Part shown: in pieces, positions 1 through 59,962 of the stretch
How positions within the stretch are numbered: the stretch's first letter is position 1
How the letters are laid out: each line of letters opens with the position of its first letter
Assembly (NCBI GenBank): GCA_020348905.1
Contig: CP070756.1
Span: 2,982,074-3,042,035, forward strand
Source: Candidatus Zixiibacteriota bacterium
GTDB lineage: Bacteria; Zixibacteria; MSB-5A5; GN15; FEB-12
Length of the DNA stretch: 59,962 nucleotides
Direction of reading: 5' to 3'
The notes under the pieces: model-generated
Told to the model about the DNA's origin: nothing
The model's database searches: none
The model's input: only the letters and a program-made list of their open reading frames with translations
Program-made: the position numbers and the translations under genes

Positions 1-500
1 TACTTGTCCCCAAGGTTAAATATGTTCACATGTTGTTTGTTCTCGAGCCAGTACCCATACTTTATGTTATCGTCAACTCCTCCAATAGAGTTAAGTGGCC
101 TTAGTGTTACAGATTTTAACTCAGGACCACGGCACAATCGCGCAGATCATCTCATCCTTACAGCTGCAAGGCTTTTCCTGCCAGTAGATTTGAAACCAGA
201 TGATTTTGATAAACCCGAGCCGCAGAATTCAACCAGCCACCGACCTGCGTTCAGACGGGCCCACCTATCATCTGGCGCACCTTCATATACAGTAACATCT
301 TAGAGGTCAGTCGGTACTGAATTTGATGGACCGCACAGGTACACACTGAATAGCTTCAAAACGGCCATAACGGACGACGGACATTCTGATGCCTATGAAT
401 TGAGGACTTTGCCAGCATCAACGGGCAAGACAAGTCTGATGAGAAATGGGTGCAGGTTAGCTGACAGCTAATCTCGACTGATCATCAAAGCCAGCCAAGT

Positions 501-588
501 TGGTGCCGAAGGGGGGACTCGAACCCCCACTCCCGTAAAGAGAACTGCGCCCTGAACGCAGCGCGTCTACCAATTTCACCACTTCGGC
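501..588 (-). tRNA. tRNA-Leu (anticodon CAG)
   Basis: Reverse complement reads GCCGAAGTGGTGAAATTGGTAGACGC...GGGGGTTCGAGTCCCCCCTTCGGCACCA. It has a 7-bp acceptor stem, a CTGCG/CGCAG anticodon stem with loop TTCAGGG, a long variable arm, a T-loop and an encoded CCA. Confidence 0.9.
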
Positions 589-753
589 ACTCAGTAGCCG
601 TGCTAATGATACCCCATTGGACAAAACTTGTCAAGAGAGTATGGGCAGACTTTTGGCTGCTTGGCAAGCTACCCTTTTGCCAGACCTCGGCTTCCGGCAG
701 CAACGTTAAAAAGGGTTGCGACAGTTGTCGACGGGCCATATACTTACCAGCAA

Positions 754-1524
754 ATGAGCGAAGAACAGGATATCTTGGAGTCGGGCAACAGTAGCGAAGC
801 AACCCGTCATCCCAGGGTCCTTTGCATTCTCCCCGCTTTTAACGAACAGGGCAAGATCGGCCGGGTCGTGGCCAAGGTACTTGATACAAATCAAGTCAAC
901 AAAGTTCTGGTAGTCGACGACTGTTCGAGAGATAATACATACCAAGAAGCCTTGTCGGCCGGGGCGGAAGTCATCCGCCACGAGAGAAATCTTGGAGTAG
1001 GTGCAGGTATCCGCACCGGTCTTAAGTATGGCAAAGACAATGGCTTCGATATAGCGGTCATTATGTCTGGTGATGATCAGCACGAACCGAAGGAGTTGAA
1101 ACCGGTGCTGGACAGACTCAAAGAAGATCGTTCATACTTCATACAAGGTTCGCGGCGCCTCAAGGGCGGGGAAACCGTTGATGCTCCGCTCTTTAGAGAA
1201 ATAACCACCCGGCTGTATTCGGCCGTTTTCACCATTCTCACCGGCAAGCGGATTACCGACGGCACCAACGGCTTCAGAGCGTTCTATTTGTCGCTTCTCG
1301 ATGACGAGAACATCAACCTCGATCAGGAATGGCTAAACACTTATGAACTGGAGCCATATCTGCTCTATAAAGCCGTCCAGTCTCCCAGATACAATGTCCT
1401 GGAAATGCCCATCACCATTTACTACCGGGGCGAGGCAAAGCAATACTCTAAGATGAAACCTTTCAGGGATTGGTGGCGTCTGGCCAGACCCTTGATATTT
1501 TTGAAACTGAGATTACGGAAGTAG
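754..1524 (+). CDS. Family 2 glycosyltransferase (polyprenol-phosphate sugar transferase-like)
   Basis: ORF 628-1524. The likely true start is the ATG at 754 (MSEEQD...). GT2 hallmarks are ILPAFNEQGKIG, VVDDCSRDNT and MSGDDQHEP (DxD-like). Confidence 0.8.
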   Translation: MSEEQDILESGNSSEATRHPRVLCILPAFNEQGKIGRVVAKVLDTNQVNKVLVVDDCSRDNTYQEALSAGAEVIRHERNLGVGAGIRTGLKYGKDNGFDIAVIMSGDDQHEPKELKPVLDRLKEDRSYFIQGSRRLKGGETVDAPLFREITTRLYSAVFTILTGKRITDGTNGFRAFYLSLLDDENINLDQEWLNTYELEPYLLYKAVQSPRYNVLEMPITIYYRGEAKQYSKMKPFRDWWRLARPLIFLKLRLRK

Positions 1525-1528
1525 GTTT

Positions 1529-2485
1529 ATGACAGAAATTAATTTTGGGGGAAAGAAAGTTTTAATCACCGGCGGGGCTGGATTCGTGGGTTCCAACGTA
1601 ACAGAACGCGTGGTCAACAGCGGTGGAAAAGCCATTGTACTCGACGATCTCTTTTCCGGATCTCTGACCAACATCACAGCCGGGATTGATTTCGAGTTTG
1701 TCGAGGGTTCTGTAACCGATATGGCACTGGTATCTAAGCTGGCGAAGGAAGCTGACTACATCGCCCACCTGGCAGCACGCAACATCATTGTTTCAACGAA
1801 GAATCCACAAAACGATTACGAGGTCAACATCGGGGGAACTCTTAACGTGCTGCTTGCCGCACAAGAGCATAACGTTAGCCGGGTAGTATATACCTCGTCG
1901 GCTTCCGTTTATGGGAATCCCAGAATCCTGCCGATCACAGAGGATGAACGCACCTTGACATTCTCACCATATTCGGTGTCAAAACTCGCCGGAGAGAACT
2001 ATTGTCACGCCTTTTATGAAACTTACGGTACACCCGTCTCCGCTGTGCGATACTCCAATATTTACGGCCCCAAGCAAGACCCCCGGAACCCTTACTGCGG
2101 TGTCGTATCCAAATTCATCGAGGCCATCGACAAGAATGATCCCCCGCAGCTTCACGGCGATGGACAACAGACGCGCGATTTCACGTACGTTGACGATGCT
2201 GTGGACGGGACTCTCTTAGCCCTGATGTCTCCAAAGGCGGAAGGTGCGGTGTTCAACATCGGTACCGGCATCGAGACCAGTATTATAAGTCTATTCGAAA
2301 TGTTAGCCGAATTGATGGGCAGAGACATCAATCCCTCTTACGTAGACCGCCGCGATATCGACAATATCCGTCGCAGGGCTCTGAGCATTGAATCCATCCG
2401 CACCAGGCTACGCTGGACACCACAGGTCGGCCTGAAGCAGGGCCTCAAAAGAACGGTCGATTGGTATATCCAGAGCCAGAAGTAA
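1529..2485 (+). CDS. NAD-dependent epimerase/dehydratase (SDR family, UDP-sugar 4-epimerase/decarboxylase-like)
   Basis: It has the Rossmann motif ITGGAGFVGSN, catalytic YSVSK, and GDGQQTRDFTYVDD, which is typical of extended SDR nucleotide-sugar enzymes. It starts 4 nt after the GT2 stop. Confidence 0.85.
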   Translation: MTEINFGGKKVLITGGAGFVGSNVTERVVNSGGKAIVLDDLFSGSLTNITAGIDFEFVEGSVTDMALVSKLAKEADYIAHLAARNIIVSTKNPQNDYEVNIGGTLNVLLAAQEHNVSRVVYTSSASVYGNPRILPITEDERTLTFSPYSVSKLAGENYCHAFYETYGTPVSAVRYSNIYGPKQDPRNPYCGVVSKFIEAIDKNDPPQLHGDGQQTRDFTYVDDAVDGTLLALMSPKAEGAVFNIGTGIETSIISLFEMLAELMGRDINPSYVDRRDIDNIRRRALSIESIRTRLRWTPQVGLKQGLKRTVDWYIQSQK

Positions 2486-2905
2486 TAGGGTAGACTAAAA
2501 TCTCCCCTGTGCCAAAGCCGTACTTAAAGACTACCGAAGTATAAAGCGCGCAGTACCTTTCCGTGTCGCAGTTTCGTCCTTGGTGTATCCATACAATTAC
2601 TTCAATCCGAGATAGTACAGATCAGTCTTCCAAACATTTGTTGAAACTCTCCTGGCAGAATCTAAATGCGGGGTGCCTGCTATCACTGTTCAGCGGCAGT
2701 TAAACCTGATCTGACGGCTTACCCACTCGTAAGCAAAGGCGCAAGTAATTCACTCGGACTCAGGGACTTGAGATGCCTGCTCCAGGAGTTCTCGGTGGCT
2801 GCCAGGAACAGGCCTTTTTGCCCCGCCGCGAGTTTTACACCTTGACTTGGGTTTTCACCATTTCTATCTTCGCTTGGCTCCGAATTTCAAATCGCCAACC
2901 ACGTT

Positions 2906-4540
2906 ATGGACATATTTAAAGCACTGCGCAAAAACCGGTTCTCTATCCTGACCGTAGCGGTTCCCTTTGTCATCTACCTTCTGCTGACCATGCCTCTGTC
3001 AGATTGGATCATTGATGACGCCGGGATTACCTTCGCCTATGCCCGAAGCTTAGCCGGGGGGCACGGCCTGGTAAGCCAACCCGGGGCTGAACCGGTCGAG
3101 GGATACTCAAACCTGTTGTGGCTGTTGATGATGGTGCCCTTTTTCCTGTTGCGCGTATTCGATCCTTTCATTGTGCCAAAAATCGTTGGAGCCGTTCTGG
3201 TCCTGTTCACGTTCATATTCCTGAGTAAGACCGTAAGACGATACTTTGGTATCGGTCACTTCGGTTCGTTCGTCATACTCATATTGGTTTCGTCCAACAC
3301 CTCATTCGCCGTCTGGGCGTGTTCAGGCCTCGAGAATGCGCTGTTCGTGGCCTTGATAACATTTCTCTTCTACTATCTGGTCAGGATGCTGGCCGGTGAT
3401 GAATCTCTGGACCGGAGTGCCGTCGTATGCGCCGTGGTGACTGTTGGCATAGGCCTGACGAGGCCGGACGGCGTTGTCTACGCGGCGATGTTCCCGGCGG
3501 CTGTGCTGTTAAGGCTGGTGACAGCCCGACCGGTGAACCTTAAGCCGGCCCTGAGCGCGGCCGGCCTCAACGTGGCCTTATTCGCTGTGTGCTACGGGGC
3601 GTCGGTGATTTTCCGCTACTACTATTTTGGTGAATGGATGCCTAATACATACTACGCCAAGGGAGGCCCGTCGTTCGATCTGCTGACTCCCGCCCTGACT
3701 CTGCAGGAGCCTTTCCTGACCATGTTTCTGAACCTTATTGTCAGTATGGTCGGCACCAAGGCCCGTTTCTTCGTGCTTGGATTCATCGTGGTAGCCTCGA
3801 CCCTCTGGCTCAGCAAACAAAAGAAGTGGACTGCCTACGTCCTGCTGCTCATATTCACTTTCATCCCTGGCTTCGTGTTTATCATAATGCCTCCCGACTG
3901 GATGCCGGAATACCGTTTCGCCACACCATTCTTCCCGTTTATCTATGCTTTGATTTCCATACAGGTGATCTTCATTATCCGGCTCTTGTTCGGCAGTGGC
4001 GGCCGCGTGATCCTGGTTGGTTCGATTGTGACGGTGTTGTCGCTGGCGGCTTCAGCGAAGATTCAGCTGCCCCGTATGCGGCAGTTCCACCGGCAACCGA
4101 CAGTATCGCTCAAAGGAATTGCTGGAGCATTTGCCGATAGATTCAATAATTACGCCGATGCGCTCCAGCTGGACGACGGCTCGGTCTTACTGCCTGATCT
4201 GGGAGGAACGCTCTATTATTCCCGGCTGAGAGTTTATGACCTGGCCCGTCTTACTGACAAAGTAATTGCCCGCACGCTCAAAAAGAACCATGCGGGCTTC
4301 TACGACTATGTCTTCGACACCATCAAACCGACCTTTATTCACATCCACGGCAATTGGACTTATGCCGCCCGTTTTGATGATGATCCTCGTTTCCGTCGAG
4401 ACTATATCCCAATTGAAGAGTATGAAGACCAGTGGATCCTGAACCGTCTGAATCTGAAGATGATGTCAGGTAATTACGTAAGAAGAGACGTCATCGCTGG
4501 AAAGGAAGAACAGCTGCTGGAACTGCTGCGCGAAATATGA
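2906..4540 (+). CDS. Polytopic membrane protein, putative GT-C-type glycosyltransferase
   Basis: The 544-aa product has more than 10 hydrophobic helices. The N-terminal loop motif DDAGITFAYARSLAGGHGL is paralogous to DDAYITLRTVDNFINGYGL in the next gene. The C-terminal ~150 aa are soluble. Confidence 0.6.
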   Translation: MDIFKALRKNRFSILTVAVPFVIYLLLTMPLSDWIIDDAGITFAYARSLAGGHGLVSQPGAEPVEGYSNLLWLLMMVPFFLLRVFDPFIVPKIVGAVLVLFTFIFLSKTVRRYFGIGHFGSFVILILVSSNTSFAVWACSGLENALFVALITFLFYYLVRMLAGDESLDRSAVVCAVVTVGIGLTRPDGVVYAAMFPAAVLLRLVTARPVNLKPALSAAGLNVALFAVCYGASVIFRYYYFGEWMPNTYYAKGGPSFDLLTPALTLQEPFLTMFLNLIVSMVGTKARFFVLGFIVVASTLWLSKQKKWTAYVLLLIFTFIPGFVFIIMPPDWMPEYRFATPFFPFIYALISIQVIFIIRLLFGSGGRVILVGSIVTVLSLAASAKIQLPRMRQFHRQPTVSLKGIAGAFADRFNNYADALQLDDGSVLLPDLGGTLYYSRLRVYDLARLTDKVIARTLKKNHAGFYDYVFDTIKPTFIHIHGNWTYAARFDDDPRFRRDYIPIEEYEDQWILNRLNLKMMSGNYVRRDVIAGKEEQLLELLREI

Positions 4541-4608
4541 TCACTCATTGCGCCTGCTGCCAAATCACCAATAGATCCAAACGCCGTTTTGCAAAATCAA
4601 CCATCGGT

Positions 4609-6939
4609 CTATTCACCATCTGATTTACGGTGCGCCGCATTGAAGGTTTGTCCGAGAGATTTGTTTCCCAGGAAAAAGCCCGTAGAGATATAGAAGTGGT
4701 CGCCATAATTGGGAGTCGTTATTCGACATCGGTGCACCGACCCCTTCTTCCATGAACCGGTGTTACTGGGGGGCGGAAAGTCATGATTAAAGAACTTCTC
4801 CTCTTCGCCGGTTGTATCCACATGGAAGAAGATCTTGTAGTTGGTGTCAACCTCGTTCCTCGCCTCATAGGCAAACAGGAAATGAATCGAATCCGCCTCT
4901 GGCACGGCGTACAGGGCCCTAAGGATTATTGTATCACCGAAACTCCATCCATCTACCGCCAAATTCTGCTCGGGATGCAATTCGACCTTGGATGGGATTT
5001 CAAGCCGGAGCAACTCGCGAATGATCTCGTCGGGTTTGAGATTCAGCAGTTTCAGATGGCTAAAGGCACAGACGTCGTCGCGCACCTGGCCGGTGATTAC
5101 GATCCGGTCAAAACCCTCCATGGCGGCATGCTCCGGTATTTCGACGATGTCAATTATGGTACCTCCCCCTAATCTCCAGCGCGAGGGAACCATCTGGCTG
5201 GCAATCTCTTCTTCCTGCCTGAAATATCGAAGGAGATAATCATCGTTGTGGTCGCGTCCGATCTCAAGCACCGAGGCACGCCGCACGGTATCGAAGTCAA
5301 TCTGAATACCCGACGGAGGAAGCAGATAGCAGCGTTTGGCGAGAAAGGCATTGGTTCCCTGGGGGACGCGCTTATTTACCCGATCATATTTGAGTCTAAT
5401 CGACGGACGGGCGGCATAAGCGCCTATCAGATCACTGTAATACCCCAGGTTAAACCTGATGATTTCTTTCAAACGCTCCCAACTCGTAAGCCGGCCCCTG
5501 ACAACGATTCTCAGCCCCTCATAATACGCGGCCAGGTCAGGGTCCTCGATCTGATTTTCACCAGTTTCCAGTGTTGATATGTATCCGTAAGGGACCCAGC
5601 GCCTATAATGTCCCGGCAGCCATCGGCTGGGCATCCACGCGGGAAGGCGCGCCAGGAGCGGGTCGCCGAGGGCGTGTTTGTCCAGCACGTGTACTTCCGG
5701 ACCGACGTAATAGCCGAAAACACCGATACCGCCCCGCACCACAACAGCAGGCCGGGTCTGGACGGCCTGCCTTGCCTCTATGTACCATTGATAATTCTCA
5801 ATCGATCCTGACCCGTTGAGCAGGCCGGTGTACTGAAAGGTGCTGGCCCGCTCGTCCCTGATACCGCGGTGCCAGTAGTATTTTTCATCACCTTTCCCCA
5901 TACCGGAACCGCTGAAGACAGGACTTAATGGCCACAGGACGCCAACTAAGATCAACGCTGCTCCGAATGTCAGAGGACGCCAGCGCAGCCGTGAAAACTC
6001 GAATCGCGACAGTAAAATTACGGATACGAATAACGGTGTGGCAAGAAATCGACCGGTCATGAAATCGCCACCGATTCTGACGATGTAAGCAAGGTATAGT
6101 GACAAACCGATCGCCATTGCGAACGATTGCATTTTTCTGGATACAATACTCACCGCAATTGCAATGACGATTGTCACCGGCGTGATGGGACTCATGAGTA
6201 CCGCATCAAATAGATAAACCAACCCCCGGTTGGCGAGGTCACCGGTGCCGATGCCGGTGCCGAGTTTGGCGTAGGCCGTATTCGGAAAAAGGAAGCCGTA
6301 ATAAAATAGAGAAAAGGCCTCCCAAACAACCACCGGAATCATCCCGGCGAGAAATGCTCGTACCGGTCTCCATCCCCCGACCTTCCAGATGATGTATAAC
6401 AGAGGCGGGAGAAAGATAAGGACGGTATCTGCCCGGTTGAGAATACCCATGGCAGCACATAAAGACATCCAGAACACTGATTTCGCCAATGGTTTCGGCT
6501 CGAAATAGATGATGAAGAATACCACCATGATCAGGTGCGTGAGCGGGTTTTCTAAGCCTGAAGTGGAAAAATCCATGAAAGCCTTGGAGACCGTCAGAAC
6601 ACAGACCGCAAGGACCGCCGACCACGTCGATAGGGCCACCCGGTGGGCAAACAGAACCACCGCCAGTAGTGACAGGGTCATGGATAAGATCACGGTCGTG
6701 TAGTACGCTTCGCCCGTCACCAGATAGAAGGCCGACAACAAAAACATCCACAGCGGATGGGTATAAGTCTGTACTCGCTCAGCAACGTTCCAGGTTAAGC
6801 CATAACCGTTTATGAAGTTGTCCACTGTTCTCAGCGTGATGTAGGCATCGTCGCATAACCAAGCGTTTCTGGCAAGAATGATCAGGAAAACGGCGCTGAC
6901 AATTCCGATTAGAAGACTGTTCTTCCTGTGATACTCCAA
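4609..6939 (-). CDS. Polytopic membrane protein, putative GT-C-type glycosyltransferase, with shared C-terminal soluble domain
   Basis: The 776-aa product has the N-terminal DDAYITLR...GYGL motif plus many TM helices. Its C-terminal ~230 aa are near-identical to the C-terminus of ORF 7016-9382. Confidence 0.65.
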   Translation of the reverse strand: MEYHRKNSLLIGIVSAVFLIILARNAWLCDDAYITLRTVDNFINGYGLTWNVAERVQTYTHPLWMFLLSAFYLVTGEAYYTTVILSMTLSLLAVVLFAHRVALSTWSAVLAVCVLTVSKAFMDFSTSGLENPLTHLIMVVFFIIYFEPKPLAKSVFWMSLCAAMGILNRADTVLIFLPPLLYIIWKVGGWRPVRAFLAGMIPVVVWEAFSLFYYGFLFPNTAYAKLGTGIGTGDLANRGLVYLFDAVLMSPITPVTIVIAIAVSIVSRKMQSFAMAIGLSLYLAYIVRIGGDFMTGRFLATPLFVSVILLSRFEFSRLRWRPLTFGAALILVGVLWPLSPVFSGSGMGKGDEKYYWHRGIRDERASTFQYTGLLNGSGSIENYQWYIEARQAVQTRPAVVVRGGIGVFGYYVGPEVHVLDKHALGDPLLARLPAWMPSRWLPGHYRRWVPYGYISTLETGENQIEDPDLAAYYEGLRIVVRGRLTSWERLKEIIRFNLGYYSDLIGAYAARPSIRLKYDRVNKRVPQGTNAFLAKRCYLLPPSGIQIDFDTVRRASVLEIGRDHNDDYLLRYFRQEEEIASQMVPSRWRLGGGTIIDIVEIPEHAAMEGFDRIVITGQVRDDVCAFSHLKLLNLKPDEIIRELLRLEIPSKVELHPEQNLAVDGWSFGDTIILRALYAVPEADSIHFLFAYEARNEVDTNYKIFFHVDTTGEEEKFFNHDFPPPSNTGSWKKGSVHRCRITTPNYGDHFYISTGFFLGNKSLGQTFNAAHRKSDGE
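4640..5310 (-). repeat. Copy A of duplicated ~0.67-kb coding module (shared C-terminal domain)
   Basis: The similarity is visible at DNA level, e.g. tctccagcgcgagggaaccatctggctggcaatctcttc versus tctccagcgcgaaggaaccatttggctggcaatctcttc in copy B. The protein stretch EIGRD.NDDYLLRYFRQ.EEIASQMVPSRWRLGGG is conserved. Confidence 0.85.
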
Positions 6940-7015
6940 GTGATCCCTCCTGCCTGAGACATTTGGGCTAAAATAAACGCTCCGGCCACGAAGTCAAACA
7001 ATATGTCAGCAGGGC

Positions 7016-9382
7016 TCATCTGATCGAGCCCACGGCCTTGAAGGGTTGTCCGAGAGATTTTTTCCCAAGGAAAAAGCCCGTAGTGATATGGAGACGGTCG
7101 CCATAATTAGGAGTCGTTTTCCGACACCTGTGCACCGATCCCTTCTTCCAGGAGCCGGTGTTATTAGGGGGCGGAAAGTCATGATTAAAGAACTTCCCGT
7201 TTTCGCCAACCGTATTCAAATGGAAGAAAATCTTGTAGTTGGTGTCAATTTCGTGCCTTGCCTCATAGGCAAACAGGAAATGAATCGAGTCGGCTTCGGG
7301 CACTGCGTACAGGGCCTTGAGGATTATTGTATCACCGTAATTCCATCCATTAACCGCCAGGTTCTGGTCGGGATGTAATTCGAGCCCTGATGGAAGTTCA
7401 AGCCGGAGCATCTCGCGAGTAATTTCATCAGGATTGAGATCCAGCAGCCTCAGGTGGCTCAAGGCACAAAATCCGTCATCTCCTTGTCCGGTTACTACTA
7501 TTCGGTCAAACCCTTCCGCCGCAGCCTCTTGCGGAGTGTCGACAATGTCAATTATGATGCCTCCCCCTAATCTCCAGCGCGAAGGAACCATTTGGCTGGC
7601 AATCTCTTCGTCCTGTCTGAAATACCGCAGGAGATAATCATCGTTGTTGTCACGTCCTATCTCAACGGCTGAAGAGCGCTGGACTGTATCGAAATAAATG
7701 CACACCCCTGCTTCGGTCACTAAACGGTTCCCCGTGGCGTTGAATGCGGTCCCCGGTGGCTTGCGTTCGCTCATCTGTTTAAAGTGGACTGAGTCGGGAG
7801 GAGAACTAAGCAACTGTTCCATCAGGTGCGCGTAGGTGCCACCCCCCAGCTCTTTTGTAACCGGGATGTAGGCAAAGGGGTGGGACCATGGGGCATAGAA
7901 ATGCTTGTCAGGCAGCAACCTGAGGTTAGTTCCGAAATATTCGTTAAACACTATCCGGAAAGTATTTACCGGTGTGATTTCGTCGTAAATGGGATCCCGG
8001 TCAAGTCCGGGGAGGTAATAGGCATTGAATATCGACAGCCGTTCGCGCAGATTGGTTTTTCTCCAGTTTCCCCAGCTAAGGCCCGACCCGGGGCCATGGT
8101 CGGATTGGACAATAATTATTGGCGGTTCGTCGCCGGCCGTTCGAAGGATTTCCCGGATTGTTTCTTCCAACCTTACCGTGATAAAAGTAATCTGATCACG
8201 ATACCCTTCAATGTACTCCTTGAGGTCGGTTGAGTCTTTTACCAGGTGTGAGCCGTCCCTTATCGACCACCGCCCCTCAGGACCAATCTCGCCGCCTTCG
8301 GCATCAAACACGAACGGCGGGTGAGGAGCAATAATGTGCGCGAATACGAATTTCGGTGACTCTATCTCCGATAACATCGATAACGTATCAAGTGTAGTTA
8401 TGATGCGGCTCCGATGCCGGGCGTGCGGTCCCTCTCTTGCGGCTTCAGCGAATAGGGGTAGCGGCGTCGTAGCAAGCAGGATACTTTGAAATTCGCTATA
8501 GGCGCGACCTTTGGCGATATACATGTCGGCGCTCTTGAGTTCGGTCATGCTATATCCACTGGAAAACGCAACCGAGGTGTAACCCAGTTCGTCGAGAAAT
8601 TTGAGAACAACGTTTCTCTGGAACTTTTTTGCCAGCGGCATGCGATCGTTGGCCGACGACTCAAATCTACCGAGGTTCTCAATATAATCCAGATTGAGGG
8701 CCGTGCCCAGAGACAGCAGGGTCTGTGGATAGTTGGCACAACTGCTGTCGGCAACGCGAAAGCCAAGTTCATGCAGTCGCGATAAAAAGGCGGAGTTGTC
8801 GTAATCGTATATTTCCTGAAGTATATCCGCCCGTCCATAACCATCGACAATAATGTAGAAGATATCCGGGCGACGCTCTATTGGGCCGGCGGCGGCAATC
8901 GCAAGTTCCCTACCGATCCCGACATCGCCGCGCCTGATCAGCTTGAACCCTCCTTGAAGCAACTGAATTGATACCAGCGCCAGGGCAAACAGGTTGGCAT
9001 ACTTTGTCAACTTGATCAGGTCGCTTCGCGTCCTGACCGTGTAAATGACGGTCAGGATTATGAGGGTCACCGAAATGATAATAACAGTCAGGCTGGGTCC
9101 CAGCACCGACTCGGCTATCTTGACACTGTCGTGGGATATCCAGTCAACAGCATGGCCGTATGAAAGGAAAAGAAGCATTATCACCGAGGAAATCAGGGCA
9201 CCCTTCCTGGCATTGCGGGTAATGAGGCTTACCACTGACGTCAGAAGAACGGCGGTAAGGCCCACCAGCAGGAGCGGCAGCAGCAAATCCACCAATTTCA
9301 TTTCATCGGCGTTCTGCGCATACAGAAACAGCACCGGGAACAAGCTGAACAAGAGCGGGTGTATCGGTGGCGGGCGTTTCAT
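7016..9382 (-). CDS. Membrane-anchored sulfatase/LtaS-like (alkaline-phosphatase superfamily) transferase with shared C-terminal domain
   Basis: The 788-aa product has an N-terminal block of ~5 TM helices. A sulfatase-like core follows (IFYIIVDGYGRADIL ... IIVQSDHGPG), then the ~230-aa domain shared with ORF 4609-6939. Confidence 0.7.
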   Translation of the reverse strand: MKRPPPIHPLLFSLFPVLFLYAQNADEMKLVDLLLPLLLVGLTAVLLTSVVSLITRNARKGALISSVIMLLFLSYGHAVDWISHDSVKIAESVLGPSLTVIIISVTLIILTVIYTVRTRSDLIKLTKYANLFALALVSIQLLQGGFKLIRRGDVGIGRELAIAAAGPIERRPDIFYIIVDGYGRADILQEIYDYDNSAFLSRLHELGFRVADSSCANYPQTLLSLGTALNLDYIENLGRFESSANDRMPLAKKFQRNVVLKFLDELGYTSVAFSSGYSMTELKSADMYIAKGRAYSEFQSILLATTPLPLFAEAAREGPHARHRSRIITTLDTLSMLSEIESPKFVFAHIIAPHPPFVFDAEGGEIGPEGRWSIRDGSHLVKDSTDLKEYIEGYRDQITFITVRLEETIREILRTAGDEPPIIIVQSDHGPGSGLSWGNWRKTNLRERLSIFNAYYLPGLDRDPIYDEITPVNTFRIVFNEYFGTNLRLLPDKHFYAPWSHPFAYIPVTKELGGGTYAHLMEQLLSSPPDSVHFKQMSERKPPGTAFNATGNRLVTEAGVCIYFDTVQRSSAVEIGRDNNDDYLLRYFRQDEEIASQMVPSRWRLGGGIIIDIVDTPQEAAAEGFDRIVVTGQGDDGFCALSHLRLLDLNPDEITREMLRLELPSGLELHPDQNLAVNGWNYGDTIILKALYAVPEADSIHFLFAYEARHEIDTNYKIFFHLNTVGENGKFFNHDFPPPNNTGSWKKGSVHRCRKTTPNYGDRLHITTGFFLGKKSLGQPFKAVGSIR
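7040..7705 (-). repeat. Copy B of duplicated ~0.67-kb coding module
   Basis: This is a direct repeat of 4640-5310 about 2.4 kb away on the same strand. About four of five residues are identical in the stretches I compared by eye. Confidence 0.85.
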
Positions 9383-9383
9383 C

Positions 9384-10769
9384 TTACGATTTTGCTCGCA
9401 TCAGATAGATTTTTCTGCTGCTCCCGGAGACAGCGGTCTCTTTCTCAATGGAGAAGTGGTGTGCAAAAGCACTTTCAAAGCCGGCCTCGCTGTATTCATC
9501 AAAGATATCTTCACGGGAGGCCAACAGGCGCTTCACCTGGGAGTCCTCTTTTGGTACAAACTCGATTATCAGTGAGCGGCAGCAGCCGCGGATGAATCGC
9601 GCAATACTTTCCAGGGGCACGTTGTTGCCGATGGCCAGGTGGTGGATCAGGGCCAGAGCGAGCACTAAGTCGACCGGACCGCGCTCCAGAAGTGACATCC
9701 GTTCAGAGTGTTCCCATCCGATCGCCGGGCTGGGGTTGGTCAGATCAAGTACCAGCGGCAGGATTCGTTTCTCATCGGCCCGCAGACACTCCAGGTAGTT
9801 TTTCTCCACCGCCGCCGGATCGAGATCAAAGGCTATACTCTCGATACCGAGCTCGGCCGCGATTCGGCTAAACCGGCCGATGTTGGCGCCCAGGTCCCAG
9901 ATCACTGACGGTTGAGTCAATTTCAGATACTCGGCGACGAGTTGCTCTTTATGGTCAAGCGACTCAGCCTCATAGTTGGTGTGATCGTAGTAGTCCGCCC
10001 AGGCAGTGTCTTTGGCCTGCCAGCGAAGTCTCTTCACACCCGATTCGAGGCTATCTACAAGTCCAAGCATGGCGCGGCGGCTCATGCCGCGCCGCTGTGA
10101 TGCCCTCGGCTTAGAGGCGTGCCGCTGCTGACTCCTTGCGTGCAGATGAATATTGGTCAACAGCGAAAACGACAAGCGAGTCCGGCGCGGCAGCAGCGCG
10201 CTGGTCAGATCCAGAGGGATACCATCAATGTGGGTACGCATCATCTGGCCCAACCTGACATCGCGATAACACATAAGCGCGAGAGGGCCCAGGAAGTGCT
10301 GACAGAACTGTTTATAAGCTATCCACGGTTGCCCTTCCCGGTATCTCTCGAACGAAAGCGTATCAATCAGCGTCGGCTTTCCGTCAACGAACTGGATATT
10401 GTAGGCACTGGCGTCTTTGAGAATCATACCGTATTCGATGGCTCGTTTTTGAATGGCCAGGGTAGCGAGGGCGGCGTCCTTGAGCTGGCTGAAACACCAT
10501 TCATACGGATATGAGACGAACCCGACCAGCCGGGGTTTTATGACACGATACGCTGACTCCGTAGCGCCTTCTGGACGATTGGCTTCAACGTGAGGAATCA
10601 GCAATCCCGCTTTAACCAGATCATCGTAAAGGCCCGAACCGAGCAACAGGTCATAGTTATCCCGGTAACTCTGATTTACCTGACGATAAAGAACGCCGCT
10701 GGAGTGAAAAACAAAACCGCTTGGATCGCGAAAAGAGCTTCCTAAAGCGTGGCTAGTCGGCTTTAACAT
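9384..10769 (-). CDS. SAM-dependent methyltransferase (NoeA/FkbM-like C-terminal domain)
   Basis: The 461-aa product carries SAM motif I-like VIWDLGANIGRFSRIAAELG followed by FDLD in its C-terminal half. The stop lies 2 nt from the start of the preceding gene. Confidence 0.7.
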   Translation of the reverse strand: MLKPTSHALGSSFRDPSGFVFHSSGVLYRQVNQSYRDNYDLLLGSGLYDDLVKAGLLIPHVEANRPEGATESAYRVIKPRLVGFVSYPYEWCFSQLKDAALATLAIQKRAIEYGMILKDASAYNIQFVDGKPTLIDTLSFERYREGQPWIAYKQFCQHFLGPLALMCYRDVRLGQMMRTHIDGIPLDLTSALLPRRTRLSFSLLTNIHLHARSQQRHASKPRASQRRGMSRRAMLGLVDSLESGVKRLRWQAKDTAWADYYDHTNYEAESLDHKEQLVAEYLKLTQPSVIWDLGANIGRFSRIAAELGIESIAFDLDPAAVEKNYLECLRADEKRILPLVLDLTNPSPAIGWEHSERMSLLERGPVDLVLALALIHHLAIGNNVPLESIARFIRGCCRSLIIEFVPKEDSQVKRLLASREDIFDEYSEAGFESAFAHHFSIEKETAVSGSSRKIYLMRAKS

Positions 10770-10992
10770 CGTCCCTTCTGCCAGTCAGGAATCTTGTGAG
10801 GAATCCCTTTAGATTTCTCCAGAAGATCTTGAGCGTAAAAAGAGCTCCCAACAGACCCGCCAGGAGAATCTGCAGCATGTAACTTCCGGTGGAGGGGTCT
10901 ATGTAAGCATGGGCATCGGGTGAAAGAGCCAGGACGACAATTCCGCTGGTAATCAAAAGACTAATTATCTTGCTTACTCTGAACATGCTCAC
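10753..10992 (-). CDS. Small membrane/exported protein
   Basis: The 79-aa product has a signal-like N-terminus (…LALSPDAHA), a YIDPSTGSY motif, one TM helix and a basic tail. It overlaps the methyltransferase start by 17 nt. Confidence 0.45.
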   Translation of the reverse strand: MSMFRVSKIISLLITSGIVVLALSPDAHAYIDPSTGSYMLQILLAGLLGALFTLKIFWRNLKGFLTRFLTGRRDDVKAD

Positions 10993-11130
10993 CCTTTCTC
11001 CGGCTCACACTGTCCGGCAGTTTTGCAGATCGAATCGGCCGTAAGTAATATCCTCTCGGCCGAATATTACTCTCTTCGCTTTTACCTGTCAAGAAGTAAT
11101 AACCCGACCCCGATGTGCTTGAAAGCTAAC

Positions 11131-11160
11131 AAAAAAACCGCCCTCGATTGAGGACGGTTT
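11131..11160 (-). terminator. Rho-independent terminator downstream of the sigma factor gene
   Basis: The minus strand reads aaaccgtcctc-aatc-gagggcggttt followed by TTTT. This is an 11-bp stem with one G-U pair, 23 nt after the stop codon. Confidence 0.75.
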
Positions 11161-11182
11161 ACTTTTCACAGCAAAAGATAGC

Positions 11183-12037
11183 TCAATTGAGATAAGCTCT
11201 CAGAGAACGGCTGCGCGAAGCATGACGGAGACGACGGATGGCCTTCTCCTTGATTTGCCTGACTCTTTCACGCGTCAGGGAAAACCGGGCGCCGATCTCT
11301 TCCAGCGTTAGCGGTTTCTCGTGGTTGAGCCCAAAATACAGGTTTATGACCTCGGCTTCCCTGGGCGTCAGCGAGTGAAGTGCTTTCTCAATCTCCAGTT
11401 TGAGCGATCCACTCAACAACGCTTCGTCCGGGGAAGGCTGGTACTCGTCTTCGAGCACGTCGATCAAAGAATTATCCTCTGAAGATGAAAACGGCGCGTC
11501 AAGAGACAAATGCGAGTTGGATATCTTCAGGGTGTCGGACACCTCACCTTCGGACAACTCCAGTTCCTTGGCGATTTCTTTGGGCGAGGGAATGCGACCC
11601 AACCCCTGTTCAAGCTGACTGGATACCTTGCCTATCTTGTGAAGGGTTCCGACCCGGTTTAACGGAAGGCGCACGATGCGACTCTGTTCCGCCAGAGCCT
11701 GAAGTATGGCCTGACGGATCCACCACACAGCGTAACTAATGAACTTGAACCCGCGGGTCTCGTCGAATCGCTTGGCTGCCTTGATCAATCCGATATTACC
11801 CTCGTTGATCAGATCCGCCAGCGAGAGACCCTGGTTCTGATACTGTTTTGCCACCGACACGACGAAGCGCAAATTGGCTTTGGTTAATTTTTCCAGGGCC
11901 CTTTTGTCACCCTGCTTGATACGTCTTGCCAGACGCACTTCCTCGTCGGCGCTGATGAGAGGTGTTTCCCCGATCTCGCGGAGATAAAGATCTAACGATC
12001 TGTCTTCATCGCGATATTTTAGGGATTGCTTAGCCAC
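11183..12037 (-). CDS. rpoD: RNA polymerase sigma-70 family factor, RpoD/SigA-like (short form)
   Basis: The 284-aa product has regions 1.2-4: [37 protein letters not shown] and [19 protein letters not shown]. The length matches the short primary sigma of FCB-type bacteria. Confidence 0.85.
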
Positions 12038-12125
12038 TGTCTACGACTTACTCCTTCCACCATTCTATTGTTTATGACCGCCTCTTCAGCGGTCGGAGTT
12101 TATTACAAAACGCTACTAATTTACC

Positions 12126-13628
12126 TTAGGGTTTGATCACCTTACGGGCAAAGGTGCCATCCGGTTCAACCACTATCAGCGGAATTCTCCGCGAAGATCC
12201 GGCCAGCTCGCGATCAATGCGCCCGATATCTTCGACCGAAGTAACCGACTCATTATTCACCTGAAGGATAATGGTACCTCTGGAAATGGAAGAGCGGTCA
12301 GCCGCCCCTCCGGTCAATATCCTCCGTACATAGACACCTTCGATCGGCTCAATGCCGAGCGCCTCAGCAACGTCATCGGTAAAGGTCATCAATTCCATGC
12401 CCAGCCAGTTAAGCACATCTAATTCATTTGAGACTGGTAGTTCGCGACTATCGAGCGAGGCCAGGAAGGTCTCCCGGTCAACAACGACCGCTGTGAGAGT
12501 CTCCTTCTCACCGTCGCGGACAATGTCGATTGGAATCGGCTGCCCGCTTTTCGCTCTCGCCACCAGTACCGACAGTTGGCTGTTATTATCCACTGGCTGC
12601 CCATCTATACTTAGCACGATGTCACCACTTTTCAGACCTGCCCGCTGGGCCGGTGAGTTGGCAAAGACCGAGTCGATCTTTACCCCTCTGACCGCATCCA
12701 GCCCCTGACGACGGGCTTCCTGCTCGGTTAGCCGGCCCAGCCAGACACCAAGCCAGCCGCGGCTGACTCGGCCGGTGGCAATCAAGTCAGGGATCACCGA
12801 GCGAGCCATATTGATTGGAATCGCAAAACCGATACCCACCGAGCCTCCGGTCGGGCTGGAAATGGCCGCGTTCACACCGATACATTCACCCCGAATGTTC
12901 AAAAGGGGTCCACCCGAGTTGCCTGGATTGATCGAGGCATCCGTCTGTATATAGTCCTGATACGCCGGAGTCTCCCCCCGCCCAAAATTAAGATTACTTC
13001 TGCCCTTGGCGGATATCACTCCCACCGTTACCGACCGGTCCAGCCCCTGCTGAGGAAACGGGTTGCCAATCGCAATCGCCCAACTCCCAACCTTGATTGC
13101 GTCGGAGTCCCCGAACGCAATAGTGGTGATATCTTCCTCCGGCTCGATTTTAACCACCGCCAGATCGGTCAACGGGTCCGTCCCCACCAGTGTAGCATCG
13201 TAGCGGTAACCGGAAGCAGTGGTAACGGTAAGTTGTCCGGCTTCCTCCACAACGTGATTATTGGTGAGGATGTAACCATCTTCCCGGATGAAAAAACCCG
13301 ATCCGGAGGAAGTCGCGTAGGCCGACCCCTGATGCCACCAGGGCAGGTTGTTTGCCTGAGCCCGCGCCGAAATATGCACTACCGCATCCTGGGCATCTTC
13401 AACCACCCCCACGAACGGAGATTCAAACTCGCCATCCACCTCGACCAGCGGATAAGCGGCAATCGAAGGAGCGACGGTCGGGGTCTGCGCCACCGACCGG
13501 GCGGTCAGATCTAAGCGAGATGATATAATAATGCCGGTGATCAGACAGACAATGGCGATGAATGTCAACAGCAGATACCGGCGCTCCCTAGATACACTAC
13601 TTTCAGGGGAAAGAAAGCGCGAACTCAA
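12126..13628 (-). CDS. htrA: HtrA/DegP-family serine endoprotease with two PDZ domains
   Basis: The catalytic triad context is intact (ILTNNHV, DLAVVKI, GNSGGPLLN). It has a signal anchor and two PDZ-like segments. The start is TTG, preceded by GGAGGA. Confidence 0.9.
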   Translation of the reverse strand: MSSRFLSPESSVSRERRYLLLTFIAIVCLITGIIISSRLDLTARSVAQTPTVAPSIAAYPLVEVDGEFESPFVGVVEDAQDAVVHISARAQANNLPWWHQGSAYATSSGSGFFIREDGYILTNNHVVEEAGQLTVTTASGYRYDATLVGTDPLTDLAVVKIEPEEDITTIAFGDSDAIKVGSWAIAIGNPFPQQGLDRSVTVGVISAKGRSNLNFGRGETPAYQDYIQTDASINPGNSGGPLLNIRGECIGVNAAISSPTGGSVGIGFAIPINMARSVIPDLIATGRVSRGWLGVWLGRLTEQEARRQGLDAVRGVKIDSVFANSPAQRAGLKSGDIVLSIDGQPVDNNSQLSVLVARAKSGQPIPIDIVRDGEKETLTAVVVDRETFLASLDSRELPVSNELDVLNWLGMELMTFTDDVAEALGIEPIEGVYVRRILTGGAADRSSISRGTIILQVNNESVTSVEDIGRIDRELAGSSRRIPLIVVEPDGTFARKVIKP

Positions 13629-13965
13629 CTAAACCAATCCTCCAGACACTTAGCCTTGTATTATAGCGAAACGTCAAAATCAAGTCAAGAGATTTTTCCT
13701 ATGTCTCGCTGCCTATTAGGTTAAACGCAACAGAAATACGTTTGATTCAAAAAAAATCGCGGATATTTAACTTTATAATTTTCTTATCTTTACAGCCAGC
13801 CGACCCCCCTTAGAACCGGTCATTGCCAGAATTCACCATTTGCCGCTTACCAGACCTATTTCTCTACCATCTAATATCTTACAGTGGCAAGATAGTCCCG
13901 GGCCAGCCATCCGAACCGCTTAGTGGTTGACTTTCCGGTCGGCAGCGTCTAACTTCCACTGCAAT

Positions 13966-14640
13966 ATGCCTTTTGACAGAGAAATCGCGAGCCGGATCGT
14001 TGAGGTCGGTCGGCTCTTATACCAGAGGAAGCTCATTTCGGCCACCGAAGGCAACATCTCGGTGCGACTCGAAAGCAACCAAGTCATGCTCACTCCTTCC
14101 GGCTTTCCAAAGGGTCGGATGCGGGCCGAGGATCTGGTAATCGTTGATACCGCAGGAAGGCGGATTGAAGGTATTAACCCGGCTTCCTCGGAATTGGCTA
14201 TGCACCTGCACGTTTACCGCCTGCGACCGGAGATAAACGCCTGCGTCCACTCGCACGCACCATATGCCACTTCTTTTGCCGTGGCCGGGGTCGATTTGAC
14301 TTGCGATCTTCTGCCCGAGATTGTTCTATCAGTGGGTGCCATCGCCCTGACCGAATACGCTCCGCCCGGGACCGACGCGGTCGGGGCGTCGCTGGACCCG
14401 TTCCTGGGCGAAAGCAACGCCTTTCTCCTGCGTAATCACGGCCTGCTGACGGTGGGGCGAAACCTGGAGCAGGCCTTTTACCGTCATGAAACCGTCGAAC
14501 ACTATGCCAGAATTGTACATCTGGCTCGCCAACTCGGTAATGTCAATGCCATTCCAGCAGACGATTTCAAACGCCTCGAACAGATGCGCGACAGTATGGA
14601 GCGGATAGATGATCATGAAAAGCGAGGCTCGAAGCAATGA
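13966..14640 (+). CDS. Class II aldolase/adducin-family protein (fuculose-phosphate aldolase / MTRu-1-P dehydratase-like)
   Basis: Family motifs are TEGNISVR, the SELAMHLHVY...CVHSHAPYAT metal-His cluster and LLRNHGLLTVG. The ATG at 13966 is preferred over the TTG at 13927. Confidence 0.8.
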   Translation: MPFDREIASRIVEVGRLLYQRKLISATEGNISVRLESNQVMLTPSGFPKGRMRAEDLVIVDTAGRRIEGINPASSELAMHLHVYRLRPEINACVHSHAPYATSFAVAGVDLTCDLLPEIVLSVGAIALTEYAPPGTDAVGASLDPFLGESNAFLLRNHGLLTVGRNLEQAFYRHETVEHYARIVHLARQLGNVNAIPADDFKRLEQMRDSMERIDDHEKRGSKQ

Positions 14641-15818
14641 TCATCAAACGGGCCGTCATCGACAAGGCTAACCGCCTCTACCAGCTTCCGCCGGACATCT
14701 TTTCGTTTACCAGAGAGAGAACCAAACCGTCCGGCCTGAAAAAGATGGAACTGCTCGACCTGGCTCGCTTCAATTGGCCGATACCAATGGAAGAAGACGA
14801 GCTGCCCTCAGGCCAACAATTCAAGGCCGCTGACAAGCAGAAGATATCGAAGCTGAAAGAAACCCTTGCGGACTGGCTTACTGCAAAACATGGAGTGAAG
14901 CTCAATCCTGCAAAAGAGATTTTCGTAGGCGGCGGTATTTCAAGCCTGGTCTTAACCACCGCCATAGCCTTCATTGACAGCGGCGACATCGTCTTCGTCC
15001 CGGAGCTGGGGCTGCCCCTTTACAAAAAAGCCACAACGGCGTGCGGAGGCGAACCGGTTCACTATTCTGTCTCGCCAAAAAACGATTGGCGACCTAATTT
15101 CGAGCGGATCACTACCCGGCTGGGACGGGTGGCCCGACTGCTATTTCTAAATTCTCCCCATAACCCTACCGGCACCTCACTCGGAACCAAGGACATGGAA
15201 GACCTGATCTGGATGGCATCGCGGGAGAATATCGTAATCGTAAACGACGCCGCCTATCAGTCAATCGACCCGCGCCTTTCGACCTCGCTACTGTCTGCTA
15301 CGGGAGGCAAAAAGGTGGGGGTGGAGATATGCTCGTTCGCCTACCTCTTCGGTCTGCCGCCACTCCCGTTCGGTTTCGTGGCCGGCAACAGGGATATAAT
15401 CAGCGGCCTGGAATCTGCCACCAACCTCATACCGACTCATATCCCGCAATACTATGCTGACCTGGCTCTAAACGCAATTCGCCAGTTTCCGAACGAACAG
15501 CTAAAGCGAGTCAGGGAGGTGATGAAACGCTCCTCCGCTGAAGCGACCAAACTCCTGGACCTGCTGTCGATGGAGAAATCCGGCTATGACAGCACTCCGT
15601 TTGTCTGGGCCAGGCTGAGCGGTAGAAGAAACGCTCGAACCCAGGCCAGTGTACTCTATCGACGAAGTCGAATTCTGGTGGCTCCGGGTTCGGCGTTCGG
15701 TGATACCGGTGAAGGTTATTTGAGGCTCTCCCTTACCGCCTCGCATGAATCTTACGAGTCGGCCCGGGGCCGTTTGAAGCGCAAAGTCAATCTGATCAAG
15801 ACGAGTGATACTTCATGA
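14637..15818 (+). CDS. Class I/II aminotransferase-fold protein lacking the canonical PLP-lysine
   Basis: NSPHNPTG and VNDAAY are present. The expected SFSK..G.R motif instead reads SFAYLFGLPPLPFG. It overlaps the aldolase stop by 4 nt. Confidence 0.75.
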   Translation: MIIKRAVIDKANRLYQLPPDIFSFTRERTKPSGLKKMELLDLARFNWPIPMEEDELPSGQQFKAADKQKISKLKETLADWLTAKHGVKLNPAKEIFVGGGISSLVLTTAIAFIDSGDIVFVPELGLPLYKKATTACGGEPVHYSVSPKNDWRPNFERITTRLGRVARLLFLNSPHNPTGTSLGTKDMEDLIWMASRENIVIVNDAAYQSIDPRLSTSLLSATGGKKVGVEICSFAYLFGLPPLPFGFVAGNRDIISGLESATNLIPTHIPQYYADLALNAIRQFPNEQLKRVREVMKRSSAEATKLLDLLSMEKSGYDSTPFVWARLSGRRNARTQASVLYRRSRILVAPGSAFGDTGEGYLRLSLTASHESYESARGRLKRKVNLIKTSDTS

Positions 15819-16204
15819 AGGATGTAATCAGGTTAAGCGGTTTGTCGTTTTACGGATATCACGGAGCCACCGCCGCCGAAAAGGAAACCGGACGCGTGTT
15901 TGAGGTGGACTGTGAGCTTGAAGTGGACCTGGCCGAGGCTGGAAGAACCGACCAATTGGCCGATACTATAGATTATAGGCAGGCTTACGACGTTATCAAG
16001 GAAACGGTCGAGGGACACGCCTTTTCACTGCTGGAAGGACTTGCCGACCATCTCGCAGCCAGCATTCTCGACCGGTTTCCGGTGTATCGGGTGACGCTAC
16101 GGGTTCGAAAAATGAATCCTCCGATACCGGGACAAATAAAGTCGATCGAAGTTGAATTGACGAGATTTCAGAAGGACACGTCAAAGCTGGTGGACAATCA
16201 ATAG
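15815..16204 (+). CDS. folB: Dihydroneopterin aldolase
   Basis: The 129-aa product has the FolB pattern FYGYHGATAAEKETGRVFEVD...IDYRQ. It overlaps the upstream gene by 4 nt and sits next to folK. Confidence 0.85.
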   Translation: MKDVIRLSGLSFYGYHGATAAEKETGRVFEVDCELEVDLAEAGRTDQLADTIDYRQAYDVIKETVEGHAFSLLEGLADHLAASILDRFPVYRVTLRVRKMNPPIPGQIKSIEVELTRFQKDTSKLVDNQ

Positions 16205-16222
16205 TAGAGGCGAGGGCAGATA

Positions 16223-16738
16223 ATGAGTGAAATCGTTTACATCCTGATGGGCTCGAATATGGGTGATCGGGAGAAGAATCTTCAGCGCGCCCTGACCAGG
16301 CTTGAGTTAATTTCAGGCTTGGAGGTTGTTGCTACCTCGGGCATATACGTTTCGGAAGCTATCGACATGGAGGGTGAGAATCCTTCATTTATGAATCAGG
16401 CCGTCATGGTCATGTACCAGTACACACCCAGTGCTTTGCTGTCGGAACTTGAGGCGGTCGAAAGGGACATGGGACGTACCGGCAAAGGACAAAAGCTACC
16501 GCGAGCGATTGACCTTGACATTCTCCTGTTTGGCGACCAGATTATCGAAACCGAAGCGCTTTCCATTCCCCACCGGGAGCTTCTGAATCGACCGTTTGCC
16601 ATGTTACCGCTTCTGCAAATTACGCCGGATCTGATTCATCCGGTTACGTCAACACCCATCGCTGACTTTGTCAGCGAACAGGACGAACAGGAAGTTATCC
16701 TGTATAAGGATCATGTCGGCCGAGACATTAGAACCTAA
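16223..16738 (+). CDS. folK: 2-amino-4-hydroxy-6-hydroxymethyldihydropteridine diphosphokinase (HPPK)
   Basis: HPPK motifs are ILMGSNMGDR, RAIDLDILLFG and IPHRELLNRPFAMLPL. Confidence 0.9.
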   Translation: MSEIVYILMGSNMGDREKNLQRALTRLELISGLEVVATSGIYVSEAIDMEGENPSFMNQAVMVMYQYTPSALLSELEAVERDMGRTGKGQKLPRAIDLDILLFGDQIIETEALSIPHRELLNRPFAMLPLLQITPDLIHPVTSTPIADFVSEQDEQEVILYKDHVGRDIRT

Positions 16739-17375
16739 ATACGTTGCCGTGGAAGGTGTAATCGGGGTCGGAAAAACCAGTTTTGCCCAGCTGCTGGCCT
16801 CGAGAATCGACGCAGAACTTATCAATGAGGAGGTTCTGGAGAACCCCTTCTTGGTCGACTTTTACAAAAACCGCAAGCGCTTCGCTTTTTCTTGCCAGTT
16901 GTACTTCCTGATTTCCCGCTTTCAGCAGCAGCAAGGCCTGATGGTCAGGGATCTTTTCGCCCAGCGTATAGTGGCTGATTATCTTTTCGCTAAAGATTCG
17001 ATCTTCGCTTCCGTTAATCTCTCCGACCGGGAACTGGCCCTGTATAACCGCATTGCTCCGGTCTTGCTCTCGGATATACCCCGGCCTGACCTGGTCATTT
17101 ATCTGCAGGCCTCCACACCCACCTTGCTGAACCGAATTCGCAACCGGAACTTCAGCTTTGAAAAGTCCATCGATTACGATTATATCGAGGTCCTGAATAA
17201 GGCCTACGATTATTACTTTTTCAACTACTCAGAAACGCCGCTGCTGGTAGTCAAGACCGACGAGATTGACTTCGTCAATAATCCCGAGCACTTCGACGAT
17301 CTGATTGAGCAGATCAACAAGCCTATCTCCGGCAAGAAATACTATTCGCCTGCCGGAAACCTGGCAGGGAGGTAG
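16713..17375 (+). CDS. Deoxynucleoside kinase
   Basis: It has the P-loop VEGVIGVGKTS, the ENPFL..FY motif, FSCQLYFL, and an overall dNK/dCK-dGK pattern. The start is chosen at the ATG (MSAETLEP). Confidence 0.85.
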   Translation: MSAETLEPKYVAVEGVIGVGKTSFAQLLASRIDAELINEEVLENPFLVDFYKNRKRFAFSCQLYFLISRFQQQQGLMVRDLFAQRIVADYLFAKDSIFASVNLSDRELALYNRIAPVLLSDIPRPDLVIYLQASTPTLLNRIRNRNFSFEKSIDYDYIEVLNKAYDYYFFNYSETPLLVVKTDEIDFVNNPEHFDDLIEQINKPISGKKYYSPAGNLAGR

Positions 17376-17380
17376 CCAGT

Positions 17381-18202
17381 ATGTCATCGACCAAGAGCAA
17401 AAAGAAAGTCACGGTTCAGACCATCATAAGAAAAAAGGCCAGGGGTGAGAAAATAGCGATGCTCACGGCCTACGATTACTTCACGGCGAAACTCCTCGAC
17501 GAGGCCGGTGTGGACGCGATCCTGGTTGGCGACTCGGCCAGCAATGTCATTCACGGCTATGATACAACCCTGCCAATAACAATGGATGTCATGATAGCCC
17601 ACACGGCGGCCGTATCCCGTGGGGCACATCGCACCTTGCTGATTGCCGATATGCCGTTTATGTCGTTTCAGCCATCGGTACAAACGGCCATCGAGAACGC
17701 TGGACGATTTCTGAAAGAGGGTAATGCCGAAGCTGTCAAAATTGAAGGCGGCCTGGAGATGGTGCCTACGGTCAAGCGTGTGATCGAATGCGGCATCCCG
17801 GTAATGGCTCATATAGGTCTGACACCACAGTCAATTCACAGGTTTGGCGGGCCCAGGGTCCAGGGCCGGCACGAAAAATCCCGTGCCTACCTGCTGGACT
17901 CGGCTATGGCCCTTCAGGAAGCGGGCTGCTTTTCCATTGTTCTCGAATTGATGGAGTCAGCCATCGCTGCCCAGATTACCTCATCTCTCGACACCATGGC
18001 GACCATCGGCATCGGCGCCGGACCGGATTGCGACGGCCAGATACTTGTCATAAATGATATTCTGGGGCTGAGGCCGGAAGGCTTTAAACCACAGTTCCTC
18101 CGCGAATATGCCAACCTCTCCCCCATTATCTCCGATGCGGCCAAACGGTACATAGATGATGTGAAAAAGGGGAAATATCCCAGCGAGGAAGAATCCTATT
18201 AG
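17381..18202 (+). CDS. panB: 3-methyl-2-oxobutanoate hydroxymethyltransferase (ketopantoate hydroxymethyltransferase)
   Basis: PanB motifs are MLTAYDY, ILVGDS, ADMPFMS, AVKIEGG, MAHIGLTPQS and IGIGAG..CDGQILV. Confidence 0.92.
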   Translation: MSSTKSKKKVTVQTIIRKKARGEKIAMLTAYDYFTAKLLDEAGVDAILVGDSASNVIHGYDTTLPITMDVMIAHTAAVSRGAHRTLLIADMPFMSFQPSVQTAIENAGRFLKEGNAEAVKIEGGLEMVPTVKRVIECGIPVMAHIGLTPQSIHRFGGPRVQGRHEKSRAYLLDSAMALQEAGCFSIVLELMESAIAAQITSSLDTMATIGIGAGPDCDGQILVINDILGLRPEGFKPQFLREYANLSPIISDAAKRYIDDVKKGKYPSEEESY

Positions 18203-18651
18203 GCACGATCGACCGCCGTCCCCGTGACATTTGTTGCGCAACACAAGGCGCCTGACTATTCTCTGTATATCCCGACTACAAAAGGGCGACTCGATAATCC
18301 GAAAAGGGAACCGAAATAGCACCGCCACTGTTTTGCAGTCGTTCCCGAACCGTACGCAGGACATCAAACTCAGTTATTGCTCAAATCCGAGGAGGCTGTC
18401 ATTGAAAGCCTTACAGATAGCTACTTGAGAGGGGCGCTCCCTACCGCACTATGAGTATTTCTATTATGACAATTCTGGTAACCGGTCGTGCCGCCGTTGC
18501 CCTCGTCGCCCGCCCTATGGGGCACCCGATTGCAAAAACCAGTGCCGAATACCTGTGCTTACTGCAGCCTTTCGCCCACCGGAACAGGGGACTTTACTAA
18601 TAGATTTTCTGTGTTGGAATCTACAATTCACACCCGAGGAGTTTGTAAAAG

Positions 18652-19119
18652 ATGGGTATGATGAAGGAATTCAGGGAATTTGCCGTCAAAGGCAATGTCG
18701 TTGACATGGCCGTCGGCATAATCATCGGTGCAGCGTTTGGGACAATCGTCAAATCGCTGGTGGCCGACGTGATAATGCCGCCGATAGGGCTGCTTCTGGG
18801 AAACGTTGATTTCTCCAATCTGTTCGTTGTCCTCAAGCAAGGGGCGGAACAGGCGGCGCCATACGCCTCGCTGGCCGATGCCCAGGCAGCCGGAGCAGTG
18901 ACACTCAATTATGGCGTATTTATCAACACCATCATTAGCTTTCTAATTGTGGCCTTTGCCGTCTTTGTCGTAATTCGCAATATAAACAAACTGAAGCGGG
19001 AACAGGAAGCTCCCCCGCCGGCGGAACCTACCACCAAGGATTGCCCCTTCTGTGCTTCCACGATCCCGATCAACGCAAAGAAATGCCCGAACTGTACTTC
19101 AGAGCTCGGGAGTGCTTAA
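18652..19119 (+). CDS. mscL: Large-conductance mechanosensitive channel with C-terminal zinc-ribbon extension
   Basis: The N-terminus [37 protein letters not shown] matches MscL almost residue for residue. The C-terminus carries CPFC-x10-CPNC. Confidence 0.9.
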
Positions 19120-19148
19120 GATCGATTAACAAATAAGAGGAGGTATAC

Positions 19149-20054
19149 ATGCTTAATTCATTCAGGGCCCCGTTTGTCATCGCGCTACTGGCAACCCTGG
19201 CCACCGGGGCCTGGGCTGCTGAAGACGACAGCACCTTTGTCGGTTGGCGAAAATCTCTGACGGCCGACATTACCATCACACAGACCGGTTATTCCGACTC
19301 CTGGGTCGGCGGCGAGGCCGGCTCGGTCAACTGGGTCAGCAATCTGAACGGCCTGGCTGAACGACAACTCGAAGATTGGTTTAACTTCAAGTCGACTCTC
19401 AAAATGTCTTTCGGTCAGACACTGACCCAGGACCCGGAAACAAAAGACTGGAGCAAACCAAAGAAATCCACCGACCTTATCGACTGGGAAAATGTCGGCC
19501 TGTTTACGCTTCACAAGTATATTGATCCATACGCTGCCTTCCGGCTGGAAACCCAGTTCTTCGACGGCCGCCACCCGGACAAGAAGCTGTATTTCTCTCC
19601 ACTGAGGCTTACCGAATCAGCCGGTATCGCTCGCAAATTCTACAAAAAGAATGACGACTTTGTGCTCAGCCGATTCGGATTGGGTATAAGAGAAACATTC
19701 AAATCGGTCATCGTTGACCCGGTCACGCAGGCAACGACTGACTCGACCCTCGTCGACGGAGGCCTTGAATCCGTGACTGACGCCACGCTCACGCTTCACG
19801 AAAACATCCTTTACACTGGTAAGCTGACTCTTTATAAGGCTCTATTCTTTTCCGAGAGCGACCAGGTTGAAGGGACCCAGTATGAAGATGATTGGAAGGC
19901 GGTCGATGTTAACTGGGAAAATATACTCAGCGCTCAGGTAACCAAAATCATCACTGTCAGCCTTTATACACAGTTGCTCTACGATAAGGAAATATCAAAG
20001 AAAGGTCGATTTAAAGAAACCGTTGCGATAGGGTTCGTCTTTAAGATGATGTAG
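19149..20054 (+). CDS. Predicted outer-membrane beta-barrel protein (DUF3078-like)
   Basis: It has a strong RBS (aggagg), a signal peptide ending GAWA and alternating beta-strand pattern. The SWVGGEAGSVNW motif resembles DUF3078, and it ends in an aromatic-rich strand. Confidence 0.55.
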   Translation: MLNSFRAPFVIALLATLATGAWAAEDDSTFVGWRKSLTADITITQTGYSDSWVGGEAGSVNWVSNLNGLAERQLEDWFNFKSTLKMSFGQTLTQDPETKDWSKPKKSTDLIDWENVGLFTLHKYIDPYAAFRLETQFFDGRHPDKKLYFSPLRLTESAGIARKFYKKNDDFVLSRFGLGIRETFKSVIVDPVTQATTDSTLVDGGLESVTDATLTLHENILYTGKLTLYKALFFSESDQVEGTQYEDDWKAVDVNWENILSAQVTKIITVSLYTQLLYDKEISKKGRFKETVAIGFVFKMM

Positions 20055-20093
20055 TGAAGCCTATACCGGCAATGGCTTGATAATCTGCAAACC

Positions 20094-20130
20094 TGGCCGG
20101 GTTGTATCTTTTATGACCCGGCCATTTCTG
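20094..20130 (+). terminator. Hairpin terminator between convergent genes
   Basis: The arms tggccgggt (20094-20102) and acccggcca (20116-20124) form a perfect 9-bp stem followed by TTT. It lies between the stops at 20054 (+) and 20140 (-). Confidence 0.6.
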
Positions 20131-20139
20131 CAGCGGCAG

Positions 20140-21063
20140 TTACTGTGTCTCTTCCGCGTGCCAGAACGGAGCTTTTGAACTCCCCTCGAAATTGGACTGA
20201 TAGAAACGACCGTCGGGGCCGGGATAAATGAGCAGGTTGTAGCCAAGAATATGCGCTTTGACATGGTCCGTGGTAGCTATGAAGTTCTTGACGGTGGTCC
20301 CTACCTGGCCGGTATAGACGTTGTTAACCGTGTCGAGCTTCTCGACATACACGTACCGCTTCTGTATTGATTCGAGACTTAGCCACCGAATCTCACCCGA
20401 CGCGCTGAGCATATCCAGAGTATCGATACTAAACAGATCCCCCTCGACGTCGTCGCGGTAGGTGAACTTCAAAATAGCGTACGCACCGGCACTCACCTCG
20501 GTCAAGGCAATAAATCGATTGGGGCCATAGCGGGTGGGATCGCTGCCGGTGCCAAGACGGGTAACGCTGGAGTCTCGGGAGTTTATCAAATACAGCTGCT
20601 GTCCTGCGCAACCCACATACAGACTGTCGTTGAGGGGCAGGATTACCTCGTAGTTACCCGACACGCCAGCACTTGTCACGGTCCCATCAGCCAGTTTCAG
20701 GTAATTGAGAGTACTCCCGGTGAGAAACGCCACCTCGAACCCGCTGGCCGAGACCACCGGTGAATGAAATCCAAAACCGGCCAGAACCTTCTCTCGGGCC
20801 GGACTGTCGACGCGGGCTCGATAAATCCCGTGCTTGTCCGGGAAAAGCGTGTCCGAGACAACAAAATAGATGAATTCACGATCGAGGCTGAGCGTAGGTT
20901 CAGTTTCTTTAGAGTAATGTTCGGGCTCGGTCCACGTGGGCTCGTTGGAGGTTATGCCGCTGTCATCCTTATTACATGCCAGGTTAAAGAGCACTAATAA
21001 AGAGACTACCACGATAGCAGCTCTTACCGGGATCGGAAAGTTGTTGCTGCAGGTTCTCATCAT
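20140..21063 (-). CDS. Hypothetical lipoprotein (beta-propeller-like)
   Basis: The 307-aa product has a signal peptide with lipobox FNLAC. Repeated beta-strand-rich segments are reminiscent of TolB-like propellers. No catalytic motif was recognised. Confidence 0.55.
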   Translation of the reverse strand: MMRTCSNNFPIPVRAAIVVVSLLVLFNLACNKDDSGITSNEPTWTEPEHYSKETEPTLSLDREFIYFVVSDTLFPDKHGIYRARVDSPAREKVLAGFGFHSPVVSASGFEVAFLTGSTLNYLKLADGTVTSAGVSGNYEVILPLNDSLYVGCAGQQLYLINSRDSSVTRLGTGSDPTRYGPNRFIALTEVSAGAYAILKFTYRDDVEGDLFSIDTLDMLSASGEIRWLSLESIQKRYVYVEKLDTVNNVYTGQVGTTVKNFIATTDHVKAHILGYNLLIYPGPDGRFYQSNFEGSSKAPFWHAEETQ

Positions 21064-21148
21064 CGCTCCTACTGCATATTATAACAAAAAATCCGAGACG
21101 GGGTATTGGAAAAAAGAGGATTTTGATATCTACTTGAAGCGCGGCAGA

Positions 21149-22858
21149 CTAAGGCAGAATGCTAAGCGAGTACAGCGTGGCAAATACTCCGGCCAGAACG
21201 CCTGCCCCAATAACGGCATACATCCAGACCGGCATCTTCTTGCGCGGCGCTTCGAGCGGGGCCGGCTCGAAACTCTTTTTGTTCCGGCGCGCCTGGCGAT
21301 CCTGGTCGTATGCCTCCCACTCCACCAGAAACTCTTCGCACGATGCATACCGACGGGTGACCCGGATAGCGAGAAACTTGTCCAGCATATGCTGAACGGC
21401 TTCCGGAAGATTCATCTGCACATCGTGCAGGCACAGATTACTGGCAGTATCGTAACTTGGGTTACGACCTGTTATCATCTGGTGAGCGATGACACCCAGG
21501 CTGTAAATATCTCCCTGTCGCGACTTCTTTCTTTCCGGGGGCATGTACCAGTTCTTCTTGCGCGGATTTTCGTAGTGAGCCGGCAGACCGAAGTCGGTTA
21601 TCTTGATCACTTCGTCAGCATCAAAGAGAATATTGGATGGCCGCAGGTTGCCGTGGACAATGTTGTTCTTATGGGCGTGATGAAGACCCGAGGCCACGGC
21701 CAGGACAATCTGGAATGCCTTTTCCCAATCGTACCGGCGAACCATCCTCTCGGCAAGGGAACCGCCCTGAGCGTATTCAATGATTATTACAGTCGACTTG
21801 TTATCGCCGCCCGAGCCGTAAATGTCGATTATATTATCATGCTTGAGGGTGCCCAGTATCTTGGCTTCTTTACGGCCGGCCTCGCCCTTTTCGTGTTTCT
21901 TGATCACATAGAGTTTCTTGTTAACCCGGTTCTCAACGAGAATTGTAGATCCAAACCTGGTTTCCTTGATAGTATCAAGATACCGGCACTTGCCAAGAAA
22001 GGAATCGGCTCCATTGAGCGACATCTCTTGTGTTCGCGACGCCGAGTCATCGTGATTAATCACGTTCAGGATGGCATCCTTAAGCTCAACCGCCCGTTGG
22101 TAGCGGTCTTTGGGCTCCTGGGCCAGGCACTTCAGGATAATACTGTCGAACTCGATCGGAAGTTGAGAATTGATCTCCGACGGCAGCTTGAAATGACCCA
22201 GCGGCTTCTTTCCAACCAGAATCTCGTACAGCATGATTCCGACGGCATATATATCGGTCGTCTGATCAACGTTGGTGGAGCTGATTTTCTGCTCCGGTGA
22301 CATGTACGATAGCGTTCCCATGACGATATCGGACGACGTCATCTCCGAGTCAGGAGCGCAGACCATCTGGGCGATGCCAAAGTCGCTCACCAGGGCATTG
22401 CCCTGACGGTCAATAAGAACATTGGTGGGTTTTATGTCGCGGTGAATGACACCGTTCTTGTGAGCATAATCCAGCGCCTTGCACACCTGCACGATCATCT
22501 CGAGCTTGGTCTTGAGGGCTATCCGGGGTGTATCGATCACCTCTCGGAGCGAAGCACCGTTGATGTACTCCATGACGAAGTAATAGCGGCCGCCGGCTTG
22601 GCCTTTATCGATTACATGAACGATGTTAGGGTGGTTCAGGCGGCCAATCACCATCGATTCCCTTTCAAACCGTCTGACGATATCGAGGTCACTGGTCATC
22701 TGGGCAGAGAGAATCTTTATGGCCACATCCCGGTCGAGCGACTCCTGCCTGGCCTTATAGATTTCGGCCACGCCCCCCTGGCCTATCCTTCCGGTTATGA
22801 CGTAGTCGCCTATCTTTACCGCTTTTTTGGCCTGTGCAGCTTGTACCATATCCACCAT
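21149..22858 (-). CDS. Tail-anchored tandem Ser/Thr protein kinase plus pseudokinase
   Basis: Domain 1 is intact: GQGGVAEIY, VAIK, HRDIKPTN, DFG, SPE. Domain 2 has YVIKK and DFG, but HRD is replaced by HGNLRPSN and the G-loop is degenerate. A C-terminal TM helix is present (VWMYAVIGAGVLAGVFATLY). Confidence 0.85.
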   Translation of the reverse strand: MVDMVQAAQAKKAVKIGDYVITGRIGQGGVAEIYKARQESLDRDVAIKILSAQMTSDLDIVRRFERESMVIGRLNHPNIVHVIDKGQAGGRYYFVMEYINGASLREVIDTPRIALKTKLEMIVQVCKALDYAHKNGVIHRDIKPTNVLIDRQGNALVSDFGIAQMVCAPDSEMTSSDIVMGTLSYMSPEQKISSTNVDQTTDIYAVGIMLYEILVGKKPLGHFKLPSEINSQLPIEFDSIILKCLAQEPKDRYQRAVELKDAILNVINHDDSASRTQEMSLNGADSFLGKCRYLDTIKETRFGSTILVENRVNKKLYVIKKHEKGEAGRKEAKILGTLKHDNIIDIYGSGGDNKSTVIIIEYAQGGSLAERMVRRYDWEKAFQIVLAVASGLHHAHKNNIVHGNLRPSNILFDADEVIKITDFGLPAHYENPRKKNWYMPPERKKSRQGDIYSLGVIAHQMITGRNPSYDTASNLCLHDVQMNLPEAVQHMLDKFLAIRVTRRYASCEEFLVEWEAYDQDRQARRNKKSFEPAPLEAPRKKMPVWMYAVIGAGVLAGVFATLYSLSILP

Positions 22859-23118
22859 GATGTTTGCAAAAAAGTCAGCAACAGCCGACTATCCGGCTAT
22901 CTCTTTTATAATCGGCAGGATTAGAGAAATGGTTTATTCAGCCGCGGTCGATTTAGGGCTGGCACTTAGCGAAAAACTGCGCGCCTTAAGTCGACGAACG
23001 CATGAAACTCAGAGCCGGTGCTTCGCCCGCCGGAAATTGCGATAAGCTGTTACTAATCAAGGTATTAGCGGTCCGGTGGGGCTCCCTCGCGACTCCACCC
23101 GGATTGGCAAGAAAACCG

Positions 23119-24573
23119 TTACCAGTTGGTTTTGACGTTCACGAACAGAGTTCTGTTATCGCGCCATACGAAAAAGATGATTTCTTCCAGCTTCTTCTGT
23201 TCGATCTCTTCCATGATCGGCTTTACATCTTCAACCGACTCAACTACGCCATTGTCGATCCGCTGAATCACATCTCCAATCGACAGACCCTCCAGAGCAG
23301 CCAGTCCCCCCTGCTTGAGTTCCGATACGACCACACCATGGAAACTTTCTGAATCAAGATTGTAGAGCAAATAGTCGGCAAAGACCAAATCCCGTACTTT
23401 GAACTCCAGGGCCTTGTTCTCGTACTCAGGCGCTTCGGTTGCGGCGAGTGGCGCGGATTTAAGGGTGGCCAGAAGCTGCATGGTGTCGGCCACTCCTTCT
23501 TCACCTATACGTATCACCGAAAATTCCACCGGCGTACCCGGCCCCAGCTCAGATATGAACCGCTGAAAGACCGGGATCTTCTCCTCCTTGTCGACCTCCA
23601 CCGGTTGACCATTGACCTGGTAAATAATATCGCCTATTTCGAGCCCGGCCTGCGCGGCCGGTGAATTCTTGACAACATCGTTAACGATTATTCCGCCGGC
23701 AGCATCCAGGTCCCAGAACTCGCTAATGTCTTCCGTCAGGGCCTGCAAGGTTATTCCCAGCCAACCGCGATCCAGCTTGCCCTTCTCAGGGGGATCTGCG
23801 ATCAACTCCGCCAGGCGGTCACCGGTTACGATCCCCAGAAGCGGGAAGCCCATCTGATCAAAGGAGTCCAGCATTCCCCCCGGATCCATACTGCCCGTCG
23901 ATGGGTCATTGAGCATCCCCAGCACGCCTACCGGTTGCAGTTGTTCGTCAAACAACACCGAGGTTAACTGCAGAGCATTAAAGCCCACCGTCAACGGAAA
24001 GAATTCCGGCGACTGAACAATGGTTGAAATCATGCCCACGTCGGCCGCTACCGGCGGCGTCACAAATTCCGGAAGCAGCATATACAGCGCCAGCCAGCTG
24101 CCCACCTGAAACTGGCGCTCTTGCCGAAAATGGACGGGCGTGAATTTCTGATTCTCCTCAGCTATGATCTTCAGAAAACCAATCCGGGTGAATCGATCAA
24201 CCCCCACGTATTCGCCTTTGAAGCGCTGGCCGTCGAAAGTACTGATTTCTATGCTGGTAGGTGTTGTCCTGACCGCAAACCCGGCAAAGGACGAAAAGGC
24301 GTTATCGCTGGCCAAGGCGGCCCCGTTGAACATGACCAGGCCATCTTCAGTAACAACTGTCCCCAGCAGACGATCCTGGACTTCATTGGTGTGAACTCCA
24401 TAAGAGAATTCCACCTTCATGTCGATCACGACGGAATAGGAGTCTATCGCCTGCCGAAGTTTTTCAAAATCGAATTTCTGAGCGTACCCGACCTGCCCGA
24501 TACAGCCTACCAACAGCCCCAGGGAAGCCAGGATCACTCGTACTCTCGGCTGTCTACCTGTTTTAAGATTCAT
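23119..24573 (-). CDS. HtrA-like lipoprotein with degenerate protease domain and two PDZ domains
   Basis: It has the lipobox LLVGC. The N-terminal half aligns to a trypsin fold but lacks the triad (FNGAAL where NNHV is expected; no GNSGGP). Two PDZ-like segments follow (GGIIVNDVVKNSPAAQAGLEIGDII; GVVVSELKQGGLAALEGLSIGDVI). Confidence 0.7.
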   Translation of the reverse strand: MNLKTGRQPRVRVILASLGLLVGCIGQVGYAQKFDFEKLRQAIDSYSVVIDMKVEFSYGVHTNEVQDRLLGTVVTEDGLVMFNGAALASDNAFSSFAGFAVRTTPTSIEISTFDGQRFKGEYVGVDRFTRIGFLKIIAEENQKFTPVHFRQERQFQVGSWLALYMLLPEFVTPPVAADVGMISTIVQSPEFFPLTVGFNALQLTSVLFDEQLQPVGVLGMLNDPSTGSMDPGGMLDSFDQMGFPLLGIVTGDRLAELIADPPEKGKLDRGWLGITLQALTEDISEFWDLDAAGGIIVNDVVKNSPAAQAGLEIGDIIYQVNGQPVEVDKEEKIPVFQRFISELGPGTPVEFSVIRIGEEGVADTMQLLATLKSAPLAATEAPEYENKALEFKVRDLVFADYLLYNLDSESFHGVVVSELKQGGLAALEGLSIGDVIQRIDNGVVESVEDVKPIMEEIEQKKLEEIIFFVWRDNRTLFVNVKTNW

Positions 24574-25969
24574 CGGTTGTCTCTCCCATTCTACGGTCGA
24601 CTCTCACCGGGACAAAGCGCGTCGCGCCGCCGCGCCTTATGGTCAGAAGAGCTTTCTCTGCATTCATACTGGTGAGGTTGTTATAGATGTCAATGAAACC
24701 GGCCAGCGACTCGACGTCCTGACGATCAACCTTCCTGACAACATCGCCTCGTCTGAGGCCGCCTTCGTCGGCCGTGCTGACAGCCTTGACGCCGGCAACC
24801 ATCACTCCGGAAGTATCATCAAGCTGGTTCTCTATCTGCATCTGCTTGGTGATGGCCTTGACCGTAAACCCCCAGCCCTTACATTCGAAATCCTCCCCCT
24901 GAAGCTCGCCAAGCTGCTTGGTGATCACCTTGAAGGTGTAGTGTTCTTCGTCACGAAGCACCTTTAGCGAAATTTCGGCACCTGGCTCGTGATCAGCAAT
25001 AAGACTGTAAAAGGCCGGAAGTTCCTCAACGAAGCGCGCTGATACCGGATTGCCGTCGACCTCCAAAACCACATCACCGGCCCTCAGGAAGCTCTTTTCA
25101 GCCGGCGAACCGGGGTCTATCGAAGATATTAAGACACCGGCGTTGAGATTGGTCCCGAAATAACCCTCCAGTTCCTGAAGTGCCTGACAATGCAACCCGA
25201 TCCAGCTTCGGGTTACTTTTCCCCCAGTCAGGATAGCCCGGGTGACCTCTTTGACAATATTGATGGGAATAGCAAAACCAATGTTGTTGGCAAACATGGT
25301 GGCTCTGGAGTTTATTCCGATAACCTTGCCGTAAAGGTCCACCAGCGGGCCGCCGGAGTTGCCCGGATTTATGGCGGCATCGGTCTGAATCCACAGATTG
25401 TACTGCCCGGTACGTTCGCCGCTGGGCAGCCGAACATCGGAACTGAAATAACGGTCCTTGGTCGAAACCACTCCCACTGACACCGACCGTGAAAGAGCGA
25501 GGGGGGAACCCATGGCAATCACGTACTGACCGACAGATACCGAATCGGAATCACCAAACTCGGCCACGCTGATCTTACCCTGGTATTCGTCCAGGTCCAG
25601 CTTGATGACCGCGATATCCGTCAGGGGATCACCACCGACAAACTCCGCCGGTACGATCTCCCGGTCCGATAAGGTGCAGAGAATCCGCTCCGCTTTGCCG
25701 GCCACGTGATAGTTCGTTACCACGTAACCGTCAACATGAAACACGATACCGGACCCAATAACCGCCTGCTTCTCCAGTTCGCCGGTGTTGTAATTCTTGA
25801 TGACAGGCTGAATGTGAACCAGAGCCGGCATCACCTTGTCCCGGGCAATGAATATTTCCTGCTGCACGCTCACAGCCATTACCCCGGACCACGCCGGAAG
25901 AGCGGCAAGCAATGTCACAAATATGGTTCTTCGCATCAAATTCGTTGTCTCCGTATGTTTTTGCATCAC
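24563..25969 (-). CDS. htrA: HtrA/DegP-family serine endoprotease with two PDZ domains
   Basis: The triad context is VVTNYHVAG, DIAVIKL, GNSGGPLVD. It has a signal peptide. Its 3' end overlaps the start of the next gene by 11 nt. Confidence 0.9.
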   Translation of the reverse strand: MMQKHTETTNLMRRTIFVTLLAALPAWSGVMAVSVQQEIFIARDKVMPALVHIQPVIKNYNTGELEKQAVIGSGIVFHVDGYVVTNYHVAGKAERILCTLSDREIVPAEFVGGDPLTDIAVIKLDLDEYQGKISVAEFGDSDSVSVGQYVIAMGSPLALSRSVSVGVVSTKDRYFSSDVRLPSGERTGQYNLWIQTDAAINPGNSGGPLVDLYGKVIGINSRATMFANNIGFAIPINIVKEVTRAILTGGKVTRSWIGLHCQALQELEGYFGTNLNAGVLISSIDPGSPAEKSFLRAGDVVLEVDGNPVSARFVEELPAFYSLIADHEPGAEISLKVLRDEEHYTFKVITKQLGELQGEDFECKGWGFTVKAITKQMQIENQLDDTSGVMVAGVKAVSTADEGGLRRGDVVRKVDRQDVESLAGFIDIYNNLTSMNAEKALLTIRRGGATRFVPVRVDRRMGETTDES

Positions 25970-26129
25970 TTAAACAGTAATAGGCTTTGTTGGTTCAAAA
26001 GTAAATAAAAAAACCGCGCGACTTCGGTCACAGCAACTGGCTGCCAACCCCGTCAAGCGGTTCAAAATACCTTTTCGGGCCGTTGTTGCAAAAGCACGGT
26101 TGGTCATCCCGGCTCATCCGGGTATCGGT

Positions 26130-26981
26130 TCATTTCCAATATATGTCTACTGATCCCAGACCGACCGATATCTCCAGGATTATCCGGTCATCAGCACCGT
26201 CGAAATCAGTCGACTCATAAACATCCTCGTCAACTTCGTCAATGTCCCGGTTATGAATGTCGACCGAGGATAACCAGTTGTCACCCTCTGTTTCAATCCG
26301 GAAAGCGACATCCTCGGGCAGCGTGATATCTGCTGAACCCAGACCAATGTCGATGCTAACGATAGACTCCCCATCATACTTACCGCTCAAATCCAGGTCG
26401 AACGACCCTGCCCCGCCGTCAAAGTTGAAGTAATCGAAATTAGCATTGCCCAGATCGTGAATTTCCAGCGATGAGGCACCCGCATCTATGTCCAGTTCTT
26501 CCAGCCTGATTGGGTTTCGCTTGGAAAACTCTATCACCCCTGAGGCGGCTCCAATATCGAGCGTCATTTCTTTGAGGGGTATTCCCCCGAGGTCAATCGC
26601 GGCGTCACAGGCACCGATATCAATCTCCACTGATGTCTCGTACCTGGTTGATAGGACGATATCCCAGATGTTGTTTTCAGTATCGATATTGGACTTCGAA
26701 TGATGCTCGCTTTCAAGCTCAATATAGCACTTGCCTCGTTTCTCCTCAGAATCCACAAAGTAGTCTACCCGACGAGGGTTGTAGGTGATATCAACAATGG
26801 CTGCCTCAGCTATATCCCCGGGGGAAATAGTGAATTCACCCGCACCCAGCTCACAGCGCAAGACCACTTCGTCGGCATCCTTCATCTCTATCTTCTTCGT
26901 CACCTGTTCCGTTCTGGCTGCAATCACCATGCTGGTTAGCCCCAAAACCGCGATCATCGATAGAATAACGGCTTTCCTCAT
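26130..26981 (-). CDS. DUF4097/toastrack-family exported protein
   Basis: It shows a repetitive beta-solenoid pattern (IDIGACDAAIDLGG, LDIGAASGVIEFS, IDAGASSLEIHDLG, FDGGAGSFDLDLSG) and a signal peptide. The ATG at 26981 is preceded by GGGAGAG. Confidence 0.7.
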   Translation of the reverse strand: MRKAVILSMIAVLGLTSMVIAARTEQVTKKIEMKDADEVVLRCELGAGEFTISPGDIAEAAIVDITYNPRRVDYFVDSEEKRGKCYIELESEHHSKSNIDTENNIWDIVLSTRYETSVEIDIGACDAAIDLGGIPLKEMTLDIGAASGVIEFSKRNPIRLEELDIDAGASSLEIHDLGNANFDYFNFDGGAGSFDLDLSGKYDGESIVSIDIGLGSADITLPEDVAFRIETEGDNWLSSVDIHNRDIDEVDEDVYESTDFDGADDRIILEISVGLGSVDIYWK

Positions 26982-27026
26982 ATTAAACTCTCCCGGTATC
27001 ATATATTGTCTAACCTTTACTATGAT

Positions 27027-28253
27027 TTACGAACTAGGTTCGGTCGATGTTTCATCGGGCTCTTCATCGAATCCACTCGGAGAAGGTTCCGGCGGCGCTT
27101 TGGGAATCGGTGGTGGGGCCGGAGTCGGCCCTACTCCCTCCCGCTTGTGACGCTCCCGCCAACTCGTATACGTTTTGAATCCAAAACGCGTCATGACAGC
27201 TGCACCAACGCCGGTGAGTATCGGATAACTACTGATGCATATGGACACGACAAGAAACAGTATTCCGAAGCCCTCCGGAGCAAAAGTCGAACTGAGGAGG
27301 ATTGCAGTTACAAACCACAGGCCCATGAGTGCCAAAATCCCTATCTCTGACTTGAATAGCGCGCTGCCGCTACCACCCGCCAATCGACCAGAGACTAATC
27401 GTCCGAGCTTCTCTCCAAAGGCAACCAGACCCAGTAGGATCGCAAACAGATATACGAACGGCACCAGCGGGATCAGGACGACCCCCACAATTGTTACCGC
27501 CAACAGAAGAATCACAACCGGCATGACCATTACGAAAAACAGCCCGATGAAATAGGCTTTGATCTTGCTGGTTTCGAGAAAACTTGAAATATTGCCCAAT
27601 TGACGCGGCATCAACGTTACGATAAGGAATCCGCAGAAGACGAAAAATACGGTGAAGCTCGCGACTATTATCAGGCCATCGATATCAGTCGGCCCCCGGG
27701 GCAGGACGGGCACCGGCAGCTGCTCTCCCAGAACGATGCCCCCGTCCTTTACCACAATATCGGACGCCATGATGTCGCCGTCGACGCGACCCGTGCGGGA
27801 AACCAGCACCCTGTTGTCAAGAGATGTTACGTCCCCTTTGACCCACCCCTTGACCGTGACACGGCCATAGGCAATAATATCGCCATCAACATACTCATCA
27901 TACCCAACGATTATGGAGCCGACGAACGATTTGACCTTTATTTCCTCGGTGCATCTATCCTCCACCCGCATGTAATCGCCGGCGGCGTCCCGCGGCTCAC
28001 CGGGCTGATCTCTAAGATCGGCGTCCTCGACAATTCCGGCAACGAAGGATCCCCTGGTGAAGTCGTAATACCAATCATAGCCACCGGTGTCGACGGCTGT
28101 GACACCGTCGCTGCTGAGTCTTATTTCCTGGAATACCGTATCCGAAGGAGCGTAGTCATCCGGCGCTTCCTGCGCGAAGGAAGCTCCGATGGAAAGGCTG
28201 AGGAAAAAGCTGGCGGCAAACAGGCCGTTCTTGCCCACCACGGATAAACTCAT
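27027..28253 (-). CDS. Exported bactofilin-like (polymer-forming beta-helix) domain fused to polytopic membrane domain with Pro-rich tail
   Basis: After a signal peptide (…GASFAQE) comes DGDIIAYGRVTVKGWVKGDVTSLDNRVLVSRTGRVDGDIMASDIVVKDGGIV, which is bactofilin/DUF583-like. About 6 TM helices follow, then the tail GPTPAPPPIPKAPPEPSPSG. Confidence 0.6.
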   Translation of the reverse strand: MSLSVVGKNGLFAASFFLSLSIGASFAQEAPDDYAPSDTVFQEIRLSSDGVTAVDTGGYDWYYDFTRGSFVAGIVEDADLRDQPGEPRDAAGDYMRVEDRCTEEIKVKSFVGSIIVGYDEYVDGDIIAYGRVTVKGWVKGDVTSLDNRVLVSRTGRVDGDIMASDIVVKDGGIVLGEQLPVPVLPRGPTDIDGLIIVASFTVFFVFCGFLIVTLMPRQLGNISSFLETSKIKAYFIGLFFVMVMPVVILLLAVTIVGVVLIPLVPFVYLFAILLGLVAFGEKLGRLVSGRLAGGSGSALFKSEIGILALMGLWFVTAILLSSTFAPEGFGILFLVVSICISSYPILTGVGAAVMTRFGFKTYTSWRERHKREGVGPTPAPPPIPKAPPEPSPSGFDEEPDETSTEPSS

Positions 28254-28280
28254 GACTACGTCCTATGTAAAAAACGCCTA

Positions 28281-29195
28281 TCAGTACAGGGTCACATCAA
28301 CGTTGCCGGTACCCGAAATAAGCGATACCTTCGGACCCCCGTCACCGAACTGGGCAACCAGACGCTTCCGCGAAACTGACTTTATCTCAACCGGAACCTC
28401 GGTCCGAATCTCACCGCTCTCGGTTTCTATGTCCAGCAGGCCCGATGACGATACAGGTACAGATAACGTGATCGAGCCGCTGGAAGTTTCAACAAAGAAA
28501 TCCTTGGGGCTGTCCAGTTCCGTCTGAACATTTACGGTTCCGGCAGAGGTGTTCAGATCGACGGCACCTCTGACCTGAATAATCGAAATCTTGCTCGATG
28601 TTGATTTGACCTTGATGTCCCCCTCGATCCAATGCAGGTTTATCTCACCGATCGGCTGTACCACCGTTACAGGTCCGAATATATACTCACCCGTGGTCGA
28701 GCCAACCGGATTCTCGACCACTACCTCCCCCTCAACCGACGATATTTGAACCTCTCCGTCAACACACATCACTGAAACCGAGGTCCGGGTGGGTACCGTG
28801 ATTACGAAATCGACAGCCCCGTAGGAATTCGACCCGCTGGTACCGAGGAGCTTACTCCAGAAAGACCGGCCGCGGTTGACCATTTTCAGAAAGTGGGTCT
28901 CAACACTCACCCGGTCCCTGTCCCCCCTGACCTTGATCTCGATATGATCGGCTACTTCTTCAGCCTCGTCGCGACTTGTCGCCCGCACTATCTTGACGGC
29001 ATCAATGATAACCTTATTGTCACTGCCGCCGGTGATAGTGACATTGCCTTTCAGGGCATATAGTTCGAGAACCACCGGCTCGTTTACCTCGACGATTTTC
29101 TGATAATCGAAGGTGTACTCGGCCCCCAGAAGGGACGAACCCGAGAGTAGAACAATTGCCACTATCAGTGGCTGGATGTAATGCAGCCGCGTCAT
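28281..29195 (-). CDS. DUF4097-family exported protein (putative adhesin fold)
   Basis: It has a signal peptide and repeated G.V.I/V strands (GNVTITGG, VSVMCVDGEVQISS, GEINLHWIEGDIKVKS, GAVDLNTSAGTVNV, SGSITLSV). It lies 26 nt downstream of the ECF sigma gene. Confidence 0.7.
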   Translation of the reverse strand: MTRLHYIQPLIVAIVLLSGSSLLGAEYTFDYQKIVEVNEPVVLELYALKGNVTITGGSDNKVIIDAVKIVRATSRDEAEEVADHIEIKVRGDRDRVSVETHFLKMVNRGRSFWSKLLGTSGSNSYGAVDFVITVPTRTSVSVMCVDGEVQISSVEGEVVVENPVGSTTGEYIFGPVTVVQPIGEINLHWIEGDIKVKSTSSKISIIQVRGAVDLNTSAGTVNVQTELDSPKDFFVETSSGSITLSVPVSSSGLLDIETESGEIRTEVPVEIKSVSRKRLVAQFGDGGPKVSLISGTGNVDVTLY

Positions 29196-29221
29196 AAGAC
29201 AGAAATCCTGCTAATAGCCGG

Positions 29222-29788
29222 CTAAACAACCGACCTGAGCCGCTTTTTGAGCAGCTCGCGAGCCCTGAAAATGCGGGCCTTAACGGTTCCAACCGGTATA
29301 TTCAATAAATCGGCTATTTCCTCATAGGATTTATCGTCTTTGTGCCGGTAAATTATCACTTCTCGATACTTATCTGGAAGCGAGGCAATAGCTTCTTCTA
29401 TATTATACTGCTGTTCTTTCCGCTCCAGTTCCTTCTCCGGATTAAACGAATGATCCGGCACCTCAATGCCAACCGAGCCATCCTTGGTATGAACCTCCTG
29501 GTCCAGCGACAGAGCGTTTATCCGCTTTTTTCGAAGATAATCAATTGAGCAGTTGGCAGCGATCTTATACAGCCAGGTCGAAAAGCGATACTCGCTGCGA
29601 TAACTCTCGAGCGAGGCAAAAGCTTTCATAAACGTCTCCTGAACCAGATCGTGGGCCGTTTCGTTGTTACGGACAATCTTGAAAATAATGTGGAAAATGG
29701 CCTGACGATGGCGTTCCGTTAGGCTCTCGTAAGCTCTCTGATTACCTTTCAGCGCATCGGCTATGGTTTTTGCTTCGTTGTCGTCCAA
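29222..29788 (-). CDS. ECF-type RNA polymerase sigma factor (sigma-70 regions 2 and 4)
   Basis: Region 2 reads DLVQETFMKAF...STWLYKIAANCSIDYLRK. Region 4 reads LPDKYREVIIYRH..SYEEIADLLNIPVGTVKARIFRAR. Confidence 0.9.
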   Translation of the reverse strand: MDDNEAKTIADALKGNQRAYESLTERHRQAIFHIIFKIVRNNETAHDLVQETFMKAFASLESYRSEYRFSTWLYKIAANCSIDYLRKKRINALSLDQEVHTKDGSVGIEVPDHSFNPEKELERKEQQYNIEEAIASLPDKYREVIIYRHKDDKSYEEIADLLNIPVGTVKARIFRARELLKKRLRSVV

Positions 29789-29905
29789 CCGTGCTTCTTC
29801 CCTTAGTACGTTAATCCATTTCCTCGGTTTCAGTTAGAAGATATATAATAAGAAACCCCAAACTCGCTAACAAGGGAAAAGTCCCAAACCTCGGCCGTAA
29901 CGATT

Positions 29906-31159
29906 TCAGTTTACGATCGTCGCGAAGTTTTCCGGATCGGTGTCACCCTCGGTGTTAAACAAGAGCACCCGGCTGTCGCTATTTAAGTTCAGGTCCTGTT
30001 TTGCCCGTATGAGGTTCTTGTTTTCCAAAAGGGCCAAAACGGCCGCCAGGCCGGCCGCCCCTGATTCGCCCGATATTATTCTCGAGTCCGCGCCTTCGGG
30101 ATAATAATACTGTCTCATGGCCTTTTTAACGTAATCATCGGAGATAGTCAGAAATAGGCTGTAAGAGTCGCGAATCAGCGGCCAGGCTATAAGCGAAGGC
30201 GTGCCACAATTCAGGCCGGCCATAATCGTCTGCGAGTTACCTCGACTAACTTGCGGCTGACCATCGCCATGACGAATAGACGCCATCAGACAATCAGCTT
30301 GAGTCGGCTCCACCGCGACCAAATTAGGACGACAATCCTGATGAGTGTAGTACCAGGCGGCCGACGCTGCAAAACTGCCAACGCCCGCCTGCACAAAGAC
30401 ATGAGTGAAGTGGTGGCGGTGTCCTGACATGAGCCTGGCCTCGGTTATCTCTCGAAACATGGTTGTGTAACCTGCCATAATCCAGGCCGGGATCTGGGTG
30501 TACCCGGGATACGATGTGTCCGAGATGACATGCCATCCGTTGCGCTCAGCGTCGGTGGCCATTCGACGCACGGTTTCATCATAGTCACCGTCGATTACAG
30601 TCACCTGGGCTCCTTCACCCCGGATGTTATCTATTCGTGCCCTGACAGTACCGGTCGGGATGTATATCACGGCCCTTTGCCCGGTAAGCCGTGAAAACCA
30701 GGCTACCGCCCGCCCATGATTGCCATCGGTGGCGGTACAGAATGGGCGCAAATCCAGTTGACTTATCGCGCCGGGATCGAACAGATTTGCCGCCTCAAAC
30801 TGAACACCCAGTTGTCGCTCCCACCGCTGTTTGATAAAGCGATATATGGCATACGAGGCCCCCATCGCCTTGAAAGCCTTAAGCCCTAATCGATGCGACT
30901 CGTCTTTGATTGAGAGTTCCGCTACGCCGAGCCTCTCAGCCAGCGCCGGCAGCCTGACCAGCGGGGTTGGCTGGTAACCCGGTATGGATCGATGAAACGA
31001 TTGAATATCGTCGCATTCAAAAGCCCGGTACTCTTGCTGAATCCAGAACGGGCTGTCAGTGAGGTACGGATTGCGGCTGCACTGGCACATGTGCGAAATT
31101 AACGACCACCGCAGTAGTTTCACAACGATTTTTGAACGGCAGCCGAGCCGTTCGATCAA
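29906..31159 (-). CDS. dpaL: Diaminopropionate ammonia-lyase (PLP-dependent, fold type II)
   Basis: The diagnostic motif is IKDESHRLGLKAFKAMGASYA (PLP-Lys context), plus TATDGNHGRAVAW and SGESGAAGLAA. The true start may be the ATG at 31090, because a terminator lies only 22 nt upstream of 31159. Confidence 0.8.
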   Translation of the reverse strand: MIERLGCRSKIVVKLLRWSLISHMCQCSRNPYLTDSPFWIQQEYRAFECDDIQSFHRSIPGYQPTPLVRLPALAERLGVAELSIKDESHRLGLKAFKAMGASYAIYRFIKQRWERQLGVQFEAANLFDPGAISQLDLRPFCTATDGNHGRAVAWFSRLTGQRAVIYIPTGTVRARIDNIRGEGAQVTVIDGDYDETVRRMATDAERNGWHVISDTSYPGYTQIPAWIMAGYTTMFREITEARLMSGHRHHFTHVFVQAGVGSFAASAAWYYTHQDCRPNLVAVEPTQADCLMASIRHGDGQPQVSRGNSQTIMAGLNCGTPSLIAWPLIRDSYSLFLTISDDYVKKAMRQYYYPEGADSRIISGESGAAGLAAVLALLENKNLIRAKQDLNLNSDSRVLLFNTEGDTDPENFATIVN

Positions 31160-31180
31160 AACCTGTAACTCAAACCGTGT

Positions 31181-31207
31181 AAAAAAGCTCCCGCACAGAC
31201 GGGAGCT
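31181..31207 (-). terminator. Rho-independent terminator after the DUF2780-like gene
   Basis: The minus strand reads agctcccg-tctgtg-cgggagct followed by TTTTT, a perfect 8-bp stem. Confidence 0.75.
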
Positions 31208-31240
31208 CGATGAATTACTATGTCGTCTTTTTCGTTCTCC

Positions 31241-31624
31241 TTACCTCAATACCTTCTCCAAAACGCTCCTGGTATCAGTCCCACCTTTGGACTGTATGAA
31301 CGACAGCACGATTGGTACGAATCGACTGACCATCCCGGAGTCCAGACCGAGCTTTGAAAAGCCGCCAGTCAAATTAACAAGGTTCCCAATGCCTTCTGTT
31401 TCACCAACAGGAGCCGAAGTGAGCGCTCCCAGAGCTTTTTCTGTGCCACTGGGCTCGGGAGCCGCTTTTATCAGGTTCTCTATCCCGGGAATGAGGTTGG
31501 CCACCCGATTGAAATCACCGCTGTCAAGTTTCTCCCTTGCCAATCTCATAATCAGGCCGGTACCCCCTCTGGCCTGCTCCAGGGTAACCCCCAGATTTTG
31601 AGTCAACTGGTTCAGCAGTTCCAT
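31241..31624 (-). CDS. DUF2780 (VcgC/VcgE-like) family protein
   Basis: The 127-aa product has MELLNQLTQNLGVT.EQA.GG.G...LAREKL..GDF, which matches my recollection of the DUF2780 N-terminal pattern. Confidence 0.55.
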   Translation of the reverse strand: MELLNQLTQNLGVTLEQARGGTGLIMRLAREKLDSGDFNRVANLIPGIENLIKAAPEPSGTEKALGALTSAPVGETEGIGNLVNLTGGFSKLGLDSGMVSRFVPIVLSFIQSKGGTDTRSVLEKVLR

Positions 31625-31714
31625 TGCGAAATCCTTTCCGTCGGGGCACCCGAAACACCATCGTCTGGTTTGTGTTCCCTTCCCATCCGGTGCGTACTCG
31701 TGCCCCGCCTGTTG

Positions 31715-32119
31715 TTAGTACTTGATGACTCGCGGCAGGGTCTTTGCGTTCTCAATCCACTTGTTTATCGTGGTCTGAGACGGCACCTGACGAACAATGT
31801 TTCTTTCCTGATTGATGGTGACCAGGGTCTCGTAGAGATTCTTGGCGTTTCGAGTCGCCATCTCCGGAACGGTGTCTACACCGGCGGCTTCCAGAAGATC
31901 CGAGTATTCGTCCCCGATGCCCTTGATTCGGAACAGGTCGGAAAGGTTCACCAACCTCAAGACCTTCTCCTCACTGATACCGGTTGCCTTGCAAATCTCC
32001 TGTCGACCCTTTGGCGAGGAACCCCTCTCAAGGAGAACCTCGGTGGTAGTAATACCGGTTTTCTTGAGTTTCTCGACGTAAGTCGATTCGATACTCTCAA
32101 TCTTCGTGAGGTTCGCCAT
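31715..32119 (-). CDS. DUF4332 domain protein (helix-hairpin-helix-like)
   Basis: The ATG at 32119 is preceded by AAGGAGG. The pattern is IESIEGIG-like: KIESIESTYVEKLKKTGITT ... LFRIKGIGDEYSDLLEAAGVDT. Confidence 0.65.
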   Translation of the reverse strand: MANLTKIESIESTYVEKLKKTGITTTEVLLERGSSPKGRQEICKATGISEEKVLRLVNLSDLFRIKGIGDEYSDLLEAAGVDTVPEMATRNAKNLYETLVTINQERNIVRQVPSQTTINKWIENAKTLPRVIKY

Positions 32120-32364
32120 AACAGACCTCCTTTTCTGAATGTTGACATTAGCCCCGCGATCCAACCCGACAGATTCGTCATGGCCTTCAGCCAGAATCTC
32201 TCGAGGGAATCACTTTGATTTGCGTGAAATAAATACGTAAGAGGTCCCGTTTTTTGAGAGAGATGGCGGGTCTTTTGGACCACCGAAGATAGGTGGTCCG
32301 GACGCCCAGGAGGCTTTGGCGGATTGCCCGAATTGCCTTCGCGCTCCCGGCCTCATCGATTTAA

Positions 32365-33801
32365 TCACTTTAACAGCAACATCTTACGCGTGGCCACAAA
32401 GTCGCCCGCCTGAAGGCGATAAAGGTAAACCCCGGTTGGCAGAAGTTGACCCGTCTCATCGCGACCGTCCCAACCGATAGTATGATCACCTGCCTCAAAC
32501 TCACGATCCGCCAGTCGTCCCACCTGCTGGCCAATCATGTTGTAGACCGCAATTACCACCCTCGACCGAGTCGCAAGTGAAAAGGCAATGCTGGTAGTTG
32601 GATTGAACGGATTGGGATAATTCTGGCCAAGATGGCTGGTCGCCGGTACAAGGCCCATGGAAGCCTCATCTTCCACTGCGACCAAAATATCGGTACCGTT
32701 TAGCAAAACCGAAACACTGTTATCGTTGATGTTTGTTACCGCCAGGTCGTTGTCACCGTCGTCGTCGAAGTCGGCTGAACAAACCGAGGTCGGCCCGCTT
32801 CCGACCAAGTAATTAACAGCTGTCGCAAAGGTACCGTCACCGTTGTTCAGCAGTATCGAGACATCTCCAGACGTGAAATTGGCAACGGCAATATCGATGC
32901 TCAGGTCTCCGTTAAGGTCAACCAGACACAAGCCGCGTGGTGCCGATCCCGCCGGATAATCTAACCGAGCGCCGAGGGTGCCGTCACCGTTATTGTCAAG
33001 AATTGATACATCGTGTTCGGAAAAGTTGGCAACCGCCAAATCAGAACCCGAAAGGCCGTCAAAGTCAGCTGTCGCCACGGCGCGAGGGTTGCTGCCCACC
33101 GTGTACGTTACCGGAACAGCAAAGGTACCATCCTGATTGTTTATAAGCACCGAGATATCGCCGGTACCGGAATTAGCCACCGCCAGGTCGTTCCACATGT
33201 CGCCGTCGAAGTCAGCCGATACTATCGAGTACGGACTGGTTCCGATTCCGAGCCCATAGGTAACAGGAGCCGGAAAGGTGCCATCACCATTGTTTATCAG
33301 AACCGCGATACTGTCCGCATCGACATTTGCCACGGCCAGATCGGGCAAACCGGCACCATCCAGTTCAACGATACATACCGATCTGGGAGAAGCTCCAGAA
33401 ACTCCGGTGGGGTAATTTTGCGGCGCCGCAAAGACACCAATGCCGTTGTTTTTCAGAATAGACACGTCGTCTGACTCGAAATTGGTCACGGCCAGATCGA
33501 TCTGGGAGTCGTTGTCCAGGTCTCCGGCAGCTACCGAAGAAGGTTGGGTCCCGGCATCATAATTCACGGCCGTGCCAAAGGTGCCGTCACCATTACCAAA
33601 AAGGATTGAAACGTTATTGCTGTTCGCATTGGCCGTAACCAGGTCGTCAAAGCCGTCTCCATCAAAATCCTCGGTGGCGATCGAACGAGGAGCGAGCCCC
33701 ACCGAATAATTGGTGGGGGCATTGATTACCTGACTGTAGGCGGGTCCGGCAATTACACCCACACCAATGGCCCCGCTAAAACATGCTATCATCAGTCGCA
33801 T
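32365..33801 (-). CDS. FG-GAP/VCBS repeat protein with T9SS-type C-terminal sorting domain
   Basis: It has seven or more repeats of FDGDG..DLAVAN....VSIL.NNGDGTF. The C-terminus NYPNPFNPTTSIAFSL...GVYLYRLQAGDFVATRKMLLLK is typical of Por/T9SS CTDs. A signal peptide is present. Confidence 0.85.
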   Translation of the reverse strand: MRLMIACFSGAIGVGVIAGPAYSQVINAPTNYSVGLAPRSIATEDFDGDGFDDLVTANANSNNVSILFGNGDGTFGTAVNYDAGTQPSSVAAGDLDNDSQIDLAVTNFESDDVSILKNNGIGVFAAPQNYPTGVSGASPRSVCIVELDGAGLPDLAVANVDADSIAVLINNGDGTFPAPVTYGLGIGTSPYSIVSADFDGDMWNDLAVANSGTGDISVLINNQDGTFAVPVTYTVGSNPRAVATADFDGLSGSDLAVANFSEHDVSILDNNGDGTLGARLDYPAGSAPRGLCLVDLNGDLSIDIAVANFTSGDVSILLNNGDGTFATAVNYLVGSGPTSVCSADFDDDGDNDLAVTNINDNSVSVLLNGTDILVAVEDEASMGLVPATSHLGQNYPNPFNPTTSIAFSLATRSRVVIAVYNMIGQQVGRLADREFEAGDHTIGWDGRDETGQLLPTGVYLYRLQAGDFVATRKMLLLK

Positions 33802-34193
33802 AATTGGTCTCCTAATGAGCGCAGTAATGTTCGTTCTTTCCCTGGTCGAATCCCACCTTCCAGCCGGGCCCTAATGATGCCGCATGCGACATCGAACGCG
33901 ATTCTTCGGGAAGCGCAACCCCTCTTGATAAAACTAGAGTTGAAAGAAAGGCCCGAACTCTAAAAGGTACTTCCTTTTTCCACGGCTTGCTGGCGATGGT
34001 TGACAACCAGAGCCTATTATAACAACAGCGTGGCCCCCCCAGAAAGTTCCCGGCTGATCCAAATCTAAGAATCAACCTTTGGTATTTTTTCTTCTGCTCC
34101 ACTGCCAGTTGTTGACAGTGGACTGCCGTAAGATAAGAACAGAAGGAATACGTTCAAACCGGTTTGCCGGATTACGGCCCAAAGGTGCGGAAT

Positions 34194-34553
34194 ATGCCAG
34201 GAGACGTCAGCAAGGAGATGTGTAAGGCCGCGTACCGGGCGGAGCAGGTACCCGGAGAAGTAGTTATATATGCCAGCGGGGTGCACCAGCGGCCCGGGTA
34301 CAGAGTATCGTTCGAGCGGGTCGGGGTGACCATCTTTCCACCCCAGTTTTCATTTATGCATGAGCTTCCTGAGAAGACAACGGTCCGTTCGCAGTCACCG
34401 TTTACCCACCAGGTATCGTTTGAGACGGACAGGAAAGTCGATTCAGTAGTAATATATGACGCCGATGGCAGACACGTGATCAAAGTCAGCCAATCCTCCG
34501 GCAAAGGTGCTGAGCCCGAATCCGTCCATTGCGGACAGACCGACGAGCGCTAA
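34194..34553 (+). CDS. Hypothetical small protein
   Basis: The ORF spans 34164-34553 with an ATG at 34194. The composition is beta-rich and plausible (VSFETDRKVDSVVIYDADGRHVIKV). An antisense ORF of similar length also exists, so the strand is uncertain. Confidence 0.3.
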   Translation: MPGDVSKEMCKAAYRAEQVPGEVVIYASGVHQRPGYRVSFERVGVTIFPPQFSFMHELPEKTTVRSQSPFTHQVSFETDRKVDSVVIYDADGRHVIKVSQSSGKGAEPESVHCGQTDER

Positions 34554-34603
34554 GTCACGTCCATGTTTTGCCGGCGAATATGATGCCCCGCCCCTGGAGG
34601 CGG

Positions 34604-35218
34604 TCAGATAATCGAGACCTTCTTTATCCTGAGAAAATCTGCGGATTCCGTCGTCGAACCGTCGGCATCAACCAACTGCCAGTGTTTCTTGAAACGAAGC
34701 GCCGGGTTGTCAATCTTTACATCGCCCACGTCGGAATTGTCCGAGTCTACCGAGATACGAACTTTCTTATCGCATCTTATGGCGGCACTTATCAACAGCG
34801 ATGAAATCAGATAAGAGCAGTTGGTCTGATCGGAGAGGCTATCAAGCTGATGCTCGTATGCATCGACAACCTCTTCCAGCGGCATCGGCTGCCGCACCAG
34901 AAGCTTATTGACCAATGCTTCCGCATCCTGCTTGTACTCGTCGTTAAGCCCCGCGAGGAGCCTCCTGAGACCAACGAGAATCAAAATCGTCTCTTCGAGA
35001 TTGAACTGGTCAATGCGCGTAACGGCCTGACGGTCCAGCCGATAGGCCCGCGAGTCACGGTCAAAGTAGACCGGAAAGTTGGCTTCCGAGATGTCCCTGA
35101 GATACCGGTAAGCCGTTCTCTCGGGAATACCGCAAGCATTCTTGATTGTGTCGAGTGTCACCTGCTGTCGGTGGGTCAGCAGGTTAATCAGACTTAAAAC
35201 CCTCTTAAGCTTTCCCAT
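34604..35218 (-). CDS. HTH plus WYL-domain transcriptional regulator (YafY-like, short)
   Basis: The N-terminal HTH_11-like segment is RVLSLINLLTHRQQVTLDTIKNACGIPERTAYRYLRDI. The C-terminal WYL-like core is KKVRISV...IDNPALRFKKHWQLV...DFLRIKKV. Confidence 0.65.
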   Translation of the reverse strand: MGKLKRVLSLINLLTHRQQVTLDTIKNACGIPERTAYRYLRDISEANFPVYFDRDSRAYRLDRQAVTRIDQFNLEETILILVGLRRLLAGLNDEYKQDAEALVNKLLVRQPMPLEEVVDAYEHQLDSLSDQTNCSYLISSLLISAAIRCDKKVRISVDSDNSDVGDVKIDNPALRFKKHWQLVDADGSTTESADFLRIKKVSII

Positions 35219-35233
35219 GGCAACCTTTACTTC

Positions 35234-35260
35234 GACGGGGGGCGGTCATCGCCCCCCGTC
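35234..35260 (-). promoter_or_regulatory. Perfect GC-rich hairpin between the small peptide gene and the WYL regulator gene
   Basis: The arms are gacggggggcg (35234-35244) and cgccccccgtc (35250-35260), giving an 11-bp perfect stem and a 5-nt loop. No U-run follows on the minus strand. Confidence 0.6.
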
Positions 35261-35278
35261 CCTCCCCGCTCTCTTTTC

Positions 35279-35536
35279 TTACAGAATTGTGCCAACTACG
35301 ATCTCCAGATACATTCGTAGCGTGAGGCTTTTCTCCGGCATTGGCTCTGCGTCCGGTACCGGCGTGGACTCCGTCGGATTGCTGGCGTCCAACGTGGAAT
35401 CGCTCGGTGGGTGAGGGGGGTCACCTCCACCATCAGCAGCAGCTGCCGACGGCAGTGCTGCGACGCCCAGCATGGCAAGCACCAGGGCGACAAGACAGTA
35501 GCAAATGAGGACTGTCAGGATAGGCTTTCTGTTCAA
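35279..35536 (-). CDS. Small exported Pro/Ser/Asp-rich protein (85 aa)
   Basis: The TTG start is preceded by a strong SD (GGAGGT, 6-nt spacer). It has an N-terminal signal/TM segment (ILTVLICYCLVALVLAMLGVAALPSAAAA), a disordered DGGGDPPHPPSD...PVPDAEPMPE stretch and a hydrophobic C-terminus. Confidence 0.55.
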   Translation of the reverse strand: MNRKPILTVLICYCLVALVLAMLGVAALPSAAAADGGGDPPHPPSDSTLDASNPTESTPVPDAEPMPEKSLTLRMYLEIVVGTIL

Positions 35537-35678
35537 CTGTTTACCTCCATCACGAGTTTCGATCTCAGCCCCGTTGATGGAGACTCAACAAAGCCTGTGC
35601 CAATCGGAAAGACCATCGACCCATCAGCGCAAGCATAAATACGACAATGACATATTGCCTGTGAACGGTGATCAGCCT

Positions 35679-35695
35679 ATGCATCCCATTTGCCA
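35679..35695 (-). promoter_or_regulatory. Candidate sigma-54 (-24/-12) promoter
   Basis: The minus strand reads TGGCAAATGGGATGCAT, which has the canonical GG-N10-GC spacing (consensus TGGCAC-N5-TTGCW). It lies ~140 nt upstream of the small-peptide start and just downstream of the EBP-like gene. Confidence 0.5.
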
Positions 35696-35799
35696 CTTTT
35701 CTCGCCGACTGGGCACGAACAGTGGCAAGTTGATTTATTTATATAGGGTTAACGGGAACTGCACAGTGCCGCCGAGCGGCAAAGTGGCAAATTTTGGGG

Positions 35800-38700
35800 C
35801 TAAATGGATTTGGAGATCTGGTATTTCTTGATTTTTCTTCTAAGCGTGGAAAGAGGTATGTTCAGATCGGCTGACGCCCTCGATTGATTCCACTTATGCT
35901 TGATGAGGACCTTTCTTATCTGCTCTTTTTCCACCAACTGTAACGACTCGCGGTGGTTGCCGTCAAGTTTGGCACTGTACTGAATTTCGGTTGGCAAACC
36001 CGAGACATCGATTCTTTCACCCGGGTAAACTATGCAGCATCGCTCTATAAGGTTTTTCAGTTCTCTGACGTTGCCCGGCCAGTCATATGACGCCAGAGCC
36101 TGCGTCGCCGCAGTAGAAAATCTCGGTTGCCGACCGCCGCGCGAAAAGAGCGTCACAAAGTGATCAATCAACAGCATAATATCACTTCTTCTTTCCCGTA
36201 ACGGGGGGATTTCTATTGTGACCGTATTGATTCGGTACAATAGGTCCTGTCTGAATTTGCCTTCGCGTGTCATCGCTGCGAGATCTTTGTTGGTCGCGTA
36301 AACGAAGCGGATATCGGTATAGGTAGTTTTGTTACTTCCCACTCTTTCAAATTGCTGATACTCAACGGTGCGGAGTACCTTAGCTTGAACCTCGAGAGGC
36401 ATATCGCCGATCTCGTCGAGCAGCAGGGTGCCTCCGTCGGCCGCTGCGAACTTGCCCTCGCGCTCCTTGACATCGGTGGCCACGTTAGCAGCAACGCCGA
36501 ACAACTCGCTTTCTATCAAAGTTCCCGCAATCGCCGCACAGTTGAGCTTGATCAGCGGCTTACCCGAACGAAGGCTGAGGTCATGAATCATCTCGCATAG
36601 AATCTCTTTTCCGGTGCCACTCTCCCCCTGTATCAGGACGGGCGCGTTGGTTCGCGCTATTTCAGGAAGTTTGCCAAACAGTTCCAGCATCGAATCATCC
36701 TTGGTCACAAAGGCCTGCCGATTCCCCGATCGGCCGACATCCTCGACCAGTTGTTGATTGATGATACTCACGTCACGGTAGCTCTGAATGGTAGATACCA
36801 TTACCGCCATTAGATTGGCGATAGTAGTGACGTAGACGATATCACTACTGTCGAATAGAGCCGGGATGGTATGGTGGTCAAGATAAAGAACGCCCAGAAC
36901 GGTGTTTTCGATAGTGACCGGAATGCAGATTACTGAGAGAATATTGTGGGCGACTATACTCTTGTAGTTCCTCGTGCGCTTGTCCGCCAGGGCATTGTCG
37001 ACTATCAATGGATCAACATTACGGGCTACCTCCAGCGGGATGGTTGAACTAAAATCGGCTATATCCTCTAGGCTGCTCTCGTCGCATTCGACAAAGGACG
37101 AAACCCTGAGCTTGTTTGACTGCTCACTTCTTAGCAGAAGCACCCCTCGTTCAGCACCCGTCTGCTCAACGGCAAATTCCACCAGCCGTTTAAGGGATTG
37201 CCGATAGTCCTTGATGTTTTTTAGAATTTCCGAGATGCCGTGCACCGAGTCGATCAATTCGGTCAAATCCGAAGTCTCATCGGACAGGTCTTGAATCTGT
37301 AATGCGAGTTCTTTCGACATTCGCTCATTCTTCATACCGGTCGCCAGCCGGAGCGCCTGTCCAAGGAACTTCCGGGCCAGTTTCTCCTGCGATTGCCTCA
37401 AATACTGTTCAGCAATTCTCCGGCACACGATCACGGCAAGAAATACGTTCCCACTGGTTTCAAGAATTCGGAAGATTGTCTTTAAATCTCTGACTGCAGC
37501 AAGATCATCATCAGGCGGAGTAGTCGTCTGTAGAACGAGCAGCGATAAGGCCCTGAAAAAGGGGGCTCGCGACTGCTGCCCGACTTCAAGTAGCGGCCGA
37601 GCCTTTTCAAGGCACTCAGCTGCCCGATGATTGTCGGTGTTGATCAGGAAGTGGAATAAAGCCAGGCCGGCAAAGTAATAACCGCGGCAATTGATCAGTA
37701 TTTCCATCAACTCAGCGAGTCTCTGCACCGCAGTATCGTCGCCGCCATTGTATAGCCGGTTAAGGGTATCGATCAGGTGCAGCTCCGCTAGAGAAGCGGT
37801 ATCATGCTGGTCGGATAATGCCGATTCCCCGGCGCCAAGATGGAGCTCACATACGGATTGTTTGCCCTGATACATAGCCACCTCGGCGAGGCCATGGTAG
37901 ATTTTTGCGGCCGATCTGGAGCGAACTGTAGAATCGATAACATCCAGTCCCTTGTGCAACGATAGAGCACTTGCCTCAAAATCACCACGGTTACACTTGA
38001 TATAGCCTTCGCCTATATAATAGAGGACAATCGCATTTCGGTCGGGTTCACCCGCCCTGCTGGCCAGTGATCGCTGTAGCCAGTATTCGGCCTTGTTATG
38101 ATCACAAAGTCGTGAGTAGGCGTTAGCAAGGCTGTTCGCTATAATGCCCTCCAAATAACGGTCAACGGGATCGTCAATCTGCTTCAGTGCCATCTTGCCG
38201 TACCGGATGACATTACTGTGTTGGGCTAATTCTTGATATAATATGGCCAGGCCCACAATACTGCTGATCGATTTGGACAGAAGGCCATTAACCCTGGCCA
38301 CTTCAAAACTGCGCATCAGGTGCTTCTCCGACTCGCCAAAAAGACCTCTTCGCCAGTAAACGATGCCGCGAGCATAATGAACTTTTATTTCGACTTCGTG
38401 GAGATGGGCTGCTCCGGCCCGCATGATAGTGGAGTCCAGCAATTCCTCGGCTTCATCATGCCGCCCCTCTATCGACGCCAGCCAGGCCCGGGTTCGCTCG
38501 AACATCAACTCGTGGTGAAGGTCTCCGACCGATTTCGCCTGAGCAATTCCGCGCTCGACAAGCTGATTGGCCTCGTCCATAAGCCCAAGGTCTGTTGCAA
38601 CCGATACCAGATCGTACATGGCTCCGAGGTCCACTTGCGAATGCATCTCATTAAGCTCGACCAGGCTGCGGTAATACTCCGCCGCAGATGCTAATCGGCC

Positions 38701-39981
38701 CAGGGCTTGCGAAAGATACCCCAGCTCCTTGAGTGCCTTAGCGCGTAAATCCATCCTTTGGTCCGGGGTTTTCTCCAACTCATCCAAGGCCGCCCGGAAT
38801 GCAAGGAAAGACCTCAGGTACTTGCCGGTCTCCTTATGCACGCTACCGCCACCAATCAGCTTTTCAACCACCTCGGCGCCAGCCAGCGGTTGGGCTTTAT
38901 GCTGGGGTTCAAGTATGAGGTCAATCTCACCGAACAATTCACCAAGGTCTCGATCGGAGACCTGGAGGTGCCAGTAATCGCCGTGGCGCGAAACCGACGC
39001 ACGCTGAACCACAGATTTAAACAGACGGATAGCTGCCGCTCTACTCTTTGAATACACGGCCCCCAGATCGTCCAGAAGTTCATCGGACAATCCCAGTATC
39101 CTATTGGCCCTTATTAACGATTTTTTCAACGTGTCGGTATCCGGTGAAGCTAACGATCTTTGATCACGGAAACTGCTCAGCACCATCGACGATAACAGGT
39201 CTTTGTTGGCCGAACCCAGTACTGCAGAATCGAATAATCCGGCATCTGCGGTGGCGTTCAACAGGGCATACGGACGGTTCAACGGATAACTGTCGGTCAA
39301 AAGCTCAGCCAGCTTCTCTACACCGTCAGCTTTGACCTTCAGGCTGTCATCGAACTCAGAAGGGTGGAGCCTGTAATACTCAACACAATCCTTGAAAGCA
39401 ATACCAAGCGAGTAGTTGTCCGACTGTACCAGAACGGCGTCGTTAGACAGAATCTCCGGAGCTATATGGCGGGGAGTGCCGAAAATCTTGGCGTTCGGAG
39501 AGGAACCAACCGCAGTCAGAAAATCCAGGTCAACCAGAACGAGCCTGTGAGACGCGGCCGAGGTGCCGATCATGAAATTGCTGAGCTTCAAATCGCAATG
39601 GACCAGCTCTCTGAGGTGAACCAGGTCTACCAGCAGGCACAACTGAACGAGGACACTATCAAAGTTCTGCCAGAACAGTGACGGCGTGAGCTGCTGCCAT
39701 CTCTGACTGTCCAGATAAGGGTACTCAAAGAATAGCTGCCCTTTTTCATGGTACTTGTTTTTGGCAGTGATTATCCTGTCACTATTGAGAAGTCGCTGGC
39801 AACGGTATGAATTATTGAGAATCGAGGATACCGTCTGAGCGTCGATGGGTGACTCCGGATTAGGTGTCTTGACAAAGGACTTTGTTCCCGAGGCGGGACA
39901 ACTGGCTACCCACGACTGACTTAAGTCGTTCTGCGACAGTAAAGTTTCTAAACTCAATCTGGCCCCTTCAGAAAAAGACAT
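35800..39981 (-). CDS. Multidomain regulator: Ser/Thr-kinase-like, TPR/helical repeats, GAF, sigma-54-interaction-type AAA+, Fis-type HTH
   Basis: The protein is 1393 aa. The kinase-like domain has HCDLKLSNF, DLDF, GTPRHIAPE. The long helical region contains AEYYRSL-type TPRs. The GAF segment reads GAERGVLLL...LGVLYLDH. The AAA+ domain has VLIQGESGTGKE, GGTLLLDEIGDM, FRQDLLYRIN, and the HTH has QSRASADLNIPLSTLRRKIKKY. Confidence 0.85.
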   Translation of the reverse strand: MSFSEGARLSLETLLSQNDLSQSWVASCPASGTKSFVKTPNPESPIDAQTVSSILNNSYRCQRLLNSDRIITAKNKYHEKGQLFFEYPYLDSQRWQQLTPSLFWQNFDSVLVQLCLLVDLVHLRELVHCDLKLSNFMIGTSAASHRLVLVDLDFLTAVGSSPNAKIFGTPRHIAPEILSNDAVLVQSDNYSLGIAFKDCVEYYRLHPSEFDDSLKVKADGVEKLAELLTDSYPLNRPYALLNATADAGLFDSAVLGSANKDLLSSMVLSSFRDQRSLASPDTDTLKKSLIRANRILGLSDELLDDLGAVYSKSRAAAIRLFKSVVQRASVSRHGDYWHLQVSDRDLGELFGEIDLILEPQHKAQPLAGAEVVEKLIGGGSVHKETGKYLRSFLAFRAALDELEKTPDQRMDLRAKALKELGYLSQALGRLASAAEYYRSLVELNEMHSQVDLGAMYDLVSVATDLGLMDEANQLVERGIAQAKSVGDLHHELMFERTRAWLASIEGRHDEAEELLDSTIMRAGAAHLHEVEIKVHYARGIVYWRRGLFGESEKHLMRSFEVARVNGLLSKSISSIVGLAILYQELAQHSNVIRYGKMALKQIDDPVDRYLEGIIANSLANAYSRLCDHNKAEYWLQRSLASRAGEPDRNAIVLYYIGEGYIKCNRGDFEASALSLHKGLDVIDSTVRSRSAAKIYHGLAEVAMYQGKQSVCELHLGAGESALSDQHDTASLAELHLIDTLNRLYNGGDDTAVQRLAELMEILINCRGYYFAGLALFHFLINTDNHRAAECLEKARPLLEVGQQSRAPFFRALSLLVLQTTTPPDDDLAAVRDLKTIFRILETSGNVFLAVIVCRRIAEQYLRQSQEKLARKFLGQALRLATGMKNERMSKELALQIQDLSDETSDLTELIDSVHGISEILKNIKDYRQSLKRLVEFAVEQTGAERGVLLLRSEQSNKLRVSSFVECDESSLEDIADFSSTIPLEVARNVDPLIVDNALADKRTRNYKSIVAHNILSVICIPVTIENTVLGVLYLDHHTIPALFDSSDIVYVTTIANLMAVMVSTIQSYRDVSIINQQLVEDVGRSGNRQAFVTKDDSMLELFGKLPEIARTNAPVLIQGESGTGKEILCEMIHDLSLRSGKPLIKLNCAAIAGTLIESELFGVAANVATDVKEREGKFAAADGGTLLLDEIGDMPLEVQAKVLRTVEYQQFERVGSNKTTYTDIRFVYATNKDLAAMTREGKFRQDLLYRINTVTIEIPPLRERRSDIMLLIDHFVTLFSRGGRQPRFSTAATQALASYDWPGNVRELKNLIERCCIVYPGERIDVSGLPTEIQYSAKLDGNHRESLQLVEKEQIRKVLIKHKWNQSRASADLNIPLSTLRRKIKKYQISKSI

Positions 39982-40329
39982 AGCCGGTCCATATCTTCAA
40001 CTGGTTCTTGTCAGGTGGATGGCATTAGCGGCGCGTCGCTGACCATTCCCACAAACTCAAGATAACATTACCTGCCACTTTTTCAAGACATTTGGCAAAT
40101 TTTATTGCCTTGCACTGCCAGAAACTGTCAGCGTCAGCAAGTATATTTTGCTCAGTCCGTACAGCACCGATTAAAAAGCGGGGAGGATTTTAGGGGAGGG
40201 CAACCCTGTGGTGGGGGTGAACCGGGTAGTCCGGGGAGATGCTTTGGACTATCTGACGAAGTTCACCTCCACCTTTTTTTACTGCCTGGAATGTTGGAAA
40301 CTGTTTCGCCGACGTAGCTGGCGAACCTC

Positions 40330-40938
40330 TTAATGTTTGCCAAAAAGCGCCGCTCTGCTTCTGGGCACGGCGGGGCGGTCAATTATGTAGAACCCTGCCT
40401 CACCGGTCAGCCGCACCGTATCTTCAAATTCGGCTTCGGTAACGTGGCCTCTGGGTTCGGCGAGAAGACACGCCCCATCCGCGTTCAAGGCCTTTTGTAC
40501 CTGGCTTAGCATCCCCAACGGGTCTGGCACCTCGTGCGCCACCGCAAAAAGCAGGGCGAAATCAATTTGACCGGCCAGGTCATTGATTCCAAGATTGTCT
40601 TTGCCGCAAACCCGAACCTCAATCCGCGCCTCGAGTCCCGCTTTGACTGCACGCCTCTTAAGAGACCTGAGCATCTTTTCCTGTAAATCTACACAGACAA
40701 CCCGTCCGCTTTCCGTCACTGTTCTGGCCATCCAGAGGCTGAAATACCCCATCCCGCTACCAACATCCAGAACCGTCATTCCTGCCTTTACGTAATCGCC
40801 CAGGATTCTCTCCTGCGGCTGAAAAATCCGTCTCAGCGGACTGGCCAGAACATATCCAAGCCACCATGGGCAAACGTGTCCCACCGGGGTGCCTCCTTTC
40901 GAACCAATAAAGAGCCGATTACTCGACCAAGTTGCCAT
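40330..40938 (-). CDS. Class I SAM-dependent methyltransferase
   Basis: Motif I is VLDVGSGMGYFSLWMAR, with post-I VVCVDLQ and the overall ~200-aa Rossmann MTase pattern. Confidence 0.8.
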   Translation of the reverse strand: MATWSSNRLFIGSKGGTPVGHVCPWWLGYVLASPLRRIFQPQERILGDYVKAGMTVLDVGSGMGYFSLWMARTVTESGRVVCVDLQEKMLRSLKRRAVKAGLEARIEVRVCGKDNLGINDLAGQIDFALLFAVAHEVPDPLGMLSQVQKALNADGACLLAEPRGHVTEAEFEDTVRLTGEAGFYIIDRPAVPRSRAALFGKH

Positions 40939-41175
40939 CTACATCCTGCGCTGTCAACCCTCGATCAACCCTTCGTCCCCGCTTTTGAACTGCGCGAAAC
41001 TGTAACTTGCTATCCAGCGTGGATATAATCTATCATGTCTTGGGCTCACCACAATCGACATCATCGAACATAATTCATTGTCAATCATTGGACTGCTAAA
41101 CCAGATAGTTTTTCGCCGGCCCGGCACGGATGTTGAATTGGTCTATACCGGACAATACAAAACAGAGGAGGAATC

Positions 41176-41601
41176 ATGTATCGGCGCATAATAAATCTAC
41201 TGACACTGGGGGCATTCGCAGTGTATTCGATAGGGCTCACCGGATGTACCAAGTTGACCAGATTGTCGGTCGATGAAGCAATAAGATCGGAATCATGTCA
41301 GGTTCAGCACACCAACGAGCTCAAGGGCGGAAATATTGTGGCCGTGTACACACCAGACAAGGTTTACCGGTTCGAAAAAAACTTCGCCTATATCAACACT
41401 GCCAGTCAGACAATAGAGGGGTATTCATTAGATAACAAAGAAGTCAGTATTCCCCTTACCGAGGTCACCAGTATCGAAATCAAAAGCACCGATTGGACGA
41501 AGACCCTATTGCTCGCGGGCGCGGGGATAGGCATATGTGTGGCATTGGCGATAGCAGCGTACGAACCGGAGCAGGGTGAGGGGTGGTCGCTCTTAGAATA
41601 A
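41176..41601 (+). CDS. Paralogous lipoprotein 1 (one repeat module, C-terminal TM helix)
   Basis: It has an RBS (gaggagg) and a signal peptide with lipobox LTGC. There is one FE/FD...G...IP..EV.SI module, then KT plus the helix LLLAGAGIGICVALAIAAY and the tail GEGWSLLE. Confidence 0.75.
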   Translation: MYRRIINLLTLGAFAVYSIGLTGCTKLTRLSVDEAIRSESCQVQHTNELKGGNIVAVYTPDKVYRFEKNFAYINTASQTIEGYSLDNKEVSIPLTEVTSIEIKSTDWTKTLLLAGAGIGICVALAIAAYEPEQGEGWSLLE

Positions 41602-41629
41602 TCAGAATCACTCAATAAAGGAGGAGAAA

Positions 41630-42268
41630 ATGTTCAGGCAAATAATCAGTCTAATAACGTTGGCAGCCCTGATGATCAACACCATTGGGCTGACTGGCTG
41701 CACCAGCACGACTAAGTTTCCTATCGAAGAAGTTAAAAACAGCCCGCCCAAAAAAGTCACCCGGCTGAAGTTTGACAACGAGGAGCAGTTAGTATGGGAT
41801 TCTGAGGGTGCGACCTATCGACGTGAGGCAAAACAATTCGTCGGCGTAACCACACTCGGAGACGTCAAGCGCGTCCCGGCCGATGCCGTCGACAGCGTCT
41901 TGTATGTCATCGGCGATAGCCCTCAGGTGTTCTCACAGGACATCGGAACATACACCATTGCGGAATCAAAGAGAAGCCCGAGGAATCTGGCGGGTAAGGT
42001 TAAGGGGGTGCTCAAGGGGCAGGAGGAAATCCGGTTCGTTGGTCGCCGTGGCAGGATTAACTGGCTCGATCAAACGGTGGCGGGCAGAGCCGTAACCGGC
42101 GAGTCGCTGGTCATGCCCTTTGCGGAAGTTGATCAGGTAATCATCAAGCAACCGGCGCCGGGCAAAACCGCGTTGCTGGTTATCGGCCTGACAGCGCTAG
42201 CCGGAATTGTCGTCCTTGGTATTGCCGCCAGTCAAACGGATTTTGGATGGGGCAGTAGCCGTTATTGA
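41630..42268 (+). CDS. Paralogous lipoprotein 2 (two modules, C-terminal TM helix)
   Basis: It has an RBS (aaggagg), lipobox LTGC, the helix ALLVIGLTALAGIVVLGIAA after GKT, and the tail DFGWGSSRY. Confidence 0.75.
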   Translation: MFRQIISLITLAALMINTIGLTGCTSTTKFPIEEVKNSPPKKVTRLKFDNEEQLVWDSEGATYRREAKQFVGVTTLGDVKRVPADAVDSVLYVIGDSPQVFSQDIGTYTIAESKRSPRNLAGKVKGVLKGQEEIRFVGRRGRINWLDQTVAGRAVTGESLVMPFAEVDQVIIKQPAPGKTALLVIGLTALAGIVVLGIAASQTDFGWGSSRY

Positions 42269-42324
42269 CAGTATCCACACAAGCGAAAAAGCCCCCGCGC
42301 AGAAACCATGAAGGAGAGAAAGCC

Positions 42325-42978
42325 ATGAACCTGATAAGACTTAAACAGACTCTGAGGATTATGACGATCCTCATCGCGGCCGGGCTTACTGGCTGCACCA
42401 AGACGATCTCTATCCCCGGCCGTGAAGTGAGAGTCCCTCCGACGCCGGTCATCGAGCGGGTCACCTTAGCAGACCGAGGTGAGGTGCAATTCGACGAAAC
42501 CGGCGGCCGGTATCTTCAGCGAATCGGTTTGATACAGGGCGTATCTACTGAAGGAGCACGCGAGAACCTGAAGGTCGGCGCTATCGACTCGGTTTATTTC
42601 ACCTTCTCCAATGACACGGCCCACTATATCGGCGACGGAAGGACTTTTGCCAAAGAGCAGGAGACACTGCGCGAAGATAGGATCAAAGGGACTATTACGG
42701 CCGTGAATCTTGGTTCGGAAGAAATACGCTTCGACTCCAAAAACGGTCATGTCGATTCGCTGAATTCAGCCATCGTCGGAGTGACCAGCTCAGGGGAACT
42801 CATAAGTGTGCCCATTGACTCGGTCCACAGCCTCAAGGTGAAACGACAGGATAAGCTGAAAACTTTTCTGCTGCTTGGGGGAGTAGCTGCTGTCGCTGTC
42901 GTTCTGGCTACCGCCAACTACGGACCTGATGAGGACACTCAAATCGATCTTCCCTGCATAGGCTGGGATTGCGACTGA
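42325..42978 (+). CDS. Paralogous lipoprotein 3 (two modules, C-terminal TM helix)
   Basis: The ATG at 42325 is preceded by gaaggagag. It has lipobox LTGC. The modules are EVQFDETGGRY..IQGVSTEG...IDSVYF and EIRFDSKNGHVDSLNSAIVGVTSSGELISVPIDSVHSL. The C-terminus has the helix after LKT and the tail IGWDCD. Confidence 0.8.
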   Translation: MNLIRLKQTLRIMTILIAAGLTGCTKTISIPGREVRVPPTPVIERVTLADRGEVQFDETGGRYLQRIGLIQGVSTEGARENLKVGAIDSVYFTFSNDTAHYIGDGRTFAKEQETLREDRIKGTITAVNLGSEEIRFDSKNGHVDSLNSAIVGVTSSGELISVPIDSVHSLKVKRQDKLKTFLLLGGVAAVAVVLATANYGPDEDTQIDLPCIGWDCD

Positions 42979-43035
42979 CGATACTGCTTTTGTGGGTAAT
43001 TGGACCCGTATGTCTATTGGAAAGGAGGCAGGAAG

Positions 43036-43680
43036 ATGAAAAGGGGGAGCATCAAATTGGAAGTCGGGCTGGCGTTGCTGACGGCCTTGCTGGTTATTTC
43101 CGGCTGTACCGGCCGACCCACGTCCAGAACCTACAGGATGAGAATCGACGAGGTCAGGATTCCACCCCGGGTGAAAGTCAGCAAGGCTTTGCTCAAAGAC
43201 GGCAGCCATCTGGTCTTCGATAGCAGCGGCGGCTGGTATCTGCTTCGAGCCGAAATGATACAGGGCACAACCGTCGACGGACTTCGCCAGCAGGCCAAAA
43301 TCAAAGACATCGATTCGGTTTTCTTCACTATCGAAGGTGACACCGCGCAGCACACCCGGACCGGCCGGGCATTCAAAGACGAGCAAAAAAGAACCTATCG
43401 TGATACAATCAAGGGAGACATCAAAGCCGTGGCCACCCGTTACCAGGAGATCAATTTCAACCGGCATTACGGGAAAATCGACTCGCTTAACCGAGCCGTG
43501 GTGGGAGTTACCAACGCCAACGAGAATGTCAGCATACCATTCGATTCTGTTTATGCCTTGAAAGTGGAGCGCCCCGACATGTGGGCCAAAACCGAGGTGG
43601 TCCTTGCCGTAGCCGCTGGTGCAGCACTCGTCATTTATGTCTTGGTTTCCGGTGACTTCTGGGATTGGGGTAGTGACTGA
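43036..43680 (+). CDS. Paralogous lipoprotein 4 (two modules, C-terminal TM helix)
   Basis: The ATG at 43036 is preceded by aaggagg. It has lipobox ISGC. The segment INFNRHYGKIDSLNRAVVGVTNANENVSIPFDSVYALKV is close to lipoproteins 3 and 5. The tail is DFWDWGSD. Confidence 0.8.
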   Translation: MKRGSIKLEVGLALLTALLVISGCTGRPTSRTYRMRIDEVRIPPRVKVSKALLKDGSHLVFDSSGGWYLLRAEMIQGTTVDGLRQQAKIKDIDSVFFTIEGDTAQHTRTGRAFKDEQKRTYRDTIKGDIKAVATRYQEINFNRHYGKIDSLNRAVVGVTNANENVSIPFDSVYALKVERPDMWAKTEVVLAVAAGAALVIYVLVSGDFWDWGSD

Positions 43681-43744
43681 ACGGTAGGGATAGGTGACAA
43701 TTAATACGGCGCGGGCTTAGTCCTGCGGCACGAAAGGCAAAATT

Positions 43745-44404
43745 ATGTACAGGCCAACTGTTGGTTTCATGACACTTGCGGCTCTGTTAATTCTCTCGAT
43801 AGGGCTGTCAGGGTGTACAAGAACTGTCACCATGGAAAGACACGAAATGAGAATTGCCCCCAGGATCAGCATAAACGAAGTCCGGCTGACCGACGGCAGC
43901 CGGGTAAGCTTTGATATTACCGGCGCCAGGTATCTGTCCCGAAGCGAAGTGATAAAAGGGCTTACCGAAGATGGCGTCGCCCGGAAGATCAAGATAGGTG
44001 ATGTCGACTCGCTGTTCTATACAGGTATTGACGATTCCGTCAACTATGCCCAATCAGGTGCGGTGTTTAAAGAGAGCCACAAAGTGTACCGCAAAAAATC
44101 AATAAGGGGTGTTATTCGGGGGTTGTCCACGCGCTACTACAATATCGAATTCGACAAATACCACGGTCAGATTGATACTCTCGCGCGAGCTGTCGTAGGT
44201 GTGACGACTGCCGGCAATGCGGTGAGTGTACCGATCGACTCCGTATACAGCATTAGCCTCGAGCGATTCGACGCCGGCAAAAGCTTTCTGACAACGGCGG
44301 CAATTATGGACGTCGTCTGGGATGGAACACCGGACCTGTACTGGGAATACGATCTTTTGGAAGAGGTGCTCGACGAATTCATGAATGAAGATGATGACAA
44401 TTAA
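43745..44404 (+). CDS. Paralogous lipoprotein 5 (two modules, helix degraded, acidic tail)
   Basis: It has lipobox LSGC and the module IEFDKYHGQIDTLARAVVGVTTAGNAVSVPIDSVYSISL. The C-terminus lacks a full hydrophobic helix and ends LYWEYDLLEEVLDEFMNEDDDN. Confidence 0.75.
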   Translation: MYRPTVGFMTLAALLILSIGLSGCTRTVTMERHEMRIAPRISINEVRLTDGSRVSFDITGARYLSRSEVIKGLTEDGVARKIKIGDVDSLFYTGIDDSVNYAQSGAVFKESHKVYRKKSIRGVIRGLSTRYYNIEFDKYHGQIDTLARAVVGVTTAGNAVSVPIDSVYSISLERFDAGKSFLTTAAIMDVVWDGTPDLYWEYDLLEEVLDEFMNEDDDN

Positions 44405-44422
44405 GTCGATCCCTGATCCGTA

Positions 44423-45310
44423 TTAAGTCTGCTCCTCCGGTGGCCAGAATTCGTGGAGAATGTTCCTCAAGGCAAGGTTGAACGCCAGTGGCGCTTCCAG
44501 ATGCGGAAAGTGTCCAATACCCTTAATGATCTCCACTTCGAATGATTCGGCGACGCTCCGGTTACCTTCTACGTCAGTCGGCCATCTGTCACTGTTGATT
44601 GCCCGGATGGGCTTGCGCATATCGGTCAGGGCCGCGCCTACGTCGTGAGAGAAAACAGCTTCAAAAGACGCCATGGCAATCGCGGAGTCAGCCGCACTCA
44701 TATCAGCCACCACCTCTTCCACAAGGACCGAATCAGCCTCGGGACCGAAAATCTCCCGCACAAACCCCTGGGCACTGACCACGAAACTGTCGCGAAACGG
44801 CGCCAGAAATTCCTCAACCTGATCCGTTGGAGCCTTCTGGGACATCCGCTGAAAGGTGTCGGCTCCCACCAGCGCCACCGTCCGGTCGGGTATTCGACGG
44901 GCCGCCTCGACGCAGATCGGCCCCCCCATAGAATGACCGACCAGAATCACCTCTTTCACATCGAGCGCATTCACCACTGCGGCAACATCGTCTCCAAACC
45001 GCCCTAACGTCCATTCGGCGCGATTAGCCCCCGATTTCCCGTGTCCGGCAAGGTCGACCGTTACGACCCGGAATTCATCGGCAAACGCCTCTACCTGGCG
45101 CGCCCAATGGCTGCCGTCGCAGCTCCAGCCGTGAACGAAGACCACCGCCCGGTCACCCCCACCGTGCGACTGGTAATAGATCATGACACTGTCAGCCGAG
45201 GCTACCGAATCAGCGATTACCATCAACTCGGGTGCTTGCGCGGATTCTTTCTGGCAGCCTGCGGCAATCACCAGGACCAACGCCAGCGAAACGAAACCCA
45301 GCTTCTTCAT
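44423..45310 (-). CDS. Alpha/beta-fold hydrolase lipoprotein
   Basis: It has lipobox AAGC, oxyanion VFVHGW, nucleophile elbow GHSMGG and a C-terminal GIGHFPHLE histidine motif. Confidence 0.85.
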   Translation of the reverse strand: MKKLGFVSLALVLVIAAGCQKESAQAPELMVIADSVASADSVMIYYQSHGGGDRAVVFVHGWSCDGSHWARQVEAFADEFRVVTVDLAGHGKSGANRAEWTLGRFGDDVAAVVNALDVKEVILVGHSMGGPICVEAARRIPDRTVALVGADTFQRMSQKAPTDQVEEFLAPFRDSFVVSAQGFVREIFGPEADSVLVEEVVADMSAADSAIAMASFEAVFSHDVGAALTDMRKPIRAINSDRWPTDVEGNRSVAESFEVEIIKGIGHFPHLEAPLAFNLALRNILHEFWPPEEQT

Positions 45311-45658
45311 GACTCACCTATCCTCCATCGACAATCAATTAATACTCACCGGAATACAAAACGATTCTCCTGCATTGAGAACCACCTAAAAGACATCTTA
45401 CTCTTCCACCCTGATTTTCGCAACGGAATTTCCGGGTTTGCCAATCCCGGGCTTCGAACGAGAGAGACCAACCGTCCGGGACGGTTTTTTCGCAAGTGCT
45501 TATTCCCCAAAGAAATCGGGGGCCCAATTAAGGCCCGAGACCCCCAATCAAAACGGGCCACATCTTCGTTTCTCTTGCAACGTGGGTCAAAATTATTATC
45601 TTTAGGATAGATCCTTTTGGCCGGGTAACCTGGAAATACCAAACAAGGGGCTCTGCCC

Positions 45659-48319
45659 ATGGCGGCAGACGAATCAAACGACGATCAGACTCAGTCCTTC
45701 GTCGCTCTGGCAAAAGACACCGCGGTTTCACACTACACGATTATCGACAAGATTGGGTCAGGGGGGATGGGTGACGTGTACCTGGCCTGGGACACCGAGC
45801 TTGACCGCACCGTTGCCCTCAAATTCCTGCACCTCAATCTCTGCCGGGCCGAGGATTGTCGCAAGCGCTTCAAGCGCGAGGCTCAGGCCGCGGCAAGACT
45901 GGACCACGCCAACATTGTCACCGTCCATGAAGTCGGCGAGTTCCAGGGCCGACCGTATTTCGTAATGCAGCATGTTGAAGGGCACTCGCTGCGGCATTTG
46001 ATTAAACAGCGAGAACTCTCCCTTGAGCAAACCATCGACCTGGCGATCCAGATTTGCGAAGGACTTCGCGAAGCGCATGAGCTTGGCATCATTCATCGAG
46101 ACATCAAATCCTCCAATATCCTGCTCGACGGCCGCGGCAACCCGAAGTTGGTGGACTTTGGCCTGGCCACTATTGCCGGCACCGACAAACTGACCAAGCC
46201 GGGCTCTACGATGGGGACGGTTGGGTATATGTCGCCGGAACAGGCCGAGGGCAAACAAGTTGACCAGCGGTCCGACCTGTTTTCCCTTGGCGTCGTCCTG
46301 TATGAGATGATCACCGGGCGGCGTCCCTTCGACCGTGATAATGAAATCGCCACCAGCAAAGCCATCGTAACCGATACGGCCGAGCCACTGGCGCGGTACA
46401 AATCCGGAATCCCGGCCGAGCTTCAGCACTCGATCGAAAAGGCGCTGCAGAAGGATCCGGACACGCGCTATCAAAGTGTTAACGAATTTCTGGCCGACCT
46501 GCGCTTGATTAAGCGGCAGATGGATTCAGGCATAACCGGGCCATCAGCCGAGCAGCTGTCGCCGCGCAGACCAGGGCGCCGCGGGGCGGCCGTCGCAGTG
46601 CTCTTCTTAACGGCCCTGGCCGTTATGTTCTGGCTAAACCCGACCATCCGGCAAGCAGCCTTGGAGATGTTGGGATTCGACGTGGATCGCACAGCCCGGC
46701 ATCTGGCCGTGTTGCCCTTTACAAACCTCGGTGAGACCGATGAAGGCCGCGCGCTATGCGATGGCCTGTTGGAAACGCTAACCAGCAAACTCACCGAAAT
46801 TGAAAAATTCCAATCCGCGCTCTGGGTCGTGCCGGCCAGCGAGGTGCGCCAGCGGAAAGTCAACAGTGCCAGCCAGGCCCGTCGGACCTTTGGTGCTACT
46901 CTGGCTGTCACCGGCAGCCTTCAGCAGATTGACGGGTACATCCGCATGACCCTGAACCTGGTCGATACGAAAACACAACGCCAACTCCGGTCGGTGGTAA
47001 TCGATGATTCGGCTGCCGACGTTTCATCACTCCAGGATTCAACCGTGCTTATGCTGGCGGATATGCTTCAGGTACAGCTCCAGCCGCAGCAACGGCAGAG
47101 CCTGATGGCCGGAGGCACCGCCGAACGTGAAGCGTACTTGCTTTACGTTAAGGCGCGTGGACACCTGGCCCGGTTTGAAAAAATAGAGAATATCGACACG
47201 GCCATTGCGGCATTCAAGCAAGCGCTTGACATCGACTCAGCCTATTCCCTGGCTTATGCCGGACTGGGGGAAGCTTACTGTCGCAAGTATGAAGTCCTCG
47301 CCGAACCGGATTACGAGGAATTGGCCATATACAACAGCCGGCGAGCCATCGAACTCAATGATGAGGCTGCTCCTGTTTACGCCACCCTGGGCGTCATTCA
47401 TCATGGCCGGGGCAGGTATGAACAGGCCGTTTCGCAATTCGAGCAGGCCCTGAGACTCGATTCAGCCAGCCGCAGCTCCTATCGCGGACTGGCTGCCGCC
47501 TACACGGCCCTTAATAAGAATCCCGAAGCCGAATCCACGTACAAGGAAATCATCAAGTTGTGGCCCGACCACTGGTCAGGCTACGTAGACCTGGGGCTGT
47601 TCTACCAGCGGCGCGGTCGCGTCGACGACGCACTCGCCCAGGTGGACCGCGCCACCCGCCTTGAACCGGAGGGTTATGCTGCCTGGAATAACGTGGGCGT
47701 TCTATACTATCGGTTGGGGCGATATGATGACGCCCGCAAAGCCTGGGAACGGTCCTGTGAGATTGAACTGACCTTCGGAACCTGCTCCAACCTGGGCATG
47801 CTTTACCATACGGAGAAACGTTATCAGGAGGCCGCCGAGGCCTACCGGAAGGCGCTGGTACTGAACGACCAGGATTACCGGCTCTGGATAAACCTTGCCT
47901 CGTCCCTGTATCAGGTACCGGGAGCTCGCGAGGAAGCCGTTACCGCCTACCGGGAGGCCATCGTAAGAGCCGAACGACAATTGACAATAAATCCTCGAGG
48001 TACCGAACTGTTGTCCAGCCTGGCCGATTGCTATGCCGTGCTTGGTGACCGTAACAGGGCCATATCGTACATTCAGCAGGCGTTATCTCAAGCCCCCGAC
48101 GATGTAGAGGTCATGAGCACCGCCTGCCTCGTTTACGAGCTCCTCGGCGAGCGCGATACCGCCCTGATGTGGATAGCGGAGGCTGTCAACCGCGGACACC
48201 TGCCTGACGACATCGAATCGCTGCCGGAGATGCAGGGTCTGACCGGCGATCCGAGGTATCAGGATCTTATCAGCACCGGCAGCGTTGAATCCCGGGGGGA
48301 TACGACTTCACGTCGGTAG
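45659..48319 (+). CDS. Ser/Thr protein kinase with TM segment, periplasmic domain and C-terminal TPR repeats
   Basis: Kinase motifs are GSGGMGDVY, VALK, HRDIKSSN, DFGLA, GYMSPE. The TM helix is AAVAVLFLTALAVMFWL. Multiple TPRs follow (AYAGLGEAY, VYATLGVIHH, AWNNVGVLYY ...). Confidence 0.9.
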   Translation: MAADESNDDQTQSFVALAKDTAVSHYTIIDKIGSGGMGDVYLAWDTELDRTVALKFLHLNLCRAEDCRKRFKREAQAAARLDHANIVTVHEVGEFQGRPYFVMQHVEGHSLRHLIKQRELSLEQTIDLAIQICEGLREAHELGIIHRDIKSSNILLDGRGNPKLVDFGLATIAGTDKLTKPGSTMGTVGYMSPEQAEGKQVDQRSDLFSLGVVLYEMITGRRPFDRDNEIATSKAIVTDTAEPLARYKSGIPAELQHSIEKALQKDPDTRYQSVNEFLADLRLIKRQMDSGITGPSAEQLSPRRPGRRGAAVAVLFLTALAVMFWLNPTIRQAALEMLGFDVDRTARHLAVLPFTNLGETDEGRALCDGLLETLTSKLTEIEKFQSALWVVPASEVRQRKVNSASQARRTFGATLAVTGSLQQIDGYIRMTLNLVDTKTQRQLRSVVIDDSAADVSSLQDSTVLMLADMLQVQLQPQQRQSLMAGGTAEREAYLLYVKARGHLARFEKIENIDTAIAAFKQALDIDSAYSLAYAGLGEAYCRKYEVLAEPDYEELAIYNSRRAIELNDEAAPVYATLGVIHHGRGRYEQAVSQFEQALRLDSASRSSYRGLAAAYTALNKNPEAESTYKEIIKLWPDHWSGYVDLGLFYQRRGRVDDALAQVDRATRLEPEGYAAWNNVGVLYYRLGRYDDARKAWERSCEIELTFGTCSNLGMLYHTEKRYQEAAEAYRKALVLNDQDYRLWINLASSLYQVPGAREEAVTAYREAIVRAERQLTINPRGTELLSSLADCYAVLGDRNRAISYIQQALSQAPDDVEVMSTACLVYELLGERDTALMWIAEAVNRGHLPDDIESLPEMQGLTGDPRYQDLISTGSVESRGDTTSRR

Positions 48320-48412
48320 TCGTCAGTAAAGAGAAACTTCACTCAGGACATTATACCTGTAACTATAAACAGACGCAGGAGCACTTTACTTTCAGTAACG
48401 CAGGAGGTTCAA

Positions 48413-48697
48413 ATGACACACTACGTGGTGATTTTCAAAGACGGCGCCGCGTACAAAATCGCCGGAGGTCGTCCGCACGTAAATAAGGGGGACACGGTTC
48501 GCTTTTTCAACCTTGCCGATTACGACGCGGATGTAACCTTCGACCGCGCGAAACTGCCAGGCGGCAATTTCAAGCTCAAAGCCAAAGGCAAGGCCGTAAG
48601 CAAGACAAAGGTTCAGCCGGGCTTCTATCCTTATACCGTGAAGCTTGGCAAGAAAGAGGCCAAAGCGTCCAAGCCGATAGCGATTGTCTATCCTTAA
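48413..48697 (+). CDS. Hypothetical small protein (94 aa)
   Basis: A strong RBS (ggaggt) lies 6 nt upstream of the ATG. The product is Lys-rich and beta-like (GDTVRFFNL, FYPYTVKLG) and possibly has a cupredoxin-like fold. No family was recognised. Confidence 0.55.
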   Translation: MTHYVVIFKDGAAYKIAGGRPHVNKGDTVRFFNLADYDADVTFDRAKLPGGNFKLKAKGKAVSKTKVQPGFYPYTVKLGKKEAKASKPIAIVYP

Positions 48698-48748
48698 CTG
48701 AGATCGAGCTGTCTCTCTGCACCTGGGCGCGGTTTATAGGCCAACGGG

Positions 48749-49561
48749 CTATTCGCCGTAATTGGCCGCTAAAAATTCATGCCATCCCGCATTCAGTGTA
48801 GCCATAGTAACGTCCGCGCCCAGGGAATATGCAATCTGGTTCGGATATTTCAGCAGGACCGACACTTTATCGTAGCCGAAGGCACTGAGAAGGTACTCGT
48901 GAATTGTATAGCAGAAATGATAGCCGTAGTTAGCATTGAAGAAATCAGGATTCTCGTATTGCTCGATCAGAGGCAGGTCACCATCAGCGATTCTCTGCCG
49001 GATTAGGTCCCTGTTCGGATACTGATTGGCCTCGAAGACAGCGAAACCTTCAAACAGCCAGGCCGGCGGGTAGAGGGATCCGGAAACAGCCCCCATAATA
49101 CGAAAATGAAAGGCATGCGTCGACTCGTGGACGACTACTATCAGCATCTCACTGTAGCTGTTGATCGGCTCGGAGTTCAAAGGCGAGACTATCTTCAGTT
49201 CATATCCATTTACACATTGTCCGACCAGTGTGCTCGGGATATCATCGGTGGGCCACTCGACATTGTCGTGGAATGTCTCAAAATCGGGATATATCTTCAC
49301 ATCGATAGTATCATTGACGCTGAAGTTGTACAAGGCGCTCACTCGCTGGAGATTGGTTTCTAAAAGCACCCTGATCGTATCGATAACCGCGACATCCCGC
49401 AGAGTACAGTAGTAGTTGAAGTGTGGACTTGATGATCGGAGGATAACAAGGTTATCATTATTCACTTCCGGGGTGGATTCGGTTGGCTTGTCAGATGAGC
49501 ACCCGCAAATCAGAATCGCTGCCAGAAACGCGGCTACCAGCAAGTTACGGTTTGTTGACAT
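48749..49561 (-). CDS. Predicted zinc-metallopeptidase lipoprotein (HExxH)
   Basis: It has lipobox ICGCSS and the motif VVVHESTHAFH, followed by a downstream FEGFAVFE (Glu third-ligand-like, MA-clan pattern). Confidence 0.65.
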   Translation of the reverse strand: MSTNRNLLVAAFLAAILICGCSSDKPTESTPEVNNDNLVILRSSSPHFNYYCTLRDVAVIDTIRVLLETNLQRVSALYNFSVNDTIDVKIYPDFETFHDNVEWPTDDIPSTLVGQCVNGYELKIVSPLNSEPINSYSEMLIVVVHESTHAFHFRIMGAVSGSLYPPAWLFEGFAVFEANQYPNRDLIRQRIADGDLPLIEQYENPDFFNANYGYHFCYTIHEYLLSAFGYDKVSVLLKYPNQIAYSLGADVTMATLNAGWHEFLAANYGE

Positions 49562-49712
49562 TACGGTGTTCCTTTATCGGCTCAGTTTCCTTTGAGTATA
49601 CGGATTGGGGATTATGTTGTTTAATTTTTAAGCCGGCGTCCCACCACTGTAGCGGGGACAATGGGATTCTCTAAAGACAACCGGCACCGGCGAAGCACAA
49701 ATCCATCGATGA

Positions 49713-49800
49713 TGGCGGAGGAGGTAGGATTCGAACCCACGGTACCGTACGGTACAACGGTTTTCAAGACCGCCGCTTTCGACCACTCAGCCACTCCTCC
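49713..49800 (-). tRNA. tRNA-Ser (anticodon TGA)
   Basis: Reverse complement reads GGAGGAGTGGCTGAGTGGTCGAAAGCGGCGGTCTTGAAAACCGT...GGGTTCGAATCCTACCTCCTCCGCCA. It has anticodon loop CTTGAAA, a long variable arm and an encoded CCA. Confidence 0.9.
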
Positions 49801-49966
49801 GATCACATGGTCAAACTCAATAAGAATGCCGCAACCGCCAGTGTCAAGATATTATCCGTGGCTTGATCACGACCCTTATGAGCATCCAGCTTTAGACAAA
49901 AAAAGGGAAGGCCCGAGGGCCTTCCCAGGAAATTATCAGTAACGCCTCCGGTAGGTTGTGTCAGCC

Positions 49967-50899
49967 CTACCTTGACTCAATAAGCTCCCGCAACATGGCA
50001 AACGGCTTGGTGACCGGACCGGTGTGCTCGCAGTAATGCCAGAAAGTCCACCGCGTGGTGGAATTCTCGATTACGACATAGGAACTGTCACCCTCAAATG
50101 TCTCAGTGCGGGTCCAGGTATCGCTAAGCGCGAAGCTCGTATCACCGGTGCATTCGATCCCGATTGTTCCGACATGAGCCAGCGTGCCCGAAGTCGGACA
50201 ACCACCGGCATCCATCACTGCCAGCATACCTTCGATTTCAGTCGCTGTCCCTGTAACATCGAGAGTGGCCGCACAATTCTGGTTTTGACCGGCCAGGTCC
50301 AGATCGAAACTTCTCGTTCCGTTGATGGTAACCAGACCGCGGGTGGCAATCTCACCCGTTACGTTCACATTCTGGGCGGCATTGGCCGTCAGGCTGCCAC
50401 TGTCGTTGGTCATCGTCCACGTCAGTAGAACTCCGTTGCTGATTCCAGTCAGCAGATCCTCAATGGGCCACTTAACGGGCGTGTCACCGTGCAGAAACTG
50501 AACTGAATCCCTGATCACACCGGTGTAAATCTCTAAGCCTGCCTGCCCTTGATGATTAGTGTCAATGGTCTGATAATACAGATACCAGTATTCGCTGTCC
50601 TCGTGGTAGACTATTTCTCCCGAGTCACCTTCCGTGCCCAGCACCTTCGCCGATGACGCCAGGCTCGCGGAATCTTCGAGCACGGTGTCAAGTACCAGGT
50701 CCATCCAGAACAACAGTGAATCAGTATACAGGGCGGCACCCGCGAAGGCGTCCTCCGCCGTCAGGAACTCAAGATCGGTCAGTTCACCATCTTGCTTGAT
50801 GATTGGATCGGTGGCGCTGTCATCATCGTCTTTACCGCAGCTTACCACCAGCGTCAGCATCAGCCCGGCAATCAGTAACAGAAGTAGAGTCTTTTTCAT
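49967..50899 (-). CDS. Hypothetical lipoprotein
   Basis: The 310-aa product has a signal peptide with lipobox VVSCGKDDDD. It is Thr/Gly-rich with beta content. No family was recognised. Confidence 0.55.
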   Translation of the reverse strand: MKKTLLLLLIAGLMLTLVVSCGKDDDDSATDPIIKQDGELTDLEFLTAEDAFAGAALYTDSLLFWMDLVLDTVLEDSASLASSAKVLGTEGDSGEIVYHEDSEYWYLYYQTIDTNHQGQAGLEIYTGVIRDSVQFLHGDTPVKWPIEDLLTGISNGVLLTWTMTNDSGSLTANAAQNVNVTGEIATRGLVTINGTRSFDLDLAGQNQNCAATLDVTGTATEIEGMLAVMDAGGCPTSGTLAHVGTIGIECTGDTSFALSDTWTRTETFEGDSSYVVIENSTTRWTFWHYCEHTGPVTKPFAMLRELIESR

Positions 50900-51020
50900 T
50901 TAGAATCCTCCTTAGTTTCTTTGTTAAATCCTGCTCCTCACCGTATTAATTCGGCTCTGCCCAAAGCAATATTTAACTTTGAGGAAATTTTGACTGAAAA
51001 AAAACCGGGAGCTCCGAAGG

Positions 51021-52229
51021 CTACTTTCGGACCGCCTGCGGGCCGCCGTAAAGCCCTATGTGAGATACACTTCCGTCGGGGTTGTAGATGGCGCTATCGC
51101 CGCCATGGAGTCCCGGCGAATCCGCCATCAGATCAAAATTGCCGTCGCCGACAAACAGAGGGTCCTCGCTGATATTACCGGCCAGCCCGGTCTGGTCCCG
51201 GATATCCCAATAGTTGCCCTCAACATTTTCCCAGACAATGTTGTGCCGGAACTCCCACTTGGCCCAATCGCCGTAATTCGCAACACCCACGCAGGGACAA
51301 ATCCACTGCTCTTTCCAGCCGTTGCCAACAACGATATTGTTGACGATTCTTCCGCGGCACTCAGTCGAAAACGGGGCGATACCGCAATTACCGTTACGGT
51401 AAACCACGTTGTTGGTAATATCCATGTAAGCCTGTCCGGTTGCTATTATCCCCCATCCGAGATTTTCGTGGACAAGGTTGTTTCGGGCTATGACCCAGGC
51501 CGATTCGAAAGCACCTATCCCCTTCCAGTACCCGGATATCTCGTTGCGATAGGCCACGCAGGTTGCATCCCACGTAACACCAATCCCTGCTCCTCGCCCG
51601 TCCTTGATGACACAATCGGTGATGGTGGCCGAGGCTCCGCGGTAGAGGGCCACCCCGTCCCAGCTGTTATTAGCGATAGTACACCCTGTAACTGAAATCT
51701 GGGCCCCTTCCCTGCCGACGACACCTGCGATTCCGACCGGCGTGGCATCAACAACATGATCATTGTTCACAATATCGCACTCCTCGATAGCCACTCGCGA
51801 GTTTCTCACGAAAACTGCCGCGTCGCTGGCCATCTCCAGTGAATCGCGTCTGCCCCCGGTAATAGTCAGGTTCTTCACCACCGAACCGACCGAGTTCTCG
51901 AAATACAAACCGTAACCGGCCTTGGTAACCAGACGCGTTTCCGACCGCGATTTCCCTCTTATCACCAGGGCTTTGTCTTTGACGACAAACCCGATCGAGG
52001 CCTGGATGGGTGTCTGAGCTTCCTGACAGTTTCCGCAAAGCGGATCTATAAACGCTGTCGGAAATGCTTCGAATGTTTTGGCAGCCAGTATGATCGTATC
52101 ACCGTCGGAAGCGAAATCAATAACCGACTGAAGATTTGAGCCTCGCTCCACCGTAAGGGTTACTCCAGGCGCCACGCCGCCTACGCATAGCAACAAGATT
52201 GCCACCAAGGTCATTATGTACCTTCCCAT
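51021..52229 (-). CDS. Right-handed parallel beta-helix repeat protein (NosD/pectate-lyase fold), secreted
   Basis: It has a signal peptide and repeated ~22-aa PbH1-like turns (ITGG.., IVNND.., IANNSWDGVAL, IKDGRGAGIGV, ARNNLVHEN.GWGI, TNNVVYRNGNCGI, VNNIVVGNG). Confidence 0.75.
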   Translation of the reverse strand: MGRYIMTLVAILLLCVGGVAPGVTLTVERGSNLQSVIDFASDGDTIILAAKTFEAFPTAFIDPLCGNCQEAQTPIQASIGFVVKDKALVIRGKSRSETRLVTKAGYGLYFENSVGSVVKNLTITGGRRDSLEMASDAAVFVRNSRVAIEECDIVNNDHVVDATPVGIAGVVGREGAQISVTGCTIANNSWDGVALYRGASATITDCVIKDGRGAGIGVTWDATCVAYRNEISGYWKGIGAFESAWVIARNNLVHENLGWGIIATGQAYMDITNNVVYRNGNCGIAPFSTECRGRIVNNIVVGNGWKEQWICPCVGVANYGDWAKWEFRHNIVWENVEGNYWDIRDQTGLAGNISEDPLFVGDGNFDLMADSPGLHGGDSAIYNPDGSVSHIGLYGGPQAVRK

Positions 52230-52312
52230 ATCGCAATAGAACCTATATCCGAGATCGAATACAACTTAAAATAAGCCTCGGGTATCACCGAAGCGGCAAT
52301 TGAGGGCACGCT

Positions 52313-52350
52313 CCGAAGCCGGGAACCAATGACCCGTTTCGGCACTTTTT
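52313..52350 (+). promoter_or_regulatory. Terminator-like hairpin in the 5' leader of the ZIP transporter gene
   Basis: The arm ccgaagccggg (52313-52323) pairs with cccgtttcgg (52333-52342), giving 10 bp with one bulge. The sequence cac-TTTTT follows. The hairpin lies ~100 nt upstream of the ATG at 52448. Confidence 0.4.
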
Positions 52351-52447
52351 AATTGACGGTCCTGATGCGCGATTGGGATATTGTTAGTACCAGGCTCAGA
52401 TCGGGCAGCAACTGTACCGAACAAGAATTCTAAAGCGGGGTGAGTAT

Positions 52448-53212
52448 ATGTCAATTATCATGATGGGAATATTGGCCAGCACCGGAGCCGGACTGCTTAG
52501 CGGCGTGGGAGCGTTGCCGGCAATCTTTTTCAAAAACGTTCCTGACAAAGTAATCAACACCATGCTGGGCGCCGCCGCCGGCGTTATGCTCGCCGCTACT
52601 TCGTTTTCACTGATAGTCCCCGGAATTGAACACGGCGACACTATATGGCCGGGATGGGGTGCTTACATAGTGGTTTTCGGCATGCTGCTGGGAGCTGTCG
52701 TTCTCGACCGGGTGGACAAGATGCTGCCTCACGAACACTTCTTCATCGGTCGCGAAGGCCCCGACACAAGGCTAAAGAAGATCTGGCTGTTTATAATTGC
52801 GATAACGATACACAATTTTCCCGAAGGTCTGGCGGTAGGTGTCGGGTTCGGCACCGGCGATGTAGGCGCCGGGCTTAGTCTGGCAATAGGTATCGGTCTG
52901 CAGAATATGCCCGAAGGACTGGCGGTGGCCCTGCCCCTGCTGGGGCTCGGCTACAGCCGCTGGGCCGCTATCAGTATCGCCACCCTGACCGGCCTGGTGG
53001 AAGGGGTTGGAGGGCTGCTGGGCGTTGGAGCCGTAACGATCTTCAACCCGATTCTTCCCTTCGGTCTGGCCTTTGCCGCCGGGGCTATGCTTTTCGTTAT
53101 CAGCGATGAGATTATTCCGGAAACTCACTCCAAGGGCAAATCACGGCTGGCCACCTTCGGGGTGATGGTCGGATTTGTTATCATGATGGCTATGGACAAC
53201 GTCCTGGGTTGA
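52448..53212 (+). CDS. zupT: ZIP-family divalent metal (zinc) transporter
   Basis: It has 8 predicted TM helices. The signature is IHNFPEGLAVG and QNMPEGLAV, with the ZupT-like length of 254 aa. Confidence 0.85.
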   Translation: MSIIMMGILASTGAGLLSGVGALPAIFFKNVPDKVINTMLGAAAGVMLAATSFSLIVPGIEHGDTIWPGWGAYIVVFGMLLGAVVLDRVDKMLPHEHFFIGREGPDTRLKKIWLFIIAITIHNFPEGLAVGVGFGTGDVGAGLSLAIGIGLQNMPEGLAVALPLLGLGYSRWAAISIATLTGLVEGVGGLLGVGAVTIFNPILPFGLAFAAGAMLFVISDEIIPETHSKGKSRLATFGVMVGFVIMMAMDNVLG

Positions 53213-53234
53213 TTATATACCGGGGAGGGACAAC

Positions 53235-54350
53235 ATGTCATTGCCGTCAGCAGTACTGCTGTCGCGCCAGGCTCTGCATCCGTCTCGACGACACCCGTGG
53301 GTGGCAAAATCCATCGACGCGGTTAAATATCTGAAGCAACATAACCACAGGCTCTGCTCATCGACAAACGTCCAGACCTGGGAGATGCTCACCGCCCTCG
53401 GAAGTCTCTACGGGCTCGAACTGGAAATTCACCTCCCCTGCCACGACGAGCAACAGTTTCAGGCTTTGTCGTCTGATGCTGTTGAACAGTTTGACCTGAA
53501 CCCCCGAGAAACGCAGTTCGTACCGGTACTGGCAGATCCAGCAAAAACCACACGGAAAGATCTCTGGCTCGGCCGCGACAAAAGCATAATCGAGCGCGCT
53601 GACATTATCCTCCCTGTTAGCGTTCGTGCGGGCGGAAAGATGGAGTCAATGATCAAGGAGGCAGGAAATAACGGAAAAACCGTCTGCCGTGACTTCGCCG
53701 CACCCTATCGGTATCGCAAGTCTCCCCTGTCCTATCGGATCACCGGCAGAAAGCTTAACCCTCAACTGCGAGAACTGGGACGCACCTATCTTATTCACTG
53801 GACCCGAACCTTCAACTCGGCCTGGCCTACCGAGAAACTCCTGGATTTTTACCGGGCCATAGTTGAGTCGGACACTTACCCGCGCACCGCTTGCGGTAGT
53901 CTCAGAAATATCGTTTCCATGCAACTAATCAAGGCCACCTCGAAACATATGCCGGAGAACACGCCCACCGTCTCATTTTCAAATCGTCCGCCAGCCGAGA
54001 TGACCAGTCTGATAGCGTGGCGCTCACGCTACCGCATGATGTCGTTTGAACCGTACGGGATAGGTATAGAGAAAGGGCTTGCAAGGCAGATGAATATCAT
54101 GCCCGTCGTCTATTATGATAAAGCGCAGCCATCAGTCAGCAAATGTAATGTCAGAACGCCGGGATGGCTGACCCAATCGCGGGGCGAGAAGACTGACTGG
54201 AGTCTGGAGGATGAATACCGGCATCTCGGTGACTTGAATCTCTCGTCGATTTCGAAAGATCGGCTGATTCTTATCTGCCGCACCAGCCCCGAGGCCGAAG
54301 CGATAGCGAATCTCAGTGGAGTAACCGCGGTACCATTTACAGTTGACTGA
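53235..54350 (+). CDS. Fusion protein: DprA/SLOG-like Rossmann domain plus AbiGi-like domain (function unknown)
   Basis: It has an RBS (ggggaggg). The N-terminal half reads AVLLSRQ...CSS...RDKSIIERADIILPVSVRAGGKMESMIKEA..GKTV (DprA/SLOG-like). The C-terminal half reads YLIHWTR...VSFS...FEPYGIGIEKGLARQMNIMPVVYY...EDEYRH (AbiGi-like pattern). Confidence 0.6.
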   Translation: MSLPSAVLLSRQALHPSRRHPWVAKSIDAVKYLKQHNHRLCSSTNVQTWEMLTALGSLYGLELEIHLPCHDEQQFQALSSDAVEQFDLNPRETQFVPVLADPAKTTRKDLWLGRDKSIIERADIILPVSVRAGGKMESMIKEAGNNGKTVCRDFAAPYRYRKSPLSYRITGRKLNPQLRELGRTYLIHWTRTFNSAWPTEKLLDFYRAIVESDTYPRTACGSLRNIVSMQLIKATSKHMPENTPTVSFSNRPPAEMTSLIAWRSRYRMMSFEPYGIGIEKGLARQMNIMPVVYYDKAQPSVSKCNVRTPGWLTQSRGEKTDWSLEDEYRHLGDLNLSSISKDRLILICRTSPEAEAIANLSGVTAVPFTVD

Positions 54351-54359
54351 AAATTTGCC

Positions 54360-57290
54360 CTACCTAATAAGGACCATCTTCTTAGATTCTTTGAAATCCG
54401 CCGCCTCGAGCCGGTAAAGGTATACCCCCGAAGACAGGTTAGTCGAAGCGAAGTCGATTTCTATCAGACCCGGTCCGTCGCGGCCGGCGAACTCCCAGAC
54501 CTTGCGGCCGAGGATATTATAGACACTGAGAGTGTAGTTGGCGTTGTTTCTCAAGTTAAACGTGATCCTGGTTCCGCTGTTGAACGGGTTGGGATAATTC
54601 TGATGCAGGGCAAATTCTTCCGGCAGAGGCGGCGGCGGTGGCGGCGGCTCGCCCTCAATGATGAAATCCGCATAAGCCTCAAACGCGTTCGCCGCTGTGG
54701 CCTGGATGTCGGCAAAGGTGTGACCTGCGATAAACGCAAACGTGACCGTATCCACCTCGCCTTCGGCTAACGAAGTCTGCGCCGCTACCACCTGGAACAG
54801 ATCGAAGGAACCTGTCCGGAGCGAAACCGGCGTGGCCAAACCACGCCTCAGCGCACTCATCTTGTCTTCATTAAAGTAGCATCCCCAGCCTAAAGGCGGA
54901 CACGAGATCATCGACGTCGAGTCGGTGTAAACCGTCACCAGTTGACCCTGTAGCACTTTTATGCCGCGGTAATCCGACAAGCCTGAGCCCGAGTTGTAGG
55001 CCATCCATGCAAATTGATCCGTTGATTCAAACCCGGCGGCGTTGCTGCTAAAATCAACAATGTCCCAGTCGCAATGAATGCCGACATAGAGATTATCGAT
55101 GTCACCCGAACCGCTGTTTCTCAGAACATACTGTATAATGACCATGTCCTGGTAGGGCGAGGTTTCAAACGAGTAACTGTTCTGTTCGATCGTCAGCCCG
55201 ATCGGGTCCTCGGCCCTATCGTCGGTGAACCGCGCATAACTCTGCTGTGCCACCCCTTGAAACGGCGGAATGAACTCGAAAGTCCCGCCTGACACCACGC
55301 CAAAGTCACCATCCGGCTGCCCCACCGCCGTCTGTACTCCATCGGAAACCCGGTCGACGCCGGTGCCAATCATCAGGCCGCCGTCGAAAAGTTCATTGAC
55401 TCCCCCCATAAACCTGAACCCTTCCCCGCCGCCCGGCCAGAAGGAGTCATCGGCCATTCCGAACGTACCGAAATTGCTTATGCTGAATTCGACCGTACCG
55501 GTCGTGTGGGTCACTAAGCCGCGCTCGCTGAGCGGGTCAACTACGATATAGAGTTGCCTTGTTACCGAGTAATTGCTGCCTTCAATTAAAAGGCCAATCG
55601 GTAACGTTGAGCCTACTTTGACAGTATCCGCTACCCGAATCCGAAAAGCCGTCTGTCCGGAAACTGTCTGCCCCTCGGCGATGGTGCCAAAGCCAGTCGT
55701 TCCGGCCAGAATCGATACGGCATCATTGTTGTCTATCAGGGTACCCGTCACTCCGGTGACGGTTGCCCCGAAATTCTTCAGCACCAGGGTCCCGGTCACT
55801 TCATCACCCGGATCAATCGGGGCATGGTTGAACGAATATACCCTGACGTTCGGCTCCGGGTTGACCCCGTCAAGGGCGTTCAGGGCAGCCATACAGTCAA
55901 TCAGGCCCCAACCATAGATGTTGTTAGGTAGAAACTCACCCAGTTCATTAGTTGACGTCAGAATCGCTTCCTTGATTTCATCAACGGTGGCGTTGGGATT
56001 CTTCTGTCTGAGCAATGCAACCAAACCGGAAACGTGAGGTGCCGCGAATGAAGTGCCCGACCCAAAGCTATATGACGCTCCGGGCACGGGAAATCTTACC
56101 AACACACCGGGTGCTACCACATTCGGTTTTACTGCCAGGGGGTTGCAGTCCGATGGCCCCCGCGACGACGTTGGCGAAATTACTCCTGTCGCATGATTGA
56201 TACTTCCAATCGCAAAGCAATCTAACGAGTCAAGCGCCCGGTTAGCCGGGTTACGAATGGTCGATGGCAGCGATCCCTCGTTGCCGGCCGAGAAGATGTT
56301 GACGATTCCCAGGGCCTCGGTATTATCTATCATGGTGTAGAAGATATTCTCACAGTCGATGCCCGAAACCCCCCAGCTGTGGCTGATTACATCCGGGACA
56401 TCGTCGATCGTATTCGGGTCACGATCAGGGTTGGATGCCCACTCGAAACCGTCGATGATCGAAGCTCCGTCAACATCAACCACTCCCCCCGCTATCCACT
56501 TCGCATCAAGAGCAACCCCAACTGTATCGCCCCTTAAGTCGTCGTGTCCTACCACGAGCCCGGTCGTTGCTGTGCCGTGCCTGGGGTCTGCGCCGCCTAT
56601 CACCGGCAGGGTATGCGGAAAAGGCTCACCGCCGACCGGATCGAACCAGGCCGCCGCCGAATCACCATCAAGCCCCTTCCAGTTGTTGTATATCGCCGGA
56701 TGAAGTCCATCAACGCCCGTATCAAGAATACATACCACTCGTCCCTGTCCGGTATATCCGGCCGCCCACGCCGCCGGCGCATTAATATACGCGAGATTGG
56801 CTTCAACCGAAGCCGACGAAACTGACCCTGACGATATCTTCTCATTGGCAACTGATACTACCTTCGGTGCTGAAAAGATGATTTCAACATCGCTTCGAGC
56901 CGACAGTTCAGTGAGCTGCTCAACCATTACTTCAGCCTCAACAACATTTATTATCCAATGTCCCTTGGGCGGCCTGCCTGCTGTCTGTTTGCTTCGATTA
57001 ATCGAATGAAGATGGTCCAGCAGGTCCCGCTGAGCAGCAGCATGATTGGATTTCAGACGGTCCAAAGCCAGGCGGTATCTTTCCGCCCTGGTGGGAGCTT
57101 TCAAACTGGCTTTGAGATTGGCCGGACTCTCTACCTGGGGCAGTTGAATCCAAACCTTGATAAGATCGGCCGCCTTGCTCGTGGTCACTTTCCGAGCCAG
57201 TTCGTCCGACAACCGACCCGCGGCCGCGCTGGAGTAAAGCAACGTAAATGTTAGAATAAACGCTACAGTACTTTTTGTTCTGAAAATCAC
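54360..57290 (-). CDS. Subtilisin-like S8 serine peptidase with T9SS-type C-terminal sorting domain
   Basis: The catalytic contexts are VCILDTGVD, HGTATTGLVVG and GSGTSFAAPHVSGL. It has a signal peptide, a PPPPPP linker and the CTD NYPNPFNSGTRITFNL...GVYLYRLEAADFKESKKMVLIR. Confidence 0.9.
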   Translation of the reverse strand: MIFRTKSTVAFILTFTLLYSSAAAGRLSDELARKVTTSKAADLIKVWIQLPQVESPANLKASLKAPTRAERYRLALDRLKSNHAAAQRDLLDHLHSINRSKQTAGRPPKGHWIINVVEAEVMVEQLTELSARSDVEIIFSAPKVVSVANEKISSGSVSSASVEANLAYINAPAAWAAGYTGQGRVVCILDTGVDGLHPAIYNNWKGLDGDSAAAWFDPVGGEPFPHTLPVIGGADPRHGTATTGLVVGHDDLRGDTVGVALDAKWIAGGVVDVDGASIIDGFEWASNPDRDPNTIDDVPDVISHSWGVSGIDCENIFYTMIDNTEALGIVNIFSAGNEGSLPSTIRNPANRALDSLDCFAIGSINHATGVISPTSSRGPSDCNPLAVKPNVVAPGVLVRFPVPGASYSFGSGTSFAAPHVSGLVALLRQKNPNATVDEIKEAILTSTNELGEFLPNNIYGWGLIDCMAALNALDGVNPEPNVRVYSFNHAPIDPGDEVTGTLVLKNFGATVTGVTGTLIDNNDAVSILAGTTGFGTIAEGQTVSGQTAFRIRVADTVKVGSTLPIGLLIEGSNYSVTRQLYIVVDPLSERGLVTHTTGTVEFSISNFGTFGMADDSFWPGGGEGFRFMGGVNELFDGGLMIGTGVDRVSDGVQTAVGQPDGDFGVVSGGTFEFIPPFQGVAQQSYARFTDDRAEDPIGLTIEQNSYSFETSPYQDMVIIQYVLRNSGSGDIDNLYVGIHCDWDIVDFSSNAAGFESTDQFAWMAYNSGSGLSDYRGIKVLQGQLVTVYTDSTSMISCPPLGWGCYFNEDKMSALRRGLATPVSLRTGSFDLFQVVAAQTSLAEGEVDTVTFAFIAGHTFADIQATAANAFEAYADFIIEGEPPPPPPPLPEEFALHQNYPNPFNSGTRITFNLRNNANYTLSVYNILGRKVWEFAGRDGPGLIEIDFASTNLSSGVYLYRLEAADFKESKKMVLIR

Positions 57291-57538
57291 GTTATAGTCC
57301 CCGGCCGTTAATCTATCCTATTGTAACAAATTAGGGTCGAATTGGTCTCAGAAAACTCAGCATTTATTTGAAGTAAATCCGGCATATCAATTCTGTCGAT
57401 TATGCTGCGGCCTCAACCATTACCAATTGCACATCCGTTATAAATAACGTAAGATGATAGCTCAATGACTAATTATTGTAAACCGAATTGTTGGCTATTC
57501 ACTTATTTCATCGAACAAACACTTAAGGGGTAACAGAT

Positions 57539-58048
57539 ATGACTGGCACCAGACAGCTCAGCCGAGAAACGCTTGAAGGAATGCTGACTGACTTCGCGAA
57601 AAACTGGCTTGCCCATGACGGTCTGTGGTTCCAGGCCGTCGAGAACAAATTTGATATCGAAACGGCCATCCAGCTGGATAGAGAGGCCTGGGAGAAGTTC
57701 ACCGTTGTTGAAGCCAAAAGAATCATGGCCCGCCATGATATTCCCGAAAACAGCGGCCTGGAAGGATTAAAAAAGGCGCTTGGCTTTCGTCTTTATGCCT
57801 TGATAAACACGCAGGTCATTGGCAACGAAACCGAAAACTCGTTTGAGTTCTATATGCAGGACTGCCGGGTCCAATCGGCACGCGAACGCAAACAGATGCC
57901 CCTCTTCCCGTGCAAACCGGTCGGAATCGTCGAGTATGCCAATTTCGCCAAAACCATCGACCCCAGGATAAAGACCGAGTGTATCTGCTGTCCGCCCGAC
58001 CCGGAAGCCGGCAATAAACATTACTGCGGTTGGCGATTTTCCATATAG
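57539..58048 (+). CDS. Conserved hypothetical cytosolic protein with C-terminal Cys cluster
   Basis: The 169-aa product contains FAKNWLAHDGLWFQAVE...AWEKFT..EAKRI and the Cys residues CRVQS...FPCKP...CICCPPD...YC. It possibly belongs to the DUF6125/ATC-hydrolase-like group, but the assignment is uncertain. Confidence 0.55.
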   Translation: MTGTRQLSRETLEGMLTDFAKNWLAHDGLWFQAVENKFDIETAIQLDREAWEKFTVVEAKRIMARHDIPENSGLEGLKKALGFRLYALINTQVIGNETENSFEFYMQDCRVQSARERKQMPLFPCKPVGIVEYANFAKTIDPRIKTECICCPPDPEAGNKHYCGWRFSI

Positions 58049-58072
58049 AAAAAGCAGGGCTTTACGCCCTGC
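58049..58072 (-). terminator. Rho-independent terminator after the epimerase gene (between convergent genes)
   Basis: The minus strand reads gcagggc-gtaaa-gccctgc followed by TTTTT, a 7-bp perfect stem. The hairpin abuts the TAG of the + strand gene. Confidence 0.65.
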
Positions 58073-58107
58073 CTTAAAACCAGTTTGATCTGGCCTTCGT
58101 CACCTCA

Positions 58108-59037
58108 TCAGGATTGACCGCGGAAGAACTCGACCGTTCGTCTCAGACCCTCTTCGAACCCTACCGCGGGCTTGTATCCGTGCTTTTCCAGCTTGTTAAT
58201 AGAGGCATACGAGTGCAGAATGTCCCCCTCGCGAGGCGGATCGTACTTCGCCTGAACATCCGTACCGATTACGCTGCGAAGGATATCAAGCATTTGATTT
58301 AGAGTAAACCTCGCCCCGCAGGCTACATTATAATAGTCACCGACGATATCATCATGGCTGGTTGCGAGCAGGTTAGCCTGCACACAGTTGTCAATATAAG
58401 TAAAATCGCGCGATTGCTCCCCATCCCCGAACACCACCGGCTGCCGACCGGCCAGTAAATCTGTAATGAACCTGGGAACCACCGCCGCATATTCGCTCTT
58501 GGGATCCTGATGGGGACCGAAGATATTGAAATAACGTAGCGCCACGGTTGGGAATTGATACAACTCCCAGAAAACTTTCAGGTAGTACTCGTTGGTGAGC
58601 TTGGTCACGGCATACGGCGAGAGGGGGTCCGGCCTGAGTCCTTCGTGCTTGGGTAGCTCCTCCGACTCACCGTAGACCGACGATGACGAAGCCATAACGA
58701 ACTTCCTCACACCGGCCTTCCGCGATGCTTCCAGCAGATTGAGAGTACCATCCACATTCACTGCATTTGAGGTTAACGGGTCTTTTACCGAACGAGGAAC
58801 CGATGGCAGGGCCGCCTGGTGGAGAACGTAATCCATCCCGCTGACGGCCTTTTGAGTAATGGCGATATCTCTAATGTCACCTTCAATCAACTCCACCTTA
58901 CCTTCCAGGGCTATCAAGTTTTCACGGCGCCCGGTCGAGAAGTCGTCGAGTATCCTTACTGTCTCTCCCTGTTCAACAAGCTTAGCGGCTATGTTCGACC
59001 CAATAAACCCGGCTCCGCCGGTGATGAGATATTTCAT
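58108..59037 (-). CDS. NAD-dependent epimerase/dehydratase (UDP-GlcNAc/UDP-glucose 4-epimerase-like, WbpP/TviC type)
   Basis: Motifs are ITGGAGFIGSN, catalytic YAVTK, and GDGEQSRDFTYIDN. The length is 309 aa. Confidence 0.9.
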   Translation of the reverse strand: MKYLITGGAGFIGSNIAAKLVEQGETVRILDDFSTGRRENLIALEGKVELIEGDIRDIAITQKAVSGMDYVLHQAALPSVPRSVKDPLTSNAVNVDGTLNLLEASRKAGVRKFVMASSSSVYGESEELPKHEGLRPDPLSPYAVTKLTNEYYLKVFWELYQFPTVALRYFNIFGPHQDPKSEYAAVVPRFITDLLAGRQPVVFGDGEQSRDFTYIDNCVQANLLATSHDDIVGDYYNVACGARFTLNQMLDILRSVIGTDVQAKYDPPREGDILHSYASINKLEKHGYKPAVGFEEGLRRTVEFFRGQS

Positions 59038-59179
59038 ATCAAGTAAGTCCTTTGTTAGTCAATTCACCGCTCCCCAGTCCTGCGCAATCTTAATTTACTC
59101 TAAAACGGTACCTCAATAGCAATGTTCCGTAATATAGGCAAAATAGGCAAAATCAACAAAATATTCATCCGCTCCCTGT

Positions 59180-59962
59180 TCAGCGGTCCGTCTCACTCAC
59201 AGTTCTGATTCTCTCAACGAGGTGTCTTATATACAGCGCCGCGAAGGCAGAGATCATCGGGATAATGGGAAAGTGGAACCGGCCCACCGCGAAGAATACG
59301 AAGCTTATGGCCGTCCAGTACAGAATAGTACCGAGAAGCAGGTATCCTCCAGGTTTTCTCACGGTGATACCGGAGCGGAAAAAGACAGCGAGTCCTGCCA
59401 GGGCCGCTAACAAGACCAGAAGGTAAAACGATTGGGCCACGACTGCCAGAACCACAGCATGATTTATCGTCGACTGCTCGGCGGCCTCGATTACGCCGAA
59501 GTACAACGCATCCATATCCGCGGAGTATAAGTAACCGACTTTTAGCAGTCCACGGCGCAGGAACACGCCCGGGTTTTGTCTGATATACTCGCAGGCGCGA
59601 CGAAAACTGGAACTATCAATATATGCTTCGAGGGTCGGTTCATAGACTCCATATTGGTTGATCAGATTCTGGTCATACGTTATCCCCGATCCCGGCTGGT
59701 TACCGATAAAAAGGTTGATACCGGTATTGGTGTTGATCCGGGCCGTGCCGACTGCATAGTGATTTCGAATTATCCAGGGTGTGACCACCACCACGAAACC
59801 AACCAGAGCCAGTAACCCGCACTTCAGTGTACACTTAAAATCCCGCGACTCGAAAAACCAGAAAGGAATGACTATAGCCAGGAACAGCCCGGATACAGTC
59901 CTTGTCAGCGTTGCCATACCTAACAGCACGCCCCCCGCAAGAATCTTATACCATTTTCCGGT
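59180..59962 (-). CDS. Polytopic membrane glycosyltransferase (GT-C/PMT_2, ArnT-like), 5'-truncated by the window edge
   Basis: The reading frame stays open to position 59962 (…TGKWYKILAGGVLLGMATL…), so only the C-terminal ~260 aa are seen. It has several TM helices plus a periplasmic loop. Confidence 0.6.
   Translation of the reverse strand, partial: TGKWYKILAGGVLLGMATLTRTVSGLFLAIVIPFWFFESRDFKCTLKCGLLALVGFVVVVTPWIIRNHYAVGTARINTNTGINLFIGNQPGSGITYDQNLINQYGVYEPTLEAYIDSSSFRRACEYIRQNPGVFLRRGLLKVGYLYSADMDALYFGVIEAAEQSTINHAVVLAVVAQSFYLLVLLAALAGLAVFFRSGITVRKPGGYLLLGTILYWTAISFVFFAVGRFHFPIIPMISAFAALYIRHLVERIRTVSETDR

Follow-up and report, generated by a model that had tools for sequence, protein, structure and literature searches.

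The window, a stretch of 59,962 nt from a Candidatus Zixiibacteriota bacterium, carries on its minus strand the gene of a multidomain regulator with its own sigma-70-like promoter. Downstream of the stop codon lie a spacer with repeats and a sigma-54-type promoter element, a small ORF and a short wHTH-WYL gene. The regulator gene and its parts are as follows.

40059-40086, minus strand: sigma-70-like promoter of the regulator gene, TTGAAA-16-TATCTT with TG upstream, from a promoter scan
35800-39981, minus strand: regulator gene, open for 1393 aa, with kinase-like, TPR, GAF, AAA+ and HTH domains
39187-39954, minus strand: kinase-like domain, aa ~10-265, from Pfam, an AlphaFold2 model, Foldseek and invariant residues
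37282-38784, minus strand: TPR / MalT-like helical repeat region, aa ~400-900, from Pfam
36796-37203, minus strand: GAF domain, aa 927-1062 (Pfam GAF_2, 46.2 bits; GAF, 37.9 bits)
35962-36708, minus strand: sigma-54-type AAA+ module with lid, aa 1092-1340, from Pfam, invariant columns and PDB relatives
36469-36498, minus strand: L1 loop, aa 1162-1171, G-V-A-A-N-V-A-T-D-V in place of G-H-E-K-G-A-F-T-G-A
35821-35943, minus strand: Fis-type HTH (HTH_8), aa 1347-1387, Pfam 41.5 bits

Domain chain and family of the regulator

A Pfam search of the 1393-aa ORF confirmed the five-domain architecture that had been proposed in a preliminary description. The TPR region matched TPR_12 (three stretches), TPR_MalT (aa 402-544) and TPR_2, with TPR_12 and TPR_MalT together spanning aa 402-650, and aa ~400-900 gave no sign of a P-loop or STAND NTPase. 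The AAA+ module consists of Sigma54_activat (aa 1092-1257, 186.5 bits) and AAA_lid_14 (aa 1262-1340), and the Walker A motif GESGTGK, the Walker B residues DE and the further AAA+ residues N1231, R1250 and R1306 are invariant in the family. Its relatives in the PDB include NtrC1, ZraR, FleQ and PspF, with E values down to 1e-72. The best NCBIfam match was the NifA-like GAF-AAA+ alignment TIGR01817 (310 bits, aa 912-1329), which is below its trusted cut-off, and the regulator stays under every NCBIfam equivalog cut-off.

The N-terminal region has a protein-kinase fold. Pfam Pkinase matched aa 59-265 with 55.9 bits (cut-off 31.7), covering only profile positions 49-242, and the AlphaFold2 model of aa 1-335 (pLDDT 92, pTM 0.90) matched about 2000 protein kinases of the PDB in Foldseek with probability 1.0 and TM-scores up to 0.69, the best 50 being all protein kinases (CaMKII, DAPK, PknB). 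Like the Hanks-type Ser/Thr kinases, with PknB among them and CaMKII/DAPK as the closest folds, the domain is bilobal and retains the beta3 Lys (K38), HCDLKxxN with the catalytic-loop Asp, Lys and Asn (HCD, H128-D130; N135), the Mg-binding Asp of DLD (DLDF, D151-F154), APE (A174-E176) and the alphaF Asp; HCD, DLDF, APE and K38 are invariant or nearly so across 42 homologues. Unlike those kinases, it is non-RD (HCD), has DLD for DFG, has no Gly-rich loop (GxGxxG is absent, and the beta1-beta2 turn reads QNDLS) and has no conserved acidic residue (Glu) in helix C, where S58 and Q62 are conserved instead. The earlier suggestion of an atypical kinase-like domain (no Gly loop, HCD, DLD) is borne out.

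The regulator genuinely belongs to a large, as yet unstudied family found across the Zixibacteria. More than 160 full-length homologues with identities of 32-76% were found, and a copy is encoded in 65 of 151 genomes sampled from the phylum. In these genomes, and in many independent metagenome contigs of different sources, the frame is open over its full length of ~1380-1450 aa and the order of the domains is unchanged; neither the regulator frame nor the homologues contain internal stops. The runs that contain the regulator sequence are of metagenomic DNA only. At the regulator's own promoter, TTGAAAAA and TGTTAT are invariant in four loci, and a TTGCCA (40098-40093) / GTGGCA (40078-40073) pair that brackets the -35 is conserved only in this locus and one other (L002).

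The L1 loop and the downstream promoter-like element

Using phmmer against the PDB, ELFGVAANVATD.V of the regulator was aligned to ELFGYEKGAFTGAV of NtrC1 and ZraR. From this alignment, NVATDV replaces GAFTGA in register, and no shifted GAFTGA was found in the regulator, so that the loss of the motif reported in the preliminary description holds. The loop variant is the norm of the family. The consensus of 167 full-length members is G-[VI]-A-[KR]-[NG]-[VA]-A-T-G-V, in which Thr or Ser is kept in all 167, Ala occupies the Phe position in 152 and Val is last in 161; 22 members carry GVATGV, and the loop is conserved over more than 100 clusters formed at 50% identity. Judging from these sequences, the loop is under purifying selection, in that length, Thr and a fixed sequence are all maintained, and is not decayed. 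The rpoN gene is present at full length in the genome, its region I and RpoN box are normal, and it was found in all 151 sampled genomes of the phylum. In PspF, NifA and NtrC, activation has been reported to be lost in most cases when the central Phe or Thr of GAFTGA is altered (PMC3162934, PMC7175178), and by this measure a loop with Ala for Phe should be inactive.

Downstream of the regulator stop, the following features were found.

35766-35790, minus strand: candidate enhancer (UAS) I, TTGCCAC with the palindrome TGCC-N7-GGCA after it, immediately 3' of the regulator stop
35690-35728, minus strand: candidate enhancer (UAS) II, TTGCCAC-N25-GTGGCAA with 17-nt imperfect inverted arms, from a repeat search
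35587-35602, minus strand: conserved sigma-54-type promoter, TGGCACAGGCTTTGTT (TGGCAC-AGGCT-TTGT-T), GG-N10-GT with a non-canonical -12 base
35544-35583, minus strand: leader hairpin, in which an anti-SD (35583-35579) pairs with the SD GGAGG (35548-35544)
35279-35536, minus strand: small ORF, 85 aa from a TTG start, predicted secreted peptide
34604-35218, minus strand: short wHTH-WYL regulator gene, 204 aa, third gene of the conserved module

Both blocks of TGGCAC-N5-TTGT are invariant in four orthologous loci, but the 5 nt between them are not. In 34 of 44 loci, whose shared phylogeny makes all promoter and module counts over them overstate independence, the GGCA-N6-TTG element outscores every other -24/-12 candidate in the 500 nt after the stop and lies 186-214 nt from that codon (binomial P about 1e-33, computed for 35/44), and weaker sites hold the same position in most of the remaining loci. 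The element matches 9 of the 10 most conserved positions of the sigma-54 consensus ([TC]GGCA[CT]-N5-TTG) with exact spacing. The consensus C at -12 is missing in about 41 of the 44 loci, where A or T is almost always found; among promoter-like sites of this genome TTGC is dominant (26/56 versus 18.5% in the coding background). The preliminary description had placed a -24/-12 element at TGGCAAATGGGATGCAT (35695-35679). A sigma-54-type promoter does lie downstream of the gene, at 35602-35587, but the site at 35695-35679 is not the conserved one: it is kept only in the closest relatives, is out of register in locus L004, and overlaps the repeated TTGCCAC/GTGGCAA motif, its -24-like TGGCA being included in UAS II. 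The tension noted there between the loss of GAFTGA and the promoter proved to be real and family-wide.

The TGCC/GGCA core of UAS I is invariant in the four orthologous loci. Among the 44 spacers, TTGCC[AG]/[CT]GGCAA occurs in 24 loci versus 3.6 in shuffles, an enrichment of about 6-fold, and clusters at -190 to -160 from the promoter, while GGCA clusters at -120 to -100 across the family. The spacer repeats at -190 to -100 thus lie at the usual distance for enhancer-binding proteins (EBPs) and appear enhancer-like.

The three genes, for the regulator, the small peptide and the WYL protein, stand side by side in 43 of the 44 loci. The small ORF is at the same place in 41 of the 44 (73-92 aa) and has no Pfam match. 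Its product carries a signal peptide and an AxA|DGG..PP motif, is acidic and rich in Pro and Thr in its middle part, and has a hydrophobic C-terminus of 10-15 aa. By tblastn, the WYL gene lies directly downstream in 43 of the 44 loci, and across the phylum it accompanies the regulator (61/65 genomes with the regulator versus 4/86, Fisher P = 3e-32). The best 24 Foldseek matches of its AlphaFold2 model (pLDDT 85.5) are DriD, PafBC, BrxR and CapW. Folding of 39 family leaders gave a paired SD in 37; in 31 its partner lay within the first 15 nt, and the stem sequences differed between leaders. In control leaders the corresponding shares were 45% and 21% (Fisher P = 4e-13). The 5' arm of the hairpin begins 4-10 nt past the -12 element and lies between it and the canonical start site (about 35576), which fits a transcript beginning further upstream.

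Alternative readings of the locus

We consider it reasonably likely that the regulator functions as a sigma-54 activator at TGGCAC-N5-TTGT, its loop being a natural variant that lacks the Phe. The context argues for this reading, since the promoter and the repeats are fixed downstream in nearly all loci. On the other side, the genome encodes 17 other EBPs with GAFTGA-type loops, and each of these is in principle a candidate for serving the promoter; the missing -12 C and the position of the hairpin arm upstream of the canonical start also count against it. A rather unlikely alternative is that the regulator works independently of sigma-54, as a repressor, anti-activator or sigma-70-type activator at the TTGCC/GGCAA repeats, while the -24/-12 element is served by one of the 17 canonical EBPs or is blocked by the regulator. 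The abolishing effect of Phe and Thr changes would fit this, as would EBP-type AAA+ proteins without a canonical GAFTGA, namely TyrR, DhaR, HupR, R. capsulatus NtrC and VpsR, which use sigma-70 promoters (PMC3162934). The TTGCCA/GTGGCA pair around the regulator's own -35 also fits repression, cf. PexR at a sigmaA promoter (PMC12754779). However, the loops of the TyrR group are deleted or degenerate, whereas here the length, the Thr and the consensus are kept over the clusters described above, and intact Walker motifs and conserved AAA+ residues would be needless for simple DNA binding. Moreover, in nearly all loci the sigma-54-type promoter and the enhancer-like repeats accompany the regulator at a constant distance, and no second EBP gene was found in the conserved module. 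The TyrR/HupR-type action suggested in the preliminary description is therefore disfavoured.

It is also conceivable, although improbable, that GGCA-N6-TTG is an operator or a leader-RNA motif instead of a promoter, with the small ORF and the WYL gene reached by read-through and controlled at translation. The hairpin arm upstream of the canonical start, the missing -12 C and the resemblance of the -24 half GGCA to the GGCAA half-site of the repeats would agree with it, as would a scan of the minus strand that found no intrinsic terminator separating the regulator from the small ORF. Against this stand the consensus match with exact spacing beside an EBP-family gene and the occurrence of TTGA and TTGT sites next to canonical-loop EBP genes of this genome as well (C1:1129464, C1:3053990). 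In addition, the element is conserved in sequence while the hairpin varies in sequence but keeps its pairing, indicating recognition of DNA by a protein rather than RNA structure. An assembly-induced fusion, or a decaying pseudogene with the loop change as damage, has nothing in its favour except that the ORF is unusually long and its loop changed, and is refuted by more than 100 full-length homologues on independent contigs, their presence in 65 of 151 genomes, the uninterrupted frames and the loop variant being the norm.

Related systems and proposed mechanism

A close counterpart is DVUA0100 of D. vulgaris Hildenborough (= Nitratidesulfovibrio vulgaris), a one-component EBP of plasmid T3SS operons with the loop GVATGV (Kazakov et al. 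2015, PMC4641369). It adjoins predicted sigma-54 promoters, and the regulon prediction holds that the loop substitutions do not prevent activation (PMC4641369). Compared by description, its loop is the one present in 22 members of our family and is close to NVATDV. DVUA0100 differs in its unknown long N-terminal domain, with no kinase-TPR-GAF chain reported, and in its type III secretion targets, and the evidence for it is likewise computational only. The core of GAF, sigma-54 AAA+ and Fis-type HTH is shared with the group III (GAF-type) EBPs NifA, NorR, FhlA and M. xanthus PexR. In PexR the GAF domain gates the AAA+ domain (PMC12754779), and the same is expected for the GAF domain here; the regulator may also act at its own sigma-70-like promoter, in a dual role like that of PexR. 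Unlike group III EBPs, the regulator has an extra kinase-like and TPR input of 900 aa, NVATDV for GAFTGA, and A/T at the -12 of its target.

The gene order also recalls a different group of systems. In the RRNPP pairs of Firmicutes (PlcR-PapR, NprR-NprX, Rap-Phr), a short gene whose product is an exported pro-peptide comes directly after the gene of a cytoplasmic TPR regulator. Here too, the regulator is cytoplasmic and contains TPRs, and the small exported-peptide gene directly behind it is apparently under its control. Unlike RRNPP, the output is AAA+/sigma-54 instead of an N-terminal HTH or phosphatase, the host is diderm, the module includes no peptide importer, and the peptide is only a putative TPR ligand.

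Based on these observations, we suggest that the regulator is a cytoplasmic one-component enhancer-binding protein, in which the kinase-like, TPR (about 500 aa) and GAF inputs would gate an AAA+ ring with intact ATPase motifs, as GAF does in NifA, NorR and PexR. The Fis-type HTH would bind the TTGCC(A/G)/(C/T)GGCAA repeats in the 200-bp spacer past the regulator's stop, from which the ring would activate sigma-54 holoenzyme at TGGCAC-N5-TTGT (35602-35587). Activation may then turn on the gene of the ~85-aa secreted peptide, with the short HTH-WYL gene probably on the same transcript. The xVATGV loop (NVATDV here) would be a functional GAFTGA variant that keeps the Thr, has no aromatic residue and works on promoters with A/T, not C, at -12. 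The Phe of GAFTGA that has been regarded as essential is thus probably dispensable in nature.

Domain architecture and distribution of the regulator

The regulator ORF (35800-39981, minus strand) comprises 1393 open codons, and Pfam searches of its product returned the following domains.

Pfam domains of the regulator, by amino acid position
59-265: Pkinase, 55.9 bits (cut-off 31.7), covering profile positions 49-242 only
402-650: TPR_12 / TPR_MalT
927-1062: GAF_2, 46.2 bits
1092-1257: Sigma54_activat (PF00158), 186.5 bits
1262-1340: AAA_lid_14
1347-1387: HTH_8 (Fis-type, C-terminal), 41.5 bits

A STAND NTPase between the kinase-like and TPR regions was ruled out, since neither a P-loop nor a Pfam match is present. 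For the C-terminal 480 amino acids the best NCBIfam alignment was to NifA, and the regulator scored under the cut-offs of all NCBIfam equivalog models, indicating that it is EBP-type and lies outside any named orthologue group. The Walker A motif GESGTGK, D1189-E1190 of Walker B, and N1231, R1250 and R1306 were unchanged across 42 diverse family members, and the invariance of these AAA+ residues indicates that the ATPase is under selection.

Searches of 5.8 billion proteins yielded 775 matches to the regulator family, more than 100 of which are full length (~1390 aa) with an identical domain list; the full-length matches are labelled by their sources as Zixibacteria, GN15 and a few Acidobacteriota MAGs. 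When 151 phylum genomes were searched in six frames with the kinase-like N-terminus as query, the family was found in 65 genomes, corresponding to 40 of 87 genera, mostly as a single copy per genome and with open frames of 1377-1457 aa. In an exhaustive phmmer search of 1.84 billion representatives at 50% identity, ~1380-aa members made up most of the best 150 AAA+ matches, indicating that the family spans more than 100 clusters at this identity. The window's own genome (G000, one 3.27-Mb contig) contains a single copy of the architecture; it is rated 80.65% complete with 3.4% contamination despite being a single contig, and its relatives are rated 91-100%. The preliminary description had allowed for an assembly-induced fusion of separate genes, which is contradicted by the full-length frames in 65 of the 151 genomes and by the full-length homologues, and in our view the regulator gene is no artefact and has not decayed.

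The kinase-like domain and the L1 loop

The N-terminal region scores as a protein-kinase fold, as had been proposed earlier, both by Pfam (55.9 bits) and by structural comparison. An AlphaFold2 model of residues 1-335, built from a 42-sequence alignment, reached a pLDDT of 92 and a pTM of 0.90, and comparison of this model with the PDB using Foldseek gave ~2000 matches, the best 50 of which were all protein kinases (CaMKII, DAPK, PknB), with a probability of 1.0 and TM-scores of up to 0.69. In the same alignment K38 (β3), H128, D130, N135, D151, P175-E176 (APE), D188, G193 and R236 were unchanged, and within the HCDLKLSN catalytic loop K132 and N135 were each invariant in one of two alignments and otherwise near-invariant. 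Compared with Hanks-type kinases, the Arg of HRD is replaced by Cys (non-RD) and DFG by DLD. The Gly-rich GxGxxG motif is absent, the β1-β2 turn reading LSQNDLSQSW (family consensus LLSENxLxQSW) with no Gly, and helix C (residues 48-62 of the model) has no conserved acidic residue, with S58 and Q62 near-invariant and K38 invariant. Nucleotide binding, and perhaps catalysis, is supported by the retention of all phosphotransfer residues. The missing Gly loop and Lys-Glu pair point instead to an atypical mechanism or a pseudokinase switch. An internal contrast to this domain without a Gly loop is found 5.7 kb away, where positions 45659-48319 (plus strand) encode an 886-aa canonical Hanks kinase (GSGGMG, VALK, HRDIK, DFG) whose long C-terminal extension looks TPR-like by eye.

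When the regulator was aligned with PDB sequences by phmmer, its segment ELFGVAANVATD.V fell in register with ELFGYEKGAFTGAV of NtrC1/ZraR, and no shifted GAFTGA was found in this alignment. The loss of GAFTGA noted in the preliminary description is therefore borne out, with NVATDV taking its place in the L1 loop (aa 1162-1171, nt 36469-36498), the AAA+ segment whose GAFTGA is the established sigma-54 contact. The residues following ELFG were counted in 167 full-length family members, whose consensus at the motif is [NG][VA]ATGV.

Residues of the L1 loop after ELFG in 167 full-length family members
Position 1: V/I 164/167
Position 2: A 112/167
Position 3: K/R 126/167
Position 4: N 70/167, G 47/167
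Position 5: V 91/167, A 48/167
Position 6 (Phe position): A 152/167, F/Y 10/167, V 5/167
Position 7: T 161/167, S 6/167
Position 8: G 130/167, D 24/167
Position 9: V 161/167

Compared with the canonical G-H-E-K-G-A-F-T-G-A, the family loop is equal in length and keeps T or S at the Thr position in 167/167 members, while Phe is replaced by Ala. We take the variant loop to be a fixed family trait. In one full-length member, P0202 (1386 aa), the loop is canonical (HAKGAFTDAR), and a further nine retain F or Y at the Phe position (e.g. NAFTGV), forming natural intermediates. The 17 other EBP modules of G000 carry GAFTGA, GSFTGA, GAFTDA or GSFSGA loops, and the GAFTDA loops among them indicate that the change from G to D at motif position 5 is common in the lineage. 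Nearly all of 80 control EBPs from other phyla, including kinase-fused EBPs of KSB1 and Calditrichaceae, were of the GAFTGA type, this control set having come from a profile scan that collapsed to a generic GESGTGKE pattern and is uninformative on synteny. Elsewhere in G000, the contig region C1:1915589-1916509 encodes a second EBP-type AAA+ module with a degenerate L1 loop, ELFGEGTDRSASDV, which is a candidate for a truly sigma-54-independent homologue.

The three-gene module and its control region

The features downstream and upstream of the regulator gene are as follows.

34604-35218, minus strand: WYL gene, 204 aa
35279-35536, minus strand: small ORF, 85 aa, TTG start
35544-35583, minus strand: SD-sequestering leader hairpin, with equivalents in the orthologous loci (L002-L004) and the further phylum loci (L115-L154)
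35602-35587, minus strand: conserved putative promoter TGGCACAGGCTTTGTT, ~50 nt 5' of the small ORF's GGAGG and TTG start
35695-35679, minus strand: -24/-12-like element of the preliminary description
40086-40059, minus strand: sigma-70-like promoter of the regulator, TTGAAA-16-TATCTT with TG, 5' of the regulator gene

The gene order methyltransferase, regulator, small ORF, ~205-aa protein and FG-GAP/T9SS protein is common to the orthologous contigs (76%, 51% and 52% protein identity). With 40 further loci taken from phylum genomes, 44 phylogenetically related loci were compared. A small ORF of 73-92 aa lies 3' of the regulator in 41/44 loci and the ~204-aa WYL gene is next in order in 43/44, while linkage to the methyltransferase is confined to close relatives. 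The small protein has a signal peptide, AxA|DGG..PP and D[TS]T motifs, an acidic Pro/Thr-rich middle and a hydrophobic C-terminus of 10-15 residues, and a Pfam search gave no match. A PEP-CTERM or sortase-type signal was rejected, as no basic tail follows the hydrophobic end and Pfam has no match. For the 204-aa protein, Pfam returned weak HTH_11 and HTH_PafC matches only and no WYL match; its AlphaFold2 model (pLDDT 85.5) had DriD, PafBC, BrxR and CapW as the best 24 Foldseek matches, all with probability 1.0, and we assign it from this model as a short wHTH-WYL regulator without the usual C-terminal (WCX) extension. At E <= 1e-12, the short WYL gene was detected in 61/65 genomes with the regulator against 4/86 without it (Fisher P = 3e-32, 151 genomes). 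Of the four regulator-bearing genomes that lack it, some (G114, G128) have a regulator gene truncated at the end of a contig. The stretch separating the small ORF from the WYL gene contains, at 35234-35260, a perfect 11-bp G/C hairpin, GACGGGGGGCG/CGCCCCCCGTC, with no U tract, which may be an attenuator or a processing/stability element within the presumed operon. Just past the WYL gene on the opposite strand (34164-34553, plus), a 129-aa ORF with no Pfam family shows 57-67% identity in L003, L004 and L115.

Alignment of the four orthologous downstream spacers showed TGGCA[CT]-N5-TTGTTG to be invariant, with a variable 5-nt spacer. When each position within 500 nt past the stop codon was scanned in the 44 loci with simple weights for the -24 and -12 elements, the top-scoring site lay 186-214 nt past the stop codon in 34/44 loci, where ~2.6 were expected (binomial P ~1e-33, computed for 35/44 and for loci that are related), and a weaker site occupies this place in most of the other loci. 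The base matrix over the 44 loci is GG 44/44, C 38, A 42, five variable positions, T 38, T 41 and G 44, and we read it as the sigma-54 consensus at exact spacing. At the position of the -12 C, the base is A in 24/44, T in 17/44 and C in 3/44. Among the nGGCAn-N5-TTGN promoter-like sites of G000, located with rough gene calls made for this analysis, C occurs in 26/56, compared with a coding-DNA frequency of 18.5% (P = 7e-6), indicating that ordinary TTGC promoters exist in this genome; the family promoters differ from these sites at this base (3/44 vs 26/56, P = 1e-5). Two A/T-type -12 sites outside the window, TGGCACGCCGTTTGAT at C1:1129464 and CGGCACGGTATTTGTA at C1:3053990 (both minus strand), lie directly beside canonical GAFTGA EBP genes, showing that the A/T base is not exclusive to the regulator. 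A regulator-specific A/T base is thus upheld only in part, as the G000 sites differ but these two neighbours of canonical EBPs share it, and relaxation of the base at -12 could be widespread in the phylum. The E. coli pspA promoter likewise has TTGT.

The -24/-12-like element at 35695-35679, noted in the preliminary description, was rejected as the main promoter. It is in register in close relatives only, being identical in L002, GG-N10-GC in L003 and out of register (N9) in L004. It overlaps the AAAGTGGCAAAT/ATTTGCCACTTT motif (GTGGCAA repeat), of which there are three copies in the spacer, and it could still act as a lineage-specific second promoter. The most enriched words in the 44 spacers are the hexamers TTGCC[AG]/[CT]GGCAA; TGGCAA/TTGCCA is present in 24/44 loci, compared with 3.6 in shuffled sequences. 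Relative to the -24 element, these hexamers are concentrated at -190..-160 and -120..-100, and EBP enhancers usually lie in the range from -190 to -100. Autoregulation is hinted at by a further TTGCCA/GTGGCA pair, which flanks the -35 element of the sigma-70-like promoter in front of the regulator gene but is kept only in the nearest relative. About 25 nt upstream of this -35, the block CTGACAGTTTCTGGCAGTGCA (40111-40131, minus strand), which in L003 and L004 has the form GCACTG-N11-CAGTGC, is invariant in the four orthologous loci and may be an operator for some factor.

The SD of the small ORF is paired in the minimum-free-energy fold of 37/39 family leaders (mean z-score -2.5), and its partner lies within the first 15 nt past the -12 G in 31/39; in 400 control leaders of G000, pairing of the SD was seen in 45%, and pairing with the first 15 nt in 21% (P = 4e-13). 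The stems are 8-14 bp long and their sequences differ among loci (window, CTCCATCA/TGATGGAG; L004, CCTCCCGCGGG/CCCGCGTGGAGG; L141, CTGAGTGTGAA/TTCACACTCAG), and the maintenance of pairing despite these differences indicates that the pairing itself is selected. No terminator was found between the regulator and the small ORF, and an Rfam search of leader and spacer gave no credible match. The 5' arm of the hairpin, with the anti-SD at 35583-35579, lies downstream of the -12 element and ahead of the canonical start (~35576). It is possible that the start site is unusually near the -12 element; it is also possible that sigma-54-initiated transcripts do not contain the anti-SD and that read-through transcripts do. 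Translation may depend on which promoter made the transcript. The sequencing runs found to contain the sequence are of metagenomic DNA only.

Possible action of the regulator through sigma-54

By fold, motifs and context the regulator is an EBP that lacks GAFTGA, and its kinase-like/TPR input is unusual. We consider it probable, on balance, that it activates the 35602 promoter through sigma-54. The unit has the classical EBP anatomy of regulator gene, enhancer repeats, -24/-12 promoter and target operon, which speaks for a working sigma-54 activator: the regulator is accompanied by a putative cognate -24/-12 promoter, with the -12 C replaced by A or T, and by candidate upstream enhancers. That the conserved GGCA-N6-TTG-type element is not a promoter at all seems to us very unlikely. 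The regulator might also act without sigma-54, as a repressor, as an anti-activator or at sigma-70 promoters. The loop itself favours such action: GAFTGA, and Phe above all, serves as the defining test for sigma-54 activators, by which surveys drop homologues without the motif (PMC3162934), and the family loop conflicts with this textbook requirement for Phe (PMC3162934, PMC7175178). We regard sigma-54 independence as unlikely, however, because the length and the Thr of the loop are kept, the loop is conserved, and the neighbouring conserved promoter is of the sigma-54 type. The TyrR/HupR-type analogy suggested in the preliminary description does not fit either, since the loop is neither deleted nor degenerate. 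DVUA0100 of D. vulgaris has a GVATGV loop, yet apparently drives sigma-54 promoters by regulon prediction (PMC4641369). This remark was the only one found in the literature on the regulator family or on xVATGV loops, and the family and the three-gene module appear to be unstudied so far. The RpoN of G000 (474 aa) has region I and the RpoN box, and rpoN is present in 151/151 sampled phylum genomes, so that the phyletic pattern cannot discriminate between these explanations.

Beyond activation through sigma-54, the module might be a signalling circuit of novel design that is complete in itself, with the loop, the anti-SD and a peptide feedback as its three elements; this reading is speculative and, as a whole, quite unlikely. 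The Phe-less xVATGV loop would be a second natural way to engage region I of sigma-54, matched to promoters without the -12 C as a weaker key to a weaker lock. The anti-SD between -12 and +1 would silence read-through transcripts translationally, so that translation would occur only from sigma-54-initiated transcripts, starting inside the 5' arm of the hairpin. Finally, the secreted pro-peptide of ~85 aa, with its conserved hydrophobic C-terminus, could act back on the regulator through its TPR sensor. Resemblance to RRNPP-type peptide quorum sensing is limited to how the genes are arranged and to the small ORF's signal peptide; RRNPP receptors bind a peptide re-imported from an adjacent exported precursor, whereas here the module has no importer and the phylum is diderm.

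An uncultured phylum contains a newly defined three-gene unit that would comprise a megaregulator, a secreted peptide and a short WYL regulator, with an unusual overlap of promoter and anti-SD. In a conserved family that spans over 100 clusters (50% identity) and is present in 43% of the sampled phylum genomes, the Phe is Ala, yet a sigma-54-type promoter and enhancer-like repeats travel along with the regulator. If the family does activate sigma-54, the pore-loop aromatic rule would not be general, motif-based filters would under-count sigma-54 regulons, and the combination of xVATGV with an A/T -12 base would provide a natural system for the grip of the AAA+ ring on region I and the -12 fork.

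Follow-up and report, generated by a model that had tools for sequence, protein, structure and literature searches.

The five paralogous genes G1–G5, which lie on the plus strand at positions 41176–44404 of the window (the whole 59,962-nucleotide stretch of DNA analysed here), may form a single sigma-54-dependent operon encoding five envelope-protein paralogs, with the barrels of G1–G4 doubly tethered on the periplasmic side of the inner membrane. We give this reading about an even chance. What is new is an unnamed double-anchored family in tandem arrays, whereas the DUF903-like barrel fold and the pairing of a lipobox with a C-terminal helix were already known. The features are listed below, with the modules located by the module HMM.

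35800–39981, minus strand: candidate regulator, a sigma-54 activator of 1393 aa, about 1.2 kb upstream of the array
41122–41137, plus strand: putative sigma-54-type −24/−12 element cGGCACGgatgTTGaa, about 40 nt upstream of the G1 ATG
41176–41601, plus strand: G1, 141 aa, one module; signal peptide and lipobox LTGC at aa 1–24
41329–41487, plus strand: G1 module, aa 52–104
41500–41559, plus strand: predicted G1 TM helix, about aa 109–128, then tail EPEQGEGWSLLE
41630–42268, plus strand: G2, 212 aa, lipobox LTGC
41753–41911 and 41993–42151, plus strand: G2 modules
42170–42232, plus strand: predicted G2 TM helix, about aa 181–201, then tail QTDFGWGSSRY
42325–42978, plus strand: G3, 217 aa, lipobox LTGC
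42448–42606 and 42688–42846, plus strand: G3 modules
42862–42918, plus strand: predicted G3 TM helix, about aa 180–198; the tail contains IGWDCD
43036–43680, plus strand: G4, 214 aa, start ATG at 43036, lipobox ISGC
43174–43332 and 43414–43572, plus strand: G4 modules
43597–43653, plus strand: predicted G4 TM helix, about aa 188–206, then tail DFWDWGSD
43745–44404, plus strand: G5, 219 aa, lipobox LSGC
43868–44026 and 44108–44266, plus strand: G5 modules
C-terminus of G5, plus strand: degenerate TM helix (FLTTAAIMDVVW), then a long acidic tail

The genes are separated by 28, 56, 57 and 64 bp in order from G1 to G5, and the true start of G3 is the ATG at 42325, the upstream TTG not being used. 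By blastp, G3, G4 and G5 match one another with E values of 1e-44 to 1e-47, G2 matches these three at about 1e-20, and G1 aligns with the C-terminal half of the other paralogs (1e-7 to 1e-12). These scores place the paralogy of G1–G5 far above chance, at pairwise identities of 24–43%. Coordinates, gaps and blastp all agree with the five-gene, same-strand array described in the sequence-only reading, which had also given each gene its own Shine-Dalgarno; the AGGAG type is present at G1–G4, but G5 has only a weak GAAAGG.

An exhaustive HMMER search recovered 380 cluster representatives sharing this architecture, so far mainly from uncultured Bacteroidota/Ignavibacteria-type bacteria. Wherever a locus was recovered via a short form, two or more family members lie side by side. 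Tandem arrays are a family trait, and the relatives are not scattered singletons. The long forms, with 570–650 aa, have the same helix followed by a conserved domain of about 380 aa; they occur almost only in Ignavibacteria/Bacteroidota MAGs, and their genes often adjoin a gene for a radical-SAM/SPASM enzyme. In one Ignavibacteriaceae locus, a tandem array combines four short forms with a single long one, whose N-terminus is near-identical to that of the last short form.

In a scan with the module HMM, G1 has a single copy and G2–G5 have two copies each, as originally proposed, with a module length of about 52 rather than 45 aa. Separate profiles of the first and second modules, built from 60 family members, align with an HHalign probability of 99.2% (E 1.7e-19), and by this comparison the internal repeat is real. 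Family-wide, a protein has one to four modules plus a linker helix. The conserved columns of the family alignments fall on Gly, Phe, Tyr, Pro, and Asp; there is no conserved His or Ser, and the sole conserved Cys is that of the lipobox. As these residues give no catalytic-looking set, we infer that the modules are non-enzymatic.

The AlphaFold2 model of G4 (mean pLDDT 81) has two small barrels, a linker helix at residues 110–122, and a TM helix at residues 182–204, and the G1 module is modelled with a pLDDT of 75–84. The best local PDB matches of the G4 and G1 models by Foldseek are 2k57, 2rb6, 2ra2, 3fif, and 3bdu (probability 0.99–1.0, TM 0.62–0.71), which superimpose with a root mean square deviation of 1.6–2.9 Å over 46–54 columns. 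All five are DUF903 proteins, as identified by phmmer with YgdI. Judged from the models, the module is an SH3-like small barrel with the DUF903 (YgdI/YgdR) fold, and is not novel in fold. We compared it at the sequence level with the DUF903 references Pfam PF06004 and NCBIfam NF033216, the structural references being PDB 2k57, 2rb6, 2ra2, 3fif/2jn0, 3bdu, 2rd1, and 5cai. G1–G5 have no significant match in Pfam or NCBIfam and no DUF903 match at E up to 1. Only one of 46 isolated modules touches PF06004 in Pfam (E 0.065), and the relative P0026 scores 15 bits against NF033216 (E 0.016), below the cut-off of 42. The module profile aligns with a six-sequence DUF903 alignment at an HHalign probability of 4.4% (E 0.009), with the strand and turn pattern in register. 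Nor are G1–G5 single-domain proteins otherwise free of membrane segments: they have 141–219 aa and one or two modules, and G1–G4 add a TM helix. The link to DUF903, as modelled, is structural and does not extend to membership by sequence. Hence, the module that had been called unrecognised still has no named family, Pfam and NCBIfam giving no confident match to a characterised one, but its structure is recognisable as an SH3-like barrel nearest to DUF903.

The lipobox Cys is residue 24 in all five array proteins, with Thr at +2, and by rule-based reading each has the n-region, h-region, and [LVI][ASTVI][GAS]C of a lipoprotein signal peptide. In a 60-member alignment this Cys is one of only two invariant columns, and together with the preceding Gly it is the most conserved position of the family. 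The simple pattern xx[GAS]C is found in 117 of the 144 M-starting representatives, and most of the remaining 27 escape it only because the regular expression is narrow or their start is truncated. The median Cys position is 22, and 91 of the 117 matching representatives carry Thr or Ser at +2. G1–G5 are probably Lgt/LspA-type lipoproteins acylated at Cys24, in line with the N-terminal lipobox claimed for every product. Tat-dependent tail-anchoring was considered as well; RR is present in G1 only, while G2–G5 and most homologs have RQ, RK, KR, or RP, and since the twin-arginine motif is not conserved in the family, this route is not indicated.

The C-terminal segment of G1–G4 has a Kyte-Doolittle hydropathy of 2.0–2.4; behind it comes a short acidic tail that contains Trp. 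In G5, no C-terminal window exceeds 1.6. The scan agrees with the helix and Trp tail reported for G1–G4 and their loss in G5; some other family members also miss the helix. Among 123 listed representatives, the C-terminal hydrophobic run is uncharged with a median of 23 residues, and the mean net charge is +1.41 in the 10 residues before the helix and −1.55 in the tail. Positive tails occur in only 15 of the 123, consistent with the noted lack of a basic cluster. This family-wide charge pattern is inverted relative to the positive-inside rule and fits poorly with a simple N-out/C-in stop-transfer topology, as assigned by rule-based sequence reading. The helices contain 27% Gly plus Ala, with a small-xxx-small-xxx-small motif in 49 of the 123, and are preceded by a conserved K-T motif. 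As the helix is internal in the long-form relatives, it is predicted to be a true membrane anchor and not a sorting signal.

These data bear on three other arrangements in the envelope. Were the signal peptide an uncleaved signal anchor, the products would not be lipoproteins, and each would form a two-helix hairpin with a periplasmic barrel loop. Non-canonical −3/−2 residues in a minority of representatives fit this arrangement, which is nevertheless very unlikely because the conservation of Cys and Gly would make little sense if the Cys were not modified; the five window proteins all have the canonical [LI][TS]GC. Alternatively, exosortase-, rhombosortase-, or sortase-type C-terminal sorting could cleave off the helix and tail and attach the protein elsewhere. 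The K-T motif, the short tail, and the many paralogs per genome would suit such substrates, but the tail is acidic rather than basic, the helix is internal in long forms and entirely missing from G5 and some other members, the NCBIfam sorting-signal models give no match at E up to 1, and Pfam found no sortase-like enzyme among the window ORFs scanned. We regard sorting as extremely unlikely, and the suggestion of a sorting-like segment is not supported. The third arrangement, which we consider quite unlikely, is that of Wza- or SlyB-like outer-membrane helical lipoproteins, with the helix spanning the outer membrane in an oligomer and the tail exposed at the surface. It would account for the change from a basic segment ahead of the helix to an acidic, aromatic one behind it, a charge bias unlike that of an inner-membrane stop-transfer anchor, for the small residues of the helices, and for the Thr or Ser at +2, neither of which retains a lipoprotein in the inner membrane under the E. 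coli +2 rule. However, the helices are uniformly hydrophobic instead of amphipathic, no route is known that takes such a helix across the periplasm, and the 380-aa domain of the long forms would need to cross the outer membrane.

The element upstream of G1 matches TGGCACG-N4-TTGCW at 12 of 13 core positions with correct spacing; its GG is at 41123–41124, and A replaces C at −12 (TTGA instead of TTGC). It is the sole exact GGCACG-N4-TTG in the 60-kb window. The sequence-only reading had described the element and its GA at −12 correctly, with coordinates one base short, and had treated the promoter as unproven. We compared the element across two independent lineages. The distant relative L001/L002 has a perfect CGGCACGcaccTTGCA (CGGCACG-N4-TTGCA) about 45 nt upstream of its operon. 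In the G1 ortholog contig L053, the one ortholog available, conservation covers ACGGATGTTGA, with the A at −12, as well as the 5′ UTR, and the contig ends inside the −24 box. The consensus was not found upstream of long-form genes, and the stretch read ahead of the Ignavibacteriaceae array did not show it either. Given the perfect element of the distant relative and the activator 1.2 kb upstream, the promoter, though putative, is more credible than first thought. The activator is composed of kinase-like, TPR, GAF, sigma-54 AAA+, and HTH_8 regions, as judged from its Pfam matches (Sigma54_activat 3.9e-55, AAA_lid_14, HTH_8, GAF_2, TPR, and a partial Pkinase match). By its proximity only, it is a candidate cognate regulator of the array. 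The rpoN gene is not inside the window.

Orthologs were found for G2 (P0006, 76% identical, dN/dS 0.23) and G3 (P0005, 81% identical, dN/dS 0.35). These ratios, well below 1, indicate purifying selection, at a rate of evolution 2–3 times that of the neighbouring hydrolase (dN/dS 0.12). In one relative, with 94% identity in the flanking hydrolase, the place of G4 and G5 is taken by a lone paralog of only 27–32% identity; the last array slots hence turn over in content between close relatives. The turnover lends a little to the proposal of a diversifying surface set, against which the purifying selection speaks. Turnover, faster evolution, and the divergence of the tandem paralogs would also fit an orphan immunity (antitoxin) array, in which the lipoproteins neutralise periplasm-acting interbacterial toxins, as in T6SS/CDI clusters. 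Toxin, T6SS, CDI, and Rhs genes are, however, absent from the annotated ORFs of the 60-kb window and related loci, one architecture is kept family-wide, even in long forms, which add a large domain, and immunity genes do not usually have a sigma-54 promoter of their own. With dN/dS also well below 1, we consider an immunity array unlikely.

In the favoured reading of a sigma-54-dependent operon, each product would be exported by Sec and lipidated at Cys24, and would carry a single SH3-like barrel or a pair of them, each about 52 aa long and without enzymatic activity. The Gly/Ala-rich C-terminal TM helix would keep G1–G4 in the inner membrane. Because of the lipid anchor and this inner-membrane helix, their barrels would face the periplasm, held at either end, with the acidic aromatic tail beyond the membrane. 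The neighbouring activator may switch the operon on upon an envelope or environmental signal, and such regulation would parallel that of stress-regulated small lipoproteins (YgdI) or the sigma-54-driven Psp response. The barrels may act as binding or spacer modules and the paralogs may associate laterally via their helices, while the helix-less G5 might be free for outer-membrane sorting or for a mobile-partner role. A bolder interpretation, to which we assign a small probability, is an unrecognised envelope system of the FCB group (Bacteroidota/Ignavibacteria-type), in which paralogous DUF903-like barrel lipoproteins form hetero-oligomers via the Gly/Ala-rich helices and short and long forms are interchangeable. 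The inverted charge bias would then hint at an unconventional helix orientation or membrane, and the long forms would couple the same periplasmic modules to the 380-aa domain. If true, such a system would be a scaffold or signalling device that spans the envelope, is regulated, and has no characterised counterpart.

Among known systems, the Psp response is a sigma-54 response with the activator PspF and the pspA promoter. The array resembles it in having a putative sigma-54-type promoter, a nearby activator gene, and small membrane-associated envelope proteins, its own regulation being presumed. The array proteins have no sequence or fold relation to Psp proteins, and the activator differs by its unusual kinase-like/TPR/GAF sensory region. 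PEP-CTERM, LPXTG, and GlyGly-CTERM signals share with the family a short conserved motif, a hydrophobic helix, and a short tail, but their tail is basic and that of the array family is acidic and aromatic. CyoA-type lipoproteins also combine lipidation with TM helices. The combination of lipid anchor and C-terminal helix, once taken as unusual, has a precedent because a DUF4349 protein has been described with a lipobox and a C-terminal helix (PMC10924467). Like G1–G4, this candidate has a lipoprotein signal peptide and a hydrophobic C-terminal membrane helix; the DUF4349 and CyoA-type folds are unrelated to the array barrels, and the array-family tail is acidic. DUF903 proteins are likewise lipobox-Cys lipoproteins with a five-stranded SH3-like barrel of about 50 aa, and both families are uncharacterised as to role; YgdI is reported to be regulated by Cpx and RpoS, with its function unknown (PMC6153362). 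In contrast to the single-domain DUF903 proteins of about 75 aa without a C-terminal helix, the array family has one to four modules, a linker helix, a predicted C-terminal TM helix, and tandem arrays. The solved DUF903 structures are from Proteobacteria, whereas the named genomes of the array family are of Ignavibacteria/Bacteroidota type.

The ORF map and translations of the window bore out five tandem lipoprotein genes on the same strand, referred to as G1–G5:

41176-41601, +, G1, 141 aa
41630-42268, +, G2, 212 aa
42325-42978, +, G3, 217 aa
43036-43680, +, G4, 214 aa
43745-44404, +, G5, 219 aa

The intergenic gaps from G1 to G5 are 28, 56, 57, and 64 bp. The true starts of G3 and G4 are ATGs behind GGAG-type ribosome sites, the upstream TTGs not being used, and the Shine-Dalgarno of G5 is weak. 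As the sequence-only reading had claimed, every product carries a lipobox (LTGC in G1, G2, and G3, ISGC in G4, and LSGC in G5). Its Cys is residue 24 and the +2 residue is Thr in all five, and the signal peptides have a charged n-region followed by an uncharged h-region. The C-terminal helix was likewise found in G1–G4, with a Kyte-Doolittle hydropathy of 2.0–2.4; G5 is without one. The five genes are paralogous at blastp E-values of 1e-7 to 1e-47: G3, G4, and G5 share 36–43% identity with each other (E 1e-44 to 1e-47), G2 is 25–29% identical to these three (E about 1e-20), and G1 matches the C-terminal half of the other four (E 1e-7 to 1e-12). The family HMM found no further copy in the 60-kb window. 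Recent gene conversion among G1–G5 appears unlikely from these sequences, as the amino-acid identity is at most 43% and dS is saturated for most pairs compared.

The repeat module is real according to the module HMM, which detects it once in G1 and twice in each of the other four, and its length is ca. 52 residues rather than the ca. 45 originally proposed. Profiles of module 1 and module 2 built from 60 homologs align over 52 columns with an HHalign probability of 99.2% (E 1.7e-19). The consensus approximates I-x-x-V-x-L-x-d-G-x-x-[IV]-x-F-D-x-x-G-G-x-Y-x(5)-I-x-G-x-T-x-d-G-x-x-[IV]-x-[IV]-P-x-x-x-V-x-x-V, in which the conserved residues are Gly, Phe, Tyr, Pro, Asp, and hydrophobics. No His or Ser is conserved in the family alignment, and the lipobox Cys is its sole conserved Cys. 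Since the conserved columns of the module hold no catalytic-looking residue set, we read it as a probable structural or binding unit rather than an enzyme.

The module had been placed outside named families, and Pfam and NCBIfam indeed gave nothing below E 0.05 for G1–G5. Ten diverse homologs produced only chance-level Pfam/NCBIfam matches far under the curated cut-offs, one of them to the YgdI/YgdR NCBIfam model (E 0.016). Word-indexed protein searches returned almost solely the window’s own proteins and a few close relatives; the family was exposed by an exhaustive HMMER search alone, which covered 1.84 billion cluster representatives and yielded 380 matches at E ≤ 1e-3, 90 at ≤ 1e-10, and 17 at ≤ 1e-30. 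Among the 150 matches listed, P0086 and P0113 are repetitive false hits. Of the matches listed, 26 carry a single module, 96 carry two, another 26 three, and 2 four. Their lipobox-type Cys lies at residue 22 in the median, and of the 117 proteins that match the lipobox pattern, 91 have Thr or Ser at +2. Across 123 representatives, the C-terminal hydrophobic run has a median of 23 uncharged residues, and the tail beyond it a median of 10. A 60-member alignment has just two invariant columns, the lipobox Cys and one module Gly. With array-derived patterns, a genome-contig scan and a first metagenome scan confirmed nothing, and a second metagenome scan recovered four short contigs. PDB sequence searches with the core profile, the module profile, and the C-terminal domain of the long forms described below gave nothing significant.

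We then inspected predicted structures, for which the alignments had 5–10 rows only, as the word-indexed searches yielded few usable sequences. The AlphaFold2 model of G4 (10-row alignment) has a mean pLDDT of 81, with helices at residues 3–24 (signal peptide), 110–122 (linker), and 182–204 (transmembrane), and small all-β domains at 46–99 (pLDDT in the 90s) and 128–180 (pLDDT 80–91). The model of G1 (5-row alignment) has a mean pLDDT of 64, and 75–84 in the module. The best local Foldseek matches of G1 are 2k57, 2rb6, 2ra2, 3fif, and 3bdu (probability 0.99–1.0, target TM 0.62–0.71, rmsd 1.6–2.9 Å, 46–54 columns), followed by Tudor and LSm domains. For G4, 2rb6 is the sole compact match of high probability. 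The Foldseek E-values of 0.02–0.3 are weak, as expected for a 50-residue domain. The five structures all proved to be YgdI/YgdR homologs by phmmer with E. coli YgdI, which itself matches PF06004 (DUF903) at 7e-24. The module profile aligns with the DUF903 alignment in register, yet with an HHalign probability of 4.4%, and PF06004 is touched by 1 of 46 modules (E 0.065); these profile and HHalign scores are too low for DUF903 membership by sequence. The predicted models suggest that the module has the DUF903 fold. Hence, its description as unrecognised holds for the sequence family and does not extend to the fold.

The arrays are conserved rather than scattered singletons, with at least two adjacent members in every locus recovered by the short forms:

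Adjacent family genes in related loci
L001 and L002 (JGI, distant relatives): 2, with a Gly-rich 197-aa membrane protein ahead of them
L003 (NCBI MAG, close relative): at least 3
L004 (NCBI MAG, close relative): 3
L005 (metagenome): 3, with the same Gly-rich partner as L001/L002
L006 (metagenome): 2
L007 (metagenome): 3
L008 (metagenome): 2
L053-L056 (ENA, JGI, Logan): 2 each
L051 (Ignavibacteriaceae MAG): 5

The window order, with a one-module gene ahead of a two-module gene, recurs in L056. Comparison of the window with L003 and L004 gave 76% identity and a dN/dS of 0.23 for G2, 81% and 0.32–0.35 for G3, and 94% and 0.12 for the convergent α/β hydrolase. The values for G2 and G3 are purifying and lend little support to the diversifying surface set that had been raised as one possible role. 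The slot between G3 and the hydrolase is occupied by G4 and G5 in the window and by a single gene, P0017, in a relative; P0017 is only 27–32% identical to G4 or G5. Together, the ortholog dN/dS and the slot contents indicate purifying but relaxed selection and gene turnover at the 3′ end of the array.

At least 14 representatives are long forms of 570–650 residues, which begin like the short forms, with a lipobox, one to three modules, and the helix, and then run on into a conserved domain of ca. 380 residues. This domain starts with ...ATKESCPFVYSYDGxxYVFDAEPLGGA, bears the signature SCPFVYSYDG...FDAEPLGGA...NEVxETQY...WGSNMIREM, and is matched by no Pfam or NCBIfam model and no PDB sequence. 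Long-form proteins include P0033, P0034, and P0068. Nearly all of the 44 long-form loci in GTDB species representatives belong to Ignavibacteria/Ignavibacteriota or ‘Bacteroidetes’ MAGs. In 21 of 44 loci the gene just upstream of the long form encodes a radical-SAM/SPASM enzyme, and in 27 of 44 the gene just downstream encodes an unannotated protein of ca. 400 residues. The long form and its two neighbours seem to make up a separate three-gene module of Ignavibacteria, as yet uncharacterised, in loci L009-L052 (for instance L009 8640-9932 and 11897-13093). The L051 array comprises four short forms (254–268 aa, each with three modules, a lipobox, and the C-terminal helix) and one long form in tandem. 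The N-termini of its last short form and its long form are nearly identical, so short and long forms are recent relatives.

The long forms bear on the role of the helix, which had been considered sorting-like. As it is internal there, with the ca. 380-residue domain beyond it, it is a genuine membrane segment and, as a rule, cannot serve as a C-terminal sorting signal that is cleaved off. Tat tail-anchoring was rejected for lack of a conserved twin-arginine motif. Nor is the combination of lipobox and C-terminal helix as unusual as it had seemed, a DUF4349 protein providing a precedent (PMC10924467). A simple model would have the proteins lipidated and anchored in the inner membrane, with the barrels in the periplasm. 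In 123 representatives, the 10 residues before the helix have a mean net charge of +1.41 (88 positive, 18 negative), and the tail after it, enriched in Asp, Gly, Glu, Phe, and Trp, has −1.55 (78 negative, 15 positive). For a protein exported by Sec with its N-terminus out and a stop-transfer last helix, this bias is opposite to what the positive-inside rule predicts. Gly plus Ala make up 27% of the C-terminal helices, Gly makes up 3% of the signal-peptide h-regions, and a small-xxx-small-xxx-small pattern occurs in 49 of 123 C-terminal helices. Mainly on account of the inverted charge bias and the helix composition, our confidence in the simple model is only moderate, and unconventional topologies such as outer-membrane insertion, C-out orientation, or obligate oligomers may apply instead. 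If our reading holds, the dual anchor and its inverted charge bias confront the topology rules for membrane proteins with a small puzzle that can be tested.

A sigma-54-like element, cGGCACGgatgTTGaa (41122-41137), precedes the G1 ATG by about 40 nt. The exact pattern GGCACG-N4-TTG occurs once in the window, with ca. 0.5 occurrences expected by chance in the 120 kb that both strands make up, by our own estimate. A one-mismatch pattern was not enriched in the window over shuffles, so the position of the element is what counts. In L001/L002, whose family genes are about 25% identical to those of the window, a perfect CGGCACGcaccTTGCA is found about 45 nt upstream of the first operon gene; we estimate the chance of this 10-base pattern in a 290-bp spacer at about 3e-4. 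The contig L053, carrying a G1 ortholog, keeps ACGGATGTTGA and 46 of 50 5′ UTR positions, and ends inside the −24 box. The nearest genes upstream of G1, on the opposite strand, encode a SAM methyltransferase and then a 1393-aa sigma-54 activator, which may be the regulator:

35800-39981, -, sigma-54 activator with partial kinase-like domain, TPR, GAF, Sigma54_activat (3.9e-55), and HTH_8

The promoter had been called unproven, as GA replaces the −12 GC. On the evidence above, we grade sigma-54 control as likely for the window clade and the L001 clade without claiming it for the whole family. In 11 of the 44 long-form loci, a GAF/sigma-54 activator is encoded within 10 kb of the long-form gene; no consistent sigma-54 site was found near the long-form genes of these 44 loci, and the AT-rich sequence read upstream of the Ignavibacteriaceae array showed none either.

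The activator has an unusual sensory region, in which a partial protein-kinase-like domain is followed by TPR repeats and GAF, and then by AAA+ and HTH_8. The kinase Pfam match covers profile positions 49–242 only, leaving the Gly-rich loop region unmatched, and the motifs read as HCD for HRD and DFL for DFG; from its sequence, the protein may be a pseudokinase-sensor activator. A direct repeat, TCAACCCT, occurs twice with 11-bp spacing at 40954-40972, some 160 bp ahead of the sigma-54-like element and only just past the initiation codon of the divergent methyltransferase gene. An activator might bind there, or the repeat may be fortuitous.

The Gly-rich membrane protein is encoded directly upstream of family genes in four loci:

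L001 3087-3680
L002 998-1591
L005 1-503
L008 3-89

It has no Pfam match and is encoded behind the perfect sigma-54 promoter in one clade. As no homolog is present in the window, it is a partner confined to one clade rather than shared by all. The L001 array also has a PALP gene beside it, which is only 24% identical to the window PALP and not orthologous. In the window and at the distant L001 locus alike, the array has a membrane-spanning Ser/Thr kinase-TPR gene next to it:

window 45659-48319, +
L001 178-2799, -

The two share their full architecture and 35% identity over 678 residues (E 5e-91). Such kinases are numerous in these genomes, three being in the window, so this adjacency was not counted as a conserved link and may be coincidental.

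The window is chromosomal, with 52% G+C, and includes tRNA genes and genes for PanB, HPPK, MscL, sigma factors, three Ser/Thr kinases, a DUF3078 protein, and an FG-GAP/FlgD_ig protein. The window ORFs that were scanned yielded no toxin, secretion-system, or sortase-type gene. Four large ORFs (776, 788, 461, and 544 aa; 4609-10769, -, and 2906-4540, +) have no Pfam match at E 1e-6. Apparent envelope-stress genes form a one-strand cluster at 23119-29788 (-), and a second HtrA is encoded at 12126-13628. These genes and a subtilase are as follows:

23119-24573, -, PDZ protein
24563-25969, -, HtrA-type protease with PDZ
26130-27002, -, LiaF-like_C protein
27027-28253, -, bactofilin-domain protein
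28281-29195, -, DUF4097 ‘toastrack’ protein
29222-29788, -, ECF-type sigma factor
54360-57290, -, subtilase, 976 aa, with a T9SS C-terminal sorting domain (Por_Secre_tail, 4.2e-9)

The sorting domain suggests that the host has a type IX secretion system and belongs to the FCB group. The window gene content and the Ignavibacteria/Bacteroidota distribution of long forms point to an FCB-group diderm.

The family is real, clean, and widespread in uncultured lineages; the hosts that can be named are uncultured Ignavibacteria/Bacteroidota-type bacteria. If our reading is true, it is an unnamed protein family of at least 380 sequence clusters, whose definition could be seeded by profiles A2 (whole protein) and A8 (module). 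Nothing points to an unusual biochemical activity, and no long-standing open question is touched. DUF903 is the nearest known family, and G1–G5 resemble it in predicted fold and in probable lipidation. YgdI is reported to be regulated by Cpx and RpoS and to be without known function (PMC6153362). Should the tie by fold to the widespread YgdI/YgdR proteins hold, learning what one family does would shed light on the other. Compared with DUF903, the family is new in being an unnamed sequence family with the module duplicated within each protein, in its added C-terminal helix with an acidic, aromatic tail, in its tandem arrays, long forms included, and in its probable sigma-54 control.

Follow-up and report, generated by a model that had tools for sequence, protein, structure and literature searches.

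A SLOG-ADP-ribosyltransferase-like fusion protein, present in single copy in most Zixibacteria, looks like an uncharacterised cellular enzyme

The window analysed here is a stretch of 59,962 nucleotides from the genome of a Candidatus Zixiibacteriota bacterium (GenBank assembly GCA_020348905.1, contig CP070756.1), in which an open reading frame with an ATG start encodes a protein of 371 amino acids, P0001 (Table 1). As an earlier, sequence-only reading of this DNA had stated, the gene begins 22 nt past the stop codon of a ZIP-family metal transporter gene and has a ribosome-binding site of its own. The 22-nt gap holds no promoter- or terminator-like site and the two genes are probably co-transcribed; a promoter-like site ahead of the ZIP gene is a weak candidate for the promoter of this transcript, and no operator-like inverted repeat or palindrome was found in the ZIP promoter region. 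On the other side lies a convergent gene for an S8 peptidase, listed with the remaining features in the table. Because a homology search returned more than 190 full-length homologs, at identities of 38-77%, and 1404 cluster representatives at E <= 1e-3, the reading frame is a real gene under selection and not a chance ORF.

Table 1. Features of the locus and of the encoded protein; positions are those of the window, residues those of P0001.
Feature	Position	Strand	Basis
Promoter-like site upstream of the ZIP gene	52353..52382	+	Consensus scan only: 9/12 matches, extended -10 TG
ZIP-family metal transporter gene, upstream	52448..53212	+	Pfam Zip on orthologous cluster
Shine-Dalgarno-like GGGGAGGG, 5 nt ahead of ATG	53222..53229	+	Read from sequence
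Whole gene, 371-aa SLOG-ART fusion protein (P0001)	53235..54350	+	ORF, translation, full-length homologs, AlphaFold model
SLOG/DprA-like Rossmannoid domain, residues 1-160	53235..53714	+	Foldseek, VIA-align, ESM Atlas
S10-R11-Q12 loop	53262..53270	+	48/48 invariant; directly after strand E4-9 in model
P127-V-S129-x-R131-x-x-G134 loop after strand 5 (E124-129), putative counterpart of the DprA/LOG glycine-rich loop	53613..53636	+	Conservation, model
Inter-domain linker, residues 161-178	53715..53768	+	Lack of regular secondary structure, lower pLDDT (77, residues 161-170)
ART-fold domain, AbiGi-like, residues 179-371	53769..54347	+	VIA-align, Foldseek, PADLOC AbiGi
H188-W-T190-R191, candidate ART motif I (HxT), end of strand beta-1 (E185-189)	53796..53807	+	All four invariant
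S247-F248-S249, candidate ART motif II (SxS), strand beta-2 (E245-249)	53973..53981	+	Conservation, model
M269-S-F-E-P-Y-G275, most AbiGi-like block, continues into GIGI...PV.Y293	54039..54059	+	
E325-x-E327-Y-R329, candidate ART motif III (ExE, catalytic glutamate), entering strand beta-5 (E327-331)	54207..54221	+	
S8 peptidase with T9SS sorting tail (Peptidase_S8 + Por_Secre_tail), convergent	54360..57290	-	

Scans of P0001 alone against Pfam, PADLOC and PHROGs gave zero matches and a scan against NCBIfam gave a single match at chance level, none of these collections having a model that attains its cut-off; sequence profiles of the whole protein, the C-terminal domain and the N-terminal domain likewise produced only chance-level matches to PDB sequences. 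The full-length AlphaFold model has a mean pLDDT of 92.2 and a pTM of 0.89, and its two domains are joined by a short linker. Across 48 homologs, which are about 40% identical in sequence, 33 columns are invariant, and these cluster at the positions of ADP-ribosyltransferase (ART) motifs and in the putative SLOG pocket. The motifs quoted in the sequence-only reading are all present and most are strongly kept across the 48 homologs. Its remark that no protein with this fusion has been characterised also stands, as none of the papers searched mentions AbiGi together with SLOG.

The N-terminal half had been recognised from its letters as DprA/SLOG-like, and structural comparison agrees. With Foldseek the N-terminal domain matches ShosA (8zva) at E 1.8e-4 and DprA (4ljk, 5mll, 3maj, 3uqz) at about 1e-3, and the probability is 1.00 for ShosA, DprA, YpsA and the Moco carrier protein (MCP). 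When the full model was compared by VIA-align, the top ten matches were all DprA, LOG, YpsA, MCP-type or LOG-like structural-genomics entries, with Z scores of 12.3 for ShosA, 11.0, 10.7 and 9.9 for DprA, 10.2 for MCP, 9.9 for YpsA, 9.2 for TM1055, 9.1 for LOG, 8.8 for YvdD and 8.7 for TT1887. The best of these, DprA/Smf and ShosA, are single-stranded DNA binders of the SLOG superfamily; matches to TRPM2, LOG and YpsA fall at Z 7-10, and ThsA of the Thoeris system reaches Z 6.4. In the ESM Atlas the nearest named clusters to this domain carry PF02481 (score 0.85), and the sole Pfam match to a SLOG family is a weak one, to SLOG cluster4 (PF18306), in 2 of the 48 members at E 0.15. The predicted structure is thus that of a SLOG-type Rossmannoid domain. 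It does not make the protein an ortholog of DprA/Smf, since Pfam has no match on P0001 and PF02481, searched at E<=0.1 in the source genome, finds four other loci, with a canonical DprA as the best (E 1.8e-73), but does not match the position of the target, 3035308-3036420; moreover, the SAM and C-terminal domains of DprA are absent here, where an N-terminal domain of about 160 aa is fused to an ART.

SLOG-type domains touch their nucleotide through polar residues of the loop that follows strand 1 (PMC9503650), and S10-R11-Q12 is a loop of this kind. In the loop after strand 5, P127 and G134 are invariant and S129 and R131 are conserved in at least 90% of the 48 homologs, among which R114-D115 is also one of the strongly conserved motifs. 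S10-R11-Q12, S43, R114-D115 and P127..R131..G134 form a candidate conserved ligand pocket. The catalytic PGGxGTxxE motif of LOG enzymes is absent from the 48-homolog alignment.

The C-terminal domain, folded alone, matched only 83 of 48,161 chains at Z>=2, and ARTs make up the majority of the first 50 (DarT, Tpt1/KptA, scabin, PltA, pertussis toxin, LT, pierisin, RES, ParT, PARP16, Arr and C2-I). The first four are all DarT (7yk3, Z 7.9; 7omv, 7.7; 7omu, 7.3; 8baq, 6.9), in alignments that span 131-141 residues (141 aa at 3.6 Å for 7yk3_C), and after them come Tpt1 at 6.4 (6.4-6.7 over two comparisons), the second-best fold family, scabin (5.0) and SPN (3.4). Since Z scores of 7-8 lie in what the tool calls its ‘middling’ range, the case for an ART is made by the purity of the hit list and not by the score. 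Foldseek also places four DarT structures first, at E 0.03-0.26. Judged from the model, the domain has the ART core fold, of a DarT-like kind, with the six-strand core in common. DarT (DarT1/DarT2) is the toxin of DarTG, an ADP-ribosyltransferase that acts on bases of single-stranded DNA. In sequence, however, the two do not meet: hhalign of the C-domain profile against 18 DarT sequences from Zixibacteria was null (probability 1.3%), and the DarT model PF14487 finds nothing in the source genome nor at the locus 53235-54350.

The only family within reach of sequence profiles is AbiGi (PF10899; PDLC02331), encoded by the first of the two genes of AbiG, a lactococcal abortive-infection system. 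The PADLOC model matches 15 of the 48 members (best E 2.7e-5, 20 bits) and PF10899 matches five (best E 1.2e-3), although every one of these matches is below cut-off, the 22.4 bits required by Pfam being attained by 0/48, and neither model matches P0001 itself at E<=10. In the best case, homolog P0064, the PADLOC alignment covers residues 188-305, from beta-1 to beta-4. AbiGi is also nearest by language-model features, with PF10899 on 23 of the 30 named clusters closest to the C-domain in the ESM Atlas, and the two have in common the pattern H.T ... FS ... YGIGI...PV.Y ... E.E.R. The AbiGi-like character that had been read into this half is therefore borne out by two profile models and by the Atlas, and by sequence the relation is one of remote homology and not of family membership: no match attains a cut-off, and no AbiGii neighbour occurs in the 20 + 78 loci surveyed. 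The target differs from AbiGi furthermore in its SLOG fusion and in being chromosomal, single-copy and vertically inherited where AbiGi is plasmid-borne or patchy. An ART fold for the C-terminal half agrees with published work that classes AbiGi among the ART-like families (PMC12522546). PF10899 had zero matches across 121 Zixibacteria genomes, a result uninformative on absence as 14 control genomes were silent too. Searches for stand-alone relatives of the C-domain, by profile (103-352 aa) and by single sequence (shorter proteins), returned nothing but members of the fused family, truncated or with misplaced starts, none with a Pfam annotation.

Motif I of ARTs is written [R/H]x[D/T] and motif III [Q/E]x[Q/E/D] (PMC12522546), and a putative tripartite active site of this form looks intact, comprising H188-x-T190, S247-F-S249 and E325-x-E327, where the motifs are placed by their position in predicted strands and not by superposition on an NAD+-bound ART. 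Among the 48 homologs, V246 and F248 are invariant around motif II while S247 and S249 are mostly S/T/A/C; at motif III, E325, E327 and R329 are invariant. DarT1 carries a serine in motif II as well and is active (PMC11543638). The block over which the AbiGi model aligns in every member that it matches includes the invariant residues M269, F271, E272, P273, Y274 and G275, and Y293 beyond it is strongly conserved. The domain has several invariant arginines, R191, R263, R265 and R329 being among them.

We compared neighbourhoods in sets of 20 and 78 loci. Next to the gene are found S8 peptidase, metal transporters, a beta-helix protein and endonuclease V, and no conserved same-operon partner was found; that no AbiGii-like partner is adjacent, as the sequence-only reading had noted at this locus, holds across the loci surveyed. 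The conserved flanks are S8 peptidase, DUF6125, an epimerase, M20 peptidase, TsaD and endonuclease V. The S8 peptidase lies directly downstream in 46 of 74 loci and is a conserved right-hand anchor of synteny, not a functional part. Directly upstream and on the same strand, 24 of the 74 loci (about a third) have metal genes, at gaps of 1-129 nt, and these belong to three unrelated types of importer: ZIP, Nramp-Usp and ZnuABC-type with a DtxR-type regulator. ZIP followed by the target is seen in 11 loci (gaps 1-89 nt), and homologs in the window's own genus adjoin a ZIP (zupT-like) gene. In about a third of loci, then, the gene is probably co-transcribed with divalent-metal importers, which suggests that it is expressed with the response to metal limitation. 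About two thirds of loci show no such link, and it could simply reflect a variable slot beside a conserved gene. The recurrent position behind three unrelated importers is a concrete regulatory lead.

Candidate erasers of ADP-ribosylation are not neighbours of the gene. No macrodomain or NADAR partner is adjacent at the surveyed loci, and no DarG-type macrodomain or NADAR protein co-varies with the target. The sole Macro gene of the source genome is 2.2 Mb away and NADAR and ARH were not found in that genome; across the phylum Macro is near-universal and its presence does not track the SLOG-ART gene. An ART without a cognate eraser would be unusual if its target were DNA.

The gene is present in 166 of 201 Zixibacteria genomes (150 of the 179 of high quality), nearly always as one match per genome. 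It occurs in all sampled genomes of 10 families and is missing from 6 others, almost every family having it throughout or not at all, and match strength drops with taxonomic distance. In a quick protein tree taxon labels cluster (0 of 500 shuffles scored as low), while the deep nodes of this tree lack the resolution to separate vertical descent from ancient transfer between phyla; homologs also occur in Fibrobacterota. Within the Zixibacteria, most of which carry it, the gene is single-copy and inherited vertically. Genuine DarT (PF14487) is in contrast patchy, occurring in 18 of 201 genomes spread over 12 families, and this difference and the conserved synteny do not fit a generic mobile defence or toxin-antitoxin gene.

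To our knowledge, bacterial ARTs of the DarT and AbiGi kind have been described almost exclusively as toxins, in mobile toxin-antitoxin or abortive-infection systems. A catalytic fold of the toxin type, with an intact-looking site, fused to SLOG and kept in single copy across most of one candidate phylum points instead to a use outside conflict. Because the gene is single-copy, vertically inherited across most Zixibacteria and often placed behind metal-uptake genes, it looks like that of an uncharacterised cellular enzyme and not a mobile anti-phage module. The proposal of the sequence-only reading, a single-gene conflict or defence protein, is not supported by this near-universal distribution, by the housekeeping synteny or by the neighbours: where it had suggested a survey for enrichment in defence islands, no defence gene turned up at distances up to ~8 kb from the gene in any of 78 loci, and PADLOC gave only generic kinase and subtilase matches on ten neighbours in the window. 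The gene behaves as a core gene that sits beside a zupT-like gene in its own genus and at the surveyed loci is never next to recognised defence genes, the very pattern which that reading had named as contrary to its proposal. Defence-like domain architecture alone does not predict a defence role.

On balance we lean towards an active cellular ART, AbiGi-like, whose SLOG domain targets or regulates catalysis, and away from a mobile toxin-antitoxin or abortive-infection cassette. The product would be a two-domain cytoplasmic enzyme. Its C-terminal domain would transfer ADP-ribose from NAD+ as a member of the AbiGi-like branch of ARTs, and in structure it most resembles DarT and Tpt1, ARTs that modify nucleic acids; its SLOG domain may bind single-stranded nucleic acid, or a nucleotide or ADP-ribose-type ligand, and through this binding would deliver substrate to the ART domain or control when that domain is active. 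Tpt1/KptA, of the ART H-H-h clade, is a housekeeping enzyme of nucleic acids and shows that ARTs need not be toxins. If active, the enzyme would offer a way into endogenous ADP-ribosylation in free-living bacteria, where nucleic acids are a possible target, and a case of conflict-system domains becoming domesticated. A more specific form of this reading is possible but doubtful: a housekeeping ‘writer’ of Zixibacteria and Fibrobacterota that ADP-ribosylates the cell's own single-stranded DNA or RNA, receives its substrate from the DprA-like domain, is expressed with metal importers and has no dedicated eraser. Were it true, a relative of toxin ARTs would have been domesticated to serve the cell's own regulation, or to signal for repair, under metal stress.

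Both halves have their best structural relatives among conflict-system parts, the antitoxin ShosA and the toxin DarT, to which AbiGi may be added, and a SLOG domain acts as the sensor in ThsA of Thoeris (PMC9503650), itself among the matches at Z 6.4. These likenesses suit a fixed, single-polypeptide defence or abortive-infection module in which an ART toxin is restrained in cis by SLOG until a phage cue arrives, a design that would need no separate antitoxin, and none is nearby. Such a module is nevertheless unlikely, given a near-universal, single-copy gene present or absent by whole families where DarT is patchy, given housekeeping flanks free of defence genes over the same 78 loci, and given the silence of PADLOC on P0001.

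Two further alternatives keep an active enzyme and change its substrate. Transfer of an RNA 2'-phosphate (or a 5'-phosphate cap) to NAD+ in the manner of Tpt1/KptA, as part of RNA-end processing or repair in which SLOG binds or processes the ADP-ribose derivative, strikes us as quite improbable. Tpt1 is the next-best fold after DarT, the invariant arginines are what phosphate binding would lead one to expect, SLOG domains have been predicted to process ADP-ribose derivatives (PMC9503650), and some lineages have EEP and HD phosphoesterase genes overlapping the target's start; but ExE is characteristic of transferases that act on bases or proteins and the target does not have the Arg-His-Arg-Arg tetrad of the Tpt1 clade, nor are there RNA ligase, 2H or RtcB neighbours at the surveyed loci. 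Canonical Tpt1 was found in 5 of 101 genomes of the phylum, three of the five in families without the SLOG-ART gene, and PF01885 has zero matches in the source genome; most genomes that lack the SLOG-ART gene lack Tpt1 too, hence the two are not complementary, or weakly so at best. Equally hard to favour is a small-molecule role, with the ART as an NAD+ glycohydrolase or the maker of an ADP-ribose-derived signal, SLOG sensing or hydrolysing a nucleotide, and no macromolecule modified. It would make the missing eraser unproblematic, ART-fold NADases do exist, SPN being in the hit list, and SLOG/LOG domains bind or cleave nucleotides and ADP-ribose derivatives (PMC9503650), in keeping with the LOG, YpsA and TRPM2 matches. 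The closest folds of the C-domain are however ARTs that modify macromolecules, the N-domain is nearest to the DNA-binding DprA and ShosA and not to LOG or YpsA, if by a small margin in Z, and the LOG catalytic motif is missing. A catalytically dead pseudo-ART, a scaffold binding nucleic acid or a protein partner, is very hard to believe, for although no family threshold is attained and motif II reads SFS in place of the classical Y or STS, serine at this place serves an active DarT1 (PMC11543638) and the 33 invariant columns at ~40% identity are concentrated in the ART motifs and the SLOG pocket.

With respect to the preferred reading of an active cellular ART, architecture, folds, conserved residues, distribution and synteny are what the analysis shows, while catalysis, the part played by SLOG, a nucleic-acid target and regulation linked to metals are what we infer. 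Isoelectric point was dropped as a proxy for DNA binding as its variation is too great, the charge of the domains being mildly basic with a large spread between members. A longer form of 659 aa, P0165, comes from one 4.3-kb contig; its N-terminal extension is without a PDB relative and is not a DtxR regulator, its sole match being an unannotated ORF in locus L096.

The SLOG-ART frame opens with an ATG, preceded by a ribosome-binding run and starting 22 nt downstream of the stop of a ZIP-family transporter gene, and it is a real, strongly selected gene. A word-indexed search recovered 191 relatives; among the best 120, nearly all are 360–376 aa long with 38–77% identity, Zixibacteria bins make up almost the whole of the named sources, and none carries a Pfam domain or functional name. 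At E<=1e-3 an exhaustive HMMER search matched 1404 cluster representatives; 253 of them passed E<=1e-30. In a 48-member alignment 33 columns are invariant, comprising S10, R11, Q12, W22, S43, W49, R114, D115, P127 and G134 in the first half of the protein (P0001, whose numbering is used here) and H188, W189, T190, R191, W197, P198, E200, V246, F248, R263, M269, F271, E272, P273, Y274, G275, Y293, Q314, G317, W322, E325, E327 and R329 in the second.

Coordinates of the SLOG-ART gene, its neighbours and related features (L, sampled loci; G000:C1, contig of the window's own genome)
Feature	Location	Strand	Remark
SLOG-ART gene	window 53235..54350	+	371 aa
Ribosome-binding run	window 53222-53229		GGGGAGGG
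S10-R11-Q12 codons	window 53262..53270		loop after first SLOG strand
ZIP gene (metal slot)	window 52448..53212	+
Stops of SLOG-ART and S8 peptidase	window 54348-54362		9 nt between
Ser/Thr kinase with TPR region	window 45659-48319	+	886 aa
tRNA gene	window 49716-49800	-	Rfam tRNA, 61 bits
Metal slot, other loci	L052-L131, e.g. L053:7206-7967, L097:6153-7954, L085:3979-7928
EEP nuclease/phosphatase	L088:7186-7989; L091:7108-7992
HD phosphohydrolase	L131:7202-8005
Alpha/beta hydrolase	L064:6997-7992
Unannotated ORF	L096:1699-2211		171 aa
DprA-like (PF02481) paralogue	G000:C1:837667-838572	-	301 aa; L132, L153
Macrodomain gene	G000:C1:835000-835518

Pfam, PADLOC and PHROGs models did not match P0001, and NCBIfam gave one match at chance level. 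The AlphaFold model, built on the homolog alignment (mean pLDDT 92.2, pTM 0.89), consists of two alpha/beta domains with a linker between them, at about residues 161-178. With the N-terminal domain (1-160), Foldseek retrieved ShosA (E 1.8e-4), four DprA structures (about 1e-3), YpsA and the Moco carrier protein (MCP), all at probability 1.00. An independent aligner gave Z scores of 12.3 for ShosA, 11.0, 10.7 and 9.9 for DprA, 10.2 for MCP, 9.9 for YpsA and 9.1 for LOG, with ThsA-SLOG and the TRPM2 N-terminal domain ranked lower; all structural matches are SLOG superfamily members. The nearest named Atlas clusters, short PF02481 (DprA-like) proteins at a score of 0.85, are a lead only. In the window's genome PF02481 finds canonical DprA and three paralogues, all elsewhere, and misses the SLOG-ART gene, so the domain has a DprA-like fold without being a DprA orthologue. 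In SLOG/TIR-type Rossmannoid domains the loop after the first strand, here the S10-R11-Q12 position, contacts nucleotide (PMC9503650).

Within the full model, the C-terminal domain (179-371) scored Z 7.7-8.3 against four DarT entries and 6.7 against Tpt1. Folded alone (pLDDT 87), it reached Z>=2 against only 83 of 48,161 chains, and the majority of its top 50 matches are ADP-ribosyltransferases (ARTs): DarT (7.9, 7.7, 7.3, 6.9) and Tpt1 (6.4), then scabin, PltA, pertussis toxin, LT, pierisin, RES, ParT, PARP16, Arr and C2-I. These Z values are moderate, and the case for an ART fold depends on the purity of the list. The four best Foldseek matches are likewise DarT, albeit weak (E 0.03-0.26). 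Membership of the DarT family was rejected, since profile-profile alignment to 18 genuine DarT sequences from Zixibacteria was null (probability 1.3%). AbiGi is the only family that SLOG-ART sequences match repeatedly, through PADLOC in 15 of 48 members (best E 2.7e-5) and PF10899 in 5 of 48 (best E 1.2e-3), and PF10899 is carried by 23 of the 30 nearest named Atlas clusters. The AbiGi model spans residues 188-305 in the best case and otherwise the FEPYGIGI...PV.Y block alone. AbiGi has been counted among the ART-like families, near DarT and DUF2971 (PMC12522546), so an AbiGi-like assignment and a DarT-like fold are consistent.

A DprA/SLOG domain fused to an AbiGi-like domain was what the sequence-only reading had inferred, and fold and sequence matches bear out both halves; all the motifs it quoted occur in the protein, its AbiGi-like block being the one where the AbiGi model aligns. 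Its further proposal, a single-gene conflict or defence protein, does not survive the refuting condition stated with it, the gene being near-core, syntenic, single-copy and, in the genus, beside a ZIP (zupT-like) gene. Of 201 genomes sampled from the phylum, 166 carry SLOG-ART by family profile (150 of 179 high-quality ones), almost always as one match per genome. Among GTDB-based families f1-f19, every genome of ten (f2, f3, f4, f5, f7, f8, f9, f14, f15, f18) is positive, as are 67/73 in f1, 3/4 in f13 and, weakly, 1/8 in f11; no genome of f6, f10, f12, f16, f17 or f19 is. Genuine DarT, the internal control, occurs in only 18 of the 201, spread over 12 families, as a mobile conflict gene would be expected to do. 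SLOG-ART match strength declines steadily from genus to class, and on a quick maximum-likelihood tree taxon labels cluster far beyond chance, with deep nodes unresolved. The range includes Fibrobacterota (Chitinivibrionales, Chitinispirillaceae and Fibrobacter bins, by named genome records) and bins labelled Desulfobacteraceae that form a well-supported clade. Mostly vertical descent fits these data, and old inter-phylum transfers are possible. Many contigs titled 'uncultured Ignavibacteriales bacterium' (L057, L097 and L109, the last being G013:C1, among others) belong to the window's own Zixibacteria family in the GTDB-based set; such NCBI labels are unreliable for taxonomic conclusions. Among the genuine DarT genes (L133-L150, e.g. 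L136, L137, L138, L139), several occupy frames of 390-507 aa, roughly double the size of DarT, and may be fusions of DarT with an antitoxin.

Neither a defence gene nor AbiGii, a macrodomain or NADAR was found in the flanks of 20 loci of 20 kb and 78 with 8-kb flanks. In 46 of 74 loci the right flank begins with an S8 peptidase gene, convergent and encoding a T9SS tail, followed by DUF6125 and an NAD-dependent epimerase; on the left stand two alternative conserved blocks, one an unannotated and a beta-helix protein, the other M20 peptidase, endonuclease V and further genes including YbbR and TsaD. In the window, the spacing of the SLOG-ART and S8 peptidase stops leaves no space for a terminator hairpin. 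Across ten window neighbours PADLOC returned generic matches only, to a kinase and a subtilase. That the gene is non-mobile is well supported, and a fixed, cis-regulated defence module, to which the AbiGi likeness might point, seems improbable. The Ser/Thr kinase matches PADLOC PD-T4-6 kinase models (E 2.8e-93), probably through generic kinase-domain similarity, and is conserved beside the locus within the genus only. A tRNA gene lies 3.4 kb upstream of SLOG-ART, and nothing seen between the two indicates an integrated element.

A Tpt1-like RNA-end enzyme, suggested by the structural matches, is unlikely. Canonical Tpt1 is seldom present (5 of 101 genomes), and three of the five belong to families lacking SLOG-ART, which is a weak hint and falls short of complementarity. 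We hold a NADase or small-molecule role to be equally unlikely. The sole macrodomain gene of the window's genome lies at a distance of 2.2 Mb, and neither ARH nor NADAR was found there. Macro occurs in 182 of 201 genomes, families without SLOG-ART included, and is missing from many SLOG-ART-positive ones; the two are not coupled.

The published ART signature reads [R/H]x[D/T] - [S/Y]x[S/x] - [Q/E]x[Q/E/D] (PMC12522546), and active DarT1 has Ser at motif II (PMC11543638). From their positions in the predicted strands, the motif equivalents would be invariant H188-W-T190, ending the first C-domain strand (185-189), S247-F248-S249, within the next core strand (245-249), and invariant E325-x-E327, at the entry to strand 327-331. 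The architecture, a SLOG domain of DprA type joined to an AbiGi-like ART domain, is well supported; the active site looks intact, catalysis is probable, and a pseudoenzyme very improbable.

In 24 of 74 loci a gene for metal homeostasis stands between the left block and SLOG-ART, on the same strand and at gaps of 1-129 nt: ZIP (11 loci), Nramp then Usp (8), a ZnuA/ABC ATPase/ABC-3 permease importer (3) or a DtxR-type regulator (2). Depending on the Zixibacteria lineage, the slot is occupied by divalent-metal importers of three unrelated types, the ZnuA/ABC/ABC-3 type being accompanied by DtxR-type regulators, and the interleaving of the types on the SLOG-ART protein tree favours repeated replacement over one event. 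A consensus-level scan placed a promoter-like site before the window's ZIP gene and found no such site, nor one resembling a terminator, in the intergenic gap. We lean towards an active cellular ART whose SLOG domain would deliver a single-stranded nucleic-acid substrate or sense a nucleotide/ADPr ligand, maybe expressed alongside a metal-limitation response; the substrate and the metal link we infer. One Fibrobacterota locus has a VIT1 transporter in the slot. Elsewhere the gene tightly coupled upstream is an EEP nuclease/phosphatase (1-4 nt overlap, two bins labelled Desulfobacteraceae), an HD phosphohydrolase (a Fibrobacteres bin) or an alpha/beta hydrolase; the phosphoesterase types (EEP, HD) outside Zixibacteria may be a hint of a pathway acting on nucleotides or nucleic acids.

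P0165, a 659-aa homolog from a single 4.3-kb ENA contig, contains the entire SLOG-ART protein at residues 300-657 and could be a true fusion or a gene-calling artefact. Its N-terminal extension (29-180), which has no PDB relative, resembles only the unannotated L096 ORF upstream of a ZnuA operon; a DtxR regulator was ruled out. In the window's genome, one of the three extra DprA-like paralogues shares a tight co-directional gene run with the only macrodomain gene, and G000:C1:835000-838572 could be a separate SLOG-Macro NAD/ADPr module. Among the papers searched, none mentions AbiGi and SLOG together.
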